64,000 nucleotides of DNA, taken from an uncultured Oscillospiraceae bacterium. GTDB taxonomy: Bacteria; Bacillota; Clostridia; Christensenellales; CAG-138. Location: contig CAYUTA010000006.1 in assembly GCA_964447605.1 (NCBI GenBank), forward strand, positions 6,118 to 70,117, given 5' to 3'. A model generated the notes under the pieces. It was not told where the DNA came from. It searched no databases and saw only the letters and a list, made by a program, of their open reading frames with translations. The translations under genes were made by a program, and so were the position numbers. This document shows, in pieces, positions 1 through 64,000 of the stretch. How positions within the stretch are numbered: the stretch's first letter is position 1; every line of letters starts with the position of its first letter.

Positions 1-94
1 GCCACTGCCCGCCATGCAGGCGGAAACTGACATTTTCCACAAGGGTTTGCGAGCCGCAGCGCACCGTCAGATCGTGAACCGAAAGCAATTCCAT
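1..94 (-). CDS. ABC transporter ATP-binding protein, N-terminal fragment (gene continues past the left edge)
   Basis: ATG at 94-92 lies 4 nt after the permease stop. The reverse translation MELLSVHDLTVRCGSQTLVENVSFRLHGGQW is a typical ABC ATPase N-terminus just before the Walker A motif. It is absent from the ORF track because it is truncated by the window. Confidence 0.6.
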   Translation of the reverse strand, partial: MELLSVHDLTVRCGSQTLVENVSFRLHGGQW

Positions 95-98
95 AGCC

Positions 99-1139
99 TT
101 ACGCCCGCCTCCTTGTATGAAAAAAGAGGGAGACAAACGCAATTGCCCCTACAAACGAAGTAATGACGCCGATGGGCAGCTCGCGCGGCGCAAGCAGCGT
201 GCGGGCCGCCAAATCCGCAAGCAGCAGGAGCGCCGCGCCGCCGAACAGAGACGCGGGCAGCAGCCGGCTGTGGTTGGGGCCGACGCACAGCCGCATCATA
301 TGCGGAATCACCAGTCCGACAAAACCGATCGTCCCGGAAATGGAGACGCATACGCCGATGAGCGCGCATACGCAAACAAGCACGGTCAACCGCACTCCCC
401 GCACGTTTACGCCGATATGGCGCGCATTTTCTTCCCCCACGGCAAATGCGTTGAGTTCGCGCGCATATCCAAGCAGCACGCCGCCAAAAAGCGCCAGCGT
501 GCCAAGCAGCAACAGCGCGTTGCCGTACGTGCTGCCGGAAAGCGAGCCCATCGTCCAAAACAAAATGCTTTTCACCCGGTCGCCCGCAAACGTAACCACA
601 AGGCTCGTCAAACTGCTTGCAAACATGGAAAAAATCACACCCATGAGAATGATGGTGTGGGTGGAAAGCGAATGGTCCAGCCGATAGGACAGTGTCAAAA
701 TCAGCGTTAACGACAAGAATGCAAACGCACAGGCCAGCACAACCGTGCCGGCGAACGGCAGCGCGGGAATGGCGACGCCAAAGGCGATGGCAATCACCGC
801 GCCAAGGCTTGCCCCGGACGAAACGCCGAGCGTGGAGCCGTCTGCAAGCGGGTTCTTCAGCAGCCCCTGCATGGCCGCGCCGCAAAGGGAAAGCGCCGCG
901 CCGCAAAGCGCCGTGCAAAGCACGCGGGGCAGCCGTACCGAAACAACGATCGCCCGCGTTGCGTCCGGCAATGGCTGGGCATCGCCGCCAAAAATCGCGC
1001 GCAGCACATCGGCCAGCGGCACCCGCACGCTGCCGACCGATACGCACAGCGCCAGCGCGGCAAGCAGCGCCGTACAAAATGCCAGATATTCTCCCAGGCC
1101 AAAACCTTCCCCTGATCTTTTCCTCTCTTGACGCCGCAT
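99..1139 (-). CDS. FecCD-family ABC transporter permease (BtuC / B12-siderophore type)
   Basis: ORF 99..1475 trimmed to Met113 (ATG 1139-1137). The trimmed N-terminus is MRRQERKRSG followed by a hydrophobic TM1 and GSVRVPLADVL. The C-terminal LLADLAARTLLAPRELPIGVITSFVGAIAFVSLF is the FecCD signature region. The discarded 5' part of the ORF overlaps the riboswitch and terminator. Confidence 0.85.
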   Translation of the reverse strand: MRRQERKRSGEGFGLGEYLAFCTALLAALALCVSVGSVRVPLADVLRAIFGGDAQPLPDATRAIVVSVRLPRVLCTALCGAALSLCGAAMQGLLKNPLADGSTLGVSSGASLGAVIAIAFGVAIPALPFAGTVVLACAFAFLSLTLILTLSYRLDHSLSTHTIILMGVIFSMFASSLTSLVVTFAGDRVKSILFWTMGSLSGSTYGNALLLLGTLALFGGVLLGYARELNAFAVGEENARHIGVNVRGVRLTVLVCVCALIGVCVSISGTIGFVGLVIPHMMRLCVGPNHSRLLPASLFGGAALLLLADLAARTLLAPRELPIGVITSFVGAIAFVSLFFHTRRRA

Positions 1140-1331
1140 GCGGCCCCTTTCCGTCAAAACGTTCTCGTAATTCCCATACGTGCTTGGCGCACGAAACCGC
1201 CCCGCCACCGTTAAATAGCGGGCATGTCTAACGCCTGTCTTTTGAACGGCGCAGACCTTCCCCCACACATGACGCGGCGTTTCATCCTCTTCTAACATGG
1301 ATTCAAACGAACCGAAGAACACGGCGTCATT

Positions 1332-1367
1332 AAAAAAGCCACTTCCCCCACGGACGGAAGAAGCGGC
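1332..1367 (-). terminator. intrinsic terminator, probable expression platform of the cobalamin riboswitch
   Basis: The minus strand reads GCCGCTTCTTCCGTCCGTGGGGGAAGTGGC followed by TTTTTT. This GC-rich hairpin plus U-tract lies directly downstream of the B12 box. Confidence 0.55.
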
Positions 1368-1414
1368 GCAAATAAGCGGCGGATTGCGCACAATTCGCAG
1401 TTCTCCAGCCCCAG

Positions 1415-1590
1415 GAGCAGCACCGTATAAACTGGTTTCCCGACTTGGCATCCTCCTACTTGGGCGTCTTCCCACCGAAGGTCCGGCAGTGACATGCTTG
1501 CCCGTTCGTCCGCTTCACGGTTACTGGGTTAGTTCGGAATTTGCATCCGATTCCCTCGGCGCTTCTGCCCGGCAGCGCGCCGGCACACAG
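1415..1590 (-). promoter_or_regulatory. cobalamin (B12) riboswitch aptamer
   Basis: The minus strand reads GAGGGAATCGGATGCAAATTCCGAAC..CCCAGTAACCGTGAAGCGGACG..GTCACTGCCGG..GGTGGGAAGACGCCC..GCCAAGTCGGGAAACCAG. These blocks match the conserved cobalamin-riboswitch core and the B12 box (AGTCGGGAAACC). It sits upstream of a BtuC-like permease. Ends are approximate. Confidence 0.75.
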
Positions 1591-1624
1591 GGTGCGAATA
1601 TACATGCGATTCGTTTGTATGGTC

Positions 1625-1653
1625 AATATAGCACGGACGCGCATGGATTGCAA
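1625..1653 (-). promoter_or_regulatory. sigma-70-type promoter for the riboswitch/ABC operon
   Basis: On the minus strand: TTGCAA (1653-1648), 17-nt spacer, TATATT (1630-1625), about 30 nt upstream of the riboswitch. Confidence 0.45.
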
Positions 1654-1797
1654 GGTGCGCCGCGCGAAAAACGGCGGTTTGGAACAACTATTTCTCTTGA
1701 AAAATAAACGGAAACGAAATGAGAATGCTGGAAACGGCTCGAATCTCATACAATTTTGAGGAGCTGATATTTTGGATTCGCGCGAAGGGAGATTCGG

Positions 1798-2937
1798 ATG
1801 GCCATGGAAGAGCAAAAAAACAGGCAAACGGGACGAGGCGCTGCGCAGGGAGCGCGCAGGCCGTCGCTTACGAACTACAACCCGCTCGTTTTTGTGATAT
1901 TTCTGCTGGCGGTTGCCCTGCTGTACCGCATCGTTCCGCAGTTCGTCTCCAGAACTGGAACAACCATTGCAAAAAGCCATGCAGCCTCCATGGCGGAGCC
2001 CGAGACAGCGGCTGATCCCGGTGGGGCTGCCGCGATGCTCACACAGGTCTATCCGCCGGCGGATGCGGAATGCGTCGTTGAAAAAAGCTTAAACGCTTCC
2101 CCGGGCATGCACGGCGCGGCGCAGGTGGCAGCGCACGGTTACGGCGCGGATAATATCCCGCAGGTGTTGGAAAGCACACGAACGGCCGCCTCAGGCGCAG
2201 GCGACTTTTCCGCTGCGTTTCCCGCCTACGACACCGGAACAGCCGCCCTCTACAGCCATCAGGATACGCAAAAGCGGATTGCCATCGACAAAGTCCGTTC
2301 AGACGGCGTTACCTATTTCGTTGCGGACGTGTGGATCAGGGATATCCGCGTCTTTCGCACGGCCTTTGCCAGGGGGAGGTGTGGACGGGGCGTCCATGAG
2401 ATGCCTGCAACGATTGCCAACGACAACAATGCGGTCTTTGCCGTATCCGGCGATTATTACGGCGCGCGGGACAAGGGCCTGGTCATCCGCAACGGTACGC
2501 TCTATCGTGATGTTATGGATAAGGACGCATGTGTTCTTCATGCCGACGGAACGCTTAGCGTCTACCAAAAAAATGCGCTCCCCACCCTGCGTTCCATCGA
2601 TGAAACGGCTTATCAGGCGTGGGCGTTCGGCCCGGCGCTTGTAAAGGACGGGAGCGCCTGCGATACCTCGTCCAGTAAAATAAGGGTGAAGAATCCACGC
2701 TGCGCCATCGGGTATTATGAGCCCGGCCACTATTGCTTCATCGTTGTGGACGGCAGGCAAAATGGGTATTCCAGGGGGATGACCCTCGACGAACTGGCCG
2801 ATACGTTTGTCGCCCTGGGGTGCAAGGCCGCTTACAACTTAGATGGCGGCGCAACGGCCATGATGATATTCAACGGGCAGGTCGTCAGCCGCCCGGTCAA
2901 CGGCGGCCGGGCCTCCAGCGACATCATCTGCTTTTGA
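1798..2937 (+). CDS. phosphodiester glycosidase family protein (DUF2233 / NAGPA-like), membrane-anchored
   Basis: ATG 1798 is preceded by AAGGGAG. There is an N-terminal TM anchor (LVFVIFLLAVALLYRIV). The C-terminal blocks SGDYYGARDKGLVIRNG and PRCAIGYYEPGHYCFIVVDGRQ..GMTLDELA..LGCKAAYNLDGGATAMM fit the family signature. The same domain recurs at 54.2-54.6 kb. Confidence 0.85.
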   Translation: MAMEEQKNRQTGRGAAQGARRPSLTNYNPLVFVIFLLAVALLYRIVPQFVSRTGTTIAKSHAASMAEPETAADPGGAAAMLTQVYPPADAECVVEKSLNASPGMHGAAQVAAHGYGADNIPQVLESTRTAASGAGDFSAAFPAYDTGTAALYSHQDTQKRIAIDKVRSDGVTYFVADVWIRDIRVFRTAFARGRCGRGVHEMPATIANDNNAVFAVSGDYYGARDKGLVIRNGTLYRDVMDKDACVLHADGTLSVYQKNALPTLRSIDETAYQAWAFGPALVKDGSACDTSSSKIRVKNPRCAIGYYEPGHYCFIVVDGRQNGYSRGMTLDELADTFVALGCKAAYNLDGGATAMMIFNGQVVSRPVNGGRASSDIICF

Positions 2938-3063
2938 TGGCGGCCCGCGCGGCTGTCAAGCCGCTGTTTTCTGATGGCTGAACGTACGGCCTTAAATAGG
3001 CGGTTTCCCTGTGCTTGTTGCCGCCCGGGATCCCGCAGGGCGAGAGGCAGCATGCGGTTGTCC

Positions 3064-3117
3064 CCGTCAAAAAACAGAGTTTTTGACGGTCTAAGCGCCC
3101 GGCTTAGTCCGGGCGCT
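3064..3117. terminator. two adjacent hairpins between convergent genes (terminator region)
   Basis: CCGTCAAAAAA-cagag-TTTTTGACGG (3064-3089) and AGCGCCCGG-cttagt-CCGGGCGCT (3094-3117). They lie between the stop of the glycosidase gene (+) and the stop of hydA (-). The U-tracts are weak. Confidence 0.45.
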
Positions 3118-3154
3118 CTCAATATCATTCAGTTTCGTTGCTTAAACGCAGCTT

Positions 3155-5041
3155 TTAGTACACCTTGCGCTTAACATAGGTCGTGTGCAAAATGTCGTGC
3201 GCCTTATGCGAACCGGGCTTTTCAAGATAGGTCCCATAGAGCTCCTTAATCACCGGGTTCTCATGGCTCTTGCGCAGCTTCATGCCCTTATCCTCATTAT
3301 ATAGCGCTTTGGCGCGGTCCGCGCGCAGATCGGTGAAGTTATGCACATCGCCGGGCTGATATGGCTGCCCGCCGCCGTTGACGCAGCCGCCGGGGCACGC
3401 CATGACCTCGATGAAATGGTAATCCTTCTGGCCGGACTTGACCATGTCGAGGAGTTTGCTGGCGTTTTCAAGGCCGCTTGTGACCGCCACGCGCACCTTC
3501 GTGCCGTTGAGGTCATATTCAGCCTCCTTGATGCCCTCCACGCCGCGTACGGCAGTAAAGTCCACGTTCTCAAGCGGCTTTCCGGTCACAAGCTCCGCAA
3601 CGGTACGCAACGCAGCCTCCATCACGCCGCCGGTCGCGCCAAAGATATGCCCCGCGCCGGAGGCAATGCCCATTGCCGGGTCGAATTCCTCATCCTTGAG
3701 ATCGTTGAACAGAATGCCCGCCTGCTTGATCATCGAGGCGATCTCGCGCGTGGTCAGCGACACGTCGATATCCGGGATGCCGGAGCCTGCGGCGCTCATG
3801 TCGTCACGGGTGATTTCGAACTTCTTGGCCGTGCAGGGCATGACCGACACCACAAAAATATCCTTGGGGTCGATCCCTTCCCGTTCGGCATAATACGTCT
3901 TGACCAGCGCGCCAAACATGCCCTGCGGACTCTTGCAGCTGGACAGGTTGTCGATCATATCCGGATAGTAGTGCTCGCAGAACTTGATCCAGCCCGGTGA
4001 GCACGATGTAATCATCGGCAGCTTGCCGCCGTTTTGCAGCCGCTCAAGCAGTTCGGTGCCCTCTTCCATGATCGTCACGTCCGCGGCAAAGTCCACATCA
4101 AAGACCTTGTCGAACCCAAGCCGCCGCAACGCGGCCACCAGCTTGCCCTCTACGTTGGTGCCAATCGGCAGGCCAAAGCACTCGCCCAGCTGGGCGCGCA
4201 CGCTCGGCGCGGGGCCAACAACGACCTTTTTGCTCGGGTCGGCCAGCGCGGCCCAGACCTTTTCGGTGTCGTCGCGCTCGGTCAGCGCGCCCGTGGGACA
4301 CACCGCAATGCACTGGCCGCAGTTGACGCAGCTTGTGGTCTGCAGCGGCATATCGAACGCGCAGCCCACATGGGTGTCGAAGCCGCGCTCGTTCACGCCG
4401 ATGACAGCCGTGTGCTGGTTGTGCTTACAGACCGCAACGCAGCGGCGGCAGAGAATGCACTTGCTGTTGTCGCGCAGAATACGGGGCAGGTCGGCGGACG
4501 CTTCGGAACCTTCGACCGGTTCGAACAATTCCGGTCCGGCGCCGCAGACAGGACAGCGCTCCGCGCCCTCGTCAAACTCCGCGCCACAGGCGATGCAGCG
4601 CATCCTGCGCTTGCCCGCAACGACCGGTTCCTCCTGCGCCTGGTTCTCGTCCTCCTTGCCCCAGCAGTACTTGTACTGATCCACACCGTATTCGCGGGCC
4701 AGCGCCTGCAGCTCGCAGTCGCCGCAACGCACGCACGAGAGGCAGTCCATCCGGTGGTTGCTCAAAATCAGCTCCAGCGTGGTTTTGCGCGCTTTGCGCA
4801 GCGCGGGCGTGTCGGTTTTGACCTCCATGCCGTCCGATACCTGCTGCACGCACGCCGCGGCAAGCCCGCGCACGCCCGTAGCTTCTACAAGGCAGATGCG
4901 GCAGGCCGCAATCGCATTGACATCCCTTAAATAACACAGCGTCGGGATGCGGACGCCAACCTCGCGCGCCGCCTGCAAAATGGTATAATTGGCGGGAACC
5001 TGAACTTCGATTCCATTGATTTTCACAGTTACTTTTTCCAT
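3155..5041 (-). CDS. [FeFe]-hydrogenase catalytic subunit, multidomain HndD/HydA (bifurcating-type, group A3-like)
   Basis: ORF 3155..5068 trimmed to MEKVTVKING (ATG 5041, GAGGAGG 7 nt upstream). Domains: N-terminal 2Fe-2S, His-ligated 4Fe-4S (NHRMDCLSCVRCGDCELQ) and 2x[4Fe-4S]. H-cluster motifs are TSCSPGW, MPCTAKKFE and EVMACPGGCVNGGGQP. Confidence 0.9.
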   Translation of the reverse strand: MEKVTVKINGIEVQVPANYTILQAAREVGVRIPTLCYLRDVNAIAACRICLVEATGVRGLAAACVQQVSDGMEVKTDTPALRKARKTTLELILSNHRMDCLSCVRCGDCELQALAREYGVDQYKYCWGKEDENQAQEEPVVAGKRRMRCIACGAEFDEGAERCPVCGAGPELFEPVEGSEASADLPRILRDNSKCILCRRCVAVCKHNQHTAVIGVNERGFDTHVGCAFDMPLQTTSCVNCGQCIAVCPTGALTERDDTEKVWAALADPSKKVVVGPAPSVRAQLGECFGLPIGTNVEGKLVAALRRLGFDKVFDVDFAADVTIMEEGTELLERLQNGGKLPMITSCSPGWIKFCEHYYPDMIDNLSSCKSPQGMFGALVKTYYAEREGIDPKDIFVVSVMPCTAKKFEITRDDMSAAGSGIPDIDVSLTTREIASMIKQAGILFNDLKDEEFDPAMGIASGAGHIFGATGGVMEAALRTVAELVTGKPLENVDFTAVRGVEGIKEAEYDLNGTKVRVAVTSGLENASKLLDMVKSGQKDYHFIEVMACPGGCVNGGGQPYQPGDVHNFTDLRADRAKALYNEDKGMKLRKSHENPVIKELYGTYLEKPGSHKAHDILHTTYVKRKVY

Positions 5042-5054
5042 CGCGCCTGCCTCC

Positions 5055-6851
5055 TCACTTCTTCTCAATTGCGCCGAACTTGCAGTTATCCATGCACACG
5101 CCGCACTTGATGCACTTGCTCTGGTCGATCACATGCGGCTCCTTCACCTTGCCGGAAATGGCGTTTGCCGGGCATTTCCTTGCGCACAGGGTGCAGCCCT
5201 TACACTTGTCGGCATGGATGGTAAAGCGCATCAGCTTCTTGCACACGCCCGCCGGGCAGTGCTTCTCAACAACATGCGCCTCATACTCCTCGCGGAAGTA
5301 GCGCAAGGTGGAGAGCACCGGGTTGGGCGCGGTCTGGCCAAGCGCACACAGCGCATTGTTCTTGATGTGGTAGCAAAGCTCCTCCATCTCGTCGAGATCC
5401 TCCAGCGTGGCGTTGCCCTCGGTGATCTTATTGAGCATCTCCAGCAGGCGGCGCGTACCGATGCGGCAGGGCGTGCACTTGCCGCAGCTTTCATCCACCG
5501 TAAATTCCAGGAAGAAGCGCGCTACGTCCACCATGCAGTTGTCCTCGTCCATGACGATCAGTCCGCCGCTGCCCATCATGGAGCCGATTGCCGACAGGTT
5601 TTCATAATCGATGGGCGTGTCCAAATGCTGCGCCGGGATACAGCCGCCGGACGGGCCGCCCGTCTGCGCGGCCTTAAACGCTTTTCCATCGGGAATGCCG
5701 CCGCCGATATCGTAGAGAATATGCCGCAGCGTCGTACCCATCGGAATCTCCACAAGGCCGGTGTTGACGATCTTGCCGCCAAGCGCGAACACCTTGGTTC
5801 CCTTGGACTTGTCGGTGCCCATCGAGGCGAACCATTCCGGCCCCTTCACAATGATCTGTGGGATGTTGGCAAGCGTCTCCACATTGTTAATGATGGTCGG
5901 ATAGCCGAACAGACCCTTGTTGGCCGGGAAAGGCGGCTTGTTGCGCGGCTCGCCGCGATTGCCCTCGATGCTGGTCAACAGCGCCGTTTCCTCGCCGCAG
6001 ACAAACGCGCCCGCGCCAAGGCGGATGTCGATATCGAAGGAGAAATCCGTGCCAAAGATATTCTTGCCCAGCAGCCCGTATTCGCGCGCCTGGCCAATGG
6101 CGATCTCAAGGCGCTTGACCGCGATGGGATATTCGGCACGCACATAAATGTACCCATGGCCCGCGCCGATGGCATAGCCCGCGATGGTCATTGCCTCAAG
6201 CACCGCGTGCGGATCGCCCTCAAGCACGGAACGGTCCATGAACGCGCCCGGGTCGCCCTCGTCGGCGTTGCACACGACATACTTGGTATCACAGACATTA
6301 TTGGCCGCAAACTGCCACTTCATACCGGTTGGGAAACCCGCGCCGCCGCGTCCGCGCAGCCCGGAAGCCTTCATCAGGTCGATCACGTCCTGCGGCGTCA
6401 TCTCGGTCAGCACGCGTCCCAACGCCAGATAACCGTCAACGGCGATGTATTCGTCGATGACCTCCGGGTTAATCACGCCGCAGTTGCGCAGCGCAACGCG
6501 CATCTGGGATTTGTAAAACGGCGTATCCGCGAGGCTGGCCACGCTGTGCGGGGCCGCGCCTTCCTCCGGCGCGTTGTAAACCAGCCGCTGTACGGGACGG
6601 CCCTTGAGCAGATGCTCCTGCACGATCTCCGTCACATCGTCGTTGGTGACGCGGCTATAAAACGTGCCTTCCGGGTAAACGATCATGATCGGGCCGAGCG
6701 CGCACAGGCCAAAGCAGCCGGTCTGTACAACCTTGATTTCCTCATCCAGACCGTTTGCCTTGAGTTCCTTTTCGAGGTGCGCCTGGATTTTCTGGCTGCC
6801 CGACGACGTGCAGCCGGTACCGCCGCAGATCAATACATGTGAACGAATCAT
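5055..6851 (-). CDS. NADH-binding flavoprotein subunit, NuoF-like (HndC/HydB)
   Basis: N-terminal thioredoxin-like 2Fe-2S module. NuoF core motifs GRGGAGFPTG and ESCGKCTPCR. C-terminal 2x[4Fe-4S] (CKGCTLCARKCP, CIKCGVCMDNC). GGAGG RBS. Confidence 0.9.
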   Translation of the reverse strand: MIRSHVLICGGTGCTSSGSQKIQAHLEKELKANGLDEEIKVVQTGCFGLCALGPIMIVYPEGTFYSRVTNDDVTEIVQEHLLKGRPVQRLVYNAPEEGAAPHSVASLADTPFYKSQMRVALRNCGVINPEVIDEYIAVDGYLALGRVLTEMTPQDVIDLMKASGLRGRGGAGFPTGMKWQFAANNVCDTKYVVCNADEGDPGAFMDRSVLEGDPHAVLEAMTIAGYAIGAGHGYIYVRAEYPIAVKRLEIAIGQAREYGLLGKNIFGTDFSFDIDIRLGAGAFVCGEETALLTSIEGNRGEPRNKPPFPANKGLFGYPTIINNVETLANIPQIIVKGPEWFASMGTDKSKGTKVFALGGKIVNTGLVEIPMGTTLRHILYDIGGGIPDGKAFKAAQTGGPSGGCIPAQHLDTPIDYENLSAIGSMMGSGGLIVMDEDNCMVDVARFFLEFTVDESCGKCTPCRIGTRRLLEMLNKITEGNATLEDLDEMEELCYHIKNNALCALGQTAPNPVLSTLRYFREEYEAHVVEKHCPAGVCKKLMRFTIHADKCKGCTLCARKCPANAISGKVKEPHVIDQSKCIKCGVCMDNCKFGAIEKK

Positions 6852-6866
6852 ATCCTAGTCCTCCCG

Positions 6867-7232
6867 TCAATTCTCGCCGATGGTGTATTCGTAAACAGGC
6901 CTGCCGCCCTTGATATGCTCCGTTACCACGCGCGCGGCCTTTTCCGGCGTCATCCTGACGTAGGTAACCTTTTCCTTGCCGGCCTCGAATACCTCCACAA
7001 TGGGCTCAAGGCGGCAGATGCCGATGCAACCGGTCTGCGTGACGGTCGCCTGATCGCGCAGGCCCTGCTTATCCACTTCCTCAACAAGCGTGTTGAGCAC
7101 CGGCCGCGCGCCCGCGGCGATGCCGCAGGTCGCCATACCCACGACGATGCGAATATCATTGCTGCCCTCGCGCAAATCGACCTTGTCCTTCATCCTTGCG
7201 CGGATTTCCGCCAATTCCTGCAGTGATTTCAT
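6867..7232 (-). CDS. thioredoxin-like [2Fe-2S] ferredoxin (HndB/HydD-like)
   Basis: 121 aa with MATCGIAAGA and QTGCIGICRLEP motifs. It occupies the conserved position directly upstream of the nuoF-like gene. Confidence 0.8.
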   Translation of the reverse strand: MKSLQELAEIRARMKDKVDLREGSNDIRIVVGMATCGIAAGARPVLNTLVEEVDKQGLRDQATVTQTGCIGICRLEPIVEVFEAGKEKVTYVRMTPEKAARVVTEHIKGGRPVYEYTIGEN

Positions 7233-7471
7233 TTGGTTTATTCTCTCCTTTGCAAAATAATTGTTGTATATCTGCGCGCGGGCGGCCCGTCGCTTTGGAT
7301 ATTGCCGCCGCTGTTATCAAGGGTTTTCATACGTTCAGATTCCCGTGGTTTCGGCGGTGCAGCCCGTCTCCGGTCCTCCGCCGACCGGCTCCGCGCCGCA
7401 GCCTGCCGCTCTTAATCCGGCGTTCAGCCTTTTTTTCCGAGGGTCTTTGGCACGCCAGGGTGCGTGCCGCG

Positions 7472-8014
7472 TCATTCGGCTTCATCCAGATAAGCGCGCA
7501 CCCACGCGAGCACCTCCGGGTCATTGAGCGGGACGTCGGGCCCGAGCATCTCGCGCATTTCCTCGGTGGACAGCCGCTTTTCCACACCGTCGGCCGTATG
7601 CGCAAACGTCAGCTTCAGCGCAGGACTGCCCTGAATCAGGGTCACGATGGTGGCCGCCACATCCCCAAGCGGCGCGCAATCCATGTGATCGGTAAAAAAA
7701 GTGGCGCGCACGCGCGTCCCGTGCGCGGGATCGTCCTGTGTGCGCTGTTTGGAGGCGATTGTAAGCGTTCCGCCCGTCTGCTCCGCCGCCAGTTGAAACA
7801 GCGGCAGCCCCATGCCCACCTTGCGCGTGGTGCGCGTGGTCGTAAACGGGTCTGTAACCGCCATGAGAAACTCCGGGCTCATGCCGCAGCCGTCGTCGCT
7901 GATGGTGATGGTCAGGCGCCCCCTCTTCTGCTCGAGCAGAATGTCCAGACGCTCCGCGCCCGCCTTGACCGAGTTTTGCGCAATATCCAGAATATTGAGC
8001 GAAAGCTCCTTCAT
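7472..8014 (-). CDS. GHKL-type ATP-binding protein (histidine-kinase-like ATPase domain only)
   Basis: ORF 7472..8116 trimmed to MKELSLNILDIAQNS (ATG 8014), which forms an ATGA overlap with the PHP gene stop. Motifs: N-box-like LDIAQNS, DDGCGM and GMGLPL. Confidence 0.75.
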   Translation of the reverse strand: MKELSLNILDIAQNSVKAGAERLDILLEQKRGRLTITISDDGCGMSPEFLMAVTDPFTTTRTTRKVGMGLPLFQLAAEQTGGTLTIASKQRTQDDPAHGTRVRATFFTDHMDCAPLGDVAATIVTLIQGSPALKLTFAHTADGVEKRLSTEEMREMLGPDVPLNDPEVLAWVRAYLDEAE

Positions 8015-8745
8015 GCCGTCCGCCCCCTTAATGCCCGGATCAGCGCGGTTCGCACGCTCTGCGCATCCCCGCCACAGTCCATCTCCAGCGAAAATCCACC
8101 GTCGGCCAGTTTCCACAGCTGATGCGCATCCGAGCTTACCACCACGCGCCGGTTCGCCAGGTTGTAGCGCCCGGTATACGCCTCCACATTGACCGCGTCG
8201 TTATATTCCACGGCGGCAAACGCCGGTTCCTGCGGAAAGCTGCCCAGAACGGCGATTATGCCGTTGCTCTCGCGGTCGATGTGCGCCGGATAGGCTGCGC
8301 CGCCAAATTGCTCCGTCAGCGCCGCGCCGTCGGAAAGCGTCAGCATCGTGGCGTTGACAAGCAGATTCGGCTCCTCCCCCACCACCCCGTCGTCCTTCCC
8401 AATGCGCAGTTGATTGCCAAACACTTCCGTACGGTTGGGAATCATCACCCGGGAGGCCTGCACCTGCGCGTCAAATGCTTGCGCCTGCTCCAGCGTGGGG
8501 AACAGGCAGATCATATGGATGTCCTCGGCCGTGGTCAGCTCCATGCCGGGCACGGGAACAATTCCGTAATGCGCGCATGCGTCGAAGAACGTTTCGCAGT
8601 TGCCGCAGGTGTTGTGATCTGTCAGCGCAACCAGTCCAAGCCCGTTAAGCTTTGCCATGCCCGCAATGGAATAGGGCGTCATATCGTCGTTCGCACAGGG
8701 CGACAGGCACGAGTGCACATGCAGATCGCAGGCAAACCGCTTCAT
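8011..8745 (-). CDS. PHP-domain metal-dependent phosphoesterase
   Basis: ORF 8011..9171 trimmed to MKRFACDLHVHSCLSPCA (ATG 8745), which forms an ATGA overlap with the DRTGG gene stop. Motifs: DLHVHS, LTDHN and SSDAH. Confidence 0.8.
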   Translation of the reverse strand: MKRFACDLHVHSCLSPCANDDMTPYSIAGMAKLNGLGLVALTDHNTCGNCETFFDACAHYGIVPVPGMELTTAEDIHMICLFPTLEQAQAFDAQVQASRVMIPNRTEVFGNQLRIGKDDGVVGEEPNLLVNATMLTLSDGAALTEQFGGAAYPAHIDRESNGIIAVLGSFPQEPAFAAVEYNDAVNVEAYTGRYNLANRRVVVSSDAHQLWKLADGGFSLEMDCGGDAQSVRTALIRALRGRTA

Positions 8746-9068
8746 ACCAGCCCGCCAAGCCGGACGCACAACTCGTAGGCCGAGAGCGGGCTTTTGAGAA
8801 TGTTCACGCCGCGCGCACGCGCCGTATCCGCAACGCCCGCGTCGGGCTGCACGCCCTCGGCAAGCACAATGCACGCCACGTCCGTCAATGCCGCCACCGC
8901 GACAATATTGTTGTTGGACATGATCGTTACCCAAGCTTCGTCGGCCTGCGCGCGCCCCATAACCCAACTGAGCAGATCGCCGGTATAGCCGCCCGCCACC
9001 GTGCGCTCCCCGTCGCAAAGTACGATAGGCTCCAGTTCCAGGTCGTTGCAAAGCTCGCGCACCGTCAT
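8742..9068 (-). CDS. DRTGG domain-containing protein (paralog 2)
   Basis: ORF 8742..9197 trimmed to MTVRELCNDL (ATG 9068), which forms an ATGA overlap with the HydS-like gene stop. The block GGYTGDLLSWVM..WVTIMSNNNIVAVAAL..IVLAEG follows the typical DRTGG layout. Confidence 0.75.
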   Translation of the reverse strand: MTVRELCNDLELEPIVLCDGERTVAGGYTGDLLSWVMGRAQADEAWVTIMSNNNIVAVAALTDVACIVLAEGVQPDAGVADTARARGVNILKSPLSAYELCVRLGGLV

Positions 9069-10363
9069 TTGTCCCCATCCTCCTGCCGGCGCAGCAGCGC
9101 ATGGATTCGCTCGCGCATATACACGATGCACTCGTCCACCGTCCGCTCTCCGCGCACAATGTCCTCCGCAAACGCCCGGCAGGTCGGCGCGCCGCACGAG
9201 CCGCAGTCCAGCGCGGGCAGCGACTCCGTGATGGCCTCGATTTCCGACATCTTTTGCAGTGCCGCGTTCATGTCCTCATCCAGCTTGCTTACGGGCTGGT
9301 ATTCCAGCTCCTCGGCAAAAAGCACGCGCTGCGGCAGATAGTCCGGACTGTCCTCCTCCACCTTGGGCAGGCGGTTTTGCGAAACCGGAAGATACCGCCT
9401 GAGCGTTTGCAGGCGCACGCGCGCAATGTAGGGATTTTCCACTGTCGCAACGCCGCCGACGCATCCGCCGTTGCAGGCGTTGAGCTCCACAAATTCCAGG
9501 AGCGGGAAATGTCCCGTTTCGATCTCGTCCAGCACACGGATGACGTTCTCGATCCCATCCGCGGCCAGATAGCGGTCGTTGAGCAGCGCGGACGACTCGC
9601 CGCCCGTGCTCGCCCAGCTCATGCCGATCATGCCGCTCCTGCTCACGGCTTTGGGAGGGCGCTCCTTGCTCATCTGCCCGATGAGCTTAAAATAGATATC
9701 GCTCATGGACACCACGTAATCCACGTTGGAACGCTTGCCCATGAATCCGTTTTTTACGTAGCTCGCCTTGGCCGGACAGGGCGAAATGAATACCACCGCC
9801 ACATCCTCCGGCTTGAGCGAAGGATTCTTTTTGAGCGCTGCGGCGCGCGCCATCTCGCCCGCCACCTCGACCGGAGGCATCAGGGGAATCACATGGTCGC
9901 ACAAATAGGGGAACCGCAGGCTGATCAGCCGCACGATCACCGGGCAGGCGGAATTGATGATCGGCCGCGCCATGTCGGCCGTCTTGATATACCGGCGCGT
10001 ATACTCGCTCACAAGCTCCGCGGCGCAGGCAACCTCGAACACGTCGTCAAAACCGATATCCAGCAGGCCCTGCAACACATAGTCCACATCGTCGAGATTT
10101 TCAAACTGTCCATACAGCGACGGCGCGGGCAGGGCGATGCGGTACTTCCCCGCGTCAATGTCCTCAAAATGGTCAAACGTCGCCTTTTTCGCCTTATAGG
10201 GGCAGACGCGGATACACTCGCCGCAATCAATGCAAACAGCGGAGTTGATGACCGCATGTCCCTCGCGGATGCGGATGGCCTCCGTAGGACAGCGCTTGAG
10301 GCAGTTGGTGCAGCCCTTACATTTTTCCGTGTCGAGCGATACCGAATGCTTGTACCCTTCCAT
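9065..10363 (-). CDS. putative sensory [FeFe]-hydrogenase-like protein (HydS-like, no PAS domain)
   Basis: ORF trimmed to MEGYKHSVSLD (ATG 10363). N-terminal 2x[4Fe-4S] (CKGCTNCLKRCP, CIDCGECIRVCP). H-domain motifs are NSACPVIV, ISPCPAK and ELNACNGGCVGG. The C-terminal extra motif is CGSCGAPTC-x16-C. Confidence 0.85.
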   Translation of the reverse strand: MEGYKHSVSLDTEKCKGCTNCLKRCPTEAIRIREGHAVINSAVCIDCGECIRVCPYKAKKATFDHFEDIDAGKYRIALPAPSLYGQFENLDDVDYVLQGLLDIGFDDVFEVACAAELVSEYTRRYIKTADMARPIINSACPVIVRLISLRFPYLCDHVIPLMPPVEVAGEMARAAALKKNPSLKPEDVAVVFISPCPAKASYVKNGFMGKRSNVDYVVSMSDIYFKLIGQMSKERPPKAVSRSGMIGMSWASTGGESSALLNDRYLAADGIENVIRVLDEIETGHFPLLEFVELNACNGGCVGGVATVENPYIARVRLQTLRRYLPVSQNRLPKVEEDSPDYLPQRVLFAEELEYQPVSKLDEDMNAALQKMSEIEAITESLPALDCGSCGAPTCRAFAEDIVRGERTVDECIVYMRERIHALLRRQEDGDK

Positions 10364-10412
10364 GTTCCGACCCTTTATGTTTATTCCAATTGCCGCCGGT
10401 TCCGGCGCGGCG

Positions 10413-10838
10413 TCACGCCACAAACACCTTCATGGTGACGGTCGTGCCCTTGCCGACCTCGGATGCAATCTCCATGCTGTCAGTATATCGTTTCATGTTC
10501 GGCAGGCCCATCCCCGCGCCAAAACCCAGCGCACGGATATTATCCGGTGCGGTGGAATACCCTTCCTGCATGGCAAGTTCAATGTCCTTAATGCCCGGTC
10601 CCTCGTCGGTCAACACGATGGTGATGCAGTGCGTGTCGACAAACACTTCCGCCTTGCCGCCGCGCGCATGCACAACCATGTTGATCTCGCCTTCATACAT
10701 CGCAATGGACACCCGCCTGATCACCTCGGCCGAAAAGCCAAGCTGACGCAGCTTTTTTTTAACCTCCACAGACGCGGCGCCCGCGGACGTGAAGTTATCG
10801 CCGTCCACATCAAAGTGAAATCTCAGCGCGCCGTCCAT
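10413..10838 (-). CDS. anti-sigma-factor-type Ser/Thr kinase-like GHKL ATPase (RsbW/SpoIIAB-like)
   Basis: ATG 10838 lies 10 nt after GGAG; the ORF-track start at 10847 is a GTG overlapping the upstream stop. Motifs: TDEGPGI and GFGAGMGLPNM. Confidence 0.75.
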   Translation of the reverse strand: MDGALRFHFDVDGDNFTSAGAASVEVKKKLRQLGFSAEVIRRVSIAMYEGEINMVVHARGGKAEVFVDTHCITIVLTDEGPGIKDIELAMQEGYSTAPDNIRALGFGAGMGLPNMKRYTDSMEIASEVGKGTTVTMKVFVA

Positions 10839-10843
10839 GCCAA

Positions 10844-11188
10844 TCACACTCCGTTGCCAAGTCCTGCGGCATACAGCTTGCCGCAGGACTCATACATACG
10901 GTTCTGCGTACACAGCACCACAATATGGCTTTCCTGCGCCAGCTCGATCATTTCCGGCGTGGGGCGCTTGCTGCGCACAAACACCAGGCAGCGCATGTCC
11001 ATCATCATGGCCGTGCGAACCACCTGCGGATTGACCAGTCCCGTCAGCAGCACTGCCTGATCCTTGACATAGGCCAGCACGTCGCTCATCATGTCGCTCC
11101 CGCAGGCGGAAAGCGTCTCCTCCTCCAGCAGTTCCCCACAACAGAGCACCTCTGCGTCGAGCAATTCGGCAATCTGTCGAATTTTCAT
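10844..11188 (-). CDS. DRTGG domain-containing protein (paralog 1)
   Basis: ORF trimmed to MKIRQIAELL (ATG 11188, GGAGGG RBS). The block SDMMSDVLAYVK..VLLTGLVNPQVVRTA..LVFVRS has the same layout as the 8742..9068 protein. Confidence 0.7.
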   Translation of the reverse strand: MKIRQIAELLDAEVLCCGELLEEETLSACGSDMMSDVLAYVKDQAVLLTGLVNPQVVRTAMMMDMRCLVFVRSKRPTPEMIELAQESHIVVLCTQNRMYESCGKLYAAGLGNGV

Positions 11189-11224
11189 CCGTTTCCCTCC
11201 GTCCGTTACTGGGCGCAAGCGTGG

Positions 11225-11719
11225 TTATCGATATTTGGCGACAATACCCTTGATATCCTCGGGGACAAGACGTCCGTATACCTCGTCGTCGATCATCAGG
11301 ACCGGCGCAAGGCCGCAGCAGCCGAGGCAGCGCGTTGCTTCCAGCGTGAAAACGCCGTCCTGCGTGGTGCCGCCCGCCTTTACGCCAAGCTCCTTTTCCA
11401 ATTCATCGAGGATGACCTGCGCGCCCTTGACGTAGCAAGCCGTTCCGAGGCACACGGCAACGCGGTGTTTGCCGGTGGGGTTGAGCGCAAACTGGGCATA
11501 GAACGTGACAACCTGATAAACCTCTTCAAGTGATACGCCCAAGCCCTCGGCGATGATGGTTTGCACCTCGACCGGCAGGTAACCGTAGATTTCCTGCGCC
11601 TTTTGCAGCACCGGCATCATTGCGCCCTGCGTATCCTTATAGCTGGCGATCACTTCTCTGAGCTGTTTCTCCTGCTCTGCCGTCCCCTGAAAGGGCACAA
11701 CAGTCTTTTGCTTTGCCAT
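11225..11719 (-). CDS. NuoE-like thioredoxin-fold [2Fe-2S] subunit (HndA/HydC)
   Basis: 164 aa with the NuoE Cys pattern CLGTACYVKGA and RCLGCCGLAP. GAGGAGG RBS. It is the first gene of the operon. Confidence 0.9.
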   Translation of the reverse strand: MAKQKTVVPFQGTAEQEKQLREVIASYKDTQGAMMPVLQKAQEIYGYLPVEVQTIIAEGLGVSLEEVYQVVTFYAQFALNPTGKHRVAVCLGTACYVKGAQVILDELEKELGVKAGGTTQDGVFTLEATRCLGCCGLAPVLMIDDEVYGRLVPEDIKGIVAKYR

Positions 11720-11772
11720 ATGCGTCCTCCTCGATCGAATGATATGTATGTAGGGGTATATTACCGATGCTC

Positions 11773-11801
11773 ATTATACCATATGCGTATGGACAAACCA
11801 A
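11773..11801 (-). promoter_or_regulatory. candidate promoter of the hydrogenase operon
   Basis: On the minus strand: TTGGTT (11801-11796), 17-nt spacer, extended -10 TGgTATAAT (-10 hexamer at 11778-11773), about 55 nt upstream of the nuoE-like ATG. Confidence 0.5.
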
Positions 11802-12058
11802 GCAAAAAATAATCTTTTATCGATTTTTTCATATAGGAATCATTTCCTGTCAAAGCAAAAAAAAGACCGCGATTCAGAGCGTTGTTTTGAAAACCACAGG
11901 GACGCGCGCGCAGGCTATCGCCACGCGGCCTCAGCGTACGGTACAAGGCCGCCTCCGCCGATGTTTTCCATCTCGGCACACGCTTGCTTTTCCGGGTGCG
12001 AGGCCGCAGGTTTCTCCCCTCGCGGCGCCGCTTTCGTTACATGATTTCCAGCGCTCTG

Positions 12059-12097
12059 AAAAGGGGCCGCCATTGCTGGTCGGCCCCTTTTCGTTTT
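12059..12097. terminator. bidirectional intrinsic terminator (ends the permease transcript)
   Basis: AAAAGGGGCCG-ccattgctggt-CGGCCCCTTTT. The GC stem is flanked by an A-tract and a T-tract, about 50 nt downstream of the permease stop. Confidence 0.7.
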
Positions 12098-12143
12098 GAA
12101 ACGAGAAATGGAGTGCTTGGGGTATTTGGGAAACCGGTTATGC

Positions 12144-13421
12144 TTACAGGTCCACCCCGGTGAACTCGTAGTCCTTGCCCGGCAGCAACGCGTTTACAAG
12201 AACGCCAACCACCGCGGCAACCGCCAGGCCGCCGAAGGACAGCGGGCCAATCGCCAGCGGCGCCGCATTGAAGCCGAGACCGCAGACCAGAATCAACGCC
12301 GCGACAAGGACGTTTCTCATGTTCTTAAAGTCCACCTTGTTCTCCACGATGGTACGGATACCGGTTGCGGAGATCATGCCGTAGAGCACGACCGACACGC
12401 CGCCGATGATCGACCACGGAATCGTGTTGATGAACGCGTCGAAGATTGCGACAAACGAGAGGATGATCGTCATGCAGGCAGCGATAAACATGACCTTCGG
12501 GTCATACACCCTGGTCAGCGCGACAACGCCGGTGTTCTCGGAATACGTCGTGTTGGCCGGTCCACCGAGGCAGCCCGCAATCGACGTTGCGATACCGTCG
12601 CCAAGCAGCGTGCGGGTGAGGCCCGGGTCGGCGATGAAGTTCTTGCCGCAGGTCGCGCCGATGGCGCAGATGTCGCCGATGTGCTCGATCATGGCCGCAA
12701 GCGCAACCACGACGAATGTGACAATCGCGCCGATCTCAAACTTTGGCAGGAAGAACGGCGGCACCGAAACAATGGCCGCGCCCTGCAGGCTTGAGAAGTC
12801 CACCCAGGGCAGCCCGAACAGATTCGGGTTGATCAGGGTGATGATGCAGCCGATGATGTATGCGCCGAAGATACCGATGAGGATCGGCAGGATCTTGATC
12901 ATGCCCTTGCCAAACAGGTTGACGCAGATGATGATCGCAATGGCGATGATTGCCAGAATCCAGTTGGCCGACGCACTCGAGATGCCGGTCGGAGCAAGGA
13001 TCAGACCGATGAGGATGATGATCGGGCCTGTAACCACGGGCGGGAAAAGGCGCATGACGCGCTTGGGCCCGAAGACCTGGAACAGGATGGCCAGAATCAC
13101 ATACACAGCGCCCGCGCACACAACGCCGCCGGTTGCATACGGCAGCATCGCCGGATCTCCGTTTGCTACGGATGCAAACGCACCGAGGAACGCAAACGAG
13201 GAGCCCAGGAATACGGGAATCTTCCGCTTGGTGATGAAAAAGAACCAGAGCGTACCGATGCCGGCGCAGAACAGCGTTACGGCTACGGACAGACCCGTGA
13301 GCAAGGGGACGAGCACCGTGGCGCCGAACATGGCAAAGACGTGCTGGAGGCCGAGAATGAGCATTTTGCCCGTTCCAAGCTCTTTAAAGCCATCATAAAT
13401 GCCTTCAACTTTGTTTTCCAT
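12144..13421 (-). CDS. NCS2-family nucleobase:cation symporter (uracil/xanthine permease, UraA/PyrP-like)
   Basis: 425 aa polytopic protein. Motifs LGLQHVFAMFGATVLVPLLTG and IPVFLGSSFAFL match the uracil-xanthine permease family. AGGAGG RBS. Confidence 0.9.
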   Translation of the reverse strand: MENKVEGIYDGFKELGTGKMLILGLQHVFAMFGATVLVPLLTGLSVAVTLFCAGIGTLWFFFITKRKIPVFLGSSFAFLGAFASVANGDPAMLPYATGGVVCAGAVYVILAILFQVFGPKRVMRLFPPVVTGPIIILIGLILAPTGISSASANWILAIIAIAIIICVNLFGKGMIKILPILIGIFGAYIIGCIITLINPNLFGLPWVDFSSLQGAAIVSVPPFFLPKFEIGAIVTFVVVALAAMIEHIGDICAIGATCGKNFIADPGLTRTLLGDGIATSIAGCLGGPANTTYSENTGVVALTRVYDPKVMFIAACMTIILSFVAIFDAFINTIPWSIIGGVSVVLYGMISATGIRTIVENKVDFKNMRNVLVAALILVCGLGFNAAPLAIGPLSFGGLAVAAVVGVLVNALLPGKDYEFTGVDL

Positions 13422-13671
13422 TGAATTACCTCCTAATAAATTTGATTAGGTCTCCATTTCTCCCGTTATATCAAGAGCTTGCGCCCTATGATACCGTTTT
13501 GACGATACGCTTTCCCCTCCCGAGGGAAAGCGTCGGATTTGTATATAAGCACAATTTTCGAGCCGAGATTAAGAATTTTCCAGATAGGGTGTTTACTCTG
13601 CCTTGCGGTTATCACCCGGTAAGAGGAGGGGGGGCAATCCCCCATCCCGCTTACCAAGTAATTATACAACA

Positions 13672-16020
13672 TTATTTGTTGTTTGTCACCCCTTTTCGTT
13701 CGCGCAGCGCCGCAAGCACGTCGTCCGGCGTGATCGGCATGCGGTTGAAACGTACGCCGATGGCATTGTATACGGCGTTTGCAATGGCCGGCGCGCCGGG
13801 TACCATCAACGGCTCTCCGACGCCGCGCGCGCCGTAAGGCCCGGTGGGTTCCGCATGCTCGACGTACTTCACGATCATCTCGGGGATATCGTCGGCGGTC
13901 GGGATCTTGTAATCGACAAAGGATTTATTGAGCACCTTGCCATCCTTGAGCTTGAGCTCTTCAAAGATCGCCGTGCCGAGCGCCTGCACCATCGCGCCCT
14001 CGCTCTGTGCGCAGAACAGCGCCGGATTGATCACCTTACCTGCGTCAAAGCAGCTGGCCATCTTCAACACCTTGATATGCCCGGTCTCGGTATCCACCTC
14101 GACCTCGGCGCCGTTGACGCCCATCGTCCAGAACGCCGCCGGATGATGCTTGGCAACGCCCGTCTTCTTATCGGTATTGATATTGTTCTCGAGCGTGAAC
14201 GAACCGACGCCGATGGCCGGGCCGCCGTAGCCGGAGCCGTCATCAAACGCAACGCCAAGCGCAAAGTCGGAGATCGGCAGCCGGCGCTCAGGGTAAATCC
14301 TATGCATCACATAGCCGTCCTCGAACTTTAGGTCGCGCTTGACCGCGCCCATCTTGACCTGCGCAAGGTCAAGCACCTTATCGACCAGATCCTCCGCCGC
14401 CAGCTTCACCGCATTGCCCGCACAGTAGGTGGTGCGGCTTGCGACCGTCTGCCACTCGTACGGGGTATGGTCGGTATCGCCGGAGCAGAACGTGATCTTG
14501 TCGGGCGAAACGGAGAGCACCTCTGCCGCGATCTGGGGCAGCACGGTGGCCGCGCCCTGACCGATCTCCTGTCCGCTGCTCATAAGGAAGAACGTACCGT
14601 CCTCGTTCATGCGGATGATGGCGGCGCTGCCCGCGTTGGTGGGCATGGAGGGCGATTTCCAGCCGCTGGCAATGCCCTTCGCGCGAATTCTAGTCGGGCT
14701 TCCCGTCGGTTCGCAGGGCTTGTCGTACTCGATGTCCTTGAGAACGGTTTCAAGGCATTCCTGGAAGCCCGCAACGTCCATGCGTTCGCCCATACCGGTG
14801 TGGCCGCCGGGGCGCAGGCCGTTGATGCGGCGGAGCTCCACCTCCGATATCCCCATTTCCTTTGCAATTTCATCGACATTCTGTTCGATGGCAAAGTGGA
14901 TTTCACACATACCGAAGCCGCGGTACGGGCCGCCGACCGGATGGTTGGTATAGACGCAGTAGCTGTCCGTCCAGACGTTGTCGACGTCATACGGACCGGC
15001 GGAGGCCCATCCGCCCGCTTTGGTGATGTTTACGCCATACTCGGTGTAGGCGCCGCCGTCCCAGATGAAGTCGTTCTTCACGCCGAGAATCTTACCGTCG
15101 TTTCGCATGGCTGTCTTGATGGTGGCGTGCATGCCCTGCCGTACATACGCGTTGACAAACTCGTCCTCGCGGGTATACACCAGCTTGACCGGGCGGCCCG
15201 CGCAGTGCCTGGCAAGCGGAATCACGATGCCCTCGAGCGTAGTGCCGGCCTTGCTGCCAAACCCGCCGCCCACCGTGGGCGAGATGACGCGGATTTTGTT
15301 GAGCGGCATGGCAAACGCCACCGAAAGCGCCTGACGTACCGCGTACGGAGACTGGCAGCTCGCCCAGACGGTCAGCTTGCCGTCGGCCTCGTACTTGGCC
15401 ATGCAGGCGTGCGGCTCAAGCGGCACATGCTGTACGTGCGGGATATAGTAGCTATGCTCGAATACCTTGTCGGCCTTCCTGCATGCCTCGTCGAAATCGC
15501 CCTTGCGCAACACATAGTGATGCGAGATGTTTGTCCCCGGCACCGGGTAGAAGATCGGCGCGACCTTGTAGCTGCCCAACTCCGGATGGATGACGGGCGC
15601 ATCGGGCTTCATGCCCTCCACGGCGTTGGTCACCGCGGGAAGTTCCTCGTACTTGACCTTGATGAGGTCGCACGCAGCCTGCGCAATCTCCGGCGTTTCC
15701 GCCGCAACGGCCGCAACGGCCTCGCCCATGTATTTGGCGGTATCGCCCGGCTTTGCCATGAAATAGCGGTCTTCGAGATACAGGCCCGCGCGGTTTGGAT
15801 ATTCATCGCCGCAGATGCAGCAGCGCACGCCCGGCAGCTTTTTCGCCTCCGTCATGTCGACGGAAAGAATCCTGGCATGGGCATAGGGGCTGCGCACGCA
15901 CTGGGCGTACAGCATGCGCGGCAGATGGATATCGTCGACATACTCGGCGGCGCCGGTGACCTTTTTAATCGCGTCGGAACGCTGGTAGGCCTTGCCCACA
16001 TGCTTGAGCTCTTCCATCAC
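13672..16020 (-). CDS. xanthine dehydrogenase-family molybdopterin-binding large subunit (set 1)
   Basis: 782 aa. N-terminal KKVTGAAEYVDD hammerhead region, plus GGGFGSK and GARGVGEP blocks. The start forms an ATGA overlap with the 2Fe-2S subunit stop. Confidence 0.9.
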   Translation of the reverse strand: MMEELKHVGKAYQRSDAIKKVTGAAEYVDDIHLPRMLYAQCVRSPYAHARILSVDMTEAKKLPGVRCCICGDEYPNRAGLYLEDRYFMAKPGDTAKYMGEAVAAVAAETPEIAQAACDLIKVKYEELPAVTNAVEGMKPDAPVIHPELGSYKVAPIFYPVPGTNISHHYVLRKGDFDEACRKADKVFEHSYYIPHVQHVPLEPHACMAKYEADGKLTVWASCQSPYAVRQALSVAFAMPLNKIRVISPTVGGGFGSKAGTTLEGIVIPLARHCAGRPVKLVYTREDEFVNAYVRQGMHATIKTAMRNDGKILGVKNDFIWDGGAYTEYGVNITKAGGWASAGPYDVDNVWTDSYCVYTNHPVGGPYRGFGMCEIHFAIEQNVDEIAKEMGISEVELRRINGLRPGGHTGMGERMDVAGFQECLETVLKDIEYDKPCEPTGSPTRIRAKGIASGWKSPSMPTNAGSAAIIRMNEDGTFFLMSSGQEIGQGAATVLPQIAAEVLSVSPDKITFCSGDTDHTPYEWQTVASRTTYCAGNAVKLAAEDLVDKVLDLAQVKMGAVKRDLKFEDGYVMHRIYPERRLPISDFALGVAFDDGSGYGGPAIGVGSFTLENNINTDKKTGVAKHHPAAFWTMGVNGAEVEVDTETGHIKVLKMASCFDAGKVINPALFCAQSEGAMVQALGTAIFEELKLKDGKVLNKSFVDYKIPTADDIPEMIVKYVEHAEPTGPYGARGVGEPLMVPGAPAIANAVYNAIGVRFNRMPITPDDVLAALRERKGVTNNK

Positions 16021-16514
16021 TTTGCGCCTCCTTTCGCTTGGCTCTGGTTGGCCACGTCCTCGATGGCCTCAATGATGCGGATATACCCCGTGCAGCGGCA
16101 CAGGTTGCCGGAGATGGCGCTTTTAATCTCGTCGCGCGTGGGATGTGGGTTCTCGTTGAGCAGCGCCGTGCCGGACATGACGAAGCCCGGGGTGCAAAAA
16201 CCGCACTGCAGCGCCGCATGGTCGACAAACGCCTTTTGCAGCGGCGAAAGGTTGCCGTCGCGGTCGGCGATGCCCTCGATGGTGGTGATGTGCATGCCGT
16301 CCATTTCCGGCGCCAGCACAAGGCAGGCGTTGATGGGCTTGCCGTCGACAATGACCGTGCAGGCGCCGCATTCACCCGCGCCGCAGCCGACCTTGGTGCC
16401 GGTTAAGTGCAGTTCGTCTCGGATAACGTTGAGCATGGTACGGTTTGCCGGCACATCCAGCTCCACCGGTTCATCGTTGACGTAGAACTTCACAGGATAC
16501 TTCTTCATGCTCAC
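16017..16514 (-). CDS. XDH-family [2Fe-2S]-binding small subunit (set 1)
   Basis: Motifs CGAGECGACTV, CGFCTPGF and CRCTGY. The start overlaps the stop of the FAD subunit gene. Confidence 0.9.
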   Translation of the reverse strand: MSMKKYPVKFYVNDEPVELDVPANRTMLNVIRDELHLTGTKVGCGAGECGACTVIVDGKPINACLVLAPEMDGMHITTIEGIADRDGNLSPLQKAFVDHAALQCGFCTPGFVMSGTALLNENPHPTRDEIKSAISGNLCRCTGYIRIIEAIEDVANQSQAKGGAK

Positions 16515-17362
16515 TTCGCCTCCTCCTTTCCGCTGAGCGTACGCAGACCGCCACGCACCAGCGACCCGACCACGTCAAGCCGGTACGCCTTGGACGCGCG
16601 CACGTCGTCGATGGGCGATACCTCGGTGCACGCAAGCTGCGCGGCCTCCTCAATTAGCCTGTCGTCGAGCGCCCTGCCCTTCAGCAACGCCTCGGTCTTT
16701 TTCAGGCGCACGGGCGTAGGCGCGACTGCGCCGAACGCAAGCCGGTATTCGCCGTTGACCAGCGCCACAGTGGAGCAAATGGTCGAAAGATCGACCTCCC
16801 TACGCCGCGCCACCTTGGTGAATATCCCCTTGGTTCCCTCTACGTACGGAACCTTGATGGCGGTGACGATTTCATCCGGCCGCAACACGGTTTTTCGCAC
16901 GAATGTAATGAATTCCGTGATCGGAACCTCGCGCTTGCCCGCCTTACCCTCGATGCAGACGGTTGCATCCAGCGCATACAGCGGCGTGCCCGTATCGCAC
17001 AACGGCGACGCGTTGATAATGTTTCCTGCGCAGGTGGCGCGGTTACGCACCTGCTTGCTGCCAAGCGACAGCGCCGCCTCGGACAGGAACGGGTAATACG
17101 CCTTGACGTCGGCGTGTCCGCCCAATTCGTTGGCCGTGACGCACGCGCCAATTTTCAGTCCGTCCGCCTTGCTGAACGCGATGCCGTACAGTTCGGGAAT
17201 CCCCTTGATATCGATGATGTAATCCGGCTGAATCAGGCGCTCGCGCAGCTGAATTACAATGTCCGTACCGCCGTTATACACCACGGCGGCGGCGCCATAT
17301 TGCTCCCGGAGCGCAATGGCCTCGCCGATGGTCTTCGGCTGTAAAAATTCAAACTCGTTCAT
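16511..17362 (-). CDS. XDH-family FAD-binding subunit (CO dehydrogenase flavoprotein-like, set 1)
   Basis: ORF trimmed to MNEFEFLQPKT (ATG 17362, GGAGGG RBS). Contains the NGGTDIVIQLR and CAGNIINASP blocks. Confidence 0.85.
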   Translation of the reverse strand: MNEFEFLQPKTIGEAIALREQYGAAAVVYNGGTDIVIQLRERLIQPDYIIDIKGIPELYGIAFSKADGLKIGACVTANELGGHADVKAYYPFLSEAALSLGSKQVRNRATCAGNIINASPLCDTGTPLYALDATVCIEGKAGKREVPITEFITFVRKTVLRPDEIVTAIKVPYVEGTKGIFTKVARRREVDLSTICSTVALVNGEYRLAFGAVAPTPVRLKKTEALLKGRALDDRLIEEAAQLACTEVSPIDDVRASKAYRLDVVGSLVRGGLRTLSGKEEAK

Positions 17363-17419
17363 TCGCAACCCTCCAAAAACGACTGTGTGTCCAAACGGCC
17401 GCATCGCGTGTTGAAGACG

Positions 17420-17962
17420 CTATGCAACCGCAATCTCCGCCTTGCAGTCCTCCGAAACAATGGCCGCAAGCGTGGTGTTGCGCAGAAATTTCTGCCGGTT
17501 GAGGTAGGAGGTAAAATGCTCCAGATCCTCTTTTGTCTTAAGCTTCGCCGGGTCGTCGACAAAGCTGAAAAACAGGTTGGTCAGGTCGTAGCAGTGGTTG
17601 AGCACCGCGTTATATTTCTTTCCGACCAGGTTGACGGTTGTAAGCAGCGCCTGCGCCTCGTCGCGCAGCGTGTACATAACGTGCAGACGTTCCAAGATAT
17701 ATTCGTCCACACCCCGGTCAAACAGGGCGCGGATTTGCTCCGGCTGCCGCTCGCCCGGCAAAACGCATATCGTCCCGCCCTCCGTTTGGTCATAGCGGAG
17801 CGCGTCCGCCACGTCGGTCGTCGGCAGCGCATGGTCGTATGCCTCGCAAAACGCCCTTGCAAAGCGGTCGGTATACGTTTGCAGCCGCCTGACGCGCCGC
17901 TGGGACAAGAGCCAGAAAAGAACCGCCAGGCCGCCGACTATGACGATGGCAAGCATTTGCAT
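17420..17962 (-). CDS. hypothetical protein with one N-terminal TM helix
   Basis: ORF trimmed to MQMLAIVIVGGLAVLFWLL (ATG 17962, GGAGGG RBS). No recognisable motif. It is tightly packed between the cyclase and XDH genes. Confidence 0.55.
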   Translation of the reverse strand: MQMLAIVIVGGLAVLFWLLSQRRVRRLQTYTDRFARAFCEAYDHALPTTDVADALRYDQTEGGTICVLPGERQPEQIRALFDRGVDEYILERLHVMYTLRDEAQALLTTVNLVGKKYNAVLNHCYDLTNLFFSFVDDPAKLKTKEDLEHFTSYLNRQKFLRNTTLAAIVSEDCKAEIAVA

Positions 17963-18043
17963 GCGTTTCCCTCCATGTGTTTTATTAAATGGAAGAACAG
18001 GCGGCCATGCTGCACAGCCCGACCGCCTGTTTGTCAACCAAGG

Positions 18044-18844
18044 TTACGCATCCTCAAAGCCGTCGAACGCCACGACGCGGGAAATGCAGCTTTCGCCGTC
18101 AACGAGCTTCCACGGGAAGATGCCGATGACGCAGCGCTTGTTGCTGAGCTTTTCAATATCTCCGCCCAGGCATTCGGCATGAATGGCCTCGTAGGGCTTG
18201 CAGAACAGCTCAATGTGCATGGCCTGATAATGATCCGGCCACGGATAGATTTCTTCAAGGGTCTTTCCATACCTTTCCTGGAAGAGCTTGTCGCACTTGA
18301 CGGCCTCCCGCGGCTCCCAGTCACGGATCTTGGTGTTCATCGGATGGTCCGCGCTGCCGCAGTCCACGCCGATCCACTTGATCTTCTTGTCGCGCACCCA
18401 CTGCACGAACTCCAGCGACGGGCCGGGGTGGCGCAGCATGTAGCGGCGCTCGTCGGCGGTCGGGGAATCCCAGCCGTAGATATGGTAGCCGGTATTGATG
18501 ACGAGGATGTCGCCCTCGCGCACTTCCACACGCTTTTCAATGTCCTCCGGCGTATAGATGCCGAAATCCTCGGCCTGATCGGACAGATCGACCACAACGC
18601 CGGGCGCGCAGAGCTTGGTCAGCTCCAGCGCGGCCATATCGCGGCCTGCCGTGTCAAAGTGCAGCGGGCCGTCCAGGTGCGTGCCGACATGATTGGAGTG
18701 CGTCATCAACTGACCGTTGGCGCCGTTGGGCGCAAGGCGCTTAAAGAACTTCATTTGCAGCGGCTCATAGGTCGGCCACGGCGGCGTATTGATGCCAATC
18801 GGAATCGTCAGATCATACATTTTGATATCAGACCATTTGCTCAT
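18044..18844 (-). CDS. cyclase-family metal-dependent hydrolase (kynurenine formamidase / isatin hydrolase-like)
   Basis: ORF trimmed to MSKWSDIKMYDL (ATG 18844, GGAGG RBS). It carries the family signature HxGTHxDxPxH as HVGTHLDGPLHF. Confidence 0.85.
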   Translation of the reverse strand: MSKWSDIKMYDLTIPIGINTPPWPTYEPLQMKFFKRLAPNGANGQLMTHSNHVGTHLDGPLHFDTAGRDMAALELTKLCAPGVVVDLSDQAEDFGIYTPEDIEKRVEVREGDILVINTGYHIYGWDSPTADERRYMLRHPGPSLEFVQWVRDKKIKWIGVDCGSADHPMNTKIRDWEPREAVKCDKLFQERYGKTLEEIYPWPDHYQAMHIELFCKPYEAIHAECLGGDIEKLSNKRCVIGIFPWKLVDGESCISRVVAFDGFEDA

Positions 18845-19002
18845 TGTTATTGCCTCCTGATAGATAGTTTGGATTTGTCTATTGAAACCCCGTGTTACAG
18901 GGACATCAACCGAAAACCTGTTCAACCGGGCCTTACGACGCCCTTCTTGCATCATACGCGGGATCGATGCGTTTCATTTGTAACAATCATACTTATAGTT
19001 AA

Positions 19003-19030
19003 ATTTTATCACTCTAAAATGAAATGTCAA
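19003..19030 (-). promoter_or_regulatory. strong sigma-70-type promoter for the cyclase-XDH-permease string
   Basis: On the minus strand: TTGACA (19030-19025), 16-nt spacer, TGaTAAAAT (-10 hexamer at 19008-19003). It lies in a locally AT-rich patch, about 155 nt upstream of the cyclase ATG. Confidence 0.55.
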
Positions 19031-19104
19031 GCATCTGCGGACGCCGTTCCCGCCCGCCGTGCAAATAATGGCCGCGGCGGACGGGTACGAACCTGGTTGT
19101 TTGT

Positions 19105-20529
19105 TTATGCCCACGCCTCCGCACAGGCGGCGAGCGCCTTTTTGAAGCAATCCTCGGGCGGATTGACGATGCCTGCGCCGACCTGGCCAACGCCGGGATC
19201 CTTATGCGCGATACCCGTATTGATGATGGGCCGGATGCCGGTCTCGACGACCTTGCGCATGTCGATGCCCGTCGCGCTGCCGCGGAAGTTGAGCGCCGGA
19301 ATCTTATATGCCTGGCCCTCGCCAACGGTGATTTCGTACATCTGCGTGCTGTAATTGATCGCGTCGCTGACCTGACCGCCGACAAACTGCACAATTGCGG
19401 GCGCCGCCGCCATGCAGAAGCCGCCGATGCCGCCGGTTTCCGTAATGCACGAGTCGCCGAGGTCGGGCGCTGCGTCGGACTCGTCGAAGCCCGGGAAATA
19501 CAGGCCCTTCACCATCTCGGCCGGGCCGGTGAACCATTGATCCGGACCAAGTCCCGCAATGCGGATGCCAAAGTCCGTGCCGTTGCGGCACATGGTCGCC
19601 AGCACCGTGCAACAGGGAATGCCGAAAATCGGGTCGAGCGTGCACTTCATGGCCGGCATGGAGAGATTGAGGAACGTATGGTTGTTGCCGTTAATGAAGT
19701 TGTACGCATCCAGCTTTTGCTGCTGCGGGAAGTCCGATTCCATGATGGCCGGGACCAGCTCGCGGATCAGCAGGGACGTGCCGGCTTCATTCCGATTGTG
19801 CGCCTCGTCGCCCATCTGGAGCAGTTTGGCGATGAGCACCTTGACGTCGATCTCGCCCTTGATCTCCATCGCCGCCTTGAGCACGGGATAGAGCTCCTTT
19901 TCCATCCACCGCAGACGGGTGAGTACCTCGTCGTCGCACGCGCCAAAGCGCAGCACCTTGCCAAGTCCTTCGTTGATGGTACAGTACGCGCGGTTTCCGA
20001 AAGCCTTGTTCTCCAGAATCCACACCGGCATGGAGGCGGTGACCACGCCCGCCATCGGGCCGACCGCCGCGTGCATATGACAGGGGTCGAACTTGATTTC
20101 ACCACTCGCGGCCAGCTTTTCGGCCTCGGCCAGGTCCTTGGCAAGCCCTTCGTAAATCAGGCCGCCCATGACCGCGCCCTTCTGCGGGCCGGACATGCGC
20201 TCCCAGGTCACCGGCGGGCCGGCGTGCAGGATGGTCTTTTTCGTCATGCCGGGGATGACCTCGCCCGCGATGCCGAGTCCAACCAGCGTCGGCTGCGCGG
20301 CAAGGATGCGCTTGAGCGCCTCGGCGTTGGCCGCGTCGATCTTTTGGGCCAGCTCAGGGTTCTTCAGCTTGCGCAGATTGGCGGCCGCCGCCTTGTCGCC
20401 GCCCGCAATGGGCTTCCAGTCCACCTGAATCGCCGGAACGCGCTGGCTGATCAGGTCTTGATAGAAGGACTCGATGCCGAAGTTGACGACATGCAACTCT
20501 TTTTCAAACAATTCATTCAGTTTACTCAT
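19105..20529 (-). CDS. DUF1116 domain protein (YlbE/AllG-like)
   Basis: ORF trimmed to MSKLNELFEKE (ATG 20529, AGGAGGG RBS). The size and the position immediately downstream of fdrA match the fdrA-ylbE-ylbF triad. The family call is from overall resemblance, not from a catalytic motif. Confidence 0.7.
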   Translation of the reverse strand: MSKLNELFEKELHVVNFGIESFYQDLISQRVPAIQVDWKPIAGGDKAAAANLRKLKNPELAQKIDAANAEALKRILAAQPTLVGLGIAGEVIPGMTKKTILHAGPPVTWERMSGPQKGAVMGGLIYEGLAKDLAEAEKLAASGEIKFDPCHMHAAVGPMAGVVTASMPVWILENKAFGNRAYCTINEGLGKVLRFGACDDEVLTRLRWMEKELYPVLKAAMEIKGEIDVKVLIAKLLQMGDEAHNRNEAGTSLLIRELVPAIMESDFPQQQKLDAYNFINGNNHTFLNLSMPAMKCTLDPIFGIPCCTVLATMCRNGTDFGIRIAGLGPDQWFTGPAEMVKGLYFPGFDESDAAPDLGDSCITETGGIGGFCMAAAPAIVQFVGGQVSDAINYSTQMYEITVGEGQAYKIPALNFRGSATGIDMRKVVETGIRPIINTGIAHKDPGVGQVGAGIVNPPEDCFKKALAACAEAWA

Positions 20530-20542
20530 TTTCGCGCCCTCC

Positions 20543-22105
20543 TTACTGCAAGTTGGCAAGCACAAGCTCAACAAAGCGCGTTGCCTGCGCGTTGCTCGGC
20601 AGCACCACCGCGCCCGCGTCGGCAAGCTTCTTCTGCGTCTTGCTCAGGCACTGCGGGTCGCCTTCCGTACCGCACACGGCCGCAACCACGCACAGGTGCC
20701 GGCCGGCCGATTCAGCCTCCGCCCTGGCTGCGACGATTGCGTCGGAAAGGTCTGCCGCCGGGTCCTCGTGCGAGCCGTAGCCGATGACGCAGTCCACCAT
20801 GATGACCGCGCACTCCGGATCCTTGCCGTCGGTGAGTACGCGCTCTGCGCGCAGCGACGGGTCGATCATGGGATGCGGGCGGCCAACGGTAAATTCATCG
20901 TCGCCAAAGTCGAGGAACGTATGCTCGCGGCTTGTGCCGCCCTTTGCGTCGGCAAGCTTATCCTCGGCATGCAGCGGGATATTGCTGTAAATATGCTTTA
21001 GCTTGCCGATCATCAGCTTCATGGCCTCGTCGCACAGCGTGCCGCCGGTATAGAAGCCGCGCACATACTTCTGCGTCTTGGCCATTTTCCCGGCAATCTC
21101 CCCGGCCAGCGCCTCCGCCTTTTCCCGACCCATTGTGAATTCGGTGAAGTCGTTGACCGGCTCGCCCTTGCTCAGCGCCACGGCCTTGTACGCGGCATCC
21201 TCAAGCGACACGGCGGCCGTCAGGCCGAACGATTCGATCTCCTTGGGGTCGCCGCCGATAAAGATGACCACCGTGGGCTTTCCCGTCTTGGCGGCCAGCC
21301 CGAGTATCTCCGTCGCGATCTCCTTGGCGGGTGGCTTGCTGATGAGCGTGATGACCCTGGTTTTGGGATCGTTTTTGAGCGCGTCGAGACCAAGCTTCAT
21401 CATCAGCCCGCCGATTTCCTTTTTCAGGTCGCGTCCGCCGGTGCCGATGACCTGCGATACGCCGCAGCCGAGCTGGTCGATGATGGAACTGACCTCCTGC
21501 GTGCCCGTGCCGCTCGCGGCCACGATGCCGATGTCGCCCGCTTTGACCACGTTTGCAAACGCGAGCGGGACGTTATTGATAATCGCCGTTCCGCAGTCCG
21601 GTCCCATGACGAGCAGTTCCTTTTTATATGCGCATTCCTTGAGCGCTTTCTCCTCGTCGATGGTCACGTTGTCGGAAAACAGCATGACGTTGATGTCGTT
21701 GTCAAGGCAGTTCTGCGCCACGTCGGCCGCGTGACGGCCCGGCACGGAGATGACCGCCATGTTGAGGTCCGGATCGATCCTGATCGCACCGTCGAGCGTT
21801 GGCGGATAGTAGGCGGCCTCCTTGGCCTCCGACTTCTTGTTGAGCAGTTCCTCTACCTTCTTCTGTGCCGTCTCAAACACGTCGTCGCTTGCGCACTTCA
21901 CCGCCACAAAAAAGTCGTTGGGCGTGATTTCCGCGTCAAACTCAGGGGTTGCCAGACCGATGTTGTGGGCGATCTCCACGTTGAGATCCGTTCCCATGCC
22001 GACAAGCGCTTCTTCCACGCCGTCAAGTTTTTTCAGGTCCTTGGAGATGAGCATGAGGGTAACGGAATCATAATAAGCGTTCTTTCTGATTTCCAGTTTG
22101 ACCAC
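20543..22105 (-). CDS. FdrA-family protein (succinyl-CoA-synthetase-alpha-like; AllF-like)
   Basis: GTG start at 22105 with GGAGGG 7 nt upstream. The N-terminus VVKLEIRKNAYYDSVTLMLIS parallels my recollection of E. coli FdrA. Other blocks: VMGPDCGTAII, GIVAASGTGTQE, GTGGRD and FTVGRPHPMIDP. The ORF-track start at 22144 is judged too long. Confidence 0.85.
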   Translation of the reverse strand: MVKLEIRKNAYYDSVTLMLISKDLKKLDGVEEALVGMGTDLNVEIAHNIGLATPEFDAEITPNDFFVAVKCASDDVFETAQKKVEELLNKKSEAKEAAYYPPTLDGAIRIDPDLNMAVISVPGRHAADVAQNCLDNDINVMLFSDNVTIDEEKALKECAYKKELLVMGPDCGTAIINNVPLAFANVVKAGDIGIVAASGTGTQEVSSIIDQLGCGVSQVIGTGGRDLKKEIGGLMMKLGLDALKNDPKTRVITLISKPPAKEIATEILGLAAKTGKPTVVIFIGGDPKEIESFGLTAAVSLEDAAYKAVALSKGEPVNDFTEFTMGREKAEALAGEIAGKMAKTQKYVRGFYTGGTLCDEAMKLMIGKLKHIYSNIPLHAEDKLADAKGGTSREHTFLDFGDDEFTVGRPHPMIDPSLRAERVLTDGKDPECAVIMVDCVIGYGSHEDPAADLSDAIVAARAEAESAGRHLCVVAAVCGTEGDPQCLSKTQKKLADAGAVVLPSNAQATRFVELVLANLQ

Positions 22106-22997
22106 TGTTTTTCCCTCCATCATGATGTTGAATGGCAAGCACAAGCCCGGTCAGCATGTCCCCGCCGGATGTGGAACCGAAGGATGCAACGCGCTCTGCG
22201 ACAGTGAACAGACCCGCCTCGGGTGCATCCGAAAAAATGGTGTTCAGCAGAAGAAGCGCGTCCTGCGACGCCAGCCCTTCCGCGCTGTCCAAAAGAAATG
22301 TGCCGCTGATACGGTTGGTCTTTTTTGCCGCTGCGGCCGCCATGTGCGGCAAAAGCGCACGCGCGTCTTTCATGCGGCCGAACCTGCTCAGCAGCCGGAC
22401 GGTCAAAAAATACCCCGTAAGCAGGTCGTCGGAGCTCGGCGTCAGCCCAACGCCGCAGCCCGCGGTACGGGCGGCAAGCGCTCCGGCCTGCGGATCGGCC
22501 CTGCCGACCGCATCAAACAGCGCGTCAAGCCGCGGCGCAAGGAATGTTGAAAAAACGTTCCCTTCTCCGCCTGTGACCAGCGGAGAAAGCCCCTGCGCCC
22601 CCTCGCCCGCCCGCAGTACGGCAAGCACCGGCCACAGGCGGGGTTGGAGACGGGTTGGGCCGGAATCGTTTGCAATGGAATCGACCGAAAGCTCGGTCTC
22701 AACAGCGGTCTCGAGCGCAATGACCGTGCCGGTTTCAAACGCCAGGCCCGCGCGTGTGAGGCGGACTGCCTCCCCCCGCCGGATGCCCATGCGTGAAAAC
22801 GGTTCTTTGGCTTCAACGCTGCAGCCATACGGCACAAGGCCTCTCGGCGCCATGACGGCACAGATCAGCCTGCCTTCCAGCTCCACGTTCACCGCATGAT
22901 CGAACACGGTATGCACCGCGCCGTCACGCGCGCCGGACAGGGAAAGCGCCGCAAGGCGCGTGCAGACACGCTTTGCTTCCATCGCGGACGAACCCAT
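22068..22997 (-). CDS. DUF2877 domain protein (YlbF/AllH-like)
   Basis: ORF trimmed to MGSSAMEAKRV (ATG 22997; an alternative start is 22982). The call rests on position upstream of fdrA and on general resemblance (AVHTVFDHAVNVEL..). The 3' end overlaps the fdrA start by 38 nt. Confidence 0.6.
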   Translation of the reverse strand: MGSSAMEAKRVCTRLAALSLSGARDGAVHTVFDHAVNVELEGRLICAVMAPRGLVPYGCSVEAKEPFSRMGIRRGEAVRLTRAGLAFETGTVIALETAVETELSVDSIANDSGPTRLQPRLWPVLAVLRAGEGAQGLSPLVTGGEGNVFSTFLAPRLDALFDAVGRADPQAGALAARTAGCGVGLTPSSDDLLTGYFLTVRLLSRFGRMKDARALLPHMAAAAAKKTNRISGTFLLDSAEGLASQDALLLLNTIFSDAPEAGLFTVAERVASFGSTSGGDMLTGLVLAIQHHDGGKNSGQTGNQKERLL

Positions 22998-23013
22998 CTG
23001 CCTCTGAAAAGCG

Positions 23014-23379
23014 TTACGCCTTCTGGAAGATGAATCCGTATTCCTCGGTATCGATGGTTTCCTTGTAGAGGATGCGGCGCGTACGAACGACGCCGACCGT
23101 GGCCACAAGCTCCATGCCGACCTCGATGCCGTCGTCAAAGCCGATCTGGCCGGTCGCGCGCACGCCGTTTTCGAACTCGACAATGCCGAAGTTCAGCCAG
23201 GGCATCATATAGCCCTCGGGCAGGTTGTAGGCGCGCGTCCAGGTCAGCAGCTTGCACTTGCCCTCAAGCGGGATGGCTTCAAACTCGCGGCCGTCGCAGT
23301 CGGGGTTCTGACACACGATATAGCGAGGATGATGCAGTTTGCCGCACTTCTTGCATTTATAGGCATACATTTGTTCCAT
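23014..23379 (-). CDS. Zn-ribbon / OB-fold protein (DUF35, acyl-CoA-associated)
   Basis: ORF trimmed to MEQMYAYKCKKCGK (ATG 23379, GGAGGG RBS). It has a CxxC..CxxxxC zinc ribbon followed by an OB-fold-like C-terminal half. It is adjacent to the thiolase-fold gene. Confidence 0.8.
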   Translation of the reverse strand: MEQMYAYKCKKCGKLHHPRYIVCQNPDCDGREFEAIPLEGKCKLLTWTRAYNLPEGYMMPWLNFGIVEFENGVRATGQIGFDDGIEVGMELVATVGVVRTRRILYKETIDTEEYGFIFQKA

Positions 23380-23393
23380 GATCATTCCCTCCA

Positions 23394-24590
23394 TCACTTC
23401 GTTGTCAGTATGGTCGAAACGACGTTGTTGCCAAAGCCGCCAAAGTTGACCGCCAAACCGGTCTTCGCGCCCTCGACCTGACGGCCGGTGGCCTCGCCGC
23501 GCAGCTGTTTTACCAGCTCGACAATCTGCGAAACGCCCGTTGCGCCGAGCGGGTGACCCTTGGCCTTCAGTCCGCCGGAGGTGTTGATCGGCAGTTTGCC
23601 GCCGATCTTCGTTTCGCCGTTGCGCGCCGCAATGTGGCCCTGTCCGCGCGGGAAGAGACCCGTTTCCTCGGACTCGGCAATCTCAAGAATCTGGAATGCG
23701 TCATGCAGCTCGGCCACATCGATATCCTCGGGGCCCATGCCGGCCATTGCATACGCCTTCTGGGCGCTGTAACGTACCGCCAGCAGGTCGGTCGGGTTCT
23801 CGCGGTTGGCCACCACGTGGGTGTCGGTTGCCGAGGCAATGCCTGCGACGCGCACAAAGCGCTTTGCGTCGAAGCCGAATTCCTCGACCTTGTCCTTGGC
23901 GACGAGCAGCACCGCCGCCGCGCCGTCGGACACCGGGCACATATCAAACTGGCGCAGCGGGTCCGCCACCAACGGGTTGGTCGCATTGATGTACGCCGGG
24001 TTGGTGATGCGCTCCAGTATAACCGGGCGCTGAATGTGCGCGTTGGGGTTATGGCAGGCGTTGTCGTGGTTCTTTACCGAGATGATGGACAGATCCTTGC
24101 TCTCCACGCCGTATTGAATCATGCACAGGCGGGTGAACAGGCCGGCAAACGACGGCAGCGTGCAGCCGTACACATACTCGCCCTCGGGATGGAGCATCGT
24201 GGCGACAAAGTCCGTGCCCTCCCAGCCGGTGATGGCGCGCATGCCCTCGCCGCCGACGACGAGCACGCAGTCGCTCATGCCCGCGGCAATGGCCATTACG
24301 CCCAGCTTCACGGAGGAAGCGCCGGATGCCGGACCGTTCTCCACGGTTTCGGCCGCGGCGGGACGGAGGTTGAGCGTATCCACTACGGCGGAGGCCGCGC
24401 CGCTGATGCGGCTGACCATGCCGGAGCCCATCGAGCCCACGAATACCTGATCGATCACGTTCTTGCGGCCGGTCTTCGCGCCCGCGTCATCCATCGCCTG
24501 CAATGCCGCCTCGCACAGCATGTCGATGAACGGAACGCTGGACTTTCCGAATTTGGTATGGCCGACGCCAACAATTCCTACTTGTCTCAT
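23394..24590 (-). CDS. thiolase-fold protein lacking the nucleophilic Cys (SCP-x / Ltp2-like)
   Basis: 398 aa with a thiolase-like layout. The C-terminal NTSGGLKAKGHPLGATG block is present. The loop where thiolases carry CxSG reads ENGPASGASS (24321-24341). Confidence 0.8.
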   Translation of the reverse strand: MRQVGIVGVGHTKFGKSSVPFIDMLCEAALQAMDDAGAKTGRKNVIDQVFVGSMGSGMVSRISGAASAVVDTLNLRPAAAETVENGPASGASSVKLGVMAIAAGMSDCVLVVGGEGMRAITGWEGTDFVATMLHPEGEYVYGCTLPSFAGLFTRLCMIQYGVESKDLSIISVKNHDNACHNPNAHIQRPVILERITNPAYINATNPLVADPLRQFDMCPVSDGAAAVLLVAKDKVEEFGFDAKRFVRVAGIASATDTHVVANRENPTDLLAVRYSAQKAYAMAGMGPEDIDVAELHDAFQILEIAESEETGLFPRGQGHIAARNGETKIGGKLPINTSGGLKAKGHPLGATGVSQIVELVKQLRGEATGRQVEGAKTGLAVNFGGFGNNVVSTILTTK

Positions 24591-24649
24591 TCTTCTTTCC
24601 TTTCCGAAAAACTCGTTTTTCAGTCCGTTGAATGTCGCTAAAAATCGGC

Positions 24650-25321
24650 TCAGACGCTGATTTTGGCGGGCATGTGCAGCACTTTGTTGGCCTCGATGAC
24701 ATCTTCAAACGCAGGGCGAATGCCGACGTTCTTGTTGGCCTTATGCTTCTCCCACAGCTCGCGGGTCAGCACGAAGGTGGGCACGCCGCCAAGCTCGTGC
24801 GCGCACTCCGGACGGGATTCGAGTTCGTACTCGATCATCCAGCGCTTGAAGCCGTTCGGGCTCTCGGCCACGATCCAGACCTCTTCCTGATCCATGAAAT
24901 CGAAATGATACTCCATCTTGGCGGCAAACAGCTGGGCGCCGACGCGCGCGCCGCGCTTGAGCGTCATGGTGTGATACGACATGCCGATCTTCTCGTTGAC
25001 AAGACGGCCGTTGACGATGCCGGCGATCTCGCCGTCCACCGCGCCGACGAACAGATATTCGTCCTGCACGCGATAGCGCAGCATGCCCAGAAGCTCCGCG
25101 ATGATGCGGGCGGAAACGATGTCGTAAAAGTCCTTCTGGTGGTCAAGCAGCACCTTGATGCCGTCGATGATCATCTCGGTCTCTTCCGGGGTGGCTTCGC
25201 GAACGAGCATATCCTCGCCGGTGGTCAGGGGGATTACTTTGGGGGTGTAGGGCTTCATGCCAATCGTCGGGGGTCTGAGTTTGGCTTCCATTTCGTCTAC
25301 GATGATGTCATACTTGCTCAT
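24650..25321 (-). CDS. hypothetical protein, GNAT-like acyl-CoA acyltransferase fold
   Basis: 223 aa with an AAGGAGG RBS. AVDGEIAGIVNG followed by KRGARVGAQLFAAKMEY resembles GNAT beta4 / motif A (R/Q-x-x-G-x-G/A). No closer family was recognised. Confidence 0.55.
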   Translation of the reverse strand: MSKYDIIVDEMEAKLRPPTIGMKPYTPKVIPLTTGEDMLVREATPEETEMIIDGIKVLLDHQKDFYDIVSARIIAELLGMLRYRVQDEYLFVGAVDGEIAGIVNGRLVNEKIGMSYHTMTLKRGARVGAQLFAAKMEYHFDFMDQEEVWIVAESPNGFKRWMIEYELESRPECAHELGGVPTFVLTRELWEKHKANKNVGIRPAFEDVIEANKVLHMPAKISV

Positions 25322-25648
25322 GTGTGTGCCTCCTTATGAAACTGTTTGATATGATATATGCCGCCACTCACCGTGGCTTCACTGTTATTGTAGCGCCATT
25401 ATGAAGTCATGTCCAGTATTTCTTGCAAAATATTTTTCTGTAAATGCGATTTTTCTCAAAAATATTTCGTTTTGTCCATAATTTATCCCATGCCGCGGGC
25501 GAATTTTGCAAAGTATATATTTTTTAAGCTGTTTTCCCGCTTTTTCCGTACTGTCACAGACGTTTTCAGGCATTTGTCCGCACGCATTTTACGCGTGCAG
25601 CTTTTCCTGCGGGAACGGCCCGACACATGCAAGGATTTGCTATTTTTT

Positions 25649-25680
25649 GCAGGATTTATTTTTCTATCCTGCATTTTTTC
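25649..25680 (+). terminator. orphan terminator-like hairpin
   Basis: GCAGGAT-ttatttttct-ATCCTGC followed by ATTTTTT. There is no annotated gene upstream on the plus strand. Confidence 0.4.
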
Positions 25681-25728
25681 TTCCGCACTGTGACCGTTGC
25701 TTTATCGCCGGTTGTGGGTGCAACACCG

Positions 25729-25767
25729 AAAAACGGTCCGTTTTCCGCAGTCAAACGGACCGTTTTT
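25729..25767. terminator. orphan bidirectional terminator-like hairpin
   Basis: AAAAACGGTCCGTTTT-ccgcagtc-AAACGGACCGTTTTT. A perfect stem is flanked by A and T tracts, in the middle of a divergent intergenic region. Confidence 0.5.
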
Positions 25768-26193
25768 CGACGGATTGAAACAGTCTTCCCCCTTGCCGTT
25801 CAACCCTCCGGACGGTGTGGGGCCGGCGGTTCCGGCAACAGGCCGTGCCCCATGGAGGCAACGGATACTCCGGCCGGGGACCGCGAATGCCTGCCCGCTA
25901 GCAGGCAGTTTGAATTAAGGACCGCAGCGCCCGCCGTTTGGTGCGCCGGAATGCGTGTGCCCGGCGGCAGATGTGCTTTTGCCGCGCGTTCCCCTCGAAC
26001 TCAAAGGAGGCGGTTGGCCGGCAGGCGGCCGGGCCCGTGCTCCGCCACGGCCCCGCGCATGATTTGGGTATCCGGAATCGCCGTCCGGAATTGCATTTTT
26101 CGCCAAAAAGCTATATACTGTTTTAAGTATACCGAATATATGTTTCATGGAGCGTACCCGACGATCGTTTAAGAAAGGCTTGGTATATTGGCT

Positions 26194-27168
26194 ATGGCAG
26201 AAAAACTTCGCAGAATCGGAATCCTGACCAGCGGCGGCGACGCGCCCGGCATGAACGCGGCCATTCGCGCGGCCGTGCGCACATGCGTCGCGCACGACGT
26301 CACGCCGGTCGGCATCTACCGCGGGTACAACGGCCTGATCCATTCCGACGTGGTGGAACTGGACGCGCGCGCAGTCAACGGTATCTCCAACAAGGGCGGC
26401 ACCATGCTTTATACCGCCAGAAGCGAAGAGTTCATGACCCCCGAGGGGCAGGGAAAAGCGGTCAGCGCCTGCCGTTACCTGGGAATCGGCGGAATCGTAG
26501 CCATCGGCGGCGACGGTACGTTCCGCGGTGCGCGCGCGCTTTCGCACGCAGGCATCAATACCGTCGGCATCCCCGCCACCATCGATAACGACATCAACTG
26601 CTCGCACTATTCCATCGGCTTCGACACCGCAGCCAACACTGCAATTGAGGCCATTGACAAGCTGTCGGATACCATGCAGTCCCACGAGCGCACCTCGGTC
26701 GTGGAGGTCATGGGCAACAAGGCCGGGCATCTCGCCGTGTACGTGGGGCTGGCCGTTGGCGCGACGGCCATCCTGATTCCGGAAACCCCCTATGACTTCG
26801 AGCGCGATGTGGTCGAGCACATCCGCGAGGGCCGCTATCGCAACAAGCATCACCATCTCATCATCGTGGCTGAGGGCGTCGGGCATACGGTTGAAATCGC
26901 CGACCGGCTCCATGAAGAGATGGGACTCGAGACGCGCATCACCATCATCGGACACATTCAGCGCGGCGGCAGCCCCTCCGCGCGCGACCGCGTGATGGCC
27001 GCCCGCATGGGCCACACCGCCGTGGAGACCCTGCTGGCGGGCCAGACCAATCAGGTGGTGTGCTATCGCAATTCAGCCATCTGCATACTGCCCATCGACG
27101 AGGCGCTCGATATGAAAAAGGACCTTGACCCGTATATGTATCGGGTGGCACAGGAGATTTCCATCTGA
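26194..27168 (+). CDS. pfkA: ATP-dependent 6-phosphofructokinase
   Basis: MAEKLRRIGILTSGGDAPGMNAAIRAAVR, GGDGTFRGA and IPATIDNDI motifs. I use ATG 26194; the ORF-track start at 26188 is a TTG. Confidence 0.92.
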   Translation: MAEKLRRIGILTSGGDAPGMNAAIRAAVRTCVAHDVTPVGIYRGYNGLIHSDVVELDARAVNGISNKGGTMLYTARSEEFMTPEGQGKAVSACRYLGIGGIVAIGGDGTFRGARALSHAGINTVGIPATIDNDINCSHYSIGFDTAANTAIEAIDKLSDTMQSHERTSVVEVMGNKAGHLAVYVGLAVGATAILIPETPYDFERDVVEHIREGRYRNKHHHLIIVAEGVGHTVEIADRLHEEMGLETRITIIGHIQRGGSPSARDRVMAARMGHTAVETLLAGQTNQVVCYRNSAICILPIDEALDMKKDLDPYMYRVAQEISI

Positions 27169-27429
27169 CGCGTCCTTTCAGGCCGTCAAAACCGCGGTGT
27201 TGACGGCAACACGCCGCGGTACGTGGTTTGCATGCGGCCGCGTCCTCAAACAATCGCTTTCTCTGCCGTCCGCAAAGGGCTAAAAACGGTGCGCGCCACC
27301 CCATTAGAATTGACGGTTCAGTCTGCCATAGTACGTTTTAACATGTTGCAGTCGCCCGTTCCCGCGCCGCATTGCATGGGGGCGGTCGACTTTCTGATAT
27401 AAAAACCGTATTCCTGGAGGGGTATCCTG

Positions 27430-28233
27430 TTGTTCCATAACGCAAAAAACGGTAATATACCAATCGGCGATACCGATATGGATTACGTCTCCTTTGGCAG
27501 GGGGAAAAATCCTGATTATGTTTCCGGGTTTGGGGGATGCATGCAAAACGGTTAAGGGCGGCGCAACCATTTTTCAATGGCGTACAAAATATTTGCAAAA
27601 GACTATCATATATATATTTTTAGCCGGAAGAACAAATTCAATCTGGGGGATTCTGCAAAAGATATGGCTAAAGACCCGGTTGCGGCCATGCGGGCGCTCG
27701 GGATTGGCAAAGCTTCGGTTATGGGCGTATCCCAAGGCGGAATGATTGCCCAACACATTGCGATTGATTACCCGGAGCTGGTAGAAAAACTTGTTTGGGC
27801 CGTAACCGTGTCCAGGCAAAACGATGCCGTGCAGAATGTTGTCGGTCGTTGGATAGAAATGGCGGAACCAAACGACTACAAAGGTATATTCACAGACACG
27901 GCTGAAAAATCCTATTCTGAGAAATATCTCAGGAAATATCGGCCATTGTACCCGATTCTGAGCAGAATGGGCAGGCCAAAGGAATGGGATAGATTTATCA
28001 TACAGGCAAACGCCTGCATTTGTCGCGATGCCTATGGCGCGCTTGAAACGGTGCGATGCCCAACATTAGTAATAGGCGGAGACAGCGATAAGGTTGTGGG
28101 CCAAAGCGCTTCCGACAGAAATGGCCGATCGAATAACGGGCAGCGAATTGATACTATACAAAGGTCTCGGCCATGCAGCATATGCAGAGGCAAAGGATTT
28201 TAACCGCCGGGTTTTAAACTTCTTGGATTCGTG
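27430..28233 (+). pseudogene. alpha/beta hydrolase, disrupted by at least three frameshifts
   Basis: The reading frame must be switched three times to follow the protein. Segment 1: TTG 27430 (GGAGGGG RBS), LFHNAKNGNIPIGDTDMDYVSFGRGKN. Segment 2, after a shift near 27505: LIMFPGLGDACKTVKGGATIFQW. Segment 3, after a shift near 27575: MAYKIFAKDY..GVSQGGMIAQ..PTLVIGGDSDKVVGQSAS. Segment 4, after a shift near 28112: EMADRITGSELILYKGLGHAAYAEAKDFNRRVLNFLDS, ending at stop 28231-28233. Confidence 0.7.
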
Positions 28234-28533
28234 AGGATCGTCATTAAGCGGCAGGCGTAGCGAATAAGCGACCGCACCGTGGCGAGGCGGCAGAACCAGC
28301 CGCACCTGTAAGCGCTGAAAGGACCCACGCCGTCGTTGACAAGCGCGTATGCCCCGCTTATCACCGCTTTTTCTTAATCGATACCATGCATCGTCATGGA
28401 ATCTCCGGCCAAAAAAGCTTTGATTCATGCTGTTTTCCGCAACATCTGTAACGCTTGAGAGCGCATCAGCATCTTTTGATTGTTGGATGAATAAAAAATC
28501 CTGGTGCCAGTTGCATCTTAGGCATTATGATTC

Positions 28534-28953
28534 TTATTTTTCAAATACAGCTTTCTGAATTCTTCGGATCAGCTTGGGTTGGATCAGCGGGTAGGTCCAT
28601 TCCGCCGGCAGCGCATCAAACAGACGGACCGTTTCGATCTCCGATTCCGGCAGCCGGCCAAAGGCAAGGATATCCGCATAATACAGCTTGCCGAACGTTT
28701 CCGCCCTGTCCGAACCGGCAACCCCATACACGCAGACCGGCCGCAGCACATATTGACTTGCGCCCGTTTCCTCAAACAACTCCCGTCTGGCGGTTGCGTC
28801 GATTTCCTCACCGTTCTCCCTGCGGCCTCCCGGCACCTCAAACGTGTTTCGTTCCCTGTGCTTACAAAACACCCATTGTCCTTTGTGTTTTGCTGCGATC
28901 ACGGCAAATTTCAGCAGGGCATCGTCCACAGCATCATAGAAATTCACGTCCAT
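28534..28953 (-). CDS. NUDIX hydrolase
   Basis: ORF trimmed to MDVNFYDAVDD (ATG 28953, AAGGAG RBS). Nudix box: GGRRENGEEIDATARRELFEETG. Confidence 0.85.
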   Translation of the reverse strand: MDVNFYDAVDDALLKFAVIAAKHKGQWVFCKHRERNTFEVPGGRRENGEEIDATARRELFEETGASQYVLRPVCVYGVAGSDRAETFGKLYYADILAFGRLPESEIETVRLFDALPAEWTYPLIQPKLIRRIQKAVFEK

Positions 28954-29036
28954 TTTGTCGCTCCTTTTCTTCATCGCGCCCCCCCCGCGGGGAGCGGCCA
29001 AAGCAAACGAGAACCCCGGCATTCTCCTCCGAAATT

Positions 29037-29585
29037 TCAATCCACACTCCCCCGCGCCGCAGTTTTCGCCTGTTTTGCCACGAACAGCAGCACAAACGGC
29101 GTGAGATTCCGTTCCGCCAGGAACGCGTCCATGGGCACTGCCGTGCCGCTGGGTACGCCCGCGTTGAAAAACCGCAGCCCTGCCCCGCCCTCCGCCCGCA
29201 AAAACGCCGCGTAATGCCAGCCGAGGACGTGCCGGTAGACGAGAATGCCGCTGCTGGCCGTACCCGCCGCCAGAATTGCGCGTTTTTTACCCGCGTACAC
29301 ACGGGTGGCGTGGCCGCGCCGTTTCAGGTACCGCCGTACGCGCAGGGGGCTGGTGCCCAGCGCACCCCGAAACAGGGAGCGCCGGGATAAAGCGGCAATA
29401 ATCTGCTCATGTGGAACCGGATCGCCCAGGCAGCGGAGCAGATTGAACACGGCAATCCAGCCGCAGCCGTTTTTGCTCGACAGGCGGCAGCCGTAGCGCA
29501 CGTCCGTGACGCGCGCCTGGTCGACGATGTATCCCTCCGGCGAATATGCGGCCCGTATGCCTGTTTTGCTTTGGTTTTGCTCCAT
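29037..29585 (-). CDS. hypothetical protein (possible papain-like Cys/His fold)
   Basis: 182 aa. NGCGWIAVFNLL and GWHYAAF are reminiscent of C39-like/BtrH-like cysteine peptidase cores. The fold suggestion is weak. Coding status is supported by tight packing in the operon. Confidence 0.45.
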   Translation of the reverse strand: MEQNQSKTGIRAAYSPEGYIVDQARVTDVRYGCRLSSKNGCGWIAVFNLLRCLGDPVPHEQIIAALSRRSLFRGALGTSPLRVRRYLKRRGHATRVYAGKKRAILAAGTASSGILVYRHVLGWHYAAFLRAEGGAGLRFFNAGVPSGTAVPMDAFLAERNLTPFVLLFVAKQAKTAARGSVD

Positions 29586-29606
29586 GCGTTTTCCCGCTTA
29601 TCCATA

Positions 29607-31520
29607 TTAATCCGGTTGCGCGTCCGCAACGGCCGCATCGGAGCCGGGGAATACGGCCTTATACACGGCGATCCCGTCTAACACAACGTCCACCTGTTCA
29701 AGCCGGGCGCCATGGCGGTTTTTTAGCAGATACCGCTCCATCGCCGCATACTCCGCAGAATCCGCGCGCGTGATGAAAAATACAGCTTCCTCTCTGAATA
29801 CGTCCGCATATCCCGTCGACAGTCCGTTTGCGGCAAGCTGCTTTCGCGCCGTGGCCGAATGCATTTCACACCCGCCCCACGAAATCAGGTTGACCGGCTT
29901 TTCCATCGGATACGTTGTGGTTGCGTCCACGTCCGTCACCACATAGGTATCACGGAAATACACGTTCTGCGGATGCGCAAGCGCGTAGGCGGTCACCGCG
30001 CGGCTTTCCGCCAGCAGATACTTGGGGCTGTTGACGCGCAATTCACGCGCCTGCAGCACGCCTGCTGTAAGTGCCAACACCGCCGCGGCCGCCGCAAAAA
30101 CGACAAAACCCGCACGATCGCGCCGTGGCGCGCGGGGCGCATACAGGCGCATGGCAAGCAGCGCCGCCAACACGCACGCGGGAATCGCTACCACGCGGAA
30201 CGTTCTCTCCAAAAAACGTCCGCCAAGCCCCAGCAGCAGGCACAGCAGCGCGCTGCCGAGCAGCACGCACAGCAGCGCCGCCGTCTCCGGCCAGCGCCGC
30301 CTGTCCCGCCACCATGCGCAGAGCGCAACTGTACCCGCGCACAGCAAAAAAAACGTCGTCATCCTGAGCGGCAGCGCGCCGTCGATGACCGCAAGGCAAT
30401 CCGCCGCCGCGCGCGCAAGCGTCGCGCCGTGCGCGGACGTGCTTTCCGCAATGGCCTTCAGCGACGCGGTGTTGATGCGCGCGTCCATAAAGCACCAGCG
30501 GTCGGCCAGTCCGTATAATGTCTCGTCCCAGCCAACTCCCTCGTAGAGCGCGGGGTTTTCGGAATAACTGTCGCGCGGATAGTCGGTAAACCGTTCTCGG
30601 TATCGGAAAAATTCCCAGTACTCCATGCCGTGATGGGCTTCCTGCAGAGCGTTGTTCAGCGCAAACGCCGCCAGACACGCGCCAAGCGTGGCAAGAAACA
30701 GGAGGCAGGCGCGCGCCGCGCCGCGCCGCCAGACCGTTTCATTTTGCATCGTATCCGGCGCCGCTTTGGGACGCTCCAACCGCAACAGAGCGCCCGTTCT
30801 CGAGCCTGCTTTCTTTCCGGCTTGCACCTCCGCGCCCGGGCCTTGCGTTTCCGGCGCGTTTTCTTGCGCCGCGCCTTTGCGCACGGCCAGCAGCGCCCGG
30901 TATCCACACGCGGCAAACAGAAAGCTCAGCAGAGCGAACCCGGTTTCCTCCCGGTATAAAAATGCGCCTACCACAAAGCTGCAGCCCAGCGCATCCAGCA
31001 CGGTGCGCTTGGTTCTACCCGTTTCCTCCGCCGCGCAGAGTATGAGCGCGCACCCGGCCGATCCAAGAACCGCGGCCGTTACGGTATAAGTCAGTTCCAC
31101 AACCGGCTGCAGCAGCAGCAACACCGTCAGCGCGGCGAAGACAGCCAGCGAAAGCCACAGCGGAACCGCACGGCGCCAGCCCATGCACAGCATGCACGCG
31201 CCGATCACCACCGTGGAAAGGGCAATGGCCGCGAGCTGCAGCGCCGCCCACCACGGCACGCCGGGCGCCGCCGTATACAGCGCGCTGACAGGGAAGCCCA
31301 ACAGGCAGTTGATAAACAGCGCATACGGCGAAGGTTCGCCCGTGTGGTAGCCCGCCAGCGTATAGGCGATCGCGTTGTCGTCATTGGTCAGGTAGGAAAC
31401 GGTCTGCACCGCCGAACACGCGCACAGCAGTACGGCCGCCACGGCCGCAGCAAGCACGGCGCGCCCCCAGGCGTTTCCATACATGCGCGCAATCGGGCCC
31501 GGCTTTTTTTGCGCTTCCAT
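29607..31520 (-). CDS. large polytopic membrane protein, putative GT-C-type glycosyltransferase (paralog 3 of 3)
   Basis: The ATG at 31520 shares its A with the upstream TGA. About 12 TM segments are followed by a soluble C-terminal domain. Shared family motifs: YLTNDDNAIAYTLAGYHTGEPS, PGVPWW and EKPVNLISWGGCEMHS. Confidence 0.7.
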   Translation of the reverse strand: MEAQKKPGPIARMYGNAWGRAVLAAAVAAVLLCACSAVQTVSYLTNDDNAIAYTLAGYHTGEPSPYALFINCLLGFPVSALYTAAPGVPWWAALQLAAIALSTVVIGACMLCMGWRRAVPLWLSLAVFAALTVLLLLQPVVELTYTVTAAVLGSAGCALILCAAEETGRTKRTVLDALGCSFVVGAFLYREETGFALLSFLFAACGYRALLAVRKGAAQENAPETQGPGAEVQAGKKAGSRTGALLRLERPKAAPDTMQNETVWRRGAARACLLFLATLGACLAAFALNNALQEAHHGMEYWEFFRYRERFTDYPRDSYSENPALYEGVGWDETLYGLADRWCFMDARINTASLKAIAESTSAHGATLARAAADCLAVIDGALPLRMTTFFLLCAGTVALCAWWRDRRRWPETAALLCVLLGSALLCLLLGLGGRFLERTFRVVAIPACVLAALLAMRLYAPRAPRRDRAGFVVFAAAAAVLALTAGVLQARELRVNSPKYLLAESRAVTAYALAHPQNVYFRDTYVVTDVDATTTYPMEKPVNLISWGGCEMHSATARKQLAANGLSTGYADVFREEAVFFITRADSAEYAAMERYLLKNRHGARLEQVDVVLDGIAVYKAVFPGSDAAVADAQPD

Positions 31521-33310
31521 CACCGACCGCCCTCCCCGCCGTCAAAGCTGAACCGGTACGCCGCAAGGCCGTCCGCAACCGGCTCGATGCACGTATAGCC
31601 GACCGCCCCTGCGTGCGCCGTAAGGTACGCGTCGAGCATGGCGAGCTTATCGCTGTCCACGGCGGTAATAAAATACACGTTCTCCTGCCGGAACAGCCCC
31701 GCCGAAAGGGAAGCCAGGCCGTTTGCGGCAAGCTGCGCCTCCTTCCAGCCGGAGTGCATGCCCGTGCCTCCCCAGTCGATCAGGTTAACCGGCTTTTCCT
31801 CCGGATAAACCGTAAACGCGCCGATATTCTCAAGGCTTGTCACGTCGGTAAGATAGATATTGTCCGGATGTTCCATGGCGTATGTTTCCGCGGCGGCGTT
31901 TTGCTCCACCAGCGCGGTTCGATCGGTATCAAAGAGTGTCTTCTGCGTCATGCCCAAGCTCCATGCGACCGCCGCGGATGTGAGAAATATCCCCACAAAT
32001 TGTAAGTATCTTGCAATATATTTTCTTTTTTCCCCACCGATTTGTTTATTTTGTGTAAAAGTACGTTTTTCTCCCCACATGCAGAGCAACAGCAACCATT
32101 CCATCACCGTGGTCGGTATGGCGATCAGCATAAACGTGTGCACGGGGAACCGGCCCGCAAAGCAAAGATAAAAGCAAAGCAAAAACGCGCCCGCCGCCAC
32201 CGCGCAGGCGATGGGCAGCTCCGCGCTCTTACCCCTGCGGCGTATGCAAAGCGCAAGGAGCCACAGCGTAAGCAGCACCGGTACCGCCAGCATGTACTGC
32301 GAAACGCCGCTGCCACGGAAAAACGCCTCGCCATAGGCCAGCGCGCCCGCAAGCCGGCGCAGCATGCCCGCGTCCTCCGCATATGGATACGCCGCGATTG
32401 CGTTCATGGTTTCGGCATTGACGGCCGTGTCGAGATAGCACAGGTTGTCCGCAAGATCGTAGATCGTTTTATCCCAGCCGAGCGAAGCAAAAAAGGCCGG
32501 GTCCTCCTCGTAGGTCACATGCGGATAATCGATGAAATGCCCGCGCGCGGCCTCGAACTCCGCATAATATGGCGGGTTATACCGCGCCACCCCCCAGTTG
32601 TTGAGGCACACGGCAAGCGCTGCCGCCGCCACCCCCGCCGCCAGGGCGCACGCAACGCGCACGCGCATACGGACGGGCGCTTTGATGAGCTGGTACAGCG
32701 CCGCAGCCGCCGCAAAGCAGAGCATGCTGTACCCGGAGGAGTTGCGCGTAAAGAAGCAAAGCAGAAGCAACGCCACGGCGCCCGCCGCCGAGGCGCGCCG
32801 CTGCAACCGGGCGTCTCTCTCCCAGTCGATGGCGACGATGAGCGCGCAGGCAGCCGTGCCCAGCATGCCGGCAGTCAGCGTAAACGCAATCCACGCCACC
32901 GGATAAACGAACACCGTCATGTATAGAAGCGCAATCAGCCCCAGCGCCGCCCACAGCGGCAACAACGCGCGGTCGGCCAGCTTGAGCGCGCATGCGCCGA
33001 TGACCGTCAGCGCGGCAAACAGCATGGTAAGCTGACAGACCGTCCACCACGGTATGGAAGGCGCCGCGCGGTACAGGCCGCTGATCAGTAGGCCCAGCGC
33101 CACGTTGATAAAGCGATGCGTGGGATACGGCGCGCCGCTGCGGTAGCCGGCCAGCGCGTACAGGATGTTCGCGTCGTCGTTATTAAGGAACGTAACCTTG
33201 AAAAGCGCGAACGTCAGCGCCATGCAGACGCCCGCCAGCGCGGCGCTTATCAGCCACCTGCCGCCGTGCCGATTGTACGCTCTGTTCAGACTGTCCGCAA
33301 ATCTTTGCAT
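31520..33310 (-). CDS. large polytopic membrane protein, putative GT-C-type glycosyltransferase (paralog 2 of 3)
   Basis: 596 aa. Motifs: TFLNNDDANILYALAGYRSGAPY, PSIPWW and EKPVNLIDWGGTGMHS. Confidence 0.7.
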   Translation of the reverse strand: MQRFADSLNRAYNRHGGRWLISAALAGVCMALTFALFKVTFLNNDDANILYALAGYRSGAPYPTHRFINVALGLLISGLYRAAPSIPWWTVCQLTMLFAALTVIGACALKLADRALLPLWAALGLIALLYMTVFVYPVAWIAFTLTAGMLGTAACALIVAIDWERDARLQRRASAAGAVALLLLCFFTRNSSGYSMLCFAAAAALYQLIKAPVRMRVRVACALAAGVAAAALAVCLNNWGVARYNPPYYAEFEAARGHFIDYPHVTYEEDPAFFASLGWDKTIYDLADNLCYLDTAVNAETMNAIAAYPYAEDAGMLRRLAGALAYGEAFFRGSGVSQYMLAVPVLLTLWLLALCIRRRGKSAELPIACAVAAGAFLLCFYLCFAGRFPVHTFMLIAIPTTVMEWLLLLCMWGEKRTFTQNKQIGGEKRKYIARYLQFVGIFLTSAAVAWSLGMTQKTLFDTDRTALVEQNAAAETYAMEHPDNIYLTDVTSLENIGAFTVYPEEKPVNLIDWGGTGMHSGWKEAQLAANGLASLSAGLFRQENVYFITAVDSDKLAMLDAYLTAHAGAVGYTCIEPVADGLAAYRFSFDGGEGGR

Positions 33311-33408
33311 GCTCCCTCTTTCTCTTTCCCCGCGCCGCCCGGCCGTCCGCGCCCCGGACCGCTCCGTTGAAACAATCCTTCCTGATTAAACCCCGGCGTG
33401 CGTTGCCG

Positions 33409-35262
33409 CTATCGCAAAAATCTGACGACGGCCGCCCCGCCCGGCAGCCTGTCCACAATCTCATACCCCGCCGCGTCCCAGGCAGTTTGCAGGTACGTAT
33501 CCAGCATCTGCAGATAGCGGTCGCCCGGGTCGCAGACATAGTATACGCCGTCGTCAAAAAACACGTCCGCGTATGGGCCTTCCGCGTACCCGTTGGCGCG
33601 CCACTGCGCAGCCCTCGCGCGCGTATACATGTCGCACCCGCCCCAGTCGATCAGATTTATGGGCTTGTCGTCCGGGTAAACCGTCAGTGCGTCATAGTTG
33701 TTGCCCACATATACGTCGCGGATGAAGATATGTTCCGGGTGCCCGCGCGCATAGTCTACGATTCCGCGCGCCTTTTCCAGCGCCCCGGCGGAATCATAGC
33801 TGACCACCGTTCGGAAGATCTTGTACCCGCAAAACAGCGAAACTGCCGCAAGCGCGCCGCAGACGCAGCGCAGCGTGACCGCGCGCGCACCAAGGCCCCG
33901 CTTCCCGTCTGTTCCGGCAGGCTCCGCAGCGCGTCCGCCGCCATATGCGCATACGGCAAGCAGCAACAACGCGAGCATGGCGGGAAATGCAATGGTCATC
34001 AGCGTGCGCAGGTTGATCCTCCCCTGCCAGAGCAGAAAACCCGTCAGCGCCGCCGCGCCCAGCAGCATGCAGCAGCCGCCCGCAAGCGACAGCCAGTGCG
34101 AACGGCGGAGAACCGACACAGCTATAAGCCCGGCGGCCGCGCACAGCGTGATCACGCACAGGTACACCGCAATCGGATATTTCCCAAGGAATACCGCAAA
34201 CGTCTCCGCGCCGCGCCGCACGCGTTCCGCTGCGGAAATGGCGTTGACGTGCGACCGCGCGCTTGCGGCGGACAGCGTTTCGGCATTGACGCGCGCGTCC
34301 ATATAGAACCATGCGTCCACAAGGCCGTACAGCGCGTCGTCCCAACCCAGCGATTCGTACAGTTCCGGATTCTCGTAGTACGTGTCGTGCGGATAGTCCA
34401 TAAACGCCGCGCGCGCATTTTCAAACTCGATAAATCCGGCCGGATTCTGGTTCGCGCGTCCCCAGCCGTTGACGCTCGCAAGCACGAGCACGGCCAACAG
34501 GGCGCACGCCGCGGTTACAGGTATGCTCCGGGCGGAAGGATGGCGCGCGGATCTCTGCGTCTCCGCCGGCATTTCGGATTTTGCGGCGGAGCGCAGCGGC
34601 TTTTCGGCTATATGGGCCTCCATCAGACGGATGGCAAGCGCGCCGAAATAAAAGCACGCGGCGCACAGTCCGGAGGATTGCCGGATGAGCAGGCTCAAAG
34701 CAAGCAGGGCCACGCCCGCGATCCGATAGAACCGCCGCCGCGCAGGCGGGTCGCTTTGCTGCAAAGCAAGGGCAAGCGCAACCGCTCCCATGCCCAGCAG
34801 GGTGGACGAGAGGGTAAACATCACCTGAGAAACCGCATAATAGCACGCGGCGCTGCAAATAAGCGCAAGCAGAACGAGCGGCATAAACAGCGGCGCCCCG
34901 TTTTGATGGCACAGCTTAAACGTACAGGCGGCCATCACCGCAACGCCGAGCAGCATGCAGGCCGTCTGCACGGCGTACCACCACGGCACAGCGGGGAGCA
35001 GCGCGTACAGACCGCTGACCACCGCGGCGGTCATGGGGTTGATAAACGGGTGTGAAAAAGAGGGCGCGCCGCTTCGATACCCGGCCAGCGCCCAGGCGAT
35101 GTTCAGGTCGTCATTGTCATAAAACGTAATAACAGGCTGTAAGGTTGCCGCCAGCAGATACAGCGCGGCCGCAACGGCCGCGCCCAGCAGCCACCGGCCC
35201 GCTTCGCCTGCGTAAATTCGGTTCAACCATGCGTTTGCCCGTTTCATCCTCACGCCCCTCAT
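33409..35262 (-). CDS. large polytopic membrane protein, putative GT-C-type glycosyltransferase (paralog 1 of 3)
   Basis: ORF 33409..35505 trimmed to MRGVRMKRANAW (ATG 35262, ATGA overlap with the flippase stop; an alternative ATG is at 35247). Motifs: TFYDNDDLNIAWALAGYRSGAPS, PAVPWW and DKPINLIDWGGCDMYT. Confidence 0.7.
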   Translation of the reverse strand: MRGVRMKRANAWLNRIYAGEAGRWLLGAAVAAALYLLAATLQPVITFYDNDDLNIAWALAGYRSGAPSFSHPFINPMTAAVVSGLYALLPAVPWWYAVQTACMLLGVAVMAACTFKLCHQNGAPLFMPLVLLALICSAACYYAVSQVMFTLSSTLLGMGAVALALALQQSDPPARRRFYRIAGVALLALSLLIRQSSGLCAACFYFGALAIRLMEAHIAEKPLRSAAKSEMPAETQRSARHPSARSIPVTAACALLAVLVLASVNGWGRANQNPAGFIEFENARAAFMDYPHDTYYENPELYESLGWDDALYGLVDAWFYMDARVNAETLSAASARSHVNAISAAERVRRGAETFAVFLGKYPIAVYLCVITLCAAAGLIAVSVLRRSHWLSLAGGCCMLLGAAALTGFLLWQGRINLRTLMTIAFPAMLALLLLAVCAYGGGRAAEPAGTDGKRGLGARAVTLRCVCGALAAVSLFCGYKIFRTVVSYDSAGALEKARGIVDYARGHPEHIFIRDVYVGNNYDALTVYPDDKPINLIDWGGCDMYTRARAAQWRANGYAEGPYADVFFDDGVYYVCDPGDRYLQMLDTYLQTAWDAAGYEIVDRLPGGAAVVRFLR

Positions 35263-35612
35263 GATGGAAGCGAGAACAGCGCGATGCCCGCAAGGATCGC
35301 GCCAAGCCCCAGCAGCTTGCGTTTGCCCGGGCGTTCGCCCATGAAGGCATACGCCAGAACGACGACAAACACGTGCGCGGCGGAATTCCAGATGGGCGCC
35401 CACGTCAGCGGCACCACGCGCAGCGCAACGACGTTTGTCAGCGTGGAGGCAAAAAAGATGGCGTACGCGCCGACGACCAGCGGGTTGAGATACTGCCGGT
35501 ACCATTTTTCATACGGCTTGAGCGCGGCCTTTTTGAGCATGATCTGCGAAAGCGACGAGATCAGCACACCAACCAGAATGAGCGCCAGGTTCCAGTAAAC
35601 GTTATTCCCCAT
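35259..35612 (-). CDS. small 4-TM EamA/SMR-like membrane protein (ArnE/ArnF-like flippase subunit)
   Basis: 117 aa with four hydrophobic helices. It overlaps its partner gene by 11 nt and the downstream GT-C gene by ATGA. Confidence 0.7.
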   Translation of the reverse strand: MGNNVYWNLALILVGVLISSLSQIMLKKAALKPYEKWYRQYLNPLVVGAYAIFFASTLTNVVALRVVPLTWAPIWNSAAHVFVVVLAYAFMGERPGKRKLLGLGAILAGIALFSLPS

Positions 35613-35976
35613 CGCCCGTCACCACCAGATAGATGCCAAACGCGATCACCACAACACCCGCGATCATGTTCCACGTCACCGCCTCCCGAAAGATCGCCAC
35701 GCCGAAAAGCATGCTCCAGAGCATACTCATGGCGCGGTTTGCGTAAGCCGTTGTCAGAGGCACGCGCTTTAAAAACTGCTGCCAGACCAGCGCGTATGCA
35801 CCGATGATACACAGCGCGCCAAAATACAGCCCAATCCACGGCCAGGACAGCATCGCATGCTGCGCGGCAAGCTTCATGAGCACCGAACTGGCTGAGAACA
35901 GCAGCACGCTGAGCTGTAAGGCCGCGATCAGCTTCCAGTCGGTTCGTTTTTTAGCCGTGCTGCGTTCCTGCTCCAC
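35602..35976 (-). CDS. small 4-TM EamA/SMR-like membrane protein (ArnE/ArnF-like flippase subunit)
   Basis: 124 aa with a GTG start at 35976, 9 nt after the GT2 stop. It has the same architecture as 35259..35612. Confidence 0.65.
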   Translation of the reverse strand: MEQERSTAKKRTDWKLIAALQLSVLLFSASSVLMKLAAQHAMLSWPWIGLYFGALCIIGAYALVWQQFLKRVPLTTAYANRAMSMLWSMLFGVAIFREAVTWNMIAGVVVIAFGIYLVVTGDGE

Positions 35977-35984
35977 GCGCGCCG

Positions 35985-36959
35985 TTACGCCTCCCCGCCG
36001 CTTTTTTCCTGGAAATCCGGCAAGCGCCCCATATATACGCTGCGGACGACATATTGCGGCGATTTATTGATGCTGATGTAGATGCGGCCGACGTACTCGC
36101 CCACCAGCCCGAGCATGAGCATGAGCATGCCGCCGACAAACAGCACCACCGCCATCGTGGAAGAGTAGCCCGCGAGGATGTTTTCCGGGTTTATGACTTT
36201 GCGCAGCACCGTGACAAAGCCCCAGACAAACCCGGCAACCGCAGTAAAAAAACCCACCAGCGTGGCGATGCGCAGCGGCTTGACCGAAAACGCCGTAAAC
36301 CCGTTCATCCACAGCGCGATCAGCTTTTTAAACGTATACGTCGTGCTGCCGGCGATGCGCGCGCGCTCCTCCATCTCCACGTTGACAATGCGGCTGGTCG
36401 TACGCAGCAACAGGCCGGTTAAATAGGGGTACGGGTTGGTGTAGTGCAAAATCTCGTCCACCACGTAGCGCCGGATGGCGATAAAATTGGAAAACTGCAG
36501 CTCGCGCGGCTTCTCGAGCATGATCTCGGTCATGCGGGCGTTGATGCGGCTGCCAAAGTTTTTAAACCAGCTCTGCTTCTTCTCCGGATATTGGGCAATG
36601 GCCACGTCGCATCCGTCCGCAATGGGCCTGAGCAGGTCCATGATGCGGTCCATCGGGCACTGGCCGTCGTCGTCGAGAACGACCATCACGTCGCCGCCGG
36701 ACCGGGAAAGGCCCGCCATGACCGCGGGGATGCGCGTCATGTTCTTGGCCAGATCGACCGCGCATACGGCCGGATACCTGTCGCACAGGTCCATCAGCAC
36801 GCCCCACACGCCGTCCGGCGAGCAGTCGTTGACGCAGATGATCTCATAGTCCGCAATGCCGTTTTTGTCCATCTCGGCCACAATTTCATCGACCACGGCG
36901 GTCACGGTCTTTTCACTGCCATAGCAGGGAATGACAAAGCTCAGTTTATAGTTGTTCAT
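35985..36959 (-). CDS. GT2 polyprenyl-phosphate glycosyltransferase (GtrB/ArnC/CsbB-like)
   Basis: Motifs: FVIPCYGSEKT, NDCSPDG and VVLDDDGQ (DxD). Two C-terminal TM helices are typical of lipid-carrier-charging GT2 enzymes. The start forms an ATGA overlap with the WbqC gene stop. Confidence 0.85.
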   Translation of the reverse strand: MNNYKLSFVIPCYGSEKTVTAVVDEIVAEMDKNGIADYEIICVNDCSPDGVWGVLMDLCDRYPAVCAVDLAKNMTRIPAVMAGLSRSGGDVMVVLDDDGQCPMDRIMDLLRPIADGCDVAIAQYPEKKQSWFKNFGSRINARMTEIMLEKPRELQFSNFIAIRRYVVDEILHYTNPYPYLTGLLLRTTSRIVNVEMEERARIAGSTTYTFKKLIALWMNGFTAFSVKPLRIATLVGFFTAVAGFVWGFVTVLRKVINPENILAGYSSTMAVVLFVGGMLMLMLGLVGEYVGRIYISINKSPQYVVRSVYMGRLPDFQEKSGGEA

Positions 36960-37651
36960 GCCTGTCTCCAGTTCCAGATATAGTATGGCGCCTCGTCGCC
37001 GGTATTGAACAGCAGGTCAAGCACCGATACGCCGTGCTCAAACGCGCCGTTATGCCGCTGCGGATAGGCCGGGTATCCGCCGTAATCCTTCCAGACAAGC
37101 TCGATACCGGCCCGCTCATAATCCCCAGCCTGAATATAATCCCTGGCCGCGGGGCCGCTGACGTACCGCGTCGCGCCCGCCGCTTGCAGCATGGAGAGCA
37201 GCTTTTCGTGCTTTGCGCCGTGGGTTGCAAAGTCGCGGCTGTCGGCAAATTTTGTGGAGATGCCGAGGTAATCCAGGCTGATGCGCTCGATGAGATACCG
37301 GTTCAGCTCAAAAAGATAGTCCCACCTGCGCGCAAGGTACACATGCTCGAGAAATGCCCGGTATTTTTCAAAGTACGGCGCGCGGCGGTAGCTTGCCAGG
37401 AGCATATCGTAATGCTTCTTCTGCCAGGACCTGTCCGTCATGCGCACGTCCAGAATCAGCCGGTGCTCGTCGGTCCCCACCGGGATGGTCAGCCATTTTA
37501 CGCCGCCCTCGGTCACGATGCGGTTGCGGTTGCGCCAGTCGTTTTTGGTGTACTGCAAATCGTCGTGGAAAATGAACAGCTCCACGTCGTGAATGATATC
37601 AAAATACCCCTTCCACGGGATATAGTTGCTCTGCAGCACCGCGACGTTCAT
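36956..37651 (-). CDS. WbqC-family protein
   Basis: MNVAVLQSNYIPWKGYFDII..DDLQYTKNDWRNRNRI..WLTIPV..W..KH..APYF matches the WbqC-like family pattern as I recall it. Confidence 0.8.
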   Translation of the reverse strand: MNVAVLQSNYIPWKGYFDIIHDVELFIFHDDLQYTKNDWRNRNRIVTEGGVKWLTIPVGTDEHRLILDVRMTDRSWQKKHYDMLLASYRRAPYFEKYRAFLEHVYLARRWDYLFELNRYLIERISLDYLGISTKFADSRDFATHGAKHEKLLSMLQAAGATRYVSGPAARDYIQAGDYERAGIELVWKDYGGYPAYPQRHNGAFEHGVSVLDLLFNTGDEAPYYIWNWRQA

Positions 37652-37708
37652 ACCAGCGCCTCCCGGGCGGCATGCGCTTTCCGCCCATAAGAATTTATCC
37701 TATTATAC

Positions 37709-39283
37709 ATGATAAGGCGGATGTTTGCAATTTTGCGTTTCCATGCTATCATAATCGTTATGGAACGCGCTGCAAACTACCGAAAAATTGAGATCGATAC
37801 ACGGCATGTCGACGTGCTCGACGGAATCCGCGCGCTGTCGATCGGGTTGATTTTCTGGTTCCACCTCTGGCAGCAGAGTTGGCTGATGCCTTACTGGCAT
37901 ACGCCGCAGTGGCTCATATCGCTTGGGTTGCCAAGCGTCGTCAGCTTCGATTTTTTGCCCCGCAGCGGCTTTTTGTTTGTGGATATGATGCTGCTGATTT
38001 CCGCGTTCTGCCTGTTTCTTCCGCATGCCCGCGCCCTTTTTTGCGGCGAACCCGTACCCGCCGCAAAGCAGTTTTACAAAAAACGACTTGTCCGCATCGT
38101 GCCGCCGTATTACCTGAGCGTATTGCTGATCTTCTCTCTTGTCGCGCTGCCGTCCGGCGCGTATGCAAGCGGCCGGGAAATGCGCGTCGATTTGCTGTCC
38201 ACGCTCACTTTTACACAGACCTTTGTACCGGGCGTTCTGCTTTCCACCAAGCTCAACGGCGTGCTTTGGACGGCTGCCATTGAGATGCAATTCTATCTGC
38301 TGTTCCCGCTGCTGGCAAGCTGCTTCCGCAAGCAGCCAGCGATCACCTATGTCGGTATGGTCGCCGTCTCGATGGCGTATCTGCACCTGTTTGCGCTTGG
38401 CGACCCGGACAAGCTGCGCGTGACGCTCAACCAGCTCCCAGGTTTTTTCGGCGTTTTTGCCAACGGCATGCTCGCTGCATACGGGTTCGTCTGGCTTTCC
38501 ACGCGAACGGGCCGCAAAAAATGGATCGCCGCGCTGTCCACGGCGGTTGCCCTTTTTTGCCTGTATTGGATTTCATGCATGCAGAAGGTCGCGCCCGCCG
38601 TCAGCCCCGTGCAGATCTGGCAGGCTTCCAACCGCTATACGCTGTCTCTTGCGTTTGCGCTGCTGGTCTTTTCCTCCGCGCTTGCGGCGCGGTGGTTCCG
38701 TTTTTTACTGAGCAACCGCGTGATGGCGTTTTTTGCCGCCATATCCTATAACGTATACATCTGGCATCAATGGCTGGCCGTTCAGCTCAAGCAGTGGCGC
38801 ATCCCCTATTGGGCGGGCGAACAGGCGCCCAACTTCACCGGCGACAAGGCCTGGCAATGGACGTACACGCTCGTTGTCATCGGCGCGACGCTTCTCACGG
38901 CCACGCTTTTAACCCATCTGTTTGAGCGCCCGGTTGCCCGCCGCCTGCTCGCGCTCAGGCGGCCTGCTCTCTTTGATAAGCGGACGGTACAAGAAGCTTC
39001 CGCTGCGATGGAAGAAAGGAACTCCGGCATGCACCACGAATTCATCCCCGAGGGCGTTTGCTCGAAAAAAATCACGTTCGACCTGACCGATGACGGCAAG
39101 CTTTCCAACGTTGCGTTTATCGGCGGCTGCGACGGTAATCTCAAAACCATCGGCAAGTTGGTTGAGGGCAAAGACGCCGAACAGATTGCGGCCATGCTCA
39201 AAGGCACCTCCTGCGACGGCGGCGACACCTCCTGCGCCGACCAGTTTGCGCGGGCGATTGAGGAGGCCGCCTCGCAAAAATAG
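37709..39283 (+). CDS. AT3-family membrane acyltransferase with in-frame C-terminal TIGR03905/TSCPD-like 4-Cys module
   Basis: AT3 N-terminal motif RHVDVLDGIRALSIGLIFWFH, followed by about 10 TM segments. The last 84 codons form a separate soluble module. The start may instead be ATG 37760 (MERAANYRK). Confidence 0.75.
   Translation: MIRRMFAILRFHAIIIVMERAANYRKIEIDTRHVDVLDGIRALSIGLIFWFHLWQQSWLMPYWHTPQWLISLGLPSVVSFDFLPRSGFLFVDMMLLISAFCLFLPHARALFCGEPVPAAKQFYKKRLVRIVPPYYLSVLLIFSLVALPSGAYASGREMRVDLLSTLTFTQTFVPGVLLSTKLNGVLWTAAIEMQFYLLFPLLASCFRKQPAITYVGMVAVSMAYLHLFALGDPDKLRVTLNQLPGFFGVFANGMLAAYGFVWLSTRTGRKKWIAALSTAVALFCLYWISCMQKVAPAVSPVQIWQASNRYTLSLAFALLVFSSALAARWFRFLLSNRVMAFFAAISYNVYIWHQWLAVQLKQWRIPYWAGEQAPNFTGDKAWQWTYTLVVIGATLLTATLLTHLFERPVARRLLALRRPALFDKRTVQEASAAMEERNSGMHHEFIPEGVCSKKITFDLTDDGKLSNVAFIGGCDGNLKTIGKLVEGKDAEQIAAMLKGTSCDGGDTSCADQFARAIEEAASQK
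39029..39283 (+). other. TIGR03905/TSCPD-like module (possible independent internal start)
   Basis: MHHEFIPEGVCSKKITFDLTDDGKLSNVAFIGGCDGNLKTIGKLVEGKDAEQIAAMLKGTSCDGGDTSCADQ. This module normally occurs as a stand-alone protein of about 80 aa. An AAAGGAA sequence lies 8 nt upstream of its ATG. Confidence 0.5.
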
Positions 39284-39555
39284 CGGCGGACGGCCCAACG
39301 CTCAATGTCCTTTGCAATTCATACCCCATCACGGCCTTACGGCGGATGCGCGGGACTGCGTTGGAAAATAACGTTTTTGATTTTTATACATTTGGTCATT
39401 TGTTTGAAAACGGCATGCGCCGCCTTTCCATTTTTTGTTTGCTTCCAAATCTGTTTTTCGTTTCCAAAGTTGTTTCAATTCCGTAAACACGAACGTTCGT
39501 TTGCTAATTTTTGTGTCGATTCATGTTAGGTTTGAGCGCAAGGAGGTGTTGCTTC

Positions 39556-40437
39556 ATGCGACCAAGCTGGAAACGAACAACGATTCTGCTCGTCTGCCTC
39601 TGCGCGGTGCTCCTGTTGCCCGCGCTCGCGTCGGCGGCCGGACAGAGCGGCACGATCACGGGCAACAAGGTCAATCTTCGGACCGGTCCGGGCACGCAGT
39701 ACAGCCGCATCGCCTATCTATATAAAGGCGATCCGGTTGCCGTTACGGGCGGCAAGAACGGCTGGTATGCCGTCAGCAGCAACGGCGCGGAGGGCTATGT
39801 CCATTCCGACTACGTACAGGTGCGCGCGGCGGGCGGCTCCGGCAGCACGGCGGGTTCGCCGGACAGCAGCGTGATGAAGCGCGGCAGCACGGGCGGCAAT
39901 GTCAGGCAGCTGCAGGGCAACCTGATTATGCTCGGCTATCTCAACAGCCGCGCAGACGGCTTCTTTGGCGGCGGAACCGAAGCGGCCGTAAAAAAATATC
40001 AGTCCCGCAACGGCCTGTCTGCCGACGGCGTCGCCGGCAAAGCGACCGTCAGCGCCGTGGGCGGCGAGGTGCTGCGCATCCTCAATACCGTGAATGCAGC
40101 AAAGAAACACCTTGGTCTTGCCTATGCTTACGGCGGCTCCAGCCCCTCGACCGGATTCGACTGCTCCGGTTTGACGCAGTATGCGTTTGCCAAAGCCGGC
40201 ATGTCCATCCCGCGGGTCAGCTATGAGCAGGCGGCGGCGGGCATCTCCGTGCCGCGTTCGCAGCTACGCACAGGCGACCTGGTGGCGTTCAACAGCCCGG
40301 TCTCTCACGTGGGTATCTATGTCGGCAACGGCAAGTTCATCCACTCGCCGAAGCCCGGCGACGTGGTCAAGCTGACCAATTTATCCGCCATGAACCTCAC
40401 GGCCATCCGCCGGTTTACCGGAAAGCTGGCGTCATAA
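39556..40437 (+). CDS. secreted cell-wall hydrolase: SH3-like + peptidoglycan-binding + NlpC/P60 (C40) domains
   Basis: ATG 39556 with an AAGGAGG RBS. Signal peptide LLVCLCAVLLLPALASAAG. Domain blocks: SH3b-like (VNLRTGPGTQY), PG_binding_1 (VRQLQGNLIMLGY..DGFFG) and the NlpC/P60 core (GFDCSGLTQYAF..HVGIYVGNGKFIHSP). Confidence 0.88.
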   Translation: MRPSWKRTTILLVCLCAVLLLPALASAAGQSGTITGNKVNLRTGPGTQYSRIAYLYKGDPVAVTGGKNGWYAVSSNGAEGYVHSDYVQVRAAGGSGSTAGSPDSSVMKRGSTGGNVRQLQGNLIMLGYLNSRADGFFGGGTEAAVKKYQSRNGLSADGVAGKATVSAVGGEVLRILNTVNAAKKHLGLAYAYGGSSPSTGFDCSGLTQYAFAKAGMSIPRVSYEQAAAGISVPRSQLRTGDLVAFNSPVSHVGIYVGNGKFIHSPKPGDVVKLTNLSAMNLTAIRRFTGKLAS

Positions 40438-40831
40438 GCCGGCGGCAGGCCGCAACAAACGTTGTTTTTGGCGGGCATGCTGCTCGCTCGCCCTCGCGCC
40501 CATGCGCTCCCGGGCGGCGAACCGCCAAAGGTGTGGGCGGCGGACGCGCCAGCCGCCGCTGCCCACGATTGATATTTTTTTCCGAAATATAAGAGCGTAT
40601 TTCATTGAAGCTGCTTTGGTAATCCTGGCCGGACTGCGCCGCCCTGCGTGCATACCGCCGGTTCCGGCAGGCTCCCCCCATATCTTCGCCCGACCGCGTC
40701 TTCGGGGAACGCGTAAATCCACCGCAGCCTGTGAAGAAACCGCTCCCCTGCCGCATTGGTATATTTTTGCAAAGAACCATTTCCATAATAAGAAAATTCT
40801 GAAAACAATCCGCAAAGGCGGTCAGCTTTGC

Positions 40832-40860
40832 TTGTCAGCGCATATATATTTTGGTATCAT
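40832..40860 (+). promoter_or_regulatory. candidate promoter of ftsW-murA-ftsQ
   Basis: TTGTCA (40832-40837), 17-nt spacer, TGgTATCAT (-10 hexamer at 40855-40860), 55 nt upstream of the ftsW-like ATG. Confidence 0.45.
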
Positions 40861-40914
40861 ACAAGCTGCCTGAAATGGGGGGCTTGACTTTAACGGCTAA
40901 GAAACGGAGCGTCA

Positions 40915-42042
40915 ATGGCGGGTCGCGCACGGATGAAAAACAAAATAATGCGCGGTCATCTGGACTGGCCGATCCTCGTAGCGATTGCCCTGCTGTGCGC
41001 ATTCGGTCTGGTTATGGTGTTTTCCGCCAGCTATTATTATGCGCAGAACACCGCGTCGGTAGGAAACGACGGTTACTATTATATCCGCAAGCAGGCCGTG
41101 TACCTGATCATCGGCTTCCCGATGATGATCCTGATCTCGCTGATGAACTACAAAAAGCTGGAGCAGTTCAAGGTTGTCGCCATACTCGTGTCCATTGCGC
41201 TGCTGGTCGCGGTGCTGATTTTTGGGCAGGAGACCAACGGCGCAAAGCGCTGGATCGTGATTGGCGGTCAAAGCGTCCAGCCGTCCGAGATCGCAAAATT
41301 CGGCATGATGCTTTACATGTGCTCGTTTATGAGCAAGAAGCATGCCGTTATGCGCAGCTTTTCCAAGGGCATGCTGCCGATGCTTCTGGTCATCGGCGTG
41401 ATTTGCGGCCTGGTCATGCTCCAGCCCAACATGTCCATGGCCGTTATCATGGGCCTGATGGGCTATGCGTTGCTGTTCGTCGGCGGCTGCGACACCAAGC
41501 AGATGCTGTTGCTGGCCGTTGCGCTGGTGGCCATGTTCGGTTTGCTTGCCGTGATCGAGCCTTACCGCATGGCGCGTTTGACTTCGTTTACCAACCCGTG
41601 GGCGGATCCGCTTGGCGACGGATACCAGCTCATCCAGTCCTACTATGCGCTCGGGGCAGGCGGCCTGTTCGGCGTGGGACTCAACAACAGCAAGCAAAAG
41701 CTGCTGTACATGACCTACGGCGAGTCGGACTTTATCTTTGCCATCGTATGCGAGGAGCTGGGCCTCGTCGGCGGTCTTGCCGTAATCGCGGCCTACGGTT
41801 TCATCATCTACCGCGGCGTCCGCATTGCGCTGCGCTGCCGCGACCGCTTTGGCAGCCTGCTTGCCGCGGGCATCACGGTTGTTTTCGGCGTGCAGGTGTT
41901 TGTTAACATCGGCGTTTGCACGGGCCTGTTGCCTACGACCGGCCAGGCGCTTCCGTTCATCAGCGCAGGCGGATCGTCCATGATGATCTTCCTTGCCGCC
42001 ATGGGCGTGCTGCTGAGCATATCGCGCACGACCAACACCTGA
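40915..42042 (+). CDS. ftsW: SEDS-family protein (FtsW/RodA/SpoVE)
   Basis: 375 aa with 10 TM segments. Blocks: QPSEIAKF, GYQLIQSYYALGAGGLFGVGLG-like and LPFISAGGSSM. The symbol is tentative; rodA or spoVE is possible. Confidence 0.85.
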   Translation: MAGRARMKNKIMRGHLDWPILVAIALLCAFGLVMVFSASYYYAQNTASVGNDGYYYIRKQAVYLIIGFPMMILISLMNYKKLEQFKVVAILVSIALLVAVLIFGQETNGAKRWIVIGGQSVQPSEIAKFGMMLYMCSFMSKKHAVMRSFSKGMLPMLLVIGVICGLVMLQPNMSMAVIMGLMGYALLFVGGCDTKQMLLLAVALVAMFGLLAVIEPYRMARLTSFTNPWADPLGDGYQLIQSYYALGAGGLFGVGLNNSKQKLLYMTYGESDFIFAIVCEELGLVGGLAVIAAYGFIIYRGVRIALRCRDRFGSLLAAGITVVFGVQVFVNIGVCTGLLPTTGQALPFISAGGSSMMIFLAAMGVLLSISRTTNT

Positions 42043-42173
42043 AGCCGCGTTTTTGCGGTGTGTGCGCGCCCATAATTCCGCCTCAGGGGGCGCTTTGGCG
42101 CAATGCGCCGAAATTTGCCGGAACATTCCGATGCGGGGACGCATACAATGCTATGTGCGTTGGAGGTGTTCTG

Positions 42174-43433
42174 TTGGCAAAGCTCATTGTTACGGGCGGA
42201 GTCCCGCTATCCGGCAGTTGCCGTGTTAGCGGGGCAAAAAATGCCGTACTGCCAATTCTGGCCGCATGCGTATTGACCAGGCGGCCGGTGCGGCTCAACG
42301 ATTGCCCGCAGTTGACGGACGTCGACAACATGGCGGACATTTTACGTACGTTGGGGTGCAGGGTGGAGCGCTGCGGTACATCGCTCCAGGTAGACGCGCG
42401 CGATGCTTCCAGCTATGAGCTGCCGGAGCATTTAAGCAAGGAGCTGCGCTCGTCGATTTTTCTGCTTGGCCCGGTGCTCAGCCGGTTCGGGCACGCGGTG
42501 GTCACCTATCCCGGCGGATGCGAAATCGGCAACCGCCCCATCGACCTGCACCTGCGCGGCTTGCAGCAGCTTGGCGTGCAGATCCGCGAGGAGGGCGGCC
42601 GCATTCACTGCGACGGACGCAGGCTGACCGCAGCGGATATCCATCTGGACTATCCGAGCGTAGGCGCCACGGAAAACATCATGATGGCGGCCGTCGCGGC
42701 GCAGGGCGAGACGATCATCCGCAACGCGGCGCGCGAGCCGGAGATTGTTGACCTGCAGAATTTTTTAAACGCCGCGGGCTTTTATGTGCTCGGTGCAGGC
42801 ACATCGACGGTGGTGGTCCAGGGCGGCTGCGCGCCGCGCGAGGTGGATTATACGGTTATGCCGGACCGCATCGTGGCGGGAACACTGCTGGTCGCGGGCG
42901 CAATTACCGGTGGAAGAATTACGGTGGAAAACGCGGTTGCCGACGATATGGCAGGCATCCTTGCCAAGCTGACGGAGTGTGGTTGCGGGCTGGAGATTCA
43001 TCAAAGGACGATTTCGCTGGCTGCGTCCGAACGTGTGCGTGAGATCAAGCTGGTTGAGACGCTGCCGCATCCGGGTTTTCCAACCGATATGCAGGCGCAG
43101 ATTTTTGCCCTGTGCACCGTATCGGACGGAACCAGCGTGATCGTTGAAAACGTGTTTGAAAACCGCTTCAAACACGCGCAGGAGCTGACGCGCATGGGCG
43201 CGAGCAGCACCGTCAAGGGCCGAACGGCGGTCATCCGCGGCGTGCCGCGGCTTCGTGGCGCGGCCGTAATGGCGCACGACCTGCGCGGCGGGGCGGCCAT
43301 GGTGCTGGCCGGGCTCAACGCAGAGGGAGTGACCACTGTGGAAAACTGCAGGCATATTGACCGCGGTTACGAGCGGCTCGAGCATATGCTCGGCGCGCTG
43401 GGTGCGCGCATTACACGAGAGGAATCGACGTAA
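42174..43433 (+). CDS. murA: UDP-N-acetylglucosamine 1-carboxyvinyltransferase
   Basis: TTG start at 42174, 5 nt after GGAGGTG; the longer ORF 41916.. overlaps ftsW. Motifs: LAKLIVTGGVPLSGSCRVSGAKNAVLPILAA, GGCEIGNRPIDLH and FPTDMQAQ. Confidence 0.9.
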   Translation: MAKLIVTGGVPLSGSCRVSGAKNAVLPILAACVLTRRPVRLNDCPQLTDVDNMADILRTLGCRVERCGTSLQVDARDASSYELPEHLSKELRSSIFLLGPVLSRFGHAVVTYPGGCEIGNRPIDLHLRGLQQLGVQIREEGGRIHCDGRRLTAADIHLDYPSVGATENIMMAAVAAQGETIIRNAAREPEIVDLQNFLNAAGFYVLGAGTSTVVVQGGCAPREVDYTVMPDRIVAGTLLVAGAITGGRITVENAVADDMAGILAKLTECGCGLEIHQRTISLAASERVREIKLVETLPHPGFPTDMQAQIFALCTVSDGTSVIVENVFENRFKHAQELTRMGASSTVKGRTAVIRGVPRLRGAAVMAHDLRGGAAMVLAGLNAEGVTTVENCRHIDRGYERLEHMLGALGARITREEST

Positions 43434-43443
43434 CGGACGAAAT

Positions 43444-45381
43444 ATGGCACGAGGCGGACGCAAAAAAACGGCCGAGCCGTCATTATTCAAAAAAGGTGAG
43501 CCCAAGGATAAAAAATCCTTCTGGTCGCACTTTTTTGAACCTGTGCCCGAGGATGAGGACGAGGAGGAATTCTTCCTCAACGCGTTCGACGGCGGGCCGG
43601 ATACTGCCGGCGCGCTTCCTTATGACGACGGCGCACCTCTTTATCCGGCCCATGTCACACAAGAAGACGCCGCCCGTTCGACGCGCCGGGATGCCATGCG
43701 CGTTGCCGCCGATGCTCCATATGCGGCGGCAGCAGGTTCCGAAGAATCCGGCGTATACCGGCATGAATCTGCTCCCCCCGTCATGCAGGGCGCATCCTAT
43801 ATTCCTTTGGGCACGCCATATGCCCCGGACAACCCCTATGCCCCGCCCGGCATGTCGCAGACGCCGGGCGCCCCCTATGTTCCGCTCGGCACGCCATATG
43901 CCCCGGACAACCCCTATGCCCCGCTCGGCACGCCGCAGACGCCGGGCGCCCCCTATGTTCCGCTCGGCACGCCATATACACCGGACAACCCCTATGTTCC
44001 GCCCGGCACGCCATATGCCCCGGACAACCCCTATGCCCCGCTCGGCACGCCATATGCCCCGGACAACCCCTATGTTCTGCCCGGCGCGCCATATGCACCG
44101 GACAACACCCCCTATGCTCCGCCCGGCACGCCGCAGGCGGCGGGAGAACCGTATATGCCGGTGCCGCCGTATGCGGGCGATTCCTCCGGATACGGCGGCG
44201 CTTTGCCCGAGGAAGAATCGGAGGATATCCACCTGTTCGATGAGGTGGAGGACGCCGATAACGTCCGTTCATCTGAGCGCGGGCAGACGACGCGTCTGTT
44301 CCGCACGGGAACGGGCGCAACCACGCGTATTCATATCAACGAAACCGAGGACGCCATCCGCATGGAGGAGGCGGCCAAAAGGTCGCGCGCCCGCGAAGCC
44401 AAGAAGCGGCACGAGGCGGCAATGGAGCGCCGGAATAAGCGTAAAAAGCGCAACACCATCCTGCGCAAGCTGTTTGCCAACGTGGCGTTTGTGCTGTTTT
44501 TTATCGTAGCGGTCATCGTTGCGCTATACTATGGCTTTCTGCTTTCTGATATCATCGTGCTTGGCAACGATACGTACTCGTCGGAGTACATCGTTCAGCT
44601 TTCCGGGCTCGAGCTCGGAAAGCACATGCTGTTTTGCGATCTGGACGGGGCGGCGGACAACGTCCGGCAGGACCCCTATCTGCAGGTTGAACAGGTCAAC
44701 TATATTTTCCCGAGCCGTATCCGCATCATAGTCAGCGAACGCAAGGAGGTTGCGGGCATCATCGGCCTCGACTACAATGTGATCATCGACGACCAGGGCT
44801 ACGTGCTCTCCATGAGCGGCGGAACGGATATTTCCTCCCTTCTGCAGGTCACCGGCGTGAGCACCACGGGGTTTCAACTCGGCCAGCAGCTTGGCGAGGG
44901 CAATGACCTCGGTACGGCCACGCTGGTACAGATTATTGAAAAGCTTGAGCAATTTCAGCTGATGGGCTCCGTAAAATCCATCGATATGACCACGCCGCTG
45001 GCCATTACTTTCACAGCCGGAAACGGCCTGAACGTACACCTTGGACAGGCCGCCGACCTCGACAATAAGCTGAACACGTTTGCACGGCTATACCCGCAGT
45101 TTGTTGCGCAGAACATCTATGAGGGCACGCTCTATCTTTCCGCCAAAGGCGGCGCAGTCTACTCGCCGCTGGGCGCCGCGGCGGCGGCGGCCGCAGAAGC
45201 GGGCGATGTGCAAGAGCCCGAGGATTTAACAACCGATCCCGATACAACTACGTTGCCTGAAGACGACGATCAGGGCTCCACATCCCCGGACGACGGGACG
45301 TCTACGCCAACGCCGGCAGAACTGCCCGCAACGCCAACGCCGTACAATCCGGGCGGCTCGTCCGACGAGTTCCATGGGTAA
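43444..45381 (+). CDS. ftsQ: cell division protein FtsQ/DivIB with long repeat-rich N-terminal extension
   Basis: ATG 43444 (MARGGRKKT). A Pro-rich repeat region is followed by a basic stretch and one TM helix (VAFVLFFIVAVIVALYYGFLL). A POTRA/FtsQ block follows (IIVLGNDTYSSEYIVQLSGLELGKHML..IRIIVSERKEV). The C-terminal tail is acidic and low-complexity. Confidence 0.85.
   Translation: MARGGRKKTAEPSLFKKGEPKDKKSFWSHFFEPVPEDEDEEEFFLNAFDGGPDTAGALPYDDGAPLYPAHVTQEDAARSTRRDAMRVAADAPYAAAAGSEESGVYRHESAPPVMQGASYIPLGTPYAPDNPYAPPGMSQTPGAPYVPLGTPYAPDNPYAPLGTPQTPGAPYVPLGTPYTPDNPYVPPGTPYAPDNPYAPLGTPYAPDNPYVLPGAPYAPDNTPYAPPGTPQAAGEPYMPVPPYAGDSSGYGGALPEEESEDIHLFDEVEDADNVRSSERGQTTRLFRTGTGATTRIHINETEDAIRMEEAAKRSRAREAKKRHEAAMERRNKRKKRNTILRKLFANVAFVLFFIVAVIVALYYGFLLSDIIVLGNDTYSSEYIVQLSGLELGKHMLFCDLDGAADNVRQDPYLQVEQVNYIFPSRIRIIVSERKEVAGIIGLDYNVIIDDQGYVLSMSGGTDISSLLQVTGVSTTGFQLGQQLGEGNDLGTATLVQIIEKLEQFQLMGSVKSIDMTTPLAITFTAGNGLNVHLGQAADLDNKLNTFARLYPQFVAQNIYEGTLYLSAKGGAVYSPLGAAAAAAAEAGDVQEPEDLTTDPDTTTLPEDDDQGSTSPDDGTSTPTPAELPATPTPYNPGGSSDEFHG
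43801..44136 (+). repeat. in-frame 42-nt tandem repeats (PLGTPYAPDNPYAP units) inside ftsQ
   Basis: The unit GGCACGCCATATGCCCCGGACAACCCCTATGCCCCGCTC recurs about 6 times with few substitutions. Two longer units also carry ..GCAGACGCCGGGCGCCCCCTATGTTCCGCTC. Confidence 0.9.
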
Positions 45382-45645
45382 GGTCGCAAGCGTATTTGCC
45401 AAACCGCAGCCATCCGGCGCATCGCACAACATGAACGCCAAAATTGCCACGATGCTTTTGCTTTCCCTTGTAATTCCGTTTATGTAAGATGTAAGATGTT
45501 GCATTCTCTTTCCCTTCGGTGTTATAGGGGGACGCCGAAGGTATCTATTGTTGCAGGCATAGGGCTGCTATGTTCCATTCCAATACGTTCGAGTACGACG
45601 GCTTTGTTTCCCCTCAACGATTGGCCCCGCCGTTTACCGCGCGCC

Positions 45646-46290
45646 TCAGTCCAAATCCCCTTCCTCACCCAGAAACGCCACGGCCTTTCCAACGATGGGG
45701 AAGCTGCTTTCCGCACGCACGACCACGGGCGCATAGGCGGGGTTCTCAGCCATAAATACAATCTTGTCATCATTTTTATAGACGCGCCGCAGGGTGAGCC
45801 GCCCCTCCAGGATGACGGCGGCGATTTCATGGTTTTTGACGTCGTTTTGCGCGCGCACATAGATGGTGTCGCCATCCCGCACGCCGATTTTGCTCATGCT
45901 GTCCCCATGAAAACGCATGGTAAAATCACAGCGGACGTTGGCCGGAACGGCACAGTAGCCCTCGATATTCGCGGGATCGAACACATTGCTGCCGCGCACC
46001 GTCTCGACAATGCGGGGCCTTGCCGACGCGTCGGCCGGCGCAGGCAGCTCGGACGCCACCGGTTTGCCGGTCGGGTAGGCGCGCCGCGTTTCTTCATCCA
46101 CCGCCAAAAAATCCACCGTTACTTCAAAGAAGCGGGAGAGTTTGAGCAACGTGGAACGCTTGACGTTTTCCGTCCCCTTTTCATAGAAGTTGACGATGGT
46201 CATATATGGAATGCCCGCGGCGCGCGAAAGCGAGGCCTTGTTGAGCCCGCGCTCCTCCATGAGCATATCCAGCTTATCCGTCATAGTCAT
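45646..46290 (-). CDS. XRE-family HTH repressor with S24 (LexA/CI-like) autopeptidase domain
   Basis: ORF trimmed to MTMTDKLDMLMEERG (ATG 46290, AGGAGAGG RBS). HTH block: LNKASLSRAAGIPYMTIVNFEKG-like. S24 core: GDSMSKIGVRDGDTIYV and LRRVYK. Confidence 0.85.
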   Translation of the reverse strand: MTMTDKLDMLMEERGLNKASLSRAAGIPYMTIVNFYEKGTENVKRSTLLKLSRFFEVTVDFLAVDEETRRAYPTGKPVASELPAPADASARPRIVETVRGSNVFDPANIEGYCAVPANVRCDFTMRFHGDSMSKIGVRDGDTIYVRAQNDVKNHEIAAVILEGRLTLRRVYKNDDKIVFMAENPAYAPVVVRAESSFPIVGKAVAFLGEEGDLD

Positions 46291-46312
46291 AGCGATCGCC
46301 TCTCCTGTTTCC

Positions 46313-46341
46313 ATTGTATGGGATTCGGCAAAATTTTACAA
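46313..46341 (-). promoter_or_regulatory. candidate promoter of the S24 repressor gene
   Basis: On the minus strand: TTGTAA (46341-46336), 17-nt spacer, TACAAT (46318-46313), about 22 nt upstream of the ATG. Confidence 0.5.
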
Positions 46342-46561
46342 GCCATATTACCATCCGCCATAAGTATTTGAAAGAAACCGGCTTTTTTCTGAAAGATCTA
46401 CGAAAACCCGCCCGCGCCTCTGGCGCAGCGAGTGAAATATGTGTATAATGTCCGTTGTTCGGACATGATCCGCCTCCGGCGGATCATACCATATCGCGGT
46501 ACGGGATATGGTATAATGGGAACAACCTGAGAATTTGCTGTATTGGAAGGGGGATTCCGAC

Positions 46562-47395
46562 ATGGATTCAAACAAGAAACATGCGCTGGAACAGTTTGCG
46601 CTAAAAATCCGCATTGGCGCAATGGAACAGTTCAAGGCGCGCGGGTTCGGCCACGTGGGCGGCTCGCTGAGCATTGCGGACGCTCTGGCTGTGCTTTACG
46701 GTTCGCAGATGGACGTGGACCCCGCCGACCCGAACAAGGCCGACCGGGACAAGCTGGTTTGTTCCAAGGGGCACGCCGGTCCGGCGGTTTACGCCACGCT
46801 CGCGCTGAAAGGCTTTTTCCCATACGATGTGCTTCAGACGCTCAACCAGCCCGGGACGACGCTCCCCAGCCACTGTGACCGCAAGAAGACGCCCGGCATC
46901 GACATGACGACCGGTTCGCTGGGGCAGGGTGCTTCGCTTGCCTGCGGCATGGCGCTGGGCGATGCGCTCAAGGGGCGCAAAAACCGCGTTTTCCTGATCG
47001 TCGGCGACGGCGAAGCCGACGAGGGGCAGGTTTGGGAGGCGTGTATGTTCGCCTCCGCCAAGAAGCTTTCCAACCTGGTGTTGCTGCTCGACAGTAATCA
47101 AAAACAGCTGGACGGCCCCGTGAAGGAAATCCTCGATCCACTCGATTTTACAAAGAAATTTGAAGCGTTCGGCTTTGATACCCGGCGTATTGACGGAAAC
47201 GATATCGAGGCGCTTTACGACGCGCTCGAGTACACGAAAAAAGGGGGCGACAAACCGTTTGCCCTTGTGCTCGACACCATCAAGGGCAAGGGCGTGGCCG
47301 AGGTTGAAACCGCTGCGGGCAACCACAGCATGACCGTCCCGACCGAAAAGTGGGATGCGTGGCAGCAGGGCCTGATCGCCCGGCTGGACGCCTGA
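46562..47395 (+). CDS. transketolase, N-terminal (TPP-binding) subunit
   Basis: ORF trimmed to MDSNKKHALEQ (ATG 46562). Motifs: GHVGGSLSIADALAVLY, SKGHAGPAVYA and GDGEADEGQVWEA. Confidence 0.9.
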   Translation: MDSNKKHALEQFALKIRIGAMEQFKARGFGHVGGSLSIADALAVLYGSQMDVDPADPNKADRDKLVCSKGHAGPAVYATLALKGFFPYDVLQTLNQPGTTLPSHCDRKKTPGIDMTTGSLGQGASLACGMALGDALKGRKNRVFLIVGDGEADEGQVWEACMFASAKKLSNLVLLLDSNQKQLDGPVKEILDPLDFTKKFEAFGFDTRRIDGNDIEALYDALEYTKKGGDKPFALVLDTIKGKGVAEVETAAGNHSMTVPTEKWDAWQQGLIARLDA

Positions 47396-47408
47396 AAGGG
47401 GAATTGCA

Positions 47409-48359
47409 ATGAAGATTGTATATAACGGCGAAATGGACCCGCGCGCGTTCAAGGACGTGCTGGGCGCGACCATCCCCCGTCTGGCGGCGGAGGACGCCTG
47501 CGTCATCTATCTCGACGCAGACCTGATGAGCTGCATCGGCACAAAAAAATGGGCGGACGCAAACCCGGACCGCGGCGTCAACTGCGGCATTTCGGAGGCC
47601 AACATGATCGGCGTGGCGGCCGGGCTCGCAGCAAGCGGCTTCAAGCCCATCGTCCACACATTCGGTCCGTTTGCCTCGCGCCGCGTGTTCGATCAGGTGT
47701 TCCTTTCGGCGGGTTATGCGGGCAACGACATCACCGTCATCGGCTCCGACCCCGGCGTCTGCGCCGCGTTCAACGGCGGCACGCATATGCCGTTTGAGGA
47801 TGTTGCGCTCTATCGTACGCTGCCGAACGCAACCGTGGTCGACGTCACCGATGCAAACATGCTTATCAGCGTACTCGAGCAGTGCAAGGACCGCCCCGGC
47901 GTAAAGTATATCCGCGTGGGCAGGAAGAACGCCGCGAAGGTCTTTGCCGACGGCGAGACCACGCCCATCGGCAGGGCTATCCCGCTGCGCGAGGGCGTCG
48001 ACGCCGTTATCTTCGCCTCCGGCATCATGGTGCACGAGGCCATGCAGGCGGCGCAGGCCCTTGCAAAGGAGGGCGTCGACGCTGCGGTCGTCAACCTGTT
48101 CACCATTAAACCGCTCGATGAGGAAGCCGTCCGGCGTTACGCAAAGGCGACCGGACGGGTCGTCGTTGCCGAAAACCACAACAGGATCGGCGGACTTTAC
48201 AGCGCGGTCTGCGAAACGCTTTCGCGCTGCAACTGCGCGTGCGTGGACTATGTCGCCGTCGAAGATGCATTCGGCGAGGTCGGTCCGCAGAACTATCTGC
48301 AGGAGCGTTTCGGCCTGACTGCAAAGCACATCGCAGAAAAGGTCAGGGGCTTGATGTAA
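47409..48359 (+). CDS. transketolase, C-terminal (pyrimidine-binding) subunit
   Basis: Motifs GISEANMIGVAAGLA and FTIKPLDEE. It lies 13 nt after the N-terminal subunit gene. Confidence 0.9.
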   Translation: MKIVYNGEMDPRAFKDVLGATIPRLAAEDACVIYLDADLMSCIGTKKWADANPDRGVNCGISEANMIGVAAGLAASGFKPIVHTFGPFASRRVFDQVFLSAGYAGNDITVIGSDPGVCAAFNGGTHMPFEDVALYRTLPNATVVDVTDANMLISVLEQCKDRPGVKYIRVGRKNAAKVFADGETTPIGRAIPLREGVDAVIFASGIMVHEAMQAAQALAKEGVDAAVVNLFTIKPLDEEAVRRYAKATGRVVVAENHNRIGGLYSAVCETLSRCNCACVDYVAVEDAFGEVGPQNYLQERFGLTAKHIAEKVRGLM

Positions 48360-48387
48360 CGCCGCTGTCCATTGCAAAGCAACGGCC

Positions 48388-48423
48388 GGGCCACGCGGAT
48401 TTCGTTTTCGCGTGGCCCTTTCC
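48388..48423 (+). terminator. intrinsic terminator after the transketolase genes
   Basis: GGGCCACGCG-gatttcgtttt-CGCGTGGCCC followed by TTTCC, 29 nt after the stop. Confidence 0.6.
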
Positions 48424-48709
48424 ATTCTCGTTCGCCTATTCAAGCCGTTTTTCCGGTTATACAGAAAAAGGTCCGTGCCGCCTGGCGCAGCCCTGGGCAG
48501 GTGTGATTGTGCCGTCCGGCGGAACCGTTGTTTTTTGGTGGAATCGCCGTTTTCCCCCGTGCGCCGCACGCCCGGCAGGCGGACATGCGTGCCGCCTTTG
48601 CCCAGCATTTACAACGCGCCCTGCGAAGACTTTTTGACAGGACCGGCACATGGCCGGCGCAGGGCAGAGCCGGATGTTGGCACAGAACGGCCGAAGGGCG
48701 CGGCCCATT

Positions 48710-50386
48710 CTACTCCAGCGCCGGCAGGCCGAACAATGCCTGCATTTCACGATACAGATCGTTTTGCCGCCAGCCGTTGGAGGTGGAATGCGTGCCCGAG
48801 GCGTTGATGACGCAGTTGGGCAACGCCGCCTGCAGCCCGGCAAGCTGCGCCTTGTCAAGCTCGCAGCGGATGCACCAAAGCCGCTCAAGCTGCGTCATTT
48901 GCTTGAGCACTTCAACGCCGCCGATGGCGTTGGTGCTGCAGTTGAGATGCGTAAGCTTTTTAAGCGACAGCAGCGGGTTTAAATCGGTCAGATTGTTCTG
49001 GAATGTTTCGAGATACTCCAGTTCCGTACACGAGGCGACGGGCGAAATATCCGTAATGCCTTCCATTGCGATGATCAAAAACCGCAGCTTCGGCAGGTGA
49101 CGCACGACAGAGATATCCGTGATACGCCGTTTATGGCCAATATCGAGCGCCACAAGATCAGTGCAGTACTTTAGCGGCGCAATGTCCTCCGTGGTCAGGT
49201 TGATCACGCCCTTTTTCAAATATTTCACCGTCTCGGTGCTGCGCTCGTTTCCGGTGGAAAAAGCCTGCGCGTCAGTGCGCACCTGCCAGCGGCCAATCGT
49301 GACGTACCAGACGAACTTAATGTCCGGAAATTGCCCGCACAGCGCCCCCATCTGCTCGTCCGTCAGGCCGCAGTCGCACATGTTGATTTTTTTCAATGCG
49401 GGCAGGTACTTCAGCTTTGCGGCAAACGCATCCACGTCGCCAATGGACTTCCCGCTCAGGTCAATTTCCGTATCCGCGCCGGAAACGGGCACGCCGGCAA
49501 GCTCGAAGTCCCACAGGAACGCAAGCTGCGGGTAGACGGCGGAAAGCTGCTCAATGTCGGCGAGGGAAACCGCAAGGCCCGTCAGGTTAACCGTCTCCGC
49601 ATCCGGAAAAAAAGCCAGCGCCTCCAAAAGCGTTTCCGCGCGATAAGCCGGCGCTCCGGTCAGGTCCAGCGTTGCGGCCGCCAGGTCGACAAGCTTGCCG
49701 CAAACGTCGAGATTCGCGTCAAAACGGATGTTCGGATAGTCGGTTATCAGCTTAGAAAGCGTTTGTCCGTCCAACCCGGTATCGTGCAAATCCACGCCGG
49801 CGAGCGCCGGCAGGCAGGAAAGCGCACGGCCGAGTTCCTCTGCGGTCACGCCCGTGCCGGAAAGATCGAGTGTCGTCTCTGCGTTGGAAACCGATTTTCC
49901 GCCAATCTGTACGTTCCAGATAATCGCGCAGCCGGGCAGCTCCCTGCTCATGGCGAGCAGCGCGTCGTAACAGGCGCAGCCTGTCGCGTCCACATCGGCC
50001 AGATTGGGAAAATAGCGCAGCATTTGGATTTCCGCCGCATCGACGGCCGGCAGGACCAGCCGCGTGGAGTCGCTGTCAAACGTCGCATCGCCAATCGGCA
50101 CGCTCCAAAGAATTTCGCAACCGGGCAGCGCGGCATGCAGCGCATCATACTGCCCGGCAGTCACGGGATTGTCGCGGATATCCAGCCGGACCAGCTGCGT
50201 GCTCTGCTGCAGCTCCTCCAGCTGCCCGGCGGAAAGGCCCCTTCCGCGCAGGTCGGCTTCCGTCGCGCTTTCTTTCACCAGTCCCCCGCCAAGGGCGGCA
50301 ATGACGCTGCATCCGCACAGCAGGCAGAGACCGGCCAGACAAAGGCTGAGGAACAGCGCGCGCAGCTTGTTCTGAAATTGATTCAT
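48710..50386 (-). CDS. leucine-rich-repeat lipoprotein
   Basis: Signal peptide with lipobox (LAGLCLLCGCSV) and a GGAAGGAG RBS. The body consists of repeated LxxLxxLxLxxxxIxD-type LRR units. No LPXTG motif was seen. Confidence 0.8.
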   Translation of the reverse strand: MNQFQNKLRALFLSLCLAGLCLLCGCSVIAALGGGLVKESATEADLRGRGLSAGQLEELQQSTQLVRLDIRDNPVTAGQYDALHAALPGCEILWSVPIGDATFDSDSTRLVLPAVDAAEIQMLRYFPNLADVDATGCACYDALLAMSRELPGCAIIWNVQIGGKSVSNAETTLDLSGTGVTAEELGRALSCLPALAGVDLHDTGLDGQTLSKLITDYPNIRFDANLDVCGKLVDLAAATLDLTGAPAYRAETLLEALAFFPDAETVNLTGLAVSLADIEQLSAVYPQLAFLWDFELAGVPVSGADTEIDLSGKSIGDVDAFAAKLKYLPALKKINMCDCGLTDEQMGALCGQFPDIKFVWYVTIGRWQVRTDAQAFSTGNERSTETVKYLKKGVINLTTEDIAPLKYCTDLVALDIGHKRRITDISVVRHLPKLRFLIIAMEGITDISPVASCTELEYLETFQNNLTDLNPLLSLKKLTHLNCSTNAIGGVEVLKQMTQLERLWCIRCELDKAQLAGLQAALPNCVINASGTHSTSNGWRQNDLYREMQALFGLPALE

Positions 50387-50456
50387 GGTTTCGGCTCCTT
50401 CCGGGTTCTTTCAGAGTTTTATATTCCGCCGCTTCAACCGGCGGCAAGCGTGCCTT

Positions 50457-51962
50457 TTAGGATCCGCTCCCATCGCGCTGATACAGCCGGTATGTCCACA
50501 GGTCGTCCTCATACGGCAGGTCGGCCGTATCGATCAGGACATAACGCGGACCCGGGGCATCCTCGCGGTTGCGCATAATCACAAATTCGGGCGCGCCCGC
50601 TTCAACAAGCCGCACCTGCTCGGCCGCGTTCTCCGGGAGCATGACGTTGTTGGAGCTGAAAAAGCGATTGGACGGAATCACATCCGCGGCCAGGTAGAAC
50701 CCGCTGTCCGGGAACGCCCGGCAGAGAAGCGTAATCGCGTCCCCGCTGCGGCTTTGCTCCATCGCGGCGGCAAATTGTCCCTGCGGCGTGTTCTCCTTCG
50801 GGACGCCAAGCAGATAGACGTTACCGCTGACAAGCAGCGATATCCCCACGCCCAGCACACTCAGGCACGCTGGCAAAGCGCGCGGCCAACGCCGGCCGAC
50901 CAGCTTTGGCGCAACGCACGCGTTCCAAAGCTCAACCAGCGGCACGCAGCCGAGCGGCGCAAAAGCGGCAAGCGTCAGGCCATAATAGCGGTAGTTCTGC
51001 CCGCCCATATATAATCCGCAGGGCAGCAGCAAGAACATGCCCCAGACGGCGATTTTCCCCATACGCGTCAATTTGCCCGCTTTGGCAAACGTGAAGTAGA
51101 GCAGTCCGCCGGCTATCAGCAGCGCATACTGAAAATTGCGCAGCAGCGTGGCGAGCGTGCCTTTTACAATGGCGAGCAGCATGTTCAGCAAAACGGGCGC
51201 TTCGAGCGTGGAGTACCCAAAGACGTTCGTATAGAAGTAATAGTGCCAGAATTCCGGCAGCGCATCGTTTACGGCAAAATAGATCATCCACGGCACGCCC
51301 GTAAGCAGCATCGCGCAACCAAACACCGCGCAGCAGACAAGTCCATGCGAGACGGAGTGCCGCAGGCATTGCCAGAAAAGCAGCACGGCCATCCACGCCG
51401 CATAAAACGCCAGCAGCGTGAATTTGGAAAACAGCAGCAGCCCCGCCAGCAGGCCGTTGGCAAACACCATTTTAAGCGGCGCCGGCGCGTCCATCCGGTC
51501 ATAGCGCAGCATGCTGTAAAGCCCGTATGCAAACACCGGCAGACAGAATTCCTCCAGGCTGCCGCCGTGGGAAAAGCTCATGGACGAAAGAATCAGCGTG
51601 CCGAGCACAGGCAGCGCAACCAATGCGTTCCGGCCGCTGTACAGCGATATGATGCGGTGCGAAAGGTATAAAAACGCGCCGAAAGAGAGCGCCTCCAGGA
51701 CGTATACGCCAAAAAATGACCGGGACGAGATCAGTGAACCCAGCCCATAGAGCAGGTAAACCACCGGCCCCTTTTGATCGTACAGGTCGAGATACGGCAC
51801 GTAGCCGCGCATTAGCCCCTTCCCGATGGTAAAGTAAATGTTGGTGTCCACCCAGTCGTTGAGCGGGTACAGCGGCGAGGATTTTGTGCAGACAAAAAGC
51901 AACGCTGCGGCAATCAGCACGCAGTATGGATAAAGAAGCCTTGGGGTTGTCTGCTTCTGCAT
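50457..51962 (-). CDS. GT-C glycosyltransferase, family 39 / ArnT-PMT-like
   Basis: ORF trimmed to MQKQTTPRLLYPY (ATG 51962). The first-loop acidic motifs PLNDWVDTNIYFTIGKGLMRGYVPYLDLYDQKGP are typical of the PMT_2/ArnT-like family. About 12 TM segments. Confidence 0.75.
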   Translation of the reverse strand: MQKQTTPRLLYPYCVLIAAALLFVCTKSSPLYPLNDWVDTNIYFTIGKGLMRGYVPYLDLYDQKGPVVYLLYGLGSLISSRSFFGVYVLEALSFGAFLYLSHRIISLYSGRNALVALPVLGTLILSSMSFSHGGSLEEFCLPVFAYGLYSMLRYDRMDAPAPLKMVFANGLLAGLLLFSKFTLLAFYAAWMAVLLFWQCLRHSVSHGLVCCAVFGCAMLLTGVPWMIYFAVNDALPEFWHYYFYTNVFGYSTLEAPVLLNMLLAIVKGTLATLLRNFQYALLIAGGLLYFTFAKAGKLTRMGKIAVWGMFLLLPCGLYMGGQNYRYYGLTLAAFAPLGCVPLVELWNACVAPKLVGRRWPRALPACLSVLGVGISLLVSGNVYLLGVPKENTPQGQFAAAMEQSRSGDAITLLCRAFPDSGFYLAADVIPSNRFFSSNNVMLPENAAEQVRLVEAGAPEFVIMRNREDAPGPRYVLIDTADLPYEDDLWTYRLYQRDGSGS

Positions 51963-52150
51963 GGGTACGCTCCACTTTATTTTGAACTCCGGCGGCGCGG
52001 CGGCAAGCCGAAACATATTGATAATAGTATAAAGGAATCACAAGCGTTTGACAACAATGTGACAATGCCGGGGGTTTTGTTGCCAATATCGAAAGGAATA
52101 TGGCATAATACATTCGTAGAAATAGAAACATAAGACAAAAGAGAGGTACT

Positions 52151-54715
52151 ATGAAACGAACGATTCGCCTGCTGATCATCTGCCTGCTGCTATTATTCAT
52201 ACCGCTTTCCTCATTTTCCAGGGCGGAAACAGGCCTGGGCTTAGTGCCCGCCGAACAGACGGATACGATTACGTCAAGCTGTACGCTTACGCTGCCCGAA
52301 GGGCTTGCCGAAAAGGCCTACCGCATTACGGACAGCCTTGTGGAAACCTATCTGATCATGCCGGGCGGCGGCGAATTCACGGCGGAGTTCCCCGAGGCGG
52401 CGCAGGGGGTCTATCTCGAATGGTACGACCTGCCGGAGGGGTATGTGTTCGAGCAGCTCGACGCTTCGGGCAATGTCATTTCCACCGATGAAATGCAGCC
52501 CTATTTCAACTGCTATTATCCCCTGAATGAAAGTACGCGTAAGATTCGCGTTGCGTTCGACAGGGAGGTCGCTCTCTCCGGCGTGTGGATTTATGCCGCG
52601 TCGGCGGAGCTGCCGCAGACGGTGCAGCAATGGCGGTCCGCGCCGGAAACGGCGGACGTCATGATCATCTCCGCAACGGCGGAAACGCTTTTGAGCGAGT
52701 TTTGCACGGTGATTGCGGACTATACCATCGCCCATGAGATCCCGACGTCCATCGTTATCATGGCCGACGGCACGCGTACCGCCGAAAGCGAATGCCTGGC
52801 GTGGCTTTGGGATATCGGCGTCCGCACACATCCGCGTTTTGGCGGCTTCCAGTCCGATAACAACGAGATTTATAAGATGACCGCGGCCATGTGGCGCAAA
52901 AATACCACGTCAAAATTTATCAACGCTGCGGTGGAAGCCTGCGCGCCCAAGGTGTTGGTCTCCCATATCGATAACGAGTCCGCCCCGCTGGGCGCCGCGC
53001 AATTCACCGCCGAATATGTGCGCAAGGCCGCGGAAAAGTACGACGTTCCCAAGCTTTACATGGCGTCGCCGGCGGGCTCGACCGTATTGCCCACCGATGA
53101 GCCGATCATTGCCGCCGGCGGGCTGAGCGCGGCGGATGTGGCAAAAAGGGCGTACGCCATCTGCGTGTCGCAGCACCAGTTCCAGAGCGAAGTTTCTCCA
53201 AACGCTTCGTTTGCGCTGGCGGAAACCCTGGTTGGCGAGGATGCCGCAAACAATAACTTTCTGGAAAACATCGATCTGAGCATCCTCAGCAACTACGTAG
53301 ACCCAACGCCTACGCCGGAGCCCACTGCGGAACCCACGCCGAAACCCACGCCGAAACCCACCGCCGCTGTGCAGCAAACGCCCGAAATGCAGGCGGACGG
53401 TAAACAGAAGTTTTCGCTGCCGCTCGCGGCGCTGTTCCGTCTTATTCCCATACTGGGCGGCGGGATTGTGCTGACCATTCTGGTGTTGCTGTTTACCTAT
53501 GACGCGATCCTGAAAAAATACCGCAAACGCCGCCGCAGGCGCAGGGGGAAGCGCGTCGCGCTGTGGGTTGGGCTTGCGCCGTTGCTCGTTTCTCTCGTGG
53601 TCTCGGGTGTGATCTGCCTTCTCAACCTGGAAAAAACGGAGGCGCCCGTGCCGGTGGGCGGCGGGATGCCCGTACAGGAGACGCCCGCTCCGGAGGAGCC
53701 TCAGCCCGCGGAATCGCCCGATTCCAGCGCGGAGGCTGCCGAAACGGCCGATGATGCAGCCGGGGACGCCGCTGTAGAGCCGGAATTGGGGACCGTCGCG
53801 CCCGCAGCGGCCGGAGCCCAAAGCGCCGGCCTGGTCGGCGGCGGCGAAGCGGAGCAATATTTCCGCCGCGCAGACGACCCTGAAGAGTATATTTTGGTGG
53901 ATACGGAAAACGGGCACTGGGAATACCGTACCGACGAGCTGTCTGTTCTCATCGACCGGCATGAAGCGGAAGGGCCCGTGGTCTATTTTGTGGCGCACAT
54001 CCGCATGCGCAACCTCGACACGTTCCGCACGGCGCAGTATGCCGCCAAACGCGATGGCGAGGGGCTTGGCAAGCCTTGGATCATTTCCCGCCGCAATAAG
54101 GCGGTGCTGCTGATTACCGGCGACAATCTGGTGCATATGGACACGGAATACAAGGGTATTCTCATTCGCGACGGCAAGGTATTTCAGGATGATTACAGCC
54201 ATGCAACGGACACGATGGCCATGTATCCCGACCTGTCGATGCGCATCTTCACGCGCCGTACCACCACCGCCGACGAGCTGCTGCAGGATGGCGTGCGGCA
54301 GGCGTTCAGTTTCGGGCCGACGCTCATTCGCGACGGCTCAGTCTGCGAAAATCTCGACGTAGGCCGCCTGAAGACCATCAACCCCCGCACCGGCATCGGC
54401 ATGGTGGAACCCGGGCATTTCGTCGCAATCATAGTCGACGGCAGGCAGTCGGATTACAGCATCGGCATGCTGTTAAGCGAATTTGCCCAGCTGTTTGCCG
54501 CGGAAGGCTGCAGGCAGGCATATAATCTTGACGGCGGCGTTTCAACCTGCATGGTGTTTATGGGCGAGCAGCTCAATCATCATGGCAAGCGCAAAAAGAA
54601 CAATCAGGCGGACGATACCTACCAGCGCCGCATTCCGGACGCATTGATCTGGGGCTATTCCGAACAGGTGCCGGCAGAGGACGACCCGATCTACAATACC
54701 GGCGAACTCAACTGA
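52151..54715 (+). CDS. two-domain envelope protein: N-terminal unknown domain, PT-rich linker, central TM hairpin, C-terminal DUF2233 phosphodiester glycosidase
   Basis: Signal peptide MKRTIRLLIICLLLLFIPLSSFS. PT linker PTPTPEPTAEPTPKPTPKPT. TM1, then KKYRKRRRRRRGKR, then TM2. The C-terminal INPRTGIGMVEPGHFVAIIVDGRQ..YNLDGGVSTCMVF parallels the protein encoded at 1798..2937. Confidence 0.8.
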   Translation: MKRTIRLLIICLLLLFIPLSSFSRAETGLGLVPAEQTDTITSSCTLTLPEGLAEKAYRITDSLVETYLIMPGGGEFTAEFPEAAQGVYLEWYDLPEGYVFEQLDASGNVISTDEMQPYFNCYYPLNESTRKIRVAFDREVALSGVWIYAASAELPQTVQQWRSAPETADVMIISATAETLLSEFCTVIADYTIAHEIPTSIVIMADGTRTAESECLAWLWDIGVRTHPRFGGFQSDNNEIYKMTAAMWRKNTTSKFINAAVEACAPKVLVSHIDNESAPLGAAQFTAEYVRKAAEKYDVPKLYMASPAGSTVLPTDEPIIAAGGLSAADVAKRAYAICVSQHQFQSEVSPNASFALAETLVGEDAANNNFLENIDLSILSNYVDPTPTPEPTAEPTPKPTPKPTAAVQQTPEMQADGKQKFSLPLAALFRLIPILGGGIVLTILVLLFTYDAILKKYRKRRRRRRGKRVALWVGLAPLLVSLVVSGVICLLNLEKTEAPVPVGGGMPVQETPAPEEPQPAESPDSSAEAAETADDAAGDAAVEPELGTVAPAAAGAQSAGLVGGGEAEQYFRRADDPEEYILVDTENGHWEYRTDELSVLIDRHEAEGPVVYFVAHIRMRNLDTFRTAQYAAKRDGEGLGKPWIISRRNKAVLLITGDNLVHMDTEYKGILIRDGKVFQDDYSHATDTMAMYPDLSMRIFTRRTTTADELLQDGVRQAFSFGPTLIRDGSVCENLDVGRLKTINPRTGIGMVEPGHFVAIIVDGRQSDYSIGMLLSEFAQLFAAEGCRQAYNLDGGVSTCMVFMGEQLNHHGKRKKNNQADDTYQRRIPDALIWGYSEQVPAEDDPIYNTGELN

Positions 54716-54847
54716 TCTCCGGTTGCGGTACGGCCGTGTTTTCTCCGCTTGTACAGGGCCGTGCGTACCGTCGGGCGCACATTGTTTAATTCCGCCAAAC
54801 GGGCCTGCTGCACGCCGCTTGTATAAACCGCAAAGGGCCACGATGGC

Positions 54848-54897
54848 GGGGCTGTCCGGAATCGAACGACAAAACCGGGCAGCCCCATTTTGTGTGT
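54848..54897 (+). terminator. intrinsic terminator downstream of the 854-aa gene
   Basis: GGGGCTGTCCGG-aatcgaacgacaaaa-CCGGGCAGCCCC followed by ATTTTGTGTGT. This is a 12-bp stem with one G-U pair. Confidence 0.6.
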
Positions 54898-55051
54898 CAA
54901 AATGCGCTGAGTCTCTTGCTTCAGGCGGCGGCAAGCCCGGCCGACCGTCGGCGTTGCGCCTGCTTCCCCGGCCTTGCTTTTGTAACCATGCGCTGACTGA
55001 TTTTTTTCTCCGGAAATTGTTATACTAGTTGAAAAAAGAGGAGAACCGATT

Positions 55052-55264
55052 ATGAAAATCAGCGCCAGAAACCAATTGAAGGGAACCATCATCGATATTC
55101 AGGAAGGTGCGGTCAACGGGATTGTCAAAATCGACATTGGCGGCGGCAATGTCATGCGCGCCACCATCTCCATCAGCGCCATCAGAGAACTGGGGCTTGC
55201 GGTCGATAAGCCGGCCTATGCCGTTGTAAAAGCGACCTCCGTTATGGTGGGCATTGACGAATAG
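55052..55264 (+). CDS. mop: molybdopterin/molybdate-binding protein Mop (TOBE domain)
   Basis: 70 aa. MKISARNQLKGTIIDIQEGAVNGIVKIDIGGGNVMRATISISAIRELGL..VVKATSVMVG is the classic Mop/TOBE pattern. GAGGAG RBS. Confidence 0.88.
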   Translation: MKISARNQLKGTIIDIQEGAVNGIVKIDIGGGNVMRATISISAIRELGLAVDKPAYAVVKATSVMVGIDE

Positions 55265-55703
55265 GACCGTTCCCGCACGCCAAAATGGCCCGGGCCGCCG
55301 GATCGCGCCTAACCCTTTCGACAGGATCGCTGCAACTGGTTATTATGCGGTTTCAAGTATCGGGTAATCGCATTGTTTGCCGGGCCATGCCGTCCGTGAG
55401 GGGTCGCTACAGCGGGATTGTCCCGTCAATCCCCCACAAACAGCGCAGAGGCGTCCACGGAGTCCGCCAAAAACGGCGGCATGCAATTCAAGGTATCCTG
55501 AAATCTCGCTGTATAAAAACACCCATTCGCAAAAACGGGAACAGTCGCGTACGAGATCTGACGGCCGCCCTGCCGCTCAAAGGCCGATCAATCGCCCTGA
55601 TTCTTTGTTCGTTGGGGCGACCAGAGCCACTTTCTTACCAGAGATTCACATCGCCGTATACATGCGAATAAACACTTTCCGCATCGTTCCCATATTGTGT
55701 ACT

Positions 55704-55862
55704 ATGAATATTTTGTATTTGGCATCCGCAATAGCGGAGACAATTTCATGCGATATGACGGATGATGAACTGGCAATTGCTTCCGCGCTGGTCACGTCCA
55801 TTGGCGATCAGCTTGCGCTCATCGCGGCCTGCCGCGCGACTTCTCCAGCCGCGGAAAATTGA
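55704..55862 (+). CDS. possible small protein (52 aa)
   Basis: MNILYLASAIAETISCDMTDDELAIASALVTSIGDQLALIAACRA resembles small Firmicute proteins with a ..DELA..A..T.LGD.LA.IA..R pattern. No clear RBS is present. Confidence 0.3.
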   Translation: MNILYLASAIAETISCDMTDDELAIASALVTSIGDQLALIAACRATSPAAEN

Positions 55863-56107
55863 TTTCCGCTGTTTTGGGATTGCGCGCTCGTCCGCGTTTC
55901 ATCGGCGCGCTTCCTTTTGCCTGAATGGCGATGCCTGGAAAAATATATTCTCCGGTTGGCTGCCCTTCGATTACTCTAAAAAATACCGTGGTTCCTCTAT
56001 TTTGAAACAATTGTTCCATATAACGGACACTTTAGGCCAAAATGCTGGCATTGCCTCTTTTGACAATTTTTCTTATTGTCGTAATATGAAGAGGAGGGTT
56101 ATTGTTC

Positions 56108-56470
56108 ATGTCGCTCAAAACAAATCTTTCTATGAATCTCAAGCGCCTCAGGGCTTTTCACAAACAGTCCCTTTCGGAATTCTCCGTTTCCGCCGGTATC
56201 GGCAAGTCGTCGCTTCAAAGTCTTGAAAAGGGCAAGGGCAATCCCCGCCTCGATACGATCTCCACCATGGAGACAAGCCTTCATCTTAAGGAAGGCGCCC
56301 TGCTTTCCTCCCCGCCGGATACGCCGCTTCCGCCCCTCGACGCGTCCCACGTGCTGCTTTCCTGCGTCCCGGCGCTTCGCGATCTTCCGCCCGAAAGGCG
56401 TCCTGAAGCCTATCTCCTGCTTGACGGGGTTGCCAAACTCTTTGATAAGGAGCCGGGTCAGCAGCAATGA
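56108..56470 (+). CDS. XRE-family HTH transcriptional regulator
   Basis: ATG 56108 after GAGGAGGG. The HTH block is LKRLRAFHKQSLSEFSVSAGIGKSSLQSLEKGKGNPRLDTI. Confidence 0.8.
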   Translation: MSLKTNLSMNLKRLRAFHKQSLSEFSVSAGIGKSSLQSLEKGKGNPRLDTISTMETSLHLKEGALLSSPPDTPLPPLDASHVLLSCVPALRDLPPERRPEAYLLLDGVAKLFDKEPGQQQ

Positions 56471-56796
56471 ACGATCAGATTACGCAGTTACTGTTTAACG
56501 TCGGCTTCTGCGCCGCATATACCGGCTTTCCCTATCTCTCGTATGCCATCGCGCTCGCAGCGTCCGACGAGACATGCCTGCGCAGACTTACAAAGCGCCT
56601 CTATCCGGAGGTGGCCCAACATTTCGGCGTTTCCGTTTCGGCCGCCGAACAGGCCATGCGCTTTCTGCTGCGCTGCTTTTGGGACAGCGGAAACGTTCCG
56701 TTGCTCGAACAGCGCATCTGCTATCCTTTTAATTTCCGGCCATATACCGGCGAGTTCATCGGCATTCTCGCCGTCTATTTTCGCACCCTGGCATGA
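56467..56796 (+). CDS. stand-alone Spo0A C-terminal (DNA-binding) domain protein
   Basis: FCAAYTGFPYLSYAIALAASDE..LTKRLYPEVAQHFGVSVSAAEQAMRFLLRCFWDSGN parallels the Spo0A effector domain pattern (..KGY.YL..AI....ITK.LYP.IA......VER.IR..I...W..GN). No receiver domain is present. The start forms an ATGA overlap with the XRE gene. Confidence 0.75.
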   Translation: MNDQITQLLFNVGFCAAYTGFPYLSYAIALAASDETCLRRLTKRLYPEVAQHFGVSVSAAEQAMRFLLRCFWDSGNVPLLEQRICYPFNFRPYTGEFIGILAVYFRTLA

Positions 56797-57135
56797 GATC
56801 GCCTTGCTCATAGGCGTCCGCTTTGCGCGCCCGGCGGTTCCACGGCCGGGGCCGTTCCTGTTTTCTCATGCCCGTACACACGGTTTGCGCAGAAACGAAC
56901 CGGCCGGCAATGTTTTGCAAAACGGTTTTGGAGGAATGCGTCCCCCATCCCCGGCCATGCCGGCAAATCCGGTACGCCGCGCGGCCCGGCATCTGAACGA
57001 CCCCGGCGAAGGTAAACTGCAGCCGCTTTGTAAAAGGCGGTTCCGTCCTGCGCGCCCGGCGCTACGCCGACTGATGATGACACAGCGATCCGCCAAAATG
57101 GGCTGTATTCGGCGGTCCGGATTACATGGTTCAGG

Positions 57136-57612
57136 CTATGGCCGCCCGATGCGCAGCCCAGCCTGCTCGATGGCGTTGACGATGGGAATGTAGCCCGTGC
57201 AGCGGCACAGGTTGCCCGCGACCGCCCGGCGGATTTCCTCGCGCGTGGGATGCGGGTTTTTGAGCAAAAGGGCATATGCGCTCATAATAAAGCCCGGCGT
57301 GCAGAAGCCGCACTGCACCGCGTCGCCTTCCACAAAACAGTCCTGCAAAATATGCCCGATCTGCGTCTGGCTCATGCCTTCGATGGTCATGATATCCGCG
57401 CCCTGCATCTGGCCCGCGATGACCAGACAGCTCGTCACGGCCTCGCCGTTGATGACGACCGTGCACGCGCCGCACTCGCCAACGCCGCAGCCCTCCTTGG
57501 TTCCGGTCAGGCCAAGGTCATTGCGCAGCACGTCGACCATGCGCTTGTTCGGTTCGGTCAATACGGCGCAGGGCTTTCCGTTAAGCGTAAACGAGAGTTC
57601 GATCTTACGCAT
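57136..57612 (-). CDS. XDH-family [2Fe-2S]-binding small subunit (set 2)
   Basis: ATG 57612, 6 nt after GGAGGTG. Motifs: CGVGECGACTV, CGFCTPGF and CRCTGY. Confidence 0.88.
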   Translation of the reverse strand: MRKIELSFTLNGKPCAVLTEPNKRMVDVLRNDLGLTGTKEGCGVGECGACTVVINGEAVTSCLVIAGQMQGADIMTIEGMSQTQIGHILQDCFVEGDAVQCGFCTPGFIMSAYALLLKNPHPTREEIRRAVAGNLCRCTGYIPIVNAIEQAGLRIGRP

Positions 57613-58477
57613 GGACGACACCTCCCAGCAGATTGGTTAAAATACGCTCGCACAGCCGCCTGCAGACGGGCTGCTTATAGGTCGTCGAAGGCCGGATCCC
57701 GGCGATCTCGGGGATTTTATCGGACAGCTTTTCGGCAACCAGCGCAATATCCGCCCGTTCCGGCTTCCTGCCGAGCAGCAGCGCGTTAACGTCCGGGAAA
57801 ACCAGCGGCTTGGGGAACGTCGCCCCCATCGTCATGACAAACCGCGTGACCACGCCGCGCTCGTCGGTTGCAAGCACAGTGGCGATGGTCATGCGCGAAA
57901 TTGAGAGCGCCTTACGCCTCCCGATCTTGGTAAAATCGGTCGTTACCCGTTCCGGCAGCTTGTTAAAGACGATCTGCGTGAGAATGTCCCGGTCGGAAAG
58001 CGTCGTGCGGTAGGGCCTCTCGATGAGTTCCTCCAGCGTCAGCACGCGTTCTTCGCCAAGCCGGTTGACGACGACCCGCGCGCCGAGCACGGCCAACGCG
58101 GCCAGCGAGTCCGCCGCGGGGGAGGCGTTGGCAAGATTGCCGCCGATGGTCGCATGGTTGCGGATTTGCAGCGATCCGACGGTCTCGCACGCGTCGGAAA
58201 GCACCGGCGCATACCGCCTGACAAGCGGGGATTGCGCAATCTGCGCATGCGTAACACCCGCGCCGATCATAAGCTCGCCGCCGCACTCCCCGATAGAGCA
58301 CAGCTCCGGCAGCCCAAAAATATCGACCACGGTGTGGCCGCTGTAGCGGCCGCCTTCGCGCGCGTTGACCAGCACGTCCGTGCCGCCGGCCAGCAGCAGC
58401 GTTTTTCCCGGCGTATCCCTGAGCGCGTCGATCGCCGCCTGCAGGCTGCCCGCCTTGATATAGTCGAAAAATTCCAT
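57605..58477 (-). CDS. XDH-family FAD-binding subunit (set 2)
   Basis: ORF trimmed to MEFFDYIKAGS (ATG 58477, 1 nt after the upstream stop; GGGGAGGG RBS). Blocks: LLAGGTDVLVNAR and IGGNLANASP. Confidence 0.85.
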   Translation of the reverse strand: MEFFDYIKAGSLQAAIDALRDTPGKTLLLAGGTDVLVNAREGGRYSGHTVVDIFGLPELCSIGECGGELMIGAGVTHAQIAQSPLVRRYAPVLSDACETVGSLQIRNHATIGGNLANASPAADSLAALAVLGARVVVNRLGEERVLTLEELIERPYRTTLSDRDILTQIVFNKLPERVTTDFTKIGRRKALSISRMTIATVLATDERGVVTRFVMTMGATFPKPLVFPDVNALLLGRKPERADIALVAEKLSDKIPEIAGIRPSTTYKQPVCRRLCERILTNLLGGVVHA

Positions 58478-58478
58478 C

Positions 58479-60785
58479 TTAGCGTCCCTCCCCGGTTGCG
58501 TTGGCCGCATGGAACACGCGGTCGAGATCGGCTGGAAGCTCCCGGATCAACCCGGCCTTTCCCAGCGCGTGGTTGACCGCGCAGAGGAGCGCCGCCGCGC
58601 CCGGCTCCGTAGCGGGCTCGCCCATCGAGCGGCCGCCAAACGCGGAGCGCGGGTCGGGATGCTCGTCAAGGATGGGCAGGTTGTCGTCCGGCACGTCCAG
58701 CGCGGTTGGCACAAGATAATTTTCAAAATTGAGGTTTTTGAGCGCGGACGTCTTCGTGTTGTGACCGAGGTCCTCGATCAGACCCATGCCCTGCGCCATT
58801 GCCAGGCCGCCGTAAATCTGCCCCTTGACCATCGTGGGATTCATTGCGCGGCCCATATCGTGGCAGCCGACCATGCGGATGACCGTAACCGCGCCGGTAT
58901 CGAGATCAACCTCGACCTCCGCGGCGTGGCACGAATAGGTATAGGTGTAAAACGGCTCGCCAAAGTTTCCGTCCCAGTCGAGCGCAGGGACTACGTAGGT
59001 TCCCGTTGCCATTGGCGTAAGGTTGGCCTTGAAACAGGCGCGGACCGCTTCGTCAAACGAGATATCCCCATCGGTAAACCGCACCCGGTCGTTTTCAAAA
59101 ACGATGTCGTCTACGGGCTTGCCGCAGGCCCTGCGCACGCCTTCGGCAAGAATCCCCTGCACGCGCTTGCACGCGTCCCGAATGGCGCCGCCGCCAAGCA
59201 GCGTCCCGCGCGAGGCGATGCATGCGCCCGTCATGGGGGAGCGCGAGGTGTCCGTCTCGCCGAGCGTGATGCGTGAGAACCGCACGCCCATCCCTTCTGC
59301 GGCCATCATGGCCTGGCAGGTGCGCAGGCCCTGTCCAAGCTCGGTCAGGCCGATATTGACATGTACGCTGCCGTCTTCCAGCACCTCGACAACCGCGCGG
59401 CTGACGTCATGCCCGTTTCCGTCGGCGCCGATGCTTGCACCGCGCATGCTGCACGCAATGCCAACGCCGCGACGAATTCTGCGGCCATCCCGGTTTTCCT
59501 CGCTGTACTGCGCCCACTTGCGGTCAAAGTCCAGCTCCGCGGCCGCCTTCTCCATCACGGAACGGATGCTGACCTCATGGAAGTCAAGCTTATGTCCGCA
59601 TGGGCTGACGTCGCCCGTTTCCAGCAGATTTTTGCGGCGCAGCTGCGCAGGCGACACGTTCAGCCTTTCGGCCATTTCGTCCATCGCGCTTTCAAGCGCA
59701 AAAATCGCCTGCGGCGTACCGAAGCCGCGCATCGAGCCGGTATGGACGTTGTTGGTCAGCACGCTGGTCGCGCTGTAATCCACATGGTCCAGCCGATAGG
59801 GGCCGGGGCCGAGCGTCGCGGCTTTATACATGACCGGCGGCGACATATTGATGTATGCGCCCGCGTCGCTGACCGCGGCGACCTGCAGGGCGGTCAGCGT
59901 CCCGTCCCGCCTTGCCCCCAGCCGCACGTCAAACTCAAACGGATGCCGCTTATAGCTCTCCAGTATCGACTCCTCCCGCGTAAGCGTATACTGCGCGGGC
60001 CGGCCGGTCCTGAGCGCAATCAGCCCCGCGCGCACGGCGAGGGATTCAACGGATTCGATCTTCCCGCCGAACGAGCCGCCGATGACACTGGGCTTGACAA
60101 TCACCTGCGCCATGGGCAAATTGAGCATACGCGCCACCGAAACACGCAGGTTGTAGGGCGCCTGCGAGGAGCCGTAGACCGTCAACTCCGGCCGGATGGG
60201 GCTGGGCGCGACGGTTACGGACTCCGGCTCGATATAGGCGTGCTCGACAAAGCCGGTTTCGTAATGCGATTCCACTATAACGTCGGAGGCGGCAAAGCCT
60301 TCCTCAACCCTGCCTTTTATAACGTGGACGTTGCCGCAGACGTTGTTTGGATAGTCCGGGTTGATGACCTGATCGCTCTGCATTGCCGCCCTTGGCGTGG
60401 CAAGGATGGGCAGTTCTTCATATTCGGCGGTCACAAGCTTTGCCGCCGCGTTTGCCTGCTCCTGCGTTTCGGCTGCTACAACGGCGATGACGTCGCCGAG
60501 AAAGCGTGTTTTGTCGCATACGAGCGCATATTGGTCAACAAAAATTTCACCAAACATCTTTTCGCCCGGGATGTCCTGCCCCGTTATCACGCACGCCACG
60601 CCCGGCGCGCGCTCGGCAGCCGAGGTGTCGACGGACAGAAGCCTGGCGTGCGGATGCTTTGCATGCACGCCCTTACAGTACAACAGGTCCGGCAGGCGGA
60701 TATCCGCGCCGAATACCGCGCGCCCGGTAACTTTTGCGCGCGCATCGATTCGTTCAACCGACGTGCCAACGGTTTGCATGTTCAC
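58479..60785 (-). CDS. XDH-family molybdopterin-binding large subunit (set 2)
   Basis: The start is GTG 60785 (9 nt after GGAGGG) or ATG 60779. Blocks: VGTSVERIDARAKVTGRAVFGAD, GGSFGGK and GGRSMGEP. Confidence 0.88.
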   Translation of the reverse strand: MNMQTVGTSVERIDARAKVTGRAVFGADIRLPDLLYCKGVHAKHPHARLLSVDTSAAERAPGVACVITGQDIPGEKMFGEIFVDQYALVCDKTRFLGDVIAVVAAETQEQANAAAKLVTAEYEELPILATPRAAMQSDQVINPDYPNNVCGNVHVIKGRVEEGFAASDVIVESHYETGFVEHAYIEPESVTVAPSPIRPELTVYGSSQAPYNLRVSVARMLNLPMAQVIVKPSVIGGSFGGKIESVESLAVRAGLIALRTGRPAQYTLTREESILESYKRHPFEFDVRLGARRDGTLTALQVAAVSDAGAYINMSPPVMYKAATLGPGPYRLDHVDYSATSVLTNNVHTGSMRGFGTPQAIFALESAMDEMAERLNVSPAQLRRKNLLETGDVSPCGHKLDFHEVSIRSVMEKAAAELDFDRKWAQYSEENRDGRRIRRGVGIACSMRGASIGADGNGHDVSRAVVEVLEDGSVHVNIGLTELGQGLRTCQAMMAAEGMGVRFSRITLGETDTSRSPMTGACIASRGTLLGGGAIRDACKRVQGILAEGVRRACGKPVDDIVFENDRVRFTDGDISFDEAVRACFKANLTPMATGTYVVPALDWDGNFGEPFYTYTYSCHAAEVEVDLDTGAVTVIRMVGCHDMGRAMNPTMVKGQIYGGLAMAQGMGLIEDLGHNTKTSALKNLNFENYLVPTALDVPDDNLPILDEHPDPRSAFGGRSMGEPATEPGAAALLCAVNHALGKAGLIRELPADLDRVFHAANATGEGR

Positions 60786-61067
60786 TTGCTGCGTCCCTCC
60801 CCGATCAGTTCCTATATCAAAAGACATGTGCGTTTTTACAAATCCATTGTAACTAATTTCATGAAGGTTGTCCATATCAAAAAGCTGGATTCTGAAAAAA
60901 CTTTTTTTGCTTAAATTTTAGTTAAAACATCGATTCCCACTGATGCTTTGCCATCTTGCATTCGGGTGCGCGATGTGCTAGAATACAATTATAAATTTGG
61001 ATTGAAAACAATCATTTTCTTTTTTTCGCGTAACCGATTACAAATACATTTCAGGAGGGAACCACTC

Positions 61068-62303
61068 ATGCAGCTGTTGCTCAAAAATGCCAAACTGCGG
61101 AACAACGAAGAACTTGTCGACATCGCCGTAGACAACGGGCGCATTGCGCAAATCGGGCCGTCGCTTTCCCTGGAAGCCGAAACCGTGCTCGACGCAAAGG
61201 GCGCGCTTGTCACGCCGTCGTTCATCGATCCGCACATCCATCTGGACAAGGTGAACATCTTTGACGTTGTGCGCAAGAACGAATCCGGCACGCTCAGGGA
61301 GGCCATCGAGATTATCTGGGATAAGAAAAAGACCTATACCACGGAGGACATTCTGACCCGTTCCGAGGACGTGCTGCTCAAAGCGCTCAAAAACGGCACG
61401 CTCCACATGCGTTCGCACGTGGACGTGGACACCATCGGCGGGCTGAAACCGCTCGGGGGCGTTGTCGCGCTGCGCGAAAAGTACCGTCATGTGATGGATA
61501 TCCAGATCGTCGCGTTCCCGCAGGAGGGCATCGTAAAGGACCCCGGCTGTGACCGGCTCATGTGGGAGGCGATGGAGCACGGCGCGGACGTGGTCGGCGG
61601 CATGCCCGCCAACGAGATTCGCCCGGACGATTCGCGCGCGCACGTCAAGCTTTGCTTTGATATTGCCGAAAAATATAACGCGGACATCGATATGCACGTT
61701 GACGAGACGGACGACCCGTTCTACCGCACGCTGGAGATGATTGCCGACGAGGCGCTGCGCCGCGGCTACATCGGCCGTGTGACGGCGGGGCATACCTGCG
61801 CGCTGGCGGCCTACGACGACCATTACGCGGCCTATGTCATCGACAAGGTCGCGCGGGCGGGCATCCATATCATCACCAACCCCGTTACCAACCTCATGCT
61901 CCAGGGCCGGCTGGACAAGCAGCCCATCCGCCGCGGCATTACGCGTGTCAAGGAGCTGCTCGAGGCGGGCGTGACCGTCAGCTTCGGCCAGGACTGCGTC
62001 AAGGATACGTTCTATCCCTACGGCAGCGCAGACATGCTTCAGGTCGCCAATGTGACCGCGCACGCCGCACAGATGAGCCTGCCGCCTGAAATCGAGAAGG
62101 TGTACGACATGATTACCACCGACGCGGCCGGAATTCTCAAGCTGGACGATTACGGCCTTGCCGTTGGCAGGAAAGCCGATCTGGTCGTCGTCAACGCACA
62201 GGATGCGCGCGACGCAATCCGACTCACGCCGGAGCGCCTGTTCGTCATCCGCGAGGGGAAGGTGGTGGCCAGAACCGCCGTCAGCACGGAACTTGCCATC
62301 TAG
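61068..62303 (+). CDS. amidohydrolase, cytosine-deaminase-like (CodA/AtzC family)
   Basis: ORF trimmed to MQLLLKNAKL (ATG 61068, AGGAGGG RBS). Metal-ligand blocks: SFIDPHIHLDK, MHVDETDD and GHTCAL, plus FGQDCV. Confidence 0.85.
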   Translation: MQLLLKNAKLRNNEELVDIAVDNGRIAQIGPSLSLEAETVLDAKGALVTPSFIDPHIHLDKVNIFDVVRKNESGTLREAIEIIWDKKKTYTTEDILTRSEDVLLKALKNGTLHMRSHVDVDTIGGLKPLGGVVALREKYRHVMDIQIVAFPQEGIVKDPGCDRLMWEAMEHGADVVGGMPANEIRPDDSRAHVKLCFDIAEKYNADIDMHVDETDDPFYRTLEMIADEALRRGYIGRVTAGHTCALAAYDDHYAAYVIDKVARAGIHIITNPVTNLMLQGRLDKQPIRRGITRVKELLEAGVTVSFGQDCVKDTFYPYGSADMLQVANVTAHAAQMSLPPEIEKVYDMITTDAAGILKLDDYGLAVGRKADLVVVNAQDARDAIRLTPERLFVIREGKVVARTAVSTELAI

Positions 62304-62346
62304 CTGTGCAAAAGAGCCGACCAACCGGCAAATGGAATTGCGTGGA

Positions 62347-62380
62347 CAAAATGAGACGGCCGCAAGCGGCCGTCTCATTG
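62347..62380. terminator. bidirectional intrinsic terminator between convergent genes
   Basis: AAAATGAGACGGCCGC-aa-GCGGCCGTCTCATT. On the minus strand the hairpin is followed by TTTTGT. Confidence 0.7.
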
Positions 62381-62401
62381 CTCTGTGCCGGGTTCTGCGC
62401 G

Positions 62402-63670
62402 TCAGCTGAGCAGCTTGTCAAGCGCGGCGAGCTTCAGACTGGTCATAAAGACCCTGAGCGCCTGTTCCAGTTCGGATAGCGGCGGATAGCTCGGCGCAAT
62501 GCGGATGTTGCTGTCCACCGGGTCCGCGCCGCCGGGATAGGTCGCGCCCGCGCCGGTCATGGTTACGCCCGCGGCCTTGCAGTAGGCAAGCGCGGCCCCG
62601 GCCGTGCCGGGCATGGCGTTGAGGCTGACGAAATAGCCGCCCCTGGGCCTGTTCCATTCCGCGATGCCGAGCGGCGCAATCTCGCGTTCCAATGCGGCGA
62701 GCACCGCGTCAAACTTGGGCTTGAGCATGGCCGCATGCCTTTGCATATGCATAAGCGTACCCGCACGGTCCTTGAGGAAGCGCACATGCATGAGCTGATT
62801 GATCTTGTCGTAACCGATGGTTTGGTAGCTCATGAGCTTGAGCACGTATTTAAGGTTGTCCTCGCTCGTAGCCATGCACGAAACGCCCGCGCCCGCAAAG
62901 GTCACCTTGCTGGTGGAAGCAAACTCGTATACCAGGTCGGGATTGCCCGCCTCCCGGCAGATGGCCAGAATATCGGGGAACGGCTCGTCCGCGCCGTCAA
63001 ACGTATGGATGCAATAGGCGTTGTCCCACATCAGCGCAAAGTCGGGCGCGGCGGGACGCATGGCAGCGATGCGGCGGCAGGCGGTCTCGCCGTACACATA
63101 GCCGTCCGGATTGGAAAACTTCGGCACGCACCACATCCCCTTGACCGCCGGGTCCTTGATCTGCGCCTCCACCACATCCATATCCGGGCCGTCGGCGGTG
63201 AGCGGAATCGGTATGAGCTCCATGCCAAACGACAGCGAAAGGTTGAAGTGCCTGTCATAGCCGGGGTACGGGCAGAGGAATTTCACAGTCCCCTCCTGCG
63301 ACCACGGACGCGCGGAATGCATCAGGCCGTGCGTATAGGCCCTGGCAATCAGATCGTACATCAGATTCAGGCTGGCGTTTCCGCCGATCATCACCTCTTC
63401 GGGCCGGCAGCAAAGAAGCTCGGCAAACAGCTTCCGGCAGCTTGGCAGACCCGCCAGCTCGCCATAATTACGCACGTCCGCGCCGTCGCAGATGAAGTTT
63501 CCGTCGTCGAGCGTATGGAGCATCGCGTCGGACAGGGCGACCTGCCCGGCTTCCGGCTTGCCGCGCGCAAGGTTAAGCGCCAGGTTCAGGTCCTTGAGCG
63601 CTTCATAATCCGCCTTGACGCGCGCGTATTCGGCGCGAAGCTGTTCGGGATTCATCTGTGTATACCGCAT
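62402..63670 (-). CDS. class I/II PLP-dependent aminotransferase
   Basis: 422 aa. Layout: ..ARGKP..DVRNYG..., NPDG and STSKV (PLP-binding Lys). The general fold call is solid. Substrate is unknown. Confidence 0.75.
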   Translation of the reverse strand: MRYTQMNPEQLRAEYARVKADYEALKDLNLALNLARGKPEAGQVALSDAMLHTLDDGNFICDGADVRNYGELAGLPSCRKLFAELLCCRPEEVMIGGNASLNLMYDLIARAYTHGLMHSARPWSQEGTVKFLCPYPGYDRHFNLSLSFGMELIPIPLTADGPDMDVVEAQIKDPAVKGMWCVPKFSNPDGYVYGETACRRIAAMRPAAPDFALMWDNAYCIHTFDGADEPFPDILAICREAGNPDLVYEFASTSKVTFAGAGVSCMATSEDNLKYVLKLMSYQTIGYDKINQLMHVRFLKDRAGTLMHMQRHAAMLKPKFDAVLAALEREIAPLGIAEWNRPRGGYFVSLNAMPGTAGAALAYCKAAGVTMTGAGATYPGGADPVDSNIRIAPSYPPLSELEQALRVFMTSLKLAALDKLLS

Positions 63671-63674
63671 CTGC

Positions 63675-64000
63675 TTACTTCTCCTTGTTCAATCGTCTTT
63701 TCATGGTCTTTTCAACCGCGTTGAGAATGTTTTCATACCCCGTACAGCGGCACAGATGCCCGGAAAGCTGCTTTCTCAGCTCCTCGCGCGTATATTCCCT
63801 GCCGGATTCGAGGAGTTCGACCGCCGTCATGATGAAGCCCGGCGTGCAGAAGCCGCATTGCACCGCCGCTTCGTCGACAAACGCCCGCTGGATATCGGAG
63901 AGCTCGCCGTTGGGGCCAAGCAGGCTTTCGAGCGTGCGGATATGCCTGCCATCGGCCCAGACGGCAAGATAGATGCACGAGTTGAAGCACTCCCCGTCGA
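63675..64000 (-). CDS. XDH-family [2Fe-2S]-binding small subunit (set 3), 5' end outside the window
   Basis: The frame stays open to the right window edge. It reads ..DGECFNSCIYLAVWADGRHIRTLESL..AAVQCGFCTPGFIMTAV..HLCRCTGYENIL and stops at 63675. Confidence 0.8.
   Translation of the reverse strand, partial: DGECFNSCIYLAVWADGRHIRTLESLLGPNGELSDIQRAFVDEAAVQCGFCTPGFIMTAVELLESGREYTREELRKQLSGHLCRCTGYENILNAVEKTMKRRLNKEK

What the first reader, a model, noticed from the sequence alone, without database searches (positions are those of the whole stretch)
7472..11188. Six-gene putative H2-sensing cassette (HydS-like + 2 DRTGG + 2 GHKL ATPases + PHP) inserted between hndA and hndBCD
Seen in the sequence: the minus-strand order is nuoE-like, DRTGG-1, RsbW/SpoIIAB-like ATPase, HydS-like hydrogenase, DRTGG-2, PHP phosphoesterase, GHKL ATPase, then hndB, the nuoF-like gene and hydA. 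Three junctions are ATGA start/stop overlaps (9065-9068, 8742-8745, 8011-8014), which suggests translational coupling and a stoichiometric complex. Established knowledge: sensory-type [FeFe] hydrogenases are proposed H2 sensors. Anti-sigma-type GHKL kinases normally phosphorylate STAS-domain partners and are opposed by PP2C phosphatases. Inference: no STAS, PP2C, sigma factor, receiver or DNA-binding domain was recognised in the cassette or operon. DRTGG proteins sit where STAS partners would be, and PHP sits where the phosphatase would be. This looks like an uncharacterised partner-switching or phospho-signalling module, possibly acting post-translationally on the bifurcating hydrogenase itself. 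The duplicated DRTGG/ATPase pairs suggest two branches. To my knowledge the mechanism of such cassettes has not been described.
Basis: partly seen in the sequence, partly recalled or inferred. Interest (0 to 1): 0.75.

Follow-up and report, generated by a model that had tools for sequence, protein, structure and literature searches.

The report
Hydrogen-sensor gene block beside bifurcating hydrogenase
The six genes are real and belong to a gene block conserved across many gut and rumen Clostridia, in which a sensor-type iron hydrogenase sits with two small DRTGG proteins, two ATP-binding proteins and a phosphoesterase inside the operon of a hydrogen-producing enzyme; the block had been noticed before, but how it signals is still unknown.

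Summary
Window 7472-11188 (minus strand) encodes DRTGG-1, a SpoIIAB-like GHKL ATPase, a group D (M2e) HydS-type [FeFe] hydrogenase, DRTGG-2, a PHP phosphoesterase and a second GHKL ATPase. They lie between nuoE/hndA and hndB-nuoF-hydA, and the three ATGA overlaps are present.

The ten-gene order recurs in 79 of 80 species genomes examined. All catalytic and metal-binding motifs are invariant.

The interpretation needs four corrections:
- The movable unit is five genes (DRTGG1 to PHP). ATPase-2 stays with nuoE/hndB in a variant layout, which is also the Clostridium thermocellum layout.
- The two ATPases are not duplicates. One is SpoIIAB-like. The other is a histidine-kinase-type ATP-binding domain with a MutL/GyrB-like extension and no phospho-acceptor domain.
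- DRTGG has the AF1212 / HPr-kinase N-domain fold, not the STAS fold.
- M2e HydS next to kinases and bifurcating hydrogenases has been noted since 2010-2012. A 2026 paper still says the partners are unidentified.

Best reading: an H2-responsive regulatory module dedicated to the bifurcating hydrogenase, possibly a non-canonical kinase/phosphatase partner switch acting on an invariant DRTGG serine. Phosphotransfer and the output are inferred, not shown.

The parts
11773..11781 (-). Candidate operon promoter: a perfect extended -10 box (TGGTATAAT), 54 nt upstream of the nuoE start codon.
   Evidence: Read directly. Only 3 such sites occur in the 64 kb window, against 0.55 expected. A terminator-like hairpin at 12062-12086 closes the upstream permease gene.
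11225..11719 (-). nuoE/hndA/hydC-like thioredoxin-type [2Fe-2S] subunit of the bifurcating hydrogenase.
   Evidence: PF01257 at 1.5e-52. Co-evolves with hydA and nuoF.
10844..11188 (-). DRTGG-1, 114 aa, a stand-alone DRTGG-fold protein. It carries an invariant D32-x-x-S35 motif and lacks the canonical GGDR motif.
   Evidence: PF07085 at 5e-9. The AF2 model has pLDDT 90.8. Foldseek gives TM 0.84 to AF1212 (2ioj) and 0.71 to the HprK/P N-domain, with no STAS hit. Invariant residues are listed.
10413..10838 (-). ATPase-1, 141 aa, a SpoIIAB/RsbW-type GHKL protein (candidate serine kinase).
   Evidence: PF13581 at 1.7e-10. TIGR01925 at 8e-18, below its cut-off. The profile matches SpoIIAB structures over the full length at 4.6e-10. 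E49, N53, D78xGxG and the GFGAGMGLPNM motif are invariant.
9065..10363 (-). HydS, 432 aa, a group D (M2e) sensor-type [FeFe] hydrogenase. It has two N-terminal [4Fe-4S] motifs, an H-domain and a C-terminal Cx2Cx4Cx16C cluster motif, and no PAS domain.
   Evidence: Domains. Motifs: C140, C196, C297 and C301 are kept; A139 replaces C299; S194 replaces M353; the C-terminal motif is C387/C390/C395/C412. These match the group D definition in Land 2020.
8742..9068 (-). DRTGG-2, 108 aa, a diverged paralogue of DRTGG-1 with an invariant D31-x-x-S34 motif. Its start overlaps the HydS stop (ATGA).
   Evidence: PF07085 at 6e-6. hhalign against DRTGG-1 gives 98.4% probability, E 4e-15. A natural DRTGG2-PHP fusion exists, P0461.
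8011..8745 (-). PHP-family metal-dependent phosphoesterase, 244 aa. All metal ligands are invariant, and it has an unusual invariant HSCLSPC motif.
   Evidence: PF02811 at 6.6e-8. H9, H11, D43/H44, E69, H77, H155 and D206/H208 are invariant. The nearest solved relatives are the EndoQ N-domain, TM0559 and 2yb1. The subfamily has 288 clusters at E<=1e-30, almost all stand-alone proteins of about 240 aa.
7472..8014 (-). ATPase-2, 180 aa. It is a stand-alone histidine-kinase-type ATP-binding domain (N, G1, F and G2 boxes) with a 70-aa extension that completes a MutL/GyrB-like Bergerat fold. It has no DHp or HPt domain. In other lineages it belongs to the hydrogenase core operon.
   Evidence: PF02518 at 8.9e-15 and PF13589 at 5e-9. 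Histidine-kinase CA domains match at about 1e-9 over residues 8-92 only. The AF2 model has pLDDT 86.7. Foldseek whole-length best matches are MutL, PMS2, MLH1 and TopoVI-B, with TMq 0.53-0.61. The variant gene order is shown.
7233..7471 (-). An unusually long (239 nt) non-coding gap between ATPase-2 and hndB. It may hold an internal promoter.
   Evidence: The median gap in 72 orthologous loci is 36 nt. No Rfam family matches, and no promoter or terminator signal rises above shuffled controls.
6867..7232 (-). hndB/hydD-like small thioredoxin-fold protein, with only three conserved Cys.
   Evidence: PF01257 at 7e-5. Conservation. Co-evolution signal with DRTGG-1, r=0.40.
5055..6851 (-). nuoF/hndC/hydB-like flavin and NAD(H)-binding subunit.
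   Evidence: PF01512 at 3e-47 and PF10589 at 3e-36.
3155..5041 (-). hydA/hndD, the catalytic [FeFe] hydrogenase of the NADH-dependent (bifurcating) type.
   Evidence: NF040763 (FeFe_hydrog_A6) scores 888 bits against a cut-off of 765. Hairpins at 3063-3116 follow the stop codon.

Best explanation
The region is the regulatory half of a single ~8.7 kb ten-gene operon for an electron-bifurcating [FeFe] hydrogenase.

Components:
- A five-gene block: DRTGG-1, a SpoIIAB-like GHKL kinase, a group D HydS, DRTGG-2 and a PHP phosphoesterase.
- A sixth protein, ATPase-2, which in other lineages sits inside the hydrogenase core operon (nuoE-ATPase2-hndB-nuoF-hydA).

Proposed mechanism:
1. HydS binds and slowly turns over H2, and changes conformation. 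This is shown for the homologue TamHydS.
2. That change alters how HydS engages the DRTGG-1/ATPase-1 pair (inferred).
3. ATPase-1 phosphorylates a DRTGG protein on the invariant serine of the D-x-x-S motif, at the N-cap of helix 2 (inferred).
4. PHP, working with DRTGG-2, removes the phosphate (inferred).
5. The resulting state is passed through ATPase-2 and/or HndB to the HydABC enzyme, or to an unlinked regulator (inferred).

The effect would be to restrain H2 production, or reverse operation, when H2 accumulates.

I put about 0.6 on 'an H2-responsive regulatory module dedicated to the bifurcating hydrogenase' and about 0.3 on the specific kinase/phosphatase partner-switch chemistry. The confidence figure of 0.5 is my overall figure for this explanation as worded, set between the two.
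For: - The gene order and tight spacing are kept in 79 of 80 species genomes, and no other gene is conserved around the block. The block is therefore self-contained.
- HydS meets every sequence criterion of group D/M2e.
- TamHydS shows low activity, CO tolerance and an H2-induced secondary-structure change.
- ATPase-1 aligns over its full length with SpoIIAB, and its catalytic Glu/Asn and G1/G2 boxes are invariant.
- The order DRTGG-1 then ATPase-1 mirrors spoIIAA then spoIIAB.
- Both DRTGG paralogues keep an invariant D-x-x-S motif that is absent from canonical DRTGG proteins. In the model it lies at a helix N-cap with locally lower confidence.
- All PHP metal ligands are invariant, and an in-frame DRTGG2-PHP fusion exists.
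- Mirror-tree partial Mantel tests recover the known HydABC complex as a positive control. They also split the cassette into {DRTGG1, ATPase1, HydS, hndB} and {DRTGG2, PHP, ATPase2}.
- The literature reports that NADH-dependent hydrogenase activity in a Thermoanaerobacter relative responds to H2 pressure.
Against: - No phosphotransfer, binding or H2 response has been measured for any accessory protein.
- DRTGG is not a STAS fold, and no DRTGG protein is known to be phosphorylated.
- The nearest solved relatives of the PHP protein are EndoQ, a pAp phosphatase and RNase AM, not protein phosphatases.
- ATPase-2 lacks any His-phosphotransfer domain, and as a whole resembles ATP-clamp GHKL proteins (MutL, GyrB, TopoVI-B) more than kinases.
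- ATPase-1 scores far below the SpoIIAB and RsbW equivalog cut-offs.
- The C-terminal cluster of TamHydS does not respond to H2 (abstract).
- No output domain is encoded in the block.
- Apart from DRTGG1-hndB, the co-evolution signals link adjacent or neighbouring genes (DRTGG2-ATPase2 is separated only by PHP; DRTGG1-HydS only by ATPase1), so shared recombination history could produce them.
Confidence: 0.5

Rival explanations
1. The sensing cascade is the same, but the output is transcriptional and encoded elsewhere. ATPase-1 would act as a true anti-sigma or anti-activator that sequesters an unlinked sigma factor or regulator. The cassette would then control expression of the hydrogenase operon, and perhaps of fermentation genes, rather than enzyme activity.
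For: ATPase-1 is closest to the anti-sigma F factor. In T. mathranii the HydS gene is flanked by an AraC-family regulator. Deleting group C HydS/HfsB changes adhE transcript levels. The operon has one strong candidate promoter that could be the target.
Against: No sigma factor, AraC or other DNA-binding gene is conserved next to the block in 80 genomes or in the window. No Rex box is present. The cassette is always embedded in or abutting the hydrogenase genes, which is not required for a trans-acting regulator.
Confidence: 0.25
2. No protein phosphorylation is involved. The two GHKL proteins would be ATP-driven clamps or switches. The DRTGG proteins would be dimerisation or nucleotide-sensing adaptors, as in CBS-pyrophosphatases and Pta. 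PHP would hydrolyse a small nucleotide. The module would then combine energy charge with H2 level, or assist assembly of the hydrogenase complex.
For: The whole-length fold of ATPase-2 matches MutL, PMS2, TopoVI-B and GyrB. The closest structures to DRTGG are the regulatory region of CBS-pyrophosphatase and the HprK/P N-domain. The nearest solved relatives of PHP act on nucleic acids or nucleotides.
Against: ATPase-1 is specifically SpoIIAB-like, and that family is made of protein serine kinases. The invariant Ser motif shared by both DRTGG paralogues is left unexplained. The canonical DRTGG motif is lost.
Confidence: 0.2
3. HydS is not a sensor. It would be a low-activity auxiliary or alternative catalytic module that exchanges electrons with HydABC, and the accessory genes would be unrelated passengers.
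For: HydS keeps all H-cluster ligands and two relay clusters. TamHydS does turn over H2.
Against: TamHydS has low activity and lacks the group A proton pathway. Five accessory genes with signalling-type domains are kept with HydS in 79 of 80 genomes, with overlapping reading frames. Passengers would not be conserved in this way.
Confidence: 0.05

Closest known systems
Group D (M2e) putative sensory [FeFe] hydrogenase TamHydS of Thermoanaerobacter mathranii (Land et al. 2020; Schumann et al. 2026)
   Same: The domain plan is the same: two [4Fe-4S] motifs, an H-domain and a C-terminal Cx2Cx4Cx16C motif, with no PAS domain. C299 is lost and M353 is replaced by Ser. The gene lies next to a heterotrimeric bifurcating group A hydrogenase and a histidine-kinase-like ATPase.
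   Different: In the window no AraC regulator is adjacent. Position 497 is Asn rather than Leu, though the paper says this position is poorly conserved. The published work studies the enzyme alone and states that its interaction partners are unidentified. Here the full conserved partner set is defined.
Group C (M2f) HydS/HfsB systems (Thermotoga maritima HydS, Ruminococcus albus HydS, Thermoanaerobacterium hfsABCD)
   Same: These are also sensor-type [FeFe] hydrogenases with a C-terminal cluster, encoded beside bifurcating hydrogenases and protein kinase/phosphatase genes. Genetic evidence supports a regulatory role.
   Different: [quoted passage not shown] The window system has no PAS domain and uses DRTGG, GHKL and PHP proteins instead.
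Partner-switching modules SpoIIAA-SpoIIAB-SpoIIE and RsbV-RsbW-RsbU/P (and the two-tier RsbS-RsbT plus RsbV-RsbW cascade)
   Same: There is a small GHKL protein of the SpoIIAB family. It is encoded immediately after a small alpha/beta protein that has an invariant serine at a helix N-cap. A hydrolase is encoded in the same operon. There are two small-protein paralogues and two GHKL proteins, as in the two-tier sigma-B cascade.
   Different: The small proteins have the DRTGG fold, not STAS. The hydrolase is PHP, not PP2C. No sigma factor is encoded in the block. The second GHKL protein is not of the RsbT/RsbW type.
Regulatory [NiFe] hydrogenase HoxBC-HoxJ-HoxA of Ralstonia eutropha
   Same: The logic is the same: a crippled hydrogenase senses H2 and controls an energy-converting hydrogenase through a kinase-type partner.
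   Different: The proteins are unrelated. That system has a PAS-containing histidine kinase and a response regulator, and its output is transcriptional. None of these parts is present here.
DRTGG-domain proteins: AF1212, the CBS-pyrophosphatase regulatory region, and the HprK/P N-terminal domain
   Same: The fold is the same: TM 0.84 to AF1212, 0.73 to the CBS-pyrophosphatase region and 0.71 to the HprK/P N-domain.
   Different: The canonical GGDR motif is replaced by TGLVN (DRTGG-1) or TIMSN (DRTGG-2). A subfamily-specific D-x-x-S motif is added. The proteins are stand-alone and paired with GHKL and PHP genes.

Membership tests
Group D (M2e) [FeFe] hydrogenase (HydS) | [quoted passage not shown] | tested here: met
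   Fer4 families and Fe_hyd_lg_C at 1.8e-31. C140, C196, C297, C301 and K199 are invariant in 81 sequences.
Group D (M2e) [FeFe] hydrogenase (HydS) | C-terminal Cx2Cx4Cx16C cluster motif and no PAS domain. | tested here: met
   The motif is C387-x2-C390-x4-C395-x16-C412. PF04060 scores 7e-14. No PAS domain was found.
Group D (M2e) [FeFe] hydrogenase (HydS) | The proton-relay Cys299 is lost, and Met353 is replaced by Ser or Thr. | tested here: met
   The motifs read NSACP (A139) and ISPCPAK (S194), and both are invariant.
Group D (M2e) [FeFe] hydrogenase (HydS) | Acts as an H2 sensor. | not testable with these tools
   This is only proposed, even for TamHydS.
SpoIIAB/RsbW anti-sigma serine kinases (ATPase-1) | Single-domain GHKL protein with N, G1 and G2 boxes, homologous over its full length. 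| tested here: met
   The profile matches SpoIIAB structures at 4.6e-10 over residues 7-137. The boxes are invariant.
SpoIIAB/RsbW anti-sigma serine kinases (ATPase-1) | Scores as an equivalog of SpoIIAB or RsbW. | tested here: not met
   TIGR01925 scores 64.6 bits against a cut-off of 135. RsbW scores 22 against 145.
Partner-switching module | A STAS-domain antagonist as the kinase substrate. | tested here: not met
   No STAS domain is present in the operon. The DRTGG-1 model finds no STAS structure.
Partner-switching module | A PP2C-type phosphatase and a sigma factor or other defined target. | tested here: not met
   None is present in the ten proteins, the window flanks, or as a conserved neighbour in 80 loci.
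Two-component sensor histidine kinase (ATPase-2) | A catalytic ATP-binding (CA) domain with N, G1, F and G2 boxes. | tested here: met
   HATPase_c at 8.9e-15. Histidine-kinase CA domains match at about 1e-9. N14, D40xGxG44, P56-F57 and G67xG69 are invariant.
Two-component sensor histidine kinase (ATPase-2) | A DHp domain with a phospho-accepting His, and a cognate response regulator. | tested here: not met
   The protein is 180 aa. Residues 107-180 form strands and helices that extend the Bergerat fold. No receiver domain is present in the operon.
DRTGG domain family (PF07085) | Pfam match above the gathering score, and the DRTGG fold. | tested here: met
   The scores are 36.4 and 26.4 bits against a cut-off of 25.2. 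TM is 0.84 to 2ioj.
DRTGG domain family (PF07085) | The eponymous conserved D-R-T-G-G residues. | tested here: not met
   The aligned segment reads LLTGLVN in DRTGG-1 and VTIMSN in DRTGG-2, against TGGDR in AF1212.
PHP phosphoesterase family (PF02811) | The HxH, H, E, H, H and DxH metal-binding constellation. | tested here: met
   H9, H11, H44, E69, H77, H155, D206 and H208 are invariant in 35-77 orthologues.
PHP phosphoesterase family (PF02811) | Protein phosphatase activity, as in CpsB/YwqE (comparison recalled from memory, not tested here). | not testable with these tools
   The sequence search of solved structures returned EndoQ, TM0559, a pAp phosphatase and RNase AM, and no protein phosphatase.

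The most novel reading that the evidence does not exclude
DRTGG proteins, a SpoIIAB-type kinase and a PHP phosphatase form a previously unrecognised partner-switching chemistry that needs neither STAS nor PP2C. It would read the H2 level from a PAS-less group D hydrogenase and act post-translationally on the electron-bifurcating hydrogenase itself, through ATPase-2 and HndB, rather than through a transcription factor.
Probability: 0.2. Interest if true: 0.85.

Novelty: new variant of a known kind. Interest (0 to 1): 0.6.

Why it matters
Electron-bifurcating hydrogenases set the H2/ethanol/acetate balance in gut, rumen and biofuel Clostridia. How these cells sense H2 is an open question. Group D hydrogenases are still called 'functionally undefined' (Cell 2024), and a 2026 study names identification of their interaction partners as the critical next step.

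This analysis gives three things that can be tested directly:
- A conserved, self-contained candidate partner set found in hundreds of species.
- A split of that set into two sub-modules.
- Specific residues to mutate: Ser35 in DRTGG-1, Ser34 in DRTGG-2, and the PHP metal site.

If the module proves to be a DRTGG/PHP-based switch acting on the enzyme, it would add a new type of bacterial phospho-signalling. It would also give a handle for engineering H2 and ethanol yields.

Tried and rejected
- **Regulatory RNA.** An Rfam scan of 2500-13000 at E<=1 found nothing, including in the 239-nt gap.
- **Rex operator.** A search with up to 3 mismatches found no site in the window.
- **Promoters and terminators.** The consensus scan of the operon gave counts no higher than shuffled controls. 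The extended -10 box upstream of nuoE was found by reading the sequence.
- **Conserved neighbouring regulator.** Clustering the flanking ORFs of 80 loci gave no family present in more than 10 loci.
- **DRTGG as a cryptic STAS.** Rejected by Foldseek.
- **The two ATPases as duplicates.** Rejected by profile comparison and by their structure matches.
- **L040.** This is the only locus where HydS is not followed by DRTGG2/PHP. The downstream 133-aa ORF is unrelated. I treat it as a rearrangement or a chimeric metagenome contig.
- Look-up of the window's own HydS contig returned nothing. Zheng et al. 2014 is not held.
- **Literature.** Searches for DRTGG with hydrogenase, PHP with bifurcating hydrogenase, and HydS with anti-sigma or partner-switching found no mechanistic paper.
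- **Not reached.** I could not sample distant lineages directly (Thermoanaerobacter, Caldicellulosiruptor), because the single genome scan returns only the 80 best matches. For those lineages I rely on locus-tag spacing in the literature.

Full report
**1. Observation**

The minus strand of window 3155-11719 carries ten closely packed genes.
- nuoE-like [2Fe-2S] protein, 11225-11719.
- DRTGG-1, 10844-11188 (PF07085, 5e-9).
- A small HATPase_c_2 protein whose best family is anti-sigma F factor SpoIIAB, 10413-10838.
- A 432-aa [FeFe]-hydrogenase-like protein, 9065-10363, with two ferredoxin-type cluster motifs, Fe_hyd_lg_C (1.8e-31) and a C-terminal PF04060 FeS domain.
- DRTGG-2, 8742-9068 (6e-6).
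- A PHP protein, 8011-8745 (6.6e-8).
- A second HATPase_c protein, 7472-8014 (8.9e-15).
- hndB-like, nuoF-like and hydA. The hydA product scores 888 bits on NF040763, the NADH-dependent group A6 model, against a cut-off of 765.

No STAS, PP2C, sigma, receiver or DNA-binding domain occurs in these ten proteins. The flanks encode a xanthine/uracil permease and a xanthine-dehydrogenase-type enzyme upstream, and a phosphodiester glycosidase and an FecCD transporter downstream.

**2. Transcription unit**

A perfect extended -10 element (TGGTATAAT, 11773-11781, minus strand) lies 54 nt upstream of the nuoE start. Only three such sites occur in the 64 kb window, against 0.55 expected. The upstream permease gene ends in a hairpin followed by a T-run (12062-12086). 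Hairpins follow the hydA stop codon at 3063-3116. Inside the operon, consensus promoter and terminator counts do not exceed shuffled controls. No Rfam family matches and no Rex box is present.

The one irregular feature is a 239-nt gap between ATPase-2 and hndB (7233-7471). The median gap in orthologous loci is 36 nt. An internal promoter there cannot be excluded.

**3. Conservation**

HydS has at least 8000 homologous 90%-identity clusters. A scan of one genome per species found at least 592 matching stretches. The best 80 loci are all Clostridia: Oscillospiraceae, Acutalibacteraceae, Christensenellaceae and relatives, at 58-84% HydS identity.

I mapped the ten window proteins onto the ORFs of these loci. 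The same order, nuoE-DRTGG1-ATPase1-HydS-DRTGG2-PHP-ATPase2-hndB-nuoF-hydA, appears wherever the contig is long enough. 69 loci hold all six cassette genes and 51 hold all ten. Every absence except L040 is at a contig end (L040). An independent set of gene calls with precomputed Pfam hits, from a 3.9 Mb genome, shows the same layout.

The junctions DRTGG1/ATPase1, HydS/DRTGG2, DRTGG2/PHP and PHP/ATPase2 have median spacings of -4, -4, -4 and -2.5 nt. Clustering all flanking ORFs found no family present in more than 10 of 80 loci. The ten-gene block is therefore self-contained and has no conserved regulator beside it.

**4. Internal structure of the cassette**

Five loci (L007, L046, L053, L054, L069) have the order DRTGG1-ATPase1-HydS-DRTGG2-PHP, then a gap of 218-339 nt, then nuoE-ATPase2-hndB-nuoF-hydA. 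The same layout follows from published locus tags:
- C. thermocellum: Cthe_0335 (M2e HydS), then Cthe_0338 (nuoE), Cthe_0339 (annotated 'histidine kinase') and Cthe_0340-0342.
- The same five-gene offset occurs in Caldicellulosiruptor, C. phytofermentans and Thermoanaerobacter pseudethanolicus.

So the unit that moves is a five-gene block. ATPase-2 belongs with the hydrogenase core genes.

**5. The proteins**

*HydS* meets every sequence criterion of group D/M2e given by Land et al. 2020:
- two N-terminal cluster motifs;
- H-cluster cysteines C140, C196, C297 and C301;
- Ala139 in place of the proton-relay Cys299;
- Ser194 in place of Met353;
- a C-terminal C387-x2-C390-x4-C395-x16-C412 motif;
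- no PAS domain.

Residues that the 2026 TamHydS study highlights appear to have counterparts here (R31/R33, E400/D401, D386, E256, D269, E293). I matched these by position offset only, so this is inference. No group C or D hydrogenase structure has been solved. The nearest solved structures are group A enzymes at about 1e-23.

*ATPase-1* aligns over its full length with SpoIIAB structures (4.6e-10). The catalytic Glu49/Asn53, D78xGxG and a GFGAGMGLPNM lid are invariant. It scores far below the SpoIIAB and RsbW equivalog cut-offs.

*ATPase-2* has histidine-kinase-type N, G1, F and G2 boxes but no DHp domain. Its AF2 model (pLDDT 86.7) matches MutL, PMS2, MLH1, TopoVI-B and GyrB over about 175-190 columns. 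Histidine kinases match only about 105 columns. The two ATPases are only distantly related to each other.

*DRTGG-1 and DRTGG-2* are paralogues (hhalign 98.4%, E 4e-15). The DRTGG-1 model (pLDDT 90.8) superposes on AF1212 (TM 0.84), the CBS-pyrophosphatase DRTGG domain (0.73) and the HprK/P N-domain (0.71). No STAS structure appears among the hits. Both paralogues have lost the canonical GGDR motif. Both share an invariant D-x-[ML]-S motif (D32/S35 and D31/S34) that AF1212 lacks. In the model this motif lies at the N-cap of helix 2, in a locally less confident segment.

*PHP* keeps all metal ligands invariant and has an unusual invariant HSCLSPC motif. Its nearest solved relatives are the EndoQ N-domain, TM0559, a pAp phosphatase and RNase AM. 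Its subfamily has 288 clusters (50% identity) at E<=1e-30, almost all stand-alone proteins of about 240 aa. One, P0461, is an in-frame DRTGG2-linker-PHP fusion.

**6. Co-evolution**

I ran mirror-tree partial Mantel tests on the 46 loci that have all ten proteins. The known HydABC complex came out as a positive control: nuoE-hydA 0.62, nuoF-hydA 0.54, nuoE-nuoF 0.32. The cassette then grouped as follows:
- DRTGG1-hndB 0.40, DRTGG1-HydS 0.37, DRTGG1-ATPase1 0.36.
- PHP-ATPase2 0.33, DRTGG2-ATPase2 0.27, DRTGG2-PHP 0.21.

All have p<=0.01. Apart from DRTGG1-hndB, these links join genes that are adjacent or separated by a single gene, so a shared recombination history is a confounder. The signal is suggestive only.

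**7. Literature**

- The M2e 'monomeric sensory' hydrogenases were already described as lying upstream of bifurcating hydrogenases. They are often separated from them by a histidine/serine kinase, and were classed as sensors on that basis (Carere 2012, citing Calusinska 2010).
- Land 2020 characterised TamHydS. [quoted passage not shown]
- Schumann 2026 showed that the C-terminal cluster does not respond to H2. It states that identifying the interaction partners is critical (abstract).
- Cell 2024 lists group D as functionally undefined.
- Group C HfsB has genetic evidence for a regulatory role.
- No paper in the searched library links DRTGG or PHP proteins to hydrogenases.

**8. Mechanism**

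The best-supported reading is an H2-responsive regulatory module dedicated to the bifurcating hydrogenase (about 0.6).

The more specific model is a non-canonical partner switch (about 0.3):
1. H2-induced change in HydS modulates the DRTGG-1/ATPase-1 pair.
2. ATPase-1 phosphorylates the invariant DRTGG serine.
3. PHP, together with DRTGG-2, reverses this.
4. ATPase-2 and/or HndB couple the state to HydABC.

What is shown: gene content, conservation, motif integrity, folds, paralogy and one fusion. What is inferred: every interaction, the phosphotransfer and the output.

The rivals are an unlinked transcriptional output (0.25), ATP-clamp or nucleotide sensing without protein phosphorylation (0.2), and HydS as an auxiliary catalytic module (0.05).

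**9. Verdict**

The finding is real and biologically meaningful. It is one instance of a widespread gene block that was already catalogued but has never been characterised. Against characterised systems it is a new variant of kinase/phosphatase partner-switch signalling. Its parts are non-canonical, and the mechanism rests on inference. Its value is that it makes the open question of how PAS-less group D hydrogenases signal directly testable.

Noticed in passing
window 4490-4666 (minus strand; HydA residues 126-184): HydA carries a rubredoxin-like insertion of about 59 aa (MRCxxCG...CPVCG) between its NuoG-type and ferredoxin domains. Among 50 orthologues only L004 shares it.
   Followed up: partly
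window 7233-7471: The non-coding gap between ATPase-2 and hndB is 239 nt, against a median of 36 nt in 72 orthologous loci. L003 has a similar gap of 233 nt. No Rfam hit, Rex box or clear promoter/terminator was found.
   Followed up: partly
window 6867-7232 (HndB-like protein): The HndB-like thioredoxin-fold protein has only three cysteines (C36, C69, C73). The second Cys of the usual CX4C pair is Gly41, and this is invariant in 73 orthologues. It may therefore not bind a standard [2Fe-2S] cluster.
   Followed up: no
window 10844-11188 and 6867-7232; loci L001-L080: DRTGG-1 and HndB show the strongest co-evolution signal among the cassette-related pairs (partial Mantel r=0.40, p<=0.001), although five genes separate them. 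This hints at a direct link between the cassette and the hydrogenase.
   Followed up: partly
window 11773-11781 and 12062-12086: A perfect extended -10 box lies upstream of nuoE, and a terminator-like hairpin closes the upstream permease gene. Together they mark the start of the ten-gene unit.
   Followed up: yes
L040:57-1802: This is the only one of 80 loci where HydS is not followed by DRTGG2/PHP. An unrelated 133-aa ORF follows, then genes on the opposite strand (DUF4867, fumarase C-terminal domain, DivIVA, Obg). It is either a rearrangement or a chimeric metagenome contig.
   Followed up: partly
protein P0461 (373 aa, from the representative library): A natural in-frame fusion of DRTGG-2 (with the DLLS motif), a Lys/Ala/Glu-rich linker and PHP (with the HTCLSPC motif).
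   Followed up: yes
window 8011-8745 (PHP residues 11-17): An invariant HSCLSPC sequence replaces the usual HxHTxxSxDG of PHP motif I (usual motif recalled from memory, not checked here). It places two conserved cysteines next to the metal site, which could be redox- or metal-sensitive.
   Followed up: no
window 12144-17404 (minus strand): Immediately upstream of the hydrogenase operon lie a xanthine/uracil permease and a three-subunit xanthine-dehydrogenase-type molybdoenzyme (Mo-binding, [2Fe-2S] and FAD subunits). This neighbourhood is not conserved in the related loci.
   Followed up: no

Follow-up and report, generated by a model that had tools for sequence, protein, structure and literature searches.

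A conserved gene cluster of an uncultured Oscillospiraceae bacterium as a candidate anaerobic, energy-conserving oxidative pyrimidine pathway

The window analyzed here is a stretch of 64,000 nt (contig CAYUTA010000006.1 of assembly GCA_964447605.1, positions 6,118 to 70,117 of the forward strand) from an uncultured Oscillospiraceae bacterium (GTDB lineage Bacteria; Bacillota; Clostridia; Christensenellales; CAG-138). The locus under study lies on the minus strand at window positions 12,144 to 25,321, where twelve ORFs were found at coordinates given beforehand (Table 1). An earlier note had assigned these twelve genes to families, and the HMM check that it proposed, conducted against Pfam and NCBIfam, recovered those families with the exception of a GNAT assignment that holds at the level of the fold only. 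The note had also placed a TTGACA-16-TAAAAT promoter in this stretch, and the motif is present, together with a TG extension. The gap between the AllG and cyclase genes, in which it lies, is much shorter in relatives (260 nt in the window vs 42 nt in L086), which makes this internal promoter lineage-specific. The second, promoter-like motif, ahead of the operon's first gene, is supported by its consensus match alone.

Table 1. Genes and sequence motifs of the locus and one distant gene of the window (positions within the 64,000-nt window)
Feature	Position	Strand	Evidence
NCS2 nucleobase:cation symporter, uracil-permease type	12144..13421	-	PF00860, 286 bits
Mo (molybdopterin) subunit, XDH family	13672..16017 (ORF to 16020)	-	Ald_Xan_dh_C, MoCoBD_1, MoCoBD_2
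2Fe-2S subunit of hydroxylase	16017..16508 (ORF to 16514)	-	Fer2_2 115 bits; Fer2
FAD subunit of hydroxylase	16511..17362 (ORF to 17404)	-	FAD_binding_5 161 bits; CO_deh_flav_C
Small protein, one N-terminal hydrophobic segment	17420..17962 (ORF to 18037)	-	No family match
Cyclase-family metal hydrolase	18044..18844 (ORF to 18955)	-	PF04199 122 bits (cut-off 23)
Sigma-70-like motif TTGACA-16-TAAAAT + TG extension	19003..19030	-	11/12 matches; in 260-nt AllG-cyclase gap
AllG/DUF1116 homologue	19105..20529 (ORF to 20625)	-	PF06545 318 bits
AllF/FdrA homologue, succinyl-CoA-synthetase-alpha-like	20543..22123 (ORF to 22144)	-	NF004760 499 (cut-off 433)
AllH/DUF2877 homologue	22068..22982 (ORF to 23183)	-	PF11392 75 bits
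DUF35 / zinc-ribbon OB-fold protein	23014..23379 (ORF to 23397)	-	zf-ChsH2; BbsA-like 41 bits
SCP2/archaeal-type thiolase-fold protein without nucleophilic Cys	23394..24590	-	Thiolase_N, Thiolase_C_1
223-aa GNAT-fold protein, unannotated family	24650..25321	-	AlphaFold model + Foldseek
Promoter-like motif TGGACA-17-TACAAT	25387..25415	-	10/12 matches; upstream of operon's first gene
Cytosine-deaminase-like amidohydrolase	60948..62303	+	NF005748 411 (cut-off 438); 36 kb from cluster

Three adjacent genes encode FdrA, DUF1116, and DUF2877 proteins and so satisfy the gene content of an AllFGH system, the complex shown to catalyze the reversible reaction oxalurate + Pi <-> carbamoyl phosphate + oxamate (PMC11326118). 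Identity to the E. coli subunits is 39% for AllF (with 289 bits to the FdrA structure, PDB 3dmy), 46% for AllG, and 30% across 113 residues for AllH, and the AllG homologue is predicted to be a subunit of a carbamoyltransferase performing phosphorolysis of an acyl-urea. Gene order is H-F-G in the window and F-G-H in E. coli, and residues 14-56, near the N-terminus of the window AllG homologue, match the tail with which E. coli AllF ends; in the window this tail is fused to AllG. Because the window AllF passes the NCBI FdrA model, an unchanged specificity for oxalurate cannot be excluded. The association with allB, allC, allD, allE, and allK is not met: tblastn with the E. coli proteins recovered no homologue of AllB, AllC, AllD, AllE, or AllK in the window, none of allB, allC, allD, and allE occurs in the related loci examined, and the window ORFs scanned gave no match to the barbiturase/AtzD family, in agreement with the absence of allantoin-pathway genes and barbiturase claimed in the earlier note.

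The cyclase-family hydrolase carries HVGTHLDGPLH, and the residues of the underlying HxGTHxDxPxH metal motif are invariant across cyclase alignment A1; translation probably begins at the ATG at 18844, which is preceded by AGGAGG. The PF04199 fold and this motif are shared with KynB and isatin hydrolase, the latter a precedent for the opening of a lactam ring, but the window cyclase belongs to a distinct subfamily, which is conserved to a very high degree and whose C-terminal part is longer by 60 residues. It fails the arylformamidase equivalog TIGR03035 (48.7 against a cut-off of 223) and shows no more than remote similarity to the kynurenine formamidase and isatin hydrolase entries of PDB (E about 1e-8); homologues 65-92% identical occur across Clostridia, Synergistota, Thermotogota, and Anaerolineae. 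A ring-opening amidohydrolase converting barbiturate to ureidomalonate is the predicted function. The small neighboring protein, which has a hydrophobic N-terminus after its likely true start MQMLAIVIVGGLAVLFWLL, matched nothing in Pfam or NCBIfam and is conserved at the same position (32-59% identity) in close relatives only, including those whose operon lacks the XDH genes (L006, L015).

Membership of the three-subunit hydroxylase in xanthine dehydrogenase sensu stricto is met for subunit architecture and the catalytic Glu, but not for the purine-binding residues or the equivalog scores. The Mo subunit, whose top NCBIfam match is XdhA, falls below every NCBIfam equivalog cut-off (XdhA 555 < 780; PucD 428 < 784). 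It was aligned to a bovine reference fragment whose numbering is internally consistent. Counterparts of the catalytic Glu (GVGEP vs bovine E1261) and of R912/F914 (YRGFG) are retained, and the xanthine-binding pair is missing, with E802 replaced by a gap/Ala and R880 by Ala334; this pattern may count in favor of uracil. The FAD subunit likely starts at MNEFEF, giving a length that agrees with a 277-aa orthologue (L003). The enzyme is predicted to be a uracil (or thymine) C6 hydroxylase.

The permease, predicted to import the pathway substrate, passes the NCS2 superfamily model TIGR00801 (315.8 > 291.8), and its best specific model is the uracil permease NF007995 (296 bits), followed by RutG (283) and the xanthine permease pbuX (196). 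It misses the equivalog cut-off of NF007995 (296 < 477), an observation that weighs against uracil as the substrate. The permease in the orthologous position of a Clostridium (L062) scores 639 against the same equivalog and so passes it, and uracil permease is the best-scoring model for 5/6 of the cluster permeases sampled.

The 223-aa protein has 2359 homologues, mostly named 'hypothetical', and no sequence match in Pfam, NCBIfam (E <= 0.01), or PDB; among the 50 top Foldseek matches listed for its AlphaFold2 model (pLDDT 83), almost all are annotated GNAT acyltransferases (E 1e-7 to 1e-5, TM about 0.5). The description 'GNAT-like' in the earlier note therefore stands for the fold and has no support from sequence families. 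The same note's 'Cys-less' thiolase was confirmed: the protein meets thiolase membership in its fold (263 bits to PDB 7yvy) and not in the nucleophilic Cys of xACxSG, with ENGPASG aligned where the solved thiolases 7yvy and 6esq have AACASG, and the Cys-to-Pro change is invariant across 20 orthologues. A thiolase fold that lacks this Cys and performs other chemistry has a precedent in Ltp2. The DUF35 gene adjoins the thiolase-fold gene in every relative carrying them among the loci examined, and its product is a probable scaffold partner. The pairing of an SCP2/archaeal-type thiolase fold with a DUF35 zinc ribbon resembles both the archaeal thiolase/HMG-CoA synthase/DUF35 and the steroid Ltp2-ChsH2(DUF35) systems, but the additional partner here is a GNAT-fold protein and not HMG-CoA synthase or a hydratase, in a setting of predicted nucleobase catabolism.

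A relative of the cyclase is encoded in at least 587 GTDB species, among them human-gut genera and groups such as Flavonifractor, Anaerotruncus, Christensenellaceae, and Lachnospiraceae, and the gene set itself is put at hundreds of anaerobic species. Isolates that bear the cluster include Flavonifractor, Anaerotruncus colihominis, Anaerocolumna aminovalerica, and Clostridium rhizosphaerae. The co-occurrence analysis that the earlier note had suggested was based on 48 related loci with >=6 kb on either side of the cyclase. AllG was found directly upstream of the cyclase in 47/48 and AllF in 46/48; of the same loci, 40 have a detected AllH, 36 an NCS2 permease, and 33 the XDH trio. Identity between the window and L050 is 70% for the cyclase, 69% for AllG, 65% for the permease, and 62% for the Mo subunit. 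Synteny conserved across phyla places this arrangement far beyond chance, and the two 'strings' of genes that the earlier note had distinguished in the window form one tight operon in relatives. With this, and with allantoin genes missing beside the triad in every locus examined, the refuting conditions named in that note are for the most part not fulfilled. About a third of the loci have no XDH within 10 kb, including close relatives with the same permease (L006, L015), and AllH is not detectable in the Lachnospiraceae loci; both observations count against the uracil reading.

The accessory genes of related loci extend the repertoire. A carbamate kinase lies inside the cluster in 8 loci and passes the arcC equivalog cut-off (372.6 > 358.25), and related loci also carry an amidase or CN-hydrolase, a recurrent family-III CoA-transferase (295 bits vs CoA:oxalate CoA-transferase), and a Na+-pumping biotin decarboxylase of the (methyl)malonyl-CoA type. 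The malonate decarboxylase alpha subunit MadA occurs in Lachnospiraceae loci (PF16957, 825 bits). In L050-L052 the order is MadA, MmdA-type carboxyltransferase, OAD gamma, biotin carrier, Na+ decarboxylase beta (498 bits vs a cut-off of 191), amidase, AllF, AllG, cyclase, XDH, and permease, and the locus of Carboxydothermus islandicus (L071) combines PucR, AllHFG, CoA-transferase, cyclase, carbamate kinase, CN-hydrolase, the decarboxylase set, and XDH. Malonate decarboxylase genes adjoin the core in these orthologous loci and in L030; the window has none. Among the loci, 9 contain cytosine-deaminase-like genes, and an NCS1 cytosine/uracil-type permease and a PreA-like gene were seen in further ones. 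The window product at 60948..62303 shares 67% identity with that of a deaminase-like gene that immediately follows the cyclase in L034 and L035, and it is possible that it performs an accessory step from cytosine to uracil. PucR-family regulators are present in 27 loci and the selenium-dependent Mo-hydroxylase maturation markers YqeB/YqeC also occur; both are classically tied to purine catabolism and were counted against uracil.

Combined, these observations make it somewhat probable that the products of these twelve genes carry out oxidative pyrimidine catabolism in an oxygen-avoiding bacterium of gut or sediment, as an energy-conserving anaerobic form of the known aerobic route assembled from non-homologous enzymes. 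Gene families, conserved synteny, and the accessory-gene repertoire were observed directly; every substrate and reaction is inferred, and no enzyme of the cluster has been assayed. Uracil, and possibly thymine, would be taken up by the NCS2 permease and hydroxylated at C6 by the XDH-family Mo/FAD/2Fe-2S enzyme to give barbiturate, with electrons passed to NAD+ or ferredoxin and not to O2. The cyclase-family metal hydrolase would open the ring amide to yield ureidomalonate (N-carbamoylmalonamate), a step that falls to the unrelated barbiturase in aerobes. Attack of Pi on the carbamoyl group, catalyzed by the AllF/AllG/AllH-like complex and modeled on the action of E. coli AllFGH on oxalurate, the C2 homologue of ureidomalonate, would then release carbamoyl phosphate and malonamate, and carbamate kinase, predicted to be encoded elsewhere in this genome and found within the cluster in relatives, would form ATP. 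In many relatives the malonamate would be deamidated by the amidase/CN-hydrolase, activated by the CoA-transferase or MadA, and decarboxylated by the Na+-pumping biotin enzyme.

The window contains no carbamate kinase, amidase, CoA-transferase, or decarboxylase, so that any gain of ATP requires a gene outside the window and the arguments for malonate and ATP are carried over from orthologous loci. The GNAT-fold/thiolase-fold/DUF35 trio takes the place of the amidase, CoA-transferase, and decarboxylase genes of relatives, and its chemistry is unexplained; conversion of malonamate to an acetyl unit, CO2, and NH3 is only weakly inferred. A speculative and rather doubtful extension, by analogy to the DUF35-scaffolded archaeal thiolase/HMG-CoA synthase pair, is that the trio is a channeling complex taking malonamate directly to acetyl-CoA, CO2, and NH3. 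The GNAT protein might act 'in reverse', moving the acyl group from the amide N to the CoA thiol, pulled by decarboxylation on the thiolase-fold subunit, with a second ATP obtained via acetyl phosphate; amide-bond energy would then be conserved in a previously unknown way.

The aerobic oxidative pyrimidine pathway was reportedly described by Soong et al. with a Mo/FAD/Fe-S dehydrogenase as its first enzyme, and its actinobacterial enzymes (Rhodococcus erythropolis) are uracil/thymine dehydrogenase, barbiturase, and ureidomalonase. The established route runs from uracil via barbiturate and ureidomalonate to malonate and urea (PMC3758960, citing Soong et al.), and the predicted intermediates to the malonate-level C3 product and the type of the first enzyme are the same as proposed here. 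Unlike that route, ring opening in the window is assigned to the cyclase/KynB family in place of the AtzD/barbiturase 'Toblerone' fold, the predicted fate of the ureido group is carbamoyl phosphate (ATP) instead of hydrolysis to urea, and the hosts are strict anaerobes with Na+-pumping decarboxylation or the GNAT/thiolase-like/DUF35 module downstream. Relative to E. coli AllFGH and AllK, the phosphorolysis predicted for the three homologous subunits is the same chemistry and carbamate kinase joins the cluster in 8 relatives, but in the loci examined the triad lies away from allB/C/D/E and beside a cyclase-family hydrolase, and its predicted substrate is one methylene longer than oxalurate. The genes beside the core in L050-L052 (MadA, carboxyltransferase, biotin carrier, gamma, and beta) are those of a Malonomonas rubra-type Na+-translocating malonate decarboxylase, although an ACP subunit was not seen there and none of these genes is in the window. 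A published description of the proposed pathway was not found in the literature searched.

The inferred parts of this reading do not rest on the same evidence. Carbamoyl phosphate as a product is supported by the in-cluster carbamate kinase and the demonstrated AllFGH reaction, and a malonate-level product by the MadA/decarboxylase gene sets in L050-L052 and L071; for a pyrimidine substrate there is only the indirect evidence of uracil-type permeases and cytosine-deaminase-like neighbors. The earlier note had proposed import, Mo-dependent hydroxylation, ring opening, phosphorolysis by the triad, and CoA-level processing of an N-heterocycle, for which comparative genomics provides support at the level of inferred function, and had left the substrate open with the C3 compound ureidomalonate as one option; the comparison favors pyrimidine/C3, again by inference. 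It remains conceivable, if unlikely, that cyclase and triad form a general 'cyclic ureide to carbamoyl phosphate' module fed by a lineage-specific ring, in which case the window substrate would not be uracil but another oxo-pyrimidine, an s-triazine such as cyanurate, or a modified base. The loci without XDH and the varied downstream modules are consistent with this, as are Lacrimispora indolis-type loci, which instead have two deaminases (one TRZ/ATZ-type, one CodA-type) together with carbamate kinase and a pbuX-like permease, and nitrifiers in which allFGHK homologues adjoin biuret/triuret genes (PMC12625717); the XDH and uracil-type permease of the window nevertheless match the loci with malonate genes, with core enzymes 62-70% identical.

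Quite unlikely is a triad that is a true oxalurate-specific oxamate carbamoyltransferase, for which XDH and cyclase make oxalurate from another ring (hydantoin, a parabanate-type imidazolidine, or an oxidized purine fragment), with deamidation of the oxamate and processing of the oxalate by the family-III CoA-transferase. The score of AllF above the FdrA subfamily cut-off, the 46% identity of AllG, the match of the recurrent CoA-transferase to CoA:oxalate CoA-transferase, and the status of oxalurate as the sole demonstrated substrate of the AllFGH family (PMC11326118) all fit; yet no allantoin-pathway gene is present in the window or beside the triad in any locus examined, the permeases are uracil-type, and one XDH-type hydroxylation plus one hydrolysis of a common metabolite gives no obvious route to oxalurate. 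Further, oxalyl-CoA decarboxylase was not seen, and the co-occurring decarboxylases are of the MadA/MmdA malonate or methylmalonyl-CoA type. These malonate-related genes also speak against classical clostridial purine fermentation, as purine breakdown yields no malonate. In that reading, the least plausible of those weighed, XDH would form xanthine, the cyclase would be the Mn-dependent xanthine amidohydrolase yielding 4-ureido-5-imidazolecarboxylate, and the triad would split off the ureido moiety to form carbamoyl phosphate. When the C. acidurici genome was published, no genes had yet been identified for xanthine amidohydrolase or the steps after it (PMC3519856), and the PucR-family regulators, the YqeB/YqeC markers, and XdhA as the top match would agree with it. 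Against it, 5/6 permeases are uracil-type and not pbuX-type, the xanthine-binding Glu and Arg of the bovine reference have no counterpart in the Mo subunit, imidazole-ring genes (aminoimidazole/imidazolone hydrolases, formiminotransferase) were not seen in the loci, and an aryl-urea resembles oxalurate less than ureidomalonate does.

Pyrimidine catabolism in anaerobes is by the textbook reductive (PreTA/dihydropyrimidinase), and the oxidative barbiturate route is seen as a rarity of a few aerobes. Should the anaerobic oxidative pathway proposed here prove true, a widespread, ATP-yielding oxidative route in strict anaerobes would change this reductive-only picture. It would also provide functions for three families with poor annotation in these genomes, namely this subfamily of cyclases, the AllFGH homologues not tied to allantoin, and the GNAT-fold family of the 223-aa protein (about 2,400 members), widen the range of substrates known for the recently defined AllFGH class of transcarbamylases, and bear on the handling of pyrimidines, and possibly of fluoropyrimidine drugs, by gut microbes.

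The twelve closely spaced ORFs that an ORF scan places on the minus strand between 12144 and 25321 are read here, with somewhat better than even confidence, as an operon for the breakdown of uracil (or of thymine, in a methyl series) via barbiturate and ureidomalonate, with all of the reaction assignments inferred. Pyrimidine import would be followed by hydroxylation by a Mo enzyme of the xanthine dehydrogenase (XDH) family, hydrolysis by the cyclase-type enzyme, which would open the trioxo-ring and yield an N-carbamoyl acyl-amide, and transfer of the carbamoyl group to phosphate by an AllFGH-like complex. ATP would come from carbamate kinase. The leftover amide would be deamidated and CoA-activated, and a Na+ pump with specificity for malonate or (methyl)malonyl-CoA would decarboxylate it. 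Overall, uracil would pass through barbiturate and ureidomalonate to carbamoyl phosphate and malonamate, the latter continuing through malonate to acetate or acetyl-CoA plus CO2. On these inferred reactions, the only common heterocycle to match every element is uracil, or else thymine, which would lead to the methyl series. Carbamate kinase, amidase, CoA-transferase, decarboxylase and a PucR regulator are all missing from the 64 kb window, so ATP conservation and regulation depend on genes outside it.

Profile searches (Pfam and NCBIfam) recovered the families that an earlier note had assigned to the twelve ORFs, except for the GNAT-like protein, whose assignment rests on its fold only. Several of the mechanically called ORFs are over-extended at their 5′ ends, and the starts chosen in the table give lengths that agree with those of the genes called on a metagenomic contig of 91% identity. 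The window AllG, AllF and AllH are 46%, 39% and 30% identical to their E. coli counterparts. The first ~55 residues of the window AllG (20362–20529) have their counterpart in the C-terminal tail of E. coli AllF (residues 513–555), and in Alkaliphilus metalliredigens (L001, 8477–8647) a separate 56-aa ORF lies between AllF and AllG; the relocation of this segment between subunits suggests that it forms part of the AllF–AllG interface.

Features of the operon and of two other gene groups in the window, with likely start codons where assigned
Feature	Position	Strand	Likely start	Basis or remark
NCS2 permease	within 12144–25321	minus		above NCS2 superfamily cut-off; best specific model uracil permease, 296 bits, versus xanthine permease, 196
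XDH-family Mo subunit		minus		all NCBIfam equivalogs below cut-off
XDH-family 2Fe-2S subunit		minus		all NCBIfam equivalogs below cut-off
XDH-family FAD subunit		minus	17362	all NCBIfam equivalogs below cut-off; length fits contig gene
Small protein, 180 aa		minus	17962	hydrophobic N-terminal segment; no family match; length fits contig gene
Cyclase-family protein		minus	18844	PF04199, motif HVGTHLDGPLH; ATG preceded by AGGAGG
AllG/DUF1116		minus	20529	profile search; length fits contig gene
FdrA/AllF		minus		499 bits, above cut-off of 433
AllH/DUF2877		minus	22982	profile search; length fits contig gene
DUF35 zinc-ribbon protein		minus		profile search
Thiolase-fold protein		minus		profile search
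223-aa protein		minus		no Pfam, NCBIfam or PDB sequence match
HydA-like gene	3155–5068
NuoE-like thioredoxin-type 2Fe-2S protein	6867–7232
Second hydrogenase-like protein with FeS domain	9065–10423
Histidine-kinase-like ATPase	10413–10847
NuoE-like thioredoxin-type 2Fe-2S protein	11225–11719
Second XDH-family 2Fe-2S subunit	57136–57621	minus
Second XDH-family FAD subunit	57605–58510	minus
Second XDH-family Mo subunit	58479–60875	minus		bovine-type E802 and R880 likewise missing
Cytosine-deaminase-like amidohydrolase	60948–62303	plus		67% identical to one directly downstream of the cyclase in related loci L034 and L035

Relatives of the cyclase occur in at least 587 GTDB species (a scan of one genome per species), and homologues in Clostridia, Synergistota, Thermotogota, Anaerolineae and other groups share 65–92% identity, an unusually high conservation as judged from sequence. 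The best 80 loci were taken for comparison; among them the closest cyclase homologues (92%) belong to Christensenellaceae MAGs, on similarity alone the probable taxon of the window. The twelve window proteins were mapped to the loci by tblastn and all locus ORFs were clustered. The earlier note had proposed looking for the gene set in other genomes, and it does recur: among the 48 loci with flanks of 6 kb or more on each side, 47 have AllG and 46 have AllF immediately ahead of the cyclase. The NCS2 permease is present in 36/48 and the XDH trio in 33/48, and the figure for AllH (40/48) is only a lower bound because the protein is divergent. The order in A. metalliredigens is XDH, permease, PucR, AllH, AllF, the 56-aa ORF, AllG, cyclase, CN-hydrolase and CoA-transferase, and Flavonifractor-type contigs from the human gut carry the same twelve genes in one tight operon, with a divergent PucR-family regulator ahead. 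The twelve-gene set is a conserved unit.

Annotation of recurrent neighbours with NCBIfam and Pfam adds candidates for the later steps. PucR-family regulators occur in 27 related loci, a family-III CoA-transferase in 20, and CN-hydrolases, amidase-signature enzymes and cytosine-deaminase-like amidohydrolases in nine each; carbamate kinase exceeds the arcC equivalog cut-off in eight. A Na+-translocating decarboxylase beta subunit scores above its cut-off in seven loci, and an MmdA-type carboxyltransferase (879 bits) is accompanied in six by a biotin carrier and an OAD-gamma protein. Three Lachnospiraceae loci encode the malonate decarboxylase alpha subunit MadA/MdcA (PF16957, 825 bits) in the order MadA, carboxyltransferase, gamma, biotin carrier, beta, amidase, AllF, AllG, cyclase, XDH and permease. 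In Carboxydothermus islandicus a single stretch encodes PucR, AllHFG, CoA-transferase, cyclase, carbamate kinase, CN-hydrolase, the decarboxylase set and XDH. Of six sampled cluster permeases, five are uracil-type, and the one from Clostridium rhizosphaerae, in an operon otherwise of the window's architecture (GNAT/thiolase-like/DUF35 trio included), scores 639 with the uracil permease equivalog, above the cut-off of 477. A few loci have an NCS1 cytosine/uracil-type permease and a PreA-like protein.

The composition of the unit varies among lineages. Near kin of the window (L006, L010, L011 and L015; Christensenellaceae and relatives) have the order GNAT, thiolase-like, DUF35, AllHFG, cyclase, small protein and permease with the XDH trio lost from the operon, and L006 and L015 keep the window's permease; the small membrane protein, being retained in these operons, is not simply an XDH accessory. 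In Lachnospiraceae MAGs (L050–L053) an amidase-signature gene lies directly upstream of AllF and no AllH/DUF2877 gene was detectable at the loci, where AllH is either dispensable or encoded elsewhere in the genome. Other XDH-less core variants (L023–L026 from Lacrimispora indolis and related Clostridium spp., and L021) consist of PucR, AllH-AllF-AllG-cyclase, an 8-oxoguanine-deaminase/TRZ-ATZ-like hydrolase, a CodA-like hydrolase, DUF6198, a short-chain fatty acid transporter, carbamate kinase and a pbuX-like permease, and their substrate may be a ring that is oxidised or aminated already, e.g., an amino-oxo-pyrimidine or s-triazine. XdhC and the selenium-hydroxylase markers YqeB/YqeC are among the recurrent neighbours, and selenium-related genes (Se/S carrier protein, class-V aminotransferase, YqeB/YqeC) beside the clusters of L086/L087 (6753–8125) and L042–L048 suggest a selenium-dependent Mo hydroxylase in those organisms.

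The best solved relatives of the window Mo enzyme are 4-hydroxybenzoyl-CoA reductase and quinoline oxidoreductase, not XDH. Alignment was made to a bovine XDH fragment, presumed to be correct, whose numbering reproduces E802, R880, R912, F914, F1009 and E1261. The catalytic Glu and R912/F914 are kept, and a gap or Ala at E802 and Ala at R880 argue against a classical xanthine site; the alignment is uninformative on uracil. A second XDH-family trio lies on the minus strand at 57136–60875, adjoined by a divergent amidohydrolase through which cytosine, or an amino-pyrimidine related to it, may enter the same route. Directly after the permease comes an [FeFe]-hydrogenase-related block (3155–11719) that could, on adjacency only, dispose of hydroxylase electrons as H2.

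The missing purine-binding residues, the malonate genes and the uracil-type permeases would all be left unexplained by the classical route of xanthine breakdown in clostridia, whose genes had yet to be identified in 2012 (PMC3519856) and which is quite improbable here despite the PucR regulators and selenium markers of related loci. AllFGH itself has been shown to interconvert oxalurate plus Pi and carbamoyl phosphate plus oxamate (PMC11326118). That the triad retains this oxalurate specificity and is served by a different ring precursor is unlikely: the window has no allantoin genes, as the earlier note had stated, nor do the related loci, and malonate-type decarboxylases occur in the latter. 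Ureidomalonate follows oxalurate as the next higher member of the homologous series, so the change in specificity needed for the barbiturate route is chemically modest. A general cyclic-ureide module whose substrate differs by lineage is real for XDH-less variants such as that of L. indolis (two deaminases, pbuX-like permease, carbamate kinase), and there is a small but appreciable chance that it applies to the window too. Two further readings were rejected: the recently solved anaerobic, reductive urate (2,8-dioxopurine) pathway because its gene set is different (XdhD, YgfK, SsnA, YgeW/X/Y; PMC12507026), and indole/isatin degradation by an XDH-type hydroxylase and isatin hydrolase, with which the nucleobase permease, the link to AllFGH and the malonate genes do not agree.

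The uracil reading leaves a role to be found for the GNAT-fold/thiolase-fold/DUF35 trio, present in 25 fetched loci. The 223-aa protein has ~2,400 homologues, almost all named 'hypothetical'; its description as GNAT-like holds as a statement of fold, an AlphaFold model (20 homologues, pLDDT 83) matching GNAT acyltransferases in Foldseek (E 1e-7 to 1e-5), and has no support from a sequence family. Over its full length the thiolase-fold protein can be aligned with thiolases of the archaeal/SCP2 type; an exact-sequence look-up of it returned no entry. It is indeed Cys-less, with ENGPASG opposite AACASG, so that the nucleophilic Cys is replaced by Pro, a change shared by all 20 orthologues compared, which range down to 53% identity. 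Among the fetched loci the trio never occurs alongside the CoA-transferase (20 loci) or amidase/CN-hydrolase (18 loci), and most simply represents a different means of converting this amide. GNAT folds carry out acyl transfer between CoA and nitrogen, and the one in malonyl-CoA decarboxylase catalyses decarboxylation; DUF35 is a scaffold for thiolase-fold partners. A Cys-less thiolase fold cannot form an acyl-enzyme, and could still stabilise an enolate for decarboxylation. Conversion of malonamate and CoA to acetyl-CoA, CO2 and NH3 by channelling through the trio is speculative and held with low confidence.

The promoter reported earlier at 19030–19003 (TTGACA-16-TAAAAT) is present, with an added TG extension, and the window does have two gene strings split at the AllG–cyclase gap. 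This is a local feature: relatives carry the same twelve genes in one tight operon, with a gap of only 42 nt in the Flavonifractor-type contigs, so the strings and internal promoter are no sign of separate functions. The idea of a riboswitch, either within the 260-nt gap or ahead of the operon, was dropped: Rfam gave no match at E ≤ 1 within 11500–28000, and in relatives the gap is short and unconserved. The mechanical ORF at 25915–27015 (minus, 366 aa) is probably not a gene, having no family match and a low-complexity, Ala/Gly/Arg-rich composition; by synteny with related locus L003, a phosphofructokinase gene is expected on the opposite strand at about 26188–27168 (plus).

The aerobic oxidative pyrimidine pathway shares its first three compounds, uracil, barbiturate and ureidomalonate, with the proposed route (PMC3758960); it differs in a barbiturase unrelated to the cyclase and in a ureidomalonase that acts by hydrolysis and sets urea free. 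Homologues of AllFGH away from allantoin genes are on record, with oxalurate merely assumed as the substrate (PMC12625717). A full-text literature search, which did not cover most subscription journals, returned no description of the cluster or of an anaerobic barbiturate/ureidomalonate/malonamate route. The intermediates are known ones; what would set the inferred route apart is its non-homologous or re-purposed enzymes, its energy conservation and an unexplained downstream module.

Follow-up and report, generated by a model that had tools for sequence, protein, structure and literature searches.

Does a single string of genes in an uncultured gut member of the Oscillospiraceae encode a complete pathway for glycosylating the cell envelope and, if so, why should one donor-making module be followed by three large membrane proteins? 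The genes occupy positions 28534-37651 of a contig stretch of 64,000 nucleotides (the window). Extracytoplasmic glycosylation of wall polymers in Gram-positive bacteria helps to determine the receptors that phages use, immune recognition and tolerance of antibiotics, and the GT-C transferases known to act on these polymers belong to a few named families, for example YfhO and PMT_2. We propose, with a probability of about 0.7, that the putative operon charges a lipid carrier in the membrane with a sugar, exports the loaded carrier to the outer face and joins the sugar to the envelope by means of two or three enzymes of an unnamed protein family, here called L.

Results

Layout of the locus

The locus consists of nine minus-strand genes and a divergently transcribed acyltransferase gene, and every ORF that the earlier note had listed for this string is present (Table 1). 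From the WbqC gene to the Cys/His gene, the junctions measure -4, +8, -11, -4, +98, -4 and +21 nt in gene order. The overlaps claimed for the string are real where the WbqC stop meets the GT2 start (4 nt), between EamA A and EamA B (11 nt), between EamA B and L1 and between L2 and L3, but a further one between the Cys/His and NUDIX genes (-4 nt) exists only if NUDIX translation begins at a TTG. An ATG at 28953, preceded by an AAGGAG ribosome-binding site of its own and separated from the Cys/His gene by 83 nt, is the likely true start. Because the identical gene order is seen again in at least 15 independent contigs, we regard the genes as real rather than as chance ORFs.

Table 1. Genes of the string and its divergent neighbour, in order of transcription of the string.
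Feature	Position	Strand	Pfam
WbqC-family protein, 231 aa, cytoplasmic	36956..37651	-	PF08889
Membrane-anchored GT2, 324 aa, predicted polyprenyl-phosphate sugar synthase	35985..36959	-	PF00535
EamA A, half-size EamA/SMR-like membrane protein, 124 aa, ~4 TM, predicted flippase subunit	35602..35976	-	PF00892
EamA B, half-size EamA/SMR-like membrane protein, 117 aa, predicted second flippase subunit	35259..35612	-	PF00892
L1, paralog 1 of unnamed GT-C-like family, 617 aa, ATG at 35262	33409..35262	-	
L2, paralog 2, 596 aa, protein chosen for modelling	31520..33310	-	
L3, paralog 3, 638 aa, specific to the window's sublineage	29607..31523	-	
Cys/His protein, 182 aa, cytoplasmic, papain-like Q/C/H/N pattern	29037..29585	-	
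NUDIX hydrolase (YtkD-like), downstream neighbour	28534..29040	-	PF00293
AT3 acyltransferase with C-terminal TSCPD (TIGR03905) module, divergent from string	37709..39283	+	PF01757, PF12637

Donor synthesis and export

Enzymes of the ArnC/GtrB/DPMS class work at the cytoplasmic face of the membrane, where they charge polyprenyl phosphate with the sugar of a nucleotide sugar. Homology places the GT2 of the window in this class: besides its Pfam match, it aligns over its full length with the structures of ArnC (9hwj) and GtrB (5ekp) in phmmer searches (E 1e-33) and matches DPMS at E 5e-16, and it carries two C-terminal hydrophobic helices at residues ~229-253 and ~269-287. The description of this protein as a lipid-carrier GT2 with two C-terminal membrane helices was therefore accurate, in that polyprenyl-phosphate sugar synthases are homologous to it along its whole length. 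Its best NCBIfam match is PgfS (2e-43; 148.5 bits against an equivalog cut-off of 500), followed by ArnC (7e-40; 136.9 bits against an equivalog cut-off of 529).

Directly downstream of the GT2 in all related loci stand two half-size EamA genes, always as a pair. EamA A matches PF00892 at 32 bits (cut-off 28.2) and has weak NCBIfam matches to ArnE (6e-6; score 26 versus a cut-off of 92) and ArnF (5e-4; score 20 versus a cut-off of 99); EamA B matches PF00892 at 37.5 bits, also above the Pfam cut-off, with weak matches to SMR/Qac families. Family and pairing suggest that the two proteins form an ArnE/ArnF-like heterodimer and act as the predicted flippase, and the proposed ArnE/F-like pair can be kept in the form of an EamA/SMR-type one. 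Together, the predicted GT2 and EamA pair correspond to two parts of a three-component system, a membrane-linked GT-A/GT2 enzyme that charges polyprenyl phosphate and a small polytopic flippase, of GtrA, SMR/EamA or Wzx type, encoded with it.

An unnamed family of GT-C-like proteins

The three consecutive polytopic proteins, expected at 600-640 aa and found at 596-638 aa, are mutually paralogous at 32-37% identity (37% between L1 and L2). Their family comprises 4,572 clusters at 50% identity, and every source name that we saw for its members is ‘hypothetical protein’. Searches of L1-L3 against Pfam and NCBIfam at E up to 10 gave only a sub-threshold TgpA_N match in L1, Pfam detected no YfhO domain in any of the three, none of the three has a PDB match by sequence, and neither phmmer nor an L-family profile found a GT-C chain in the PDB. 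At the level of sequences and profiles, the L proteins have no link to a named GT-C family (PMT, PMT_2, YfhO, STT3, Arabinose_trans, DUF6044 and others).

The AlphaFold (AF2) model of L2 (pLDDT 84.4, pTM 0.86) points to a GT-C enzyme. Its best eight Foldseek matches in the PDB are all GT-C enzymes, comprising ArnT (the best, at E 1.8e-4), AglB, AftA, Pmt1/2 and EmbC, with probabilities of 0.75-1.0, and unrelated transporters come next at probabilities below 0.15; the similarity is distant, with TM-scores of 0.38-0.41 and high RMSD, and WaaL appears among the weak matches (probability 0.30). The same reference structures served to recognise GT-C enzymes in two published studies (PMC8035078, PMC11127046). 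The model contains ~11 TM helices and a C-terminal alpha/beta domain of 115 aa, and a 50-residue loop after TM1 holds two short helices and begins with an NDD motif (residues 44-46, directly following TM1). The predicted topology places the N-terminus inside and EL1, EL4 and the C-terminal domain outside. Across 40 L-family sequences, Coriobacteriales included, NDD, R189, R256, D261, D280, D294, R387 and H481 are invariant, and no conserved Ser or Cys nucleophile is found among the invariant residues. In L2, these residues sit on loops that are poor in K/R and rich in D/E, and the N-terminus and the TM8-TM9 loop are basic. The putative active-site residues, NDD included, are kept in L1, L2 and L3.

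As modelled, L2 has the features of the GT-C_A class, to which ArnT, PglB/AglB, PMT and Emb/Aft belong: 7-13 TM helices, an outer segment after TM1 that carries the catalytic Asp, and in many cases an outer domain at the C-terminus. It would also supply, at a TM-score of ~0.4, the remaining part of a three-component system, a GT-C-fold transferase with a (modified) DxD in an outer loop. Predicted fold, topology and the invariant NDD thus suggest that L is an unnamed family of GT-C glycosyltransferases. The earlier note had proposed a GT-C-like nature for the large proteins and had staked it on their fold; the model of L2, on which this was checked, does show a GT-C-like one.

A conserved pair and an occasional third paralog

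GT2, the EamA pair, L1, L2 and the Cys/His protein form a conserved core in relatives from the Oscillospiraceae and Christensenellaceae, where WbqC, AT3 and TSCPD are usual as well. The order GT2-EamA-EamA-L1-L2(-L3)-Cys/His is kept in these two families and elsewhere among the Clostridia, where it stands in two or more chromosomal contexts, and an SDR epimerase/dehydratase gene adjoins the Christensenellaceae version. The L1 clade is ancient and present in all related clusters, and the two ancient paralogs L1 and L2 stand together and adjacent in every complete related locus, usually overlapping. The L3 clade, by contrast, comprises four loci only (the window, L001, L002 and L005). The proposal that one donor module feeds three alternative transferases thus applies, as far as three paralogs go, to the window's sublineage only; the conserved state is the L1 and L2 pair, to which L3 is an add-on. 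An obligate L1-L2 hetero-oligomer therefore becomes as plausible as separate acceptors. Single-copy members occur in Coriobacteriales and other loci, so the L fold needs no partner.

Distant members of the L family again lie near genes for ArnC-like GT2, EamA, WbqC, DegT, ATP-grasp and AT3 proteins. Their surroundings are teichoic-acid and polysaccharide loci, one of them of the TagF/TagD/TagGH type, and they do not adjoin adhesin genes.

Accessory proteins

WbqC, AT3 and NUDIX had all been proposed as accessory genes. WbqC is a usual neighbour, found in 13 of the 14 distinct related loci that reach upstream. It covers 215 of the 218 positions of PF08889 (E 2e-71, 240.8 bits, cut-off 21.3), and its AF2 model (pLDDT 94) has only weak, HUP-class Rossmann-like matches (BshC, E 0.02). 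A literature search found no function assigned to this family. In other phyla, WbqC genes adjoin those of DegT aminotransferases and ATP-grasp ligases, and because of this company an amino sugar may be involved in the predicted action of WbqC on the donor in the cytoplasm.

The Cys/His protein belongs to the core of the cluster and is more constant in related loci than WbqC, and its gene is the last of the cluster in every locus that reaches far enough downstream. Its family (637 clusters, the named ones all ‘hypothetical protein’) has no Pfam or PDB match. Q23, C41 (within NGCGWI), H124 and N141 are invariant in 13 sequences, and their order fits the papain-like Gln-Cys-His-Asn/Asp pattern. 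We predict that this protein, too, acts on the donor in the cytoplasm, where it may catalyse an amide or thioester step.

AT3 can be counted as a genuine partner, being both a conserved neighbour and recurrently fused to the L family (AT3-L fusion proteins occur in at least seven representative clusters); its probable role is O-acylation, either of the sugar that is added or of the acceptor. In the window, the AT3 part (PF01757, 2.7e-24, 86.3 bits, cut-off 31) is fused in frame to the TSCPD/TIGR03905 module (PF12637, 7.7e-22, 77.8 bits, cut-off 22.8; TIGR03905, 90.9 bits, cut-off 67.7), and at least 12 relatives have AT3 and TSCPD as separate genes flanking the cluster. Locus L007 has the cluster without AT3. 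Conversely, AT3 and the Cys/His gene are all that is kept in one syntenic genome, so these two may constitute a module with a role other than glycosylation. The NUDIX hydrolase, which matches PF00293 and falls below the cut-off of TIGR02705, is in none of the related clusters and is therefore probably a bystander outside the system.

Discussion

In the pathway that we favor, the GT2 would transfer a sugar from its nucleotide form to polyprenyl phosphate at the cytoplasmic face, the EamA pair would flip the lipid-linked sugar outward, and the L proteins would move it from the carrier onto an extracytoplasmic acceptor, with L1 and L2 as the ancient, always-paired core and L3 as an extra paralog in the window's sublineage. 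WbqC and the Cys/His protein would work on the donor, and AT3(-TSCPD) would acylate the sugar or its acceptor. Among acceptors, a cell-wall glycopolymer, either teichoic-acid-like or a secondary wall polysaccharide, is the most probable, and Ser/Thr-rich surface proteins are less so; no acceptor gene is linked to the cluster. The window holds no genes for nucleotide-sugar synthesis besides WbqC, and tblastn found no DegT/ArnB-type aminotransferase or SDR in it.

Gram-positive three-component systems, which include CsbB/GtcA/YfhO, GtlA/GtcA/GtlB and the CsdAB/CD/EF proteins of L. lactis with CflA, provide precedents in GttA and CflA for a single donor or flippase that serves several GT-C enzymes (PMC8035078). 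The likeness of the window to these systems, as predicted from its genes, extends to a GT-A/GT2 that makes C55-P-sugar, a small flippase and a polytopic GT-C enzyme whose outer loop bears a DxD-like motif and which acts on a wall polymer. By contrast, the predicted flippase of the window is a putative heterodimer of EamA/SMR type (ArnE/F-like) rather than GtrA-type, its GT-C-like family has neither a YfhO nor a PMT_2 domain nor any Pfam model, and three conserved additions have no counterpart in them, namely WbqC, the Cys/His protein of the cytoplasm and AT3-TSCPD.

The Arn pathway of Gram-negatives (ArnB, ArnA, ArnC, ArnD, ArnE/F and ArnT) shares with the window a GT2 that aligns with ArnC over its full length, a predicted flippase made of two 4-TM proteins, and ArnT itself as the best structural match of L2; moreover, the donor may undergo tailoring by accessory enzymes in the cytoplasm, a task that falls to ArnA and ArnD in the Arn pathway. 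Nevertheless, the window is not a member of this pathway and would only work like it. ArnC, ArnE and ArnF all score under their cut-offs, that of ArnC by a wide margin; the L proteins have no ArnT/PMT sequence signature; two or three transferases replace one; no homologs of ArnA, ArnB or ArnD were found in the window, where none of the ORFs scanned against Pfam matched the ArnA formyltransferase-domain or ArnD families; and a host among the Clostridia should, unlike Arn hosts, have no lipid A. A methodological parallel is GT136, a GT-C family of a three-component pentofuranose system in Citrobacter youngae, which was recognised from an AlphaFold model with ArnT/AglB/Emb/AftA matches and a catalytic Asp after TM1 (PMC11127046). 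The flippase there is EmrE/ArnE-like, but the donor synthase is PRPP-dependent rather than a GT2. In mycobacteria, a single lipid donor likewise feeds several arabinan GT-C enzymes (Emb, Aft), and neither these nor GT136 is related to the L family in sequence.

Two alternatives keep the L proteins as glycosyltransferases. L1 and L2, here with L3, could form an obligate hetero-oligomer that serves one acceptor, like Pmt1-Pmt2 or EmbA-EmbB, or could act sequentially on one glycan. We regard this possibility as less likely than our main reading: the unbroken pairing of the two ancient paralogs, the presence of Pmt1-Pmt2 and EmbA-EmbB among the structural matches of L2, and the Pgf system of S. 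mutans, in which a single GT2 works for two GT-C proteins whose roles are unequal (bioRxiv 10.1101/2024.05.05.592596), are all consistent with it, but retention of every putative catalytic residue in all three paralogs fits independent enzymes equally well, and the single-copy members argue for self-sufficiency. [quoted passage not shown] The pgf operon (PgfS, PgfM1, PgfE, PgfM2) resembles the cluster in combining one ArnC/GtrB-type GT2 with two GT-C membrane proteins; PgfS is the best NCBIfam match of our GT2, and the SDR gene of the Christensenellaceae version recalls pgfE. We nevertheless consider this reading unlikely and exclude membership in Pgf/YfhO-type systems. The PgfS score is far under the equivalog cut-off and almost equalled by that of ArnC, PgfM1, PgfM2 and PgtC2 carry the YfhO domain that L1-L3 lack, and adhesin genes accompany neither the cluster nor distant L members. 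Moreover, the pgf operon as listed includes no flippase gene; the cluster has a dedicated pair.

It is more improbable still that the L proteins are not glycosyltransferases at all, but outer-face partners of AT3 in place of the SGNH domain of OafA/OatA, or polymerase- or ligase-like proteins, with the GT2 and flippase serving another enzyme. The recurrent AT3-L fusions have the domain order of AT3-SGNH proteins, AT3 is a steady neighbour, and the weak WaaL match is joined by a weak Wzy_C match in one family member. Against this stand the top structural matches, high-probability hits to GT-C enzymes that transfer mono- or oligosaccharides, the missing nucleophile, and the cluster that persists without AT3; the tight order of GT2, flippase and L genes, with no other candidate transferase in the cluster, fits use of the lipid-linked sugar by L. 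A bolder scheme, which we regard as a long shot, would join both activities in an undescribed acyl relay coupled to glycosylation and composed of AT3-TSCPD, the Cys/His protein and L. The Cys/His protein would load or edit an acyl or aminoacyl group inside, AT3 would pass this group across the membrane, and the outer domains of L, replacing the SGNH domain of OafA/OatA, would deliver both sugar and acyl group to the wall polymer. In that case L would be the first of a new CAZy GT-C family and the dedicated transferase of a widespread WbqC/DegT/ATP-grasp/GT2 amino-sugar cassette in Firmicutes.

Returning to the three-step pathway that we prefer, the scheme itself is known; what is new is the large, unnamed L family and its conserved partners WbqC, Cys/His and AT3-TSCPD, which have no counterpart in studied systems. 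Members of this family most likely glycosylate wall polymers in Clostridia of guts and digesters, Oscillospiraceae and Christensenellaceae among them. Should their activity be verified, L would probably become a CAZy GT family of its own, as GT136 did in 2024, and would provide a handle on the wall glycopolymers of hard-to-culture gut bacteria.

Gene organization and candidate expression signals

ORF listing, translation and family matches bear out the arrangement described in the earlier note: a string of nine minus-strand genes running from 37651 to 28534, with an AT3 acyltransferase gene transcribed divergently. From WbqC to NUDIX, the junctions measure -4, +8, -11, -4, +98, -4, +21 and -4 nt. 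The last of these, the overlap between the Cys/His and NUDIX genes, hinges on a TTG start for NUDIX; an alternative ATG start at 28953, which has its own AAGGAG site, would leave a gap of 83 nt. A sigma-70-like sequence at 37730-37702 on the minus strand, 5' of WbqC, matches at 10/12 positions and is a consensus match only. RNA-seq bearing on co-transcription was sought, and the runs with the window stretch proved to be gut-metagenome DNA only.

Genes of the cluster, in order along the minus strand, with the downstream NUDIX and the divergent AT3 gene
Product	Coordinates	Strand	Family match
WbqC	36956-37651	-	PF08889, 2e-71
GT2	35985-36959	-	PF00535
First small membrane protein (EamA)	35602-35976	-	Above EamA gathering score
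Second small membrane protein (EamA)	35259-35612	-	Above EamA gathering score
L1, large polytopic	33409-35262	-	
L2, large polytopic	31520-33310	-	
L3, large polytopic	29607-31523	-	
182-aa Cys/His protein	29037-29585	-	
NUDIX	28534-29040	-	PF00293; resembles YtkD below cut-off
AT3 acyltransferase	37709-39283	Divergent from string	In-frame fusion to TSCPD/TIGR03905 module

The L-protein family and its fold

L1, L2 and L3 are paralogs (32-37% identity), in each of which an NDD motif directly follows TM1. Neither Pfam (E up to 10) nor NCBIfam holds a family for them, and phmmer with L2 and an L-family profile search against the PDB returned chance matches only, finding no solved structure by sequence. 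Membership of L1 (27.1 bits) and L3 (22.5) in TgpA_N was rejected; both scores fall under the cut-off of 30, and we read them as similarity of hydrophobic segments. A word-indexed search found 16 close relatives, of which the sole source-named one is a hypothetical protein, and a profile search of 1.84 billion representatives recovered 4,572 clusters at E <= 1e-3 (682 at E <= 1e-30). With this many clusters and no family assignment, the L family is therefore large and unnamed; we found no description of it in the searchable literature.

A confident AlphaFold2 model of L2 built from 15 sequences (pLDDT 84.4, pTM 0.86) allowed the structural comparison proposed in the earlier note, which had called the large proteins GT-C-like. 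GT-C enzymes indeed head the Foldseek matches in the PDB, led by ArnT (5f15, E 1.8e-4; 5ezm, E 2.8e-4; probability 1.0; TM-score 0.38/0.41) and including the archaeal oligosaccharyltransferase AglB (3waj, 3wak), AftA (8if8), Pmt1/Pmt2 (6p25) and EmbC (7bve); the matches ranked below this set are unrelated transporters with probability <0.15. ArnT, AglB, AftA, Pmt and Emb structures are the field's references for GT-C recognition (PMC8035078; PMC11127046). Because the structural similarity is distant, we regard the modelled fold as GT-C-like with moderate confidence.

The model shows ~11 TM helices. TM1 leads into a loop of 50 residues with NDD at its start, TM7 into a conserved loop of 90 residues, and the chain ends in an alpha/beta domain of 115 residues. 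K/R residues abound at the N-terminus and between TM8 and TM9, whereas the loops behind TM1 and TM7 and the C-terminal domain have an acidic composition with few K/R, a distribution that fits a topology in which the N-terminus would lie inside and both loops and the C-terminal domain outside. In all 40 of 40 L sequences, including those of distant Coriobacteriales, NDD, R189, R256, D261, D280, D294, R387 and H481 (L2 numbering) are invariant.

Proposed donor synthesis and flipping

The best NCBIfam matches of GT2, PgfS (2e-43) and ArnC (7e-40), both lie far under the equivalog cut-offs. We nevertheless place GT2, by homology, in the polyprenyl-phosphate sugar synthase class, since it aligns over its full length with the experimental structures 9hwj (ArnC) and 5ekp (GtrB) at E 1e-33, matches dolichol-phosphate mannose synthase at 5e-16 and carries two hydrophobic helices at its C-terminus. 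The ArnE/F-like flippase pair proposed in the earlier note agrees with the EamA scores of both small proteins and with weak ArnE/ArnF matches for the first; the second weakly matches SMR (Qac/Ebr) proteins. Like ArnE and ArnF, the two are half-size and encoded by adjacent, overlapping genes.

Conservation of the cluster and history of the paralogs

Scanning with the window proteins covered 18 loci from species-representative genomes and 4 from contigs encoding two close homologs, a set that includes duplicate records of one MAG. The order GT2, EamA, EamA, L1, L2, Cys/His is shared by Oscillospiraceae, Christensenellaceae and unclassified Clostridia. WbqC precedes or faces GT2 in all scanned loci but one (L007), and AT3 with a separate TSCPD gene lies upstream in at least 12. 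The Christensenellaceae version carries an SDR epimerase/dehydratase gene between TSCPD and WbqC; one locus of this type (L012) also has a 454-aa ORF without a Pfam or NCBIfam match between TSCPD and the SDR gene (2627-3991). At locus L001 the cluster occupies another chromosomal context, adjoining ribosomal protein genes, and therefore moves as a unit.

Within the scanned set, L3 occurs only in the window and at loci L001, L002 and L005. A maximum-likelihood tree resolves well-supported clades for L1 (17 rows), L2 (15) and L3 (4); the L1-L2 pair is ancient, and L3 is an additional deep paralog rather than a recent copy.

NUDIX, which the earlier note had counted among the accessory genes of the system, is absent from every scanned related locus, and we reject it as a member on conservation. 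Together with an adjacent alpha/beta-hydrolase ORF (27577-28203, PF00561), it lies between the cluster and pfkA in this genome only (27430-29040); at locus L002, pfkA directly follows the Cys/His gene. On the other side, upstream of AT3, the window encodes an NlpC/P60 hydrolase with SH3 and PG-binding domains, FtsW/RodA, a MurA-like enzyme and FtsQ/DivIB (39511-45381), a cell-wall and division neighbourhood that is not conserved with the cluster at L001 or L002.

Accessory proteins

Recurrent fusions provide strong evidence, drawn from domain architecture, that AT3 and L proteins would act on the same substrate. AT3 is fused N-terminally to an L-family domain in at least 7 representative clusters, in proteins of ~940 aa (P0046, P0064, P0076, P0099, P0112, P0116 and P0129; locus L026, 8001-10832). 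Their domains follow the same order as in AT3-SGNH acyltransferases, L standing where SGNH would be. AT3 and TSCPD/TIGR03905, a single ORF in the window, are encoded in relatives by two adjacent or overlapping genes, as at L002 (AT3 4453-5697, TSCPD 4230-4478, minus strand).

Wherever a locus reaches far enough, the Cys/His gene is the last of the cluster. Its product has no TM segment, and its invariant Q23, C41 (in NGCGWI), H124 and N141 follow the order found in papain-like enzymes; Pfam (13 members scanned singly), PDB phmmer and PDB profile searches returned nothing, and all source-named proteins among 637 related clusters are hypothetical. At the syntenic site (8634-10534), a complete 2.85-Mb genome (L029) has only AT3 and, immediately behind it, the Cys/His gene, without WbqC, GT2, the EamA pair, L genes or TSCPD. 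The flanks are those of the cluster, with aldose epimerase and PUA methyltransferase genes upstream and PFK and thiolase genes downstream. Because this site keeps these two genes alone, AT3 and the Cys/His protein may form a module of their own and work together.

WbqC retains 60-70% identity across phyla. Its neighbours in Treponema, Selenomonadaceae and another lineage include DegT aminotransferases, ATP-grasp ligases and SDR enzymes, and in Treponema it also lies beside an EamA pair and GT2. A confident model (pLDDT 94) gave weak Foldseek matches to BshC (E 0.02), then to class I tRNA synthetases and a cytidylyltransferase, which give no more than a hint of a nucleotide-binding fold of the HUP class; a literature search found no functional study. 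The Treponema primitia locus (L023, 8001-12126) encodes WbqC and then two small EamA/ArnE-like proteins, an ArnC-like GT2 and two DUF6044 (PF19510) membrane proteins, the last in the position held by L proteins in the window. DUF6044 may be a further terminal transferase family, so far unrecognised, that serves this cassette.

Distant L-family contexts

Eight distant L members were sampled, two near-identical Coriobacteriales loci (L021/L022) being counted as one context, which is an orphan. Within a few kb, 4 of the 8 have GT2 (L026, L028, L030) or an EamA pair (L031, where an unannotated 308-aa gene precedes the pair). DegT and ATP-grasp ligases each occur in 5/8, AT3 in two (one fusion protein, one neighbouring gene) and WbqC in one; one further feature, a locus with TagF-like, TagD-like and TagGH-like genes, marks a single context. 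At L032 (96-4431) and L030 (6688-9797), ATP-grasp ligase genes directly flank and overlap the L genes, a tighter link than that of L to GT2. These neighbours point to wall glycopolymers as probable L-family acceptors and suggest that the family usually transfers an amino sugar, in many cases a tailored one. No tblastn match to the DegT, SDR epimerase or ATP-grasp proteins of related loci was obtained in the window, and the sugar therefore cannot be inferred from the window itself.

Discussion

We propose that GT2, by homology, makes a polyprenyl-phosphate sugar, that the EamA pair would flip this lipid-linked sugar, and that L proteins, judging by their fold, motif and topology and by the linkage of their genes, would transfer it outside. 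WbqC and the Cys/His protein could tailor the donor in the cytoplasm, and linkage and fusions suggest that AT3 would acylate the product or the acceptor.

The paralogs could be alternative transferases fed by one donor module, as the earlier note proposed, or subunits of one enzyme, and both arrangements have precedents. Several GT-C enzymes are served by Listeria GttA and by the single L. lactis flippase CflA (PMC8035078), and PgfM1 and PgfM2 both work with PgfS (bioRxiv 10.1101/2024.05.05.592596); the heteromers Pmt1-Pmt2 and EmbA-EmbB, for their part, appear among the structural matches of L2. The putative active site is retained in all three paralogs, and in related loci L1 always occurs together with L2.

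The system would work like Gtr, Arn and CsbB/GtcA/YfhO, yet by sequence it is a member of none: its proteins score below the equivalog cut-offs for ArnC, ArnE, ArnF and PgfS, and PMT, PMT_2 and YfhO domains are absent from the L proteins. Unlike those systems, it combines, in a host from the Clostridia, a flippase pair of the ArnE/F type with an unnamed GT-C-like family, always a pair or trio in the cluster, and its three conserved accessory proteins are without counterpart in the systems studied. The proposed pathway follows a familiar logic, but it can be tested, and the L proteins would probably establish a glycosyltransferase family of their own.
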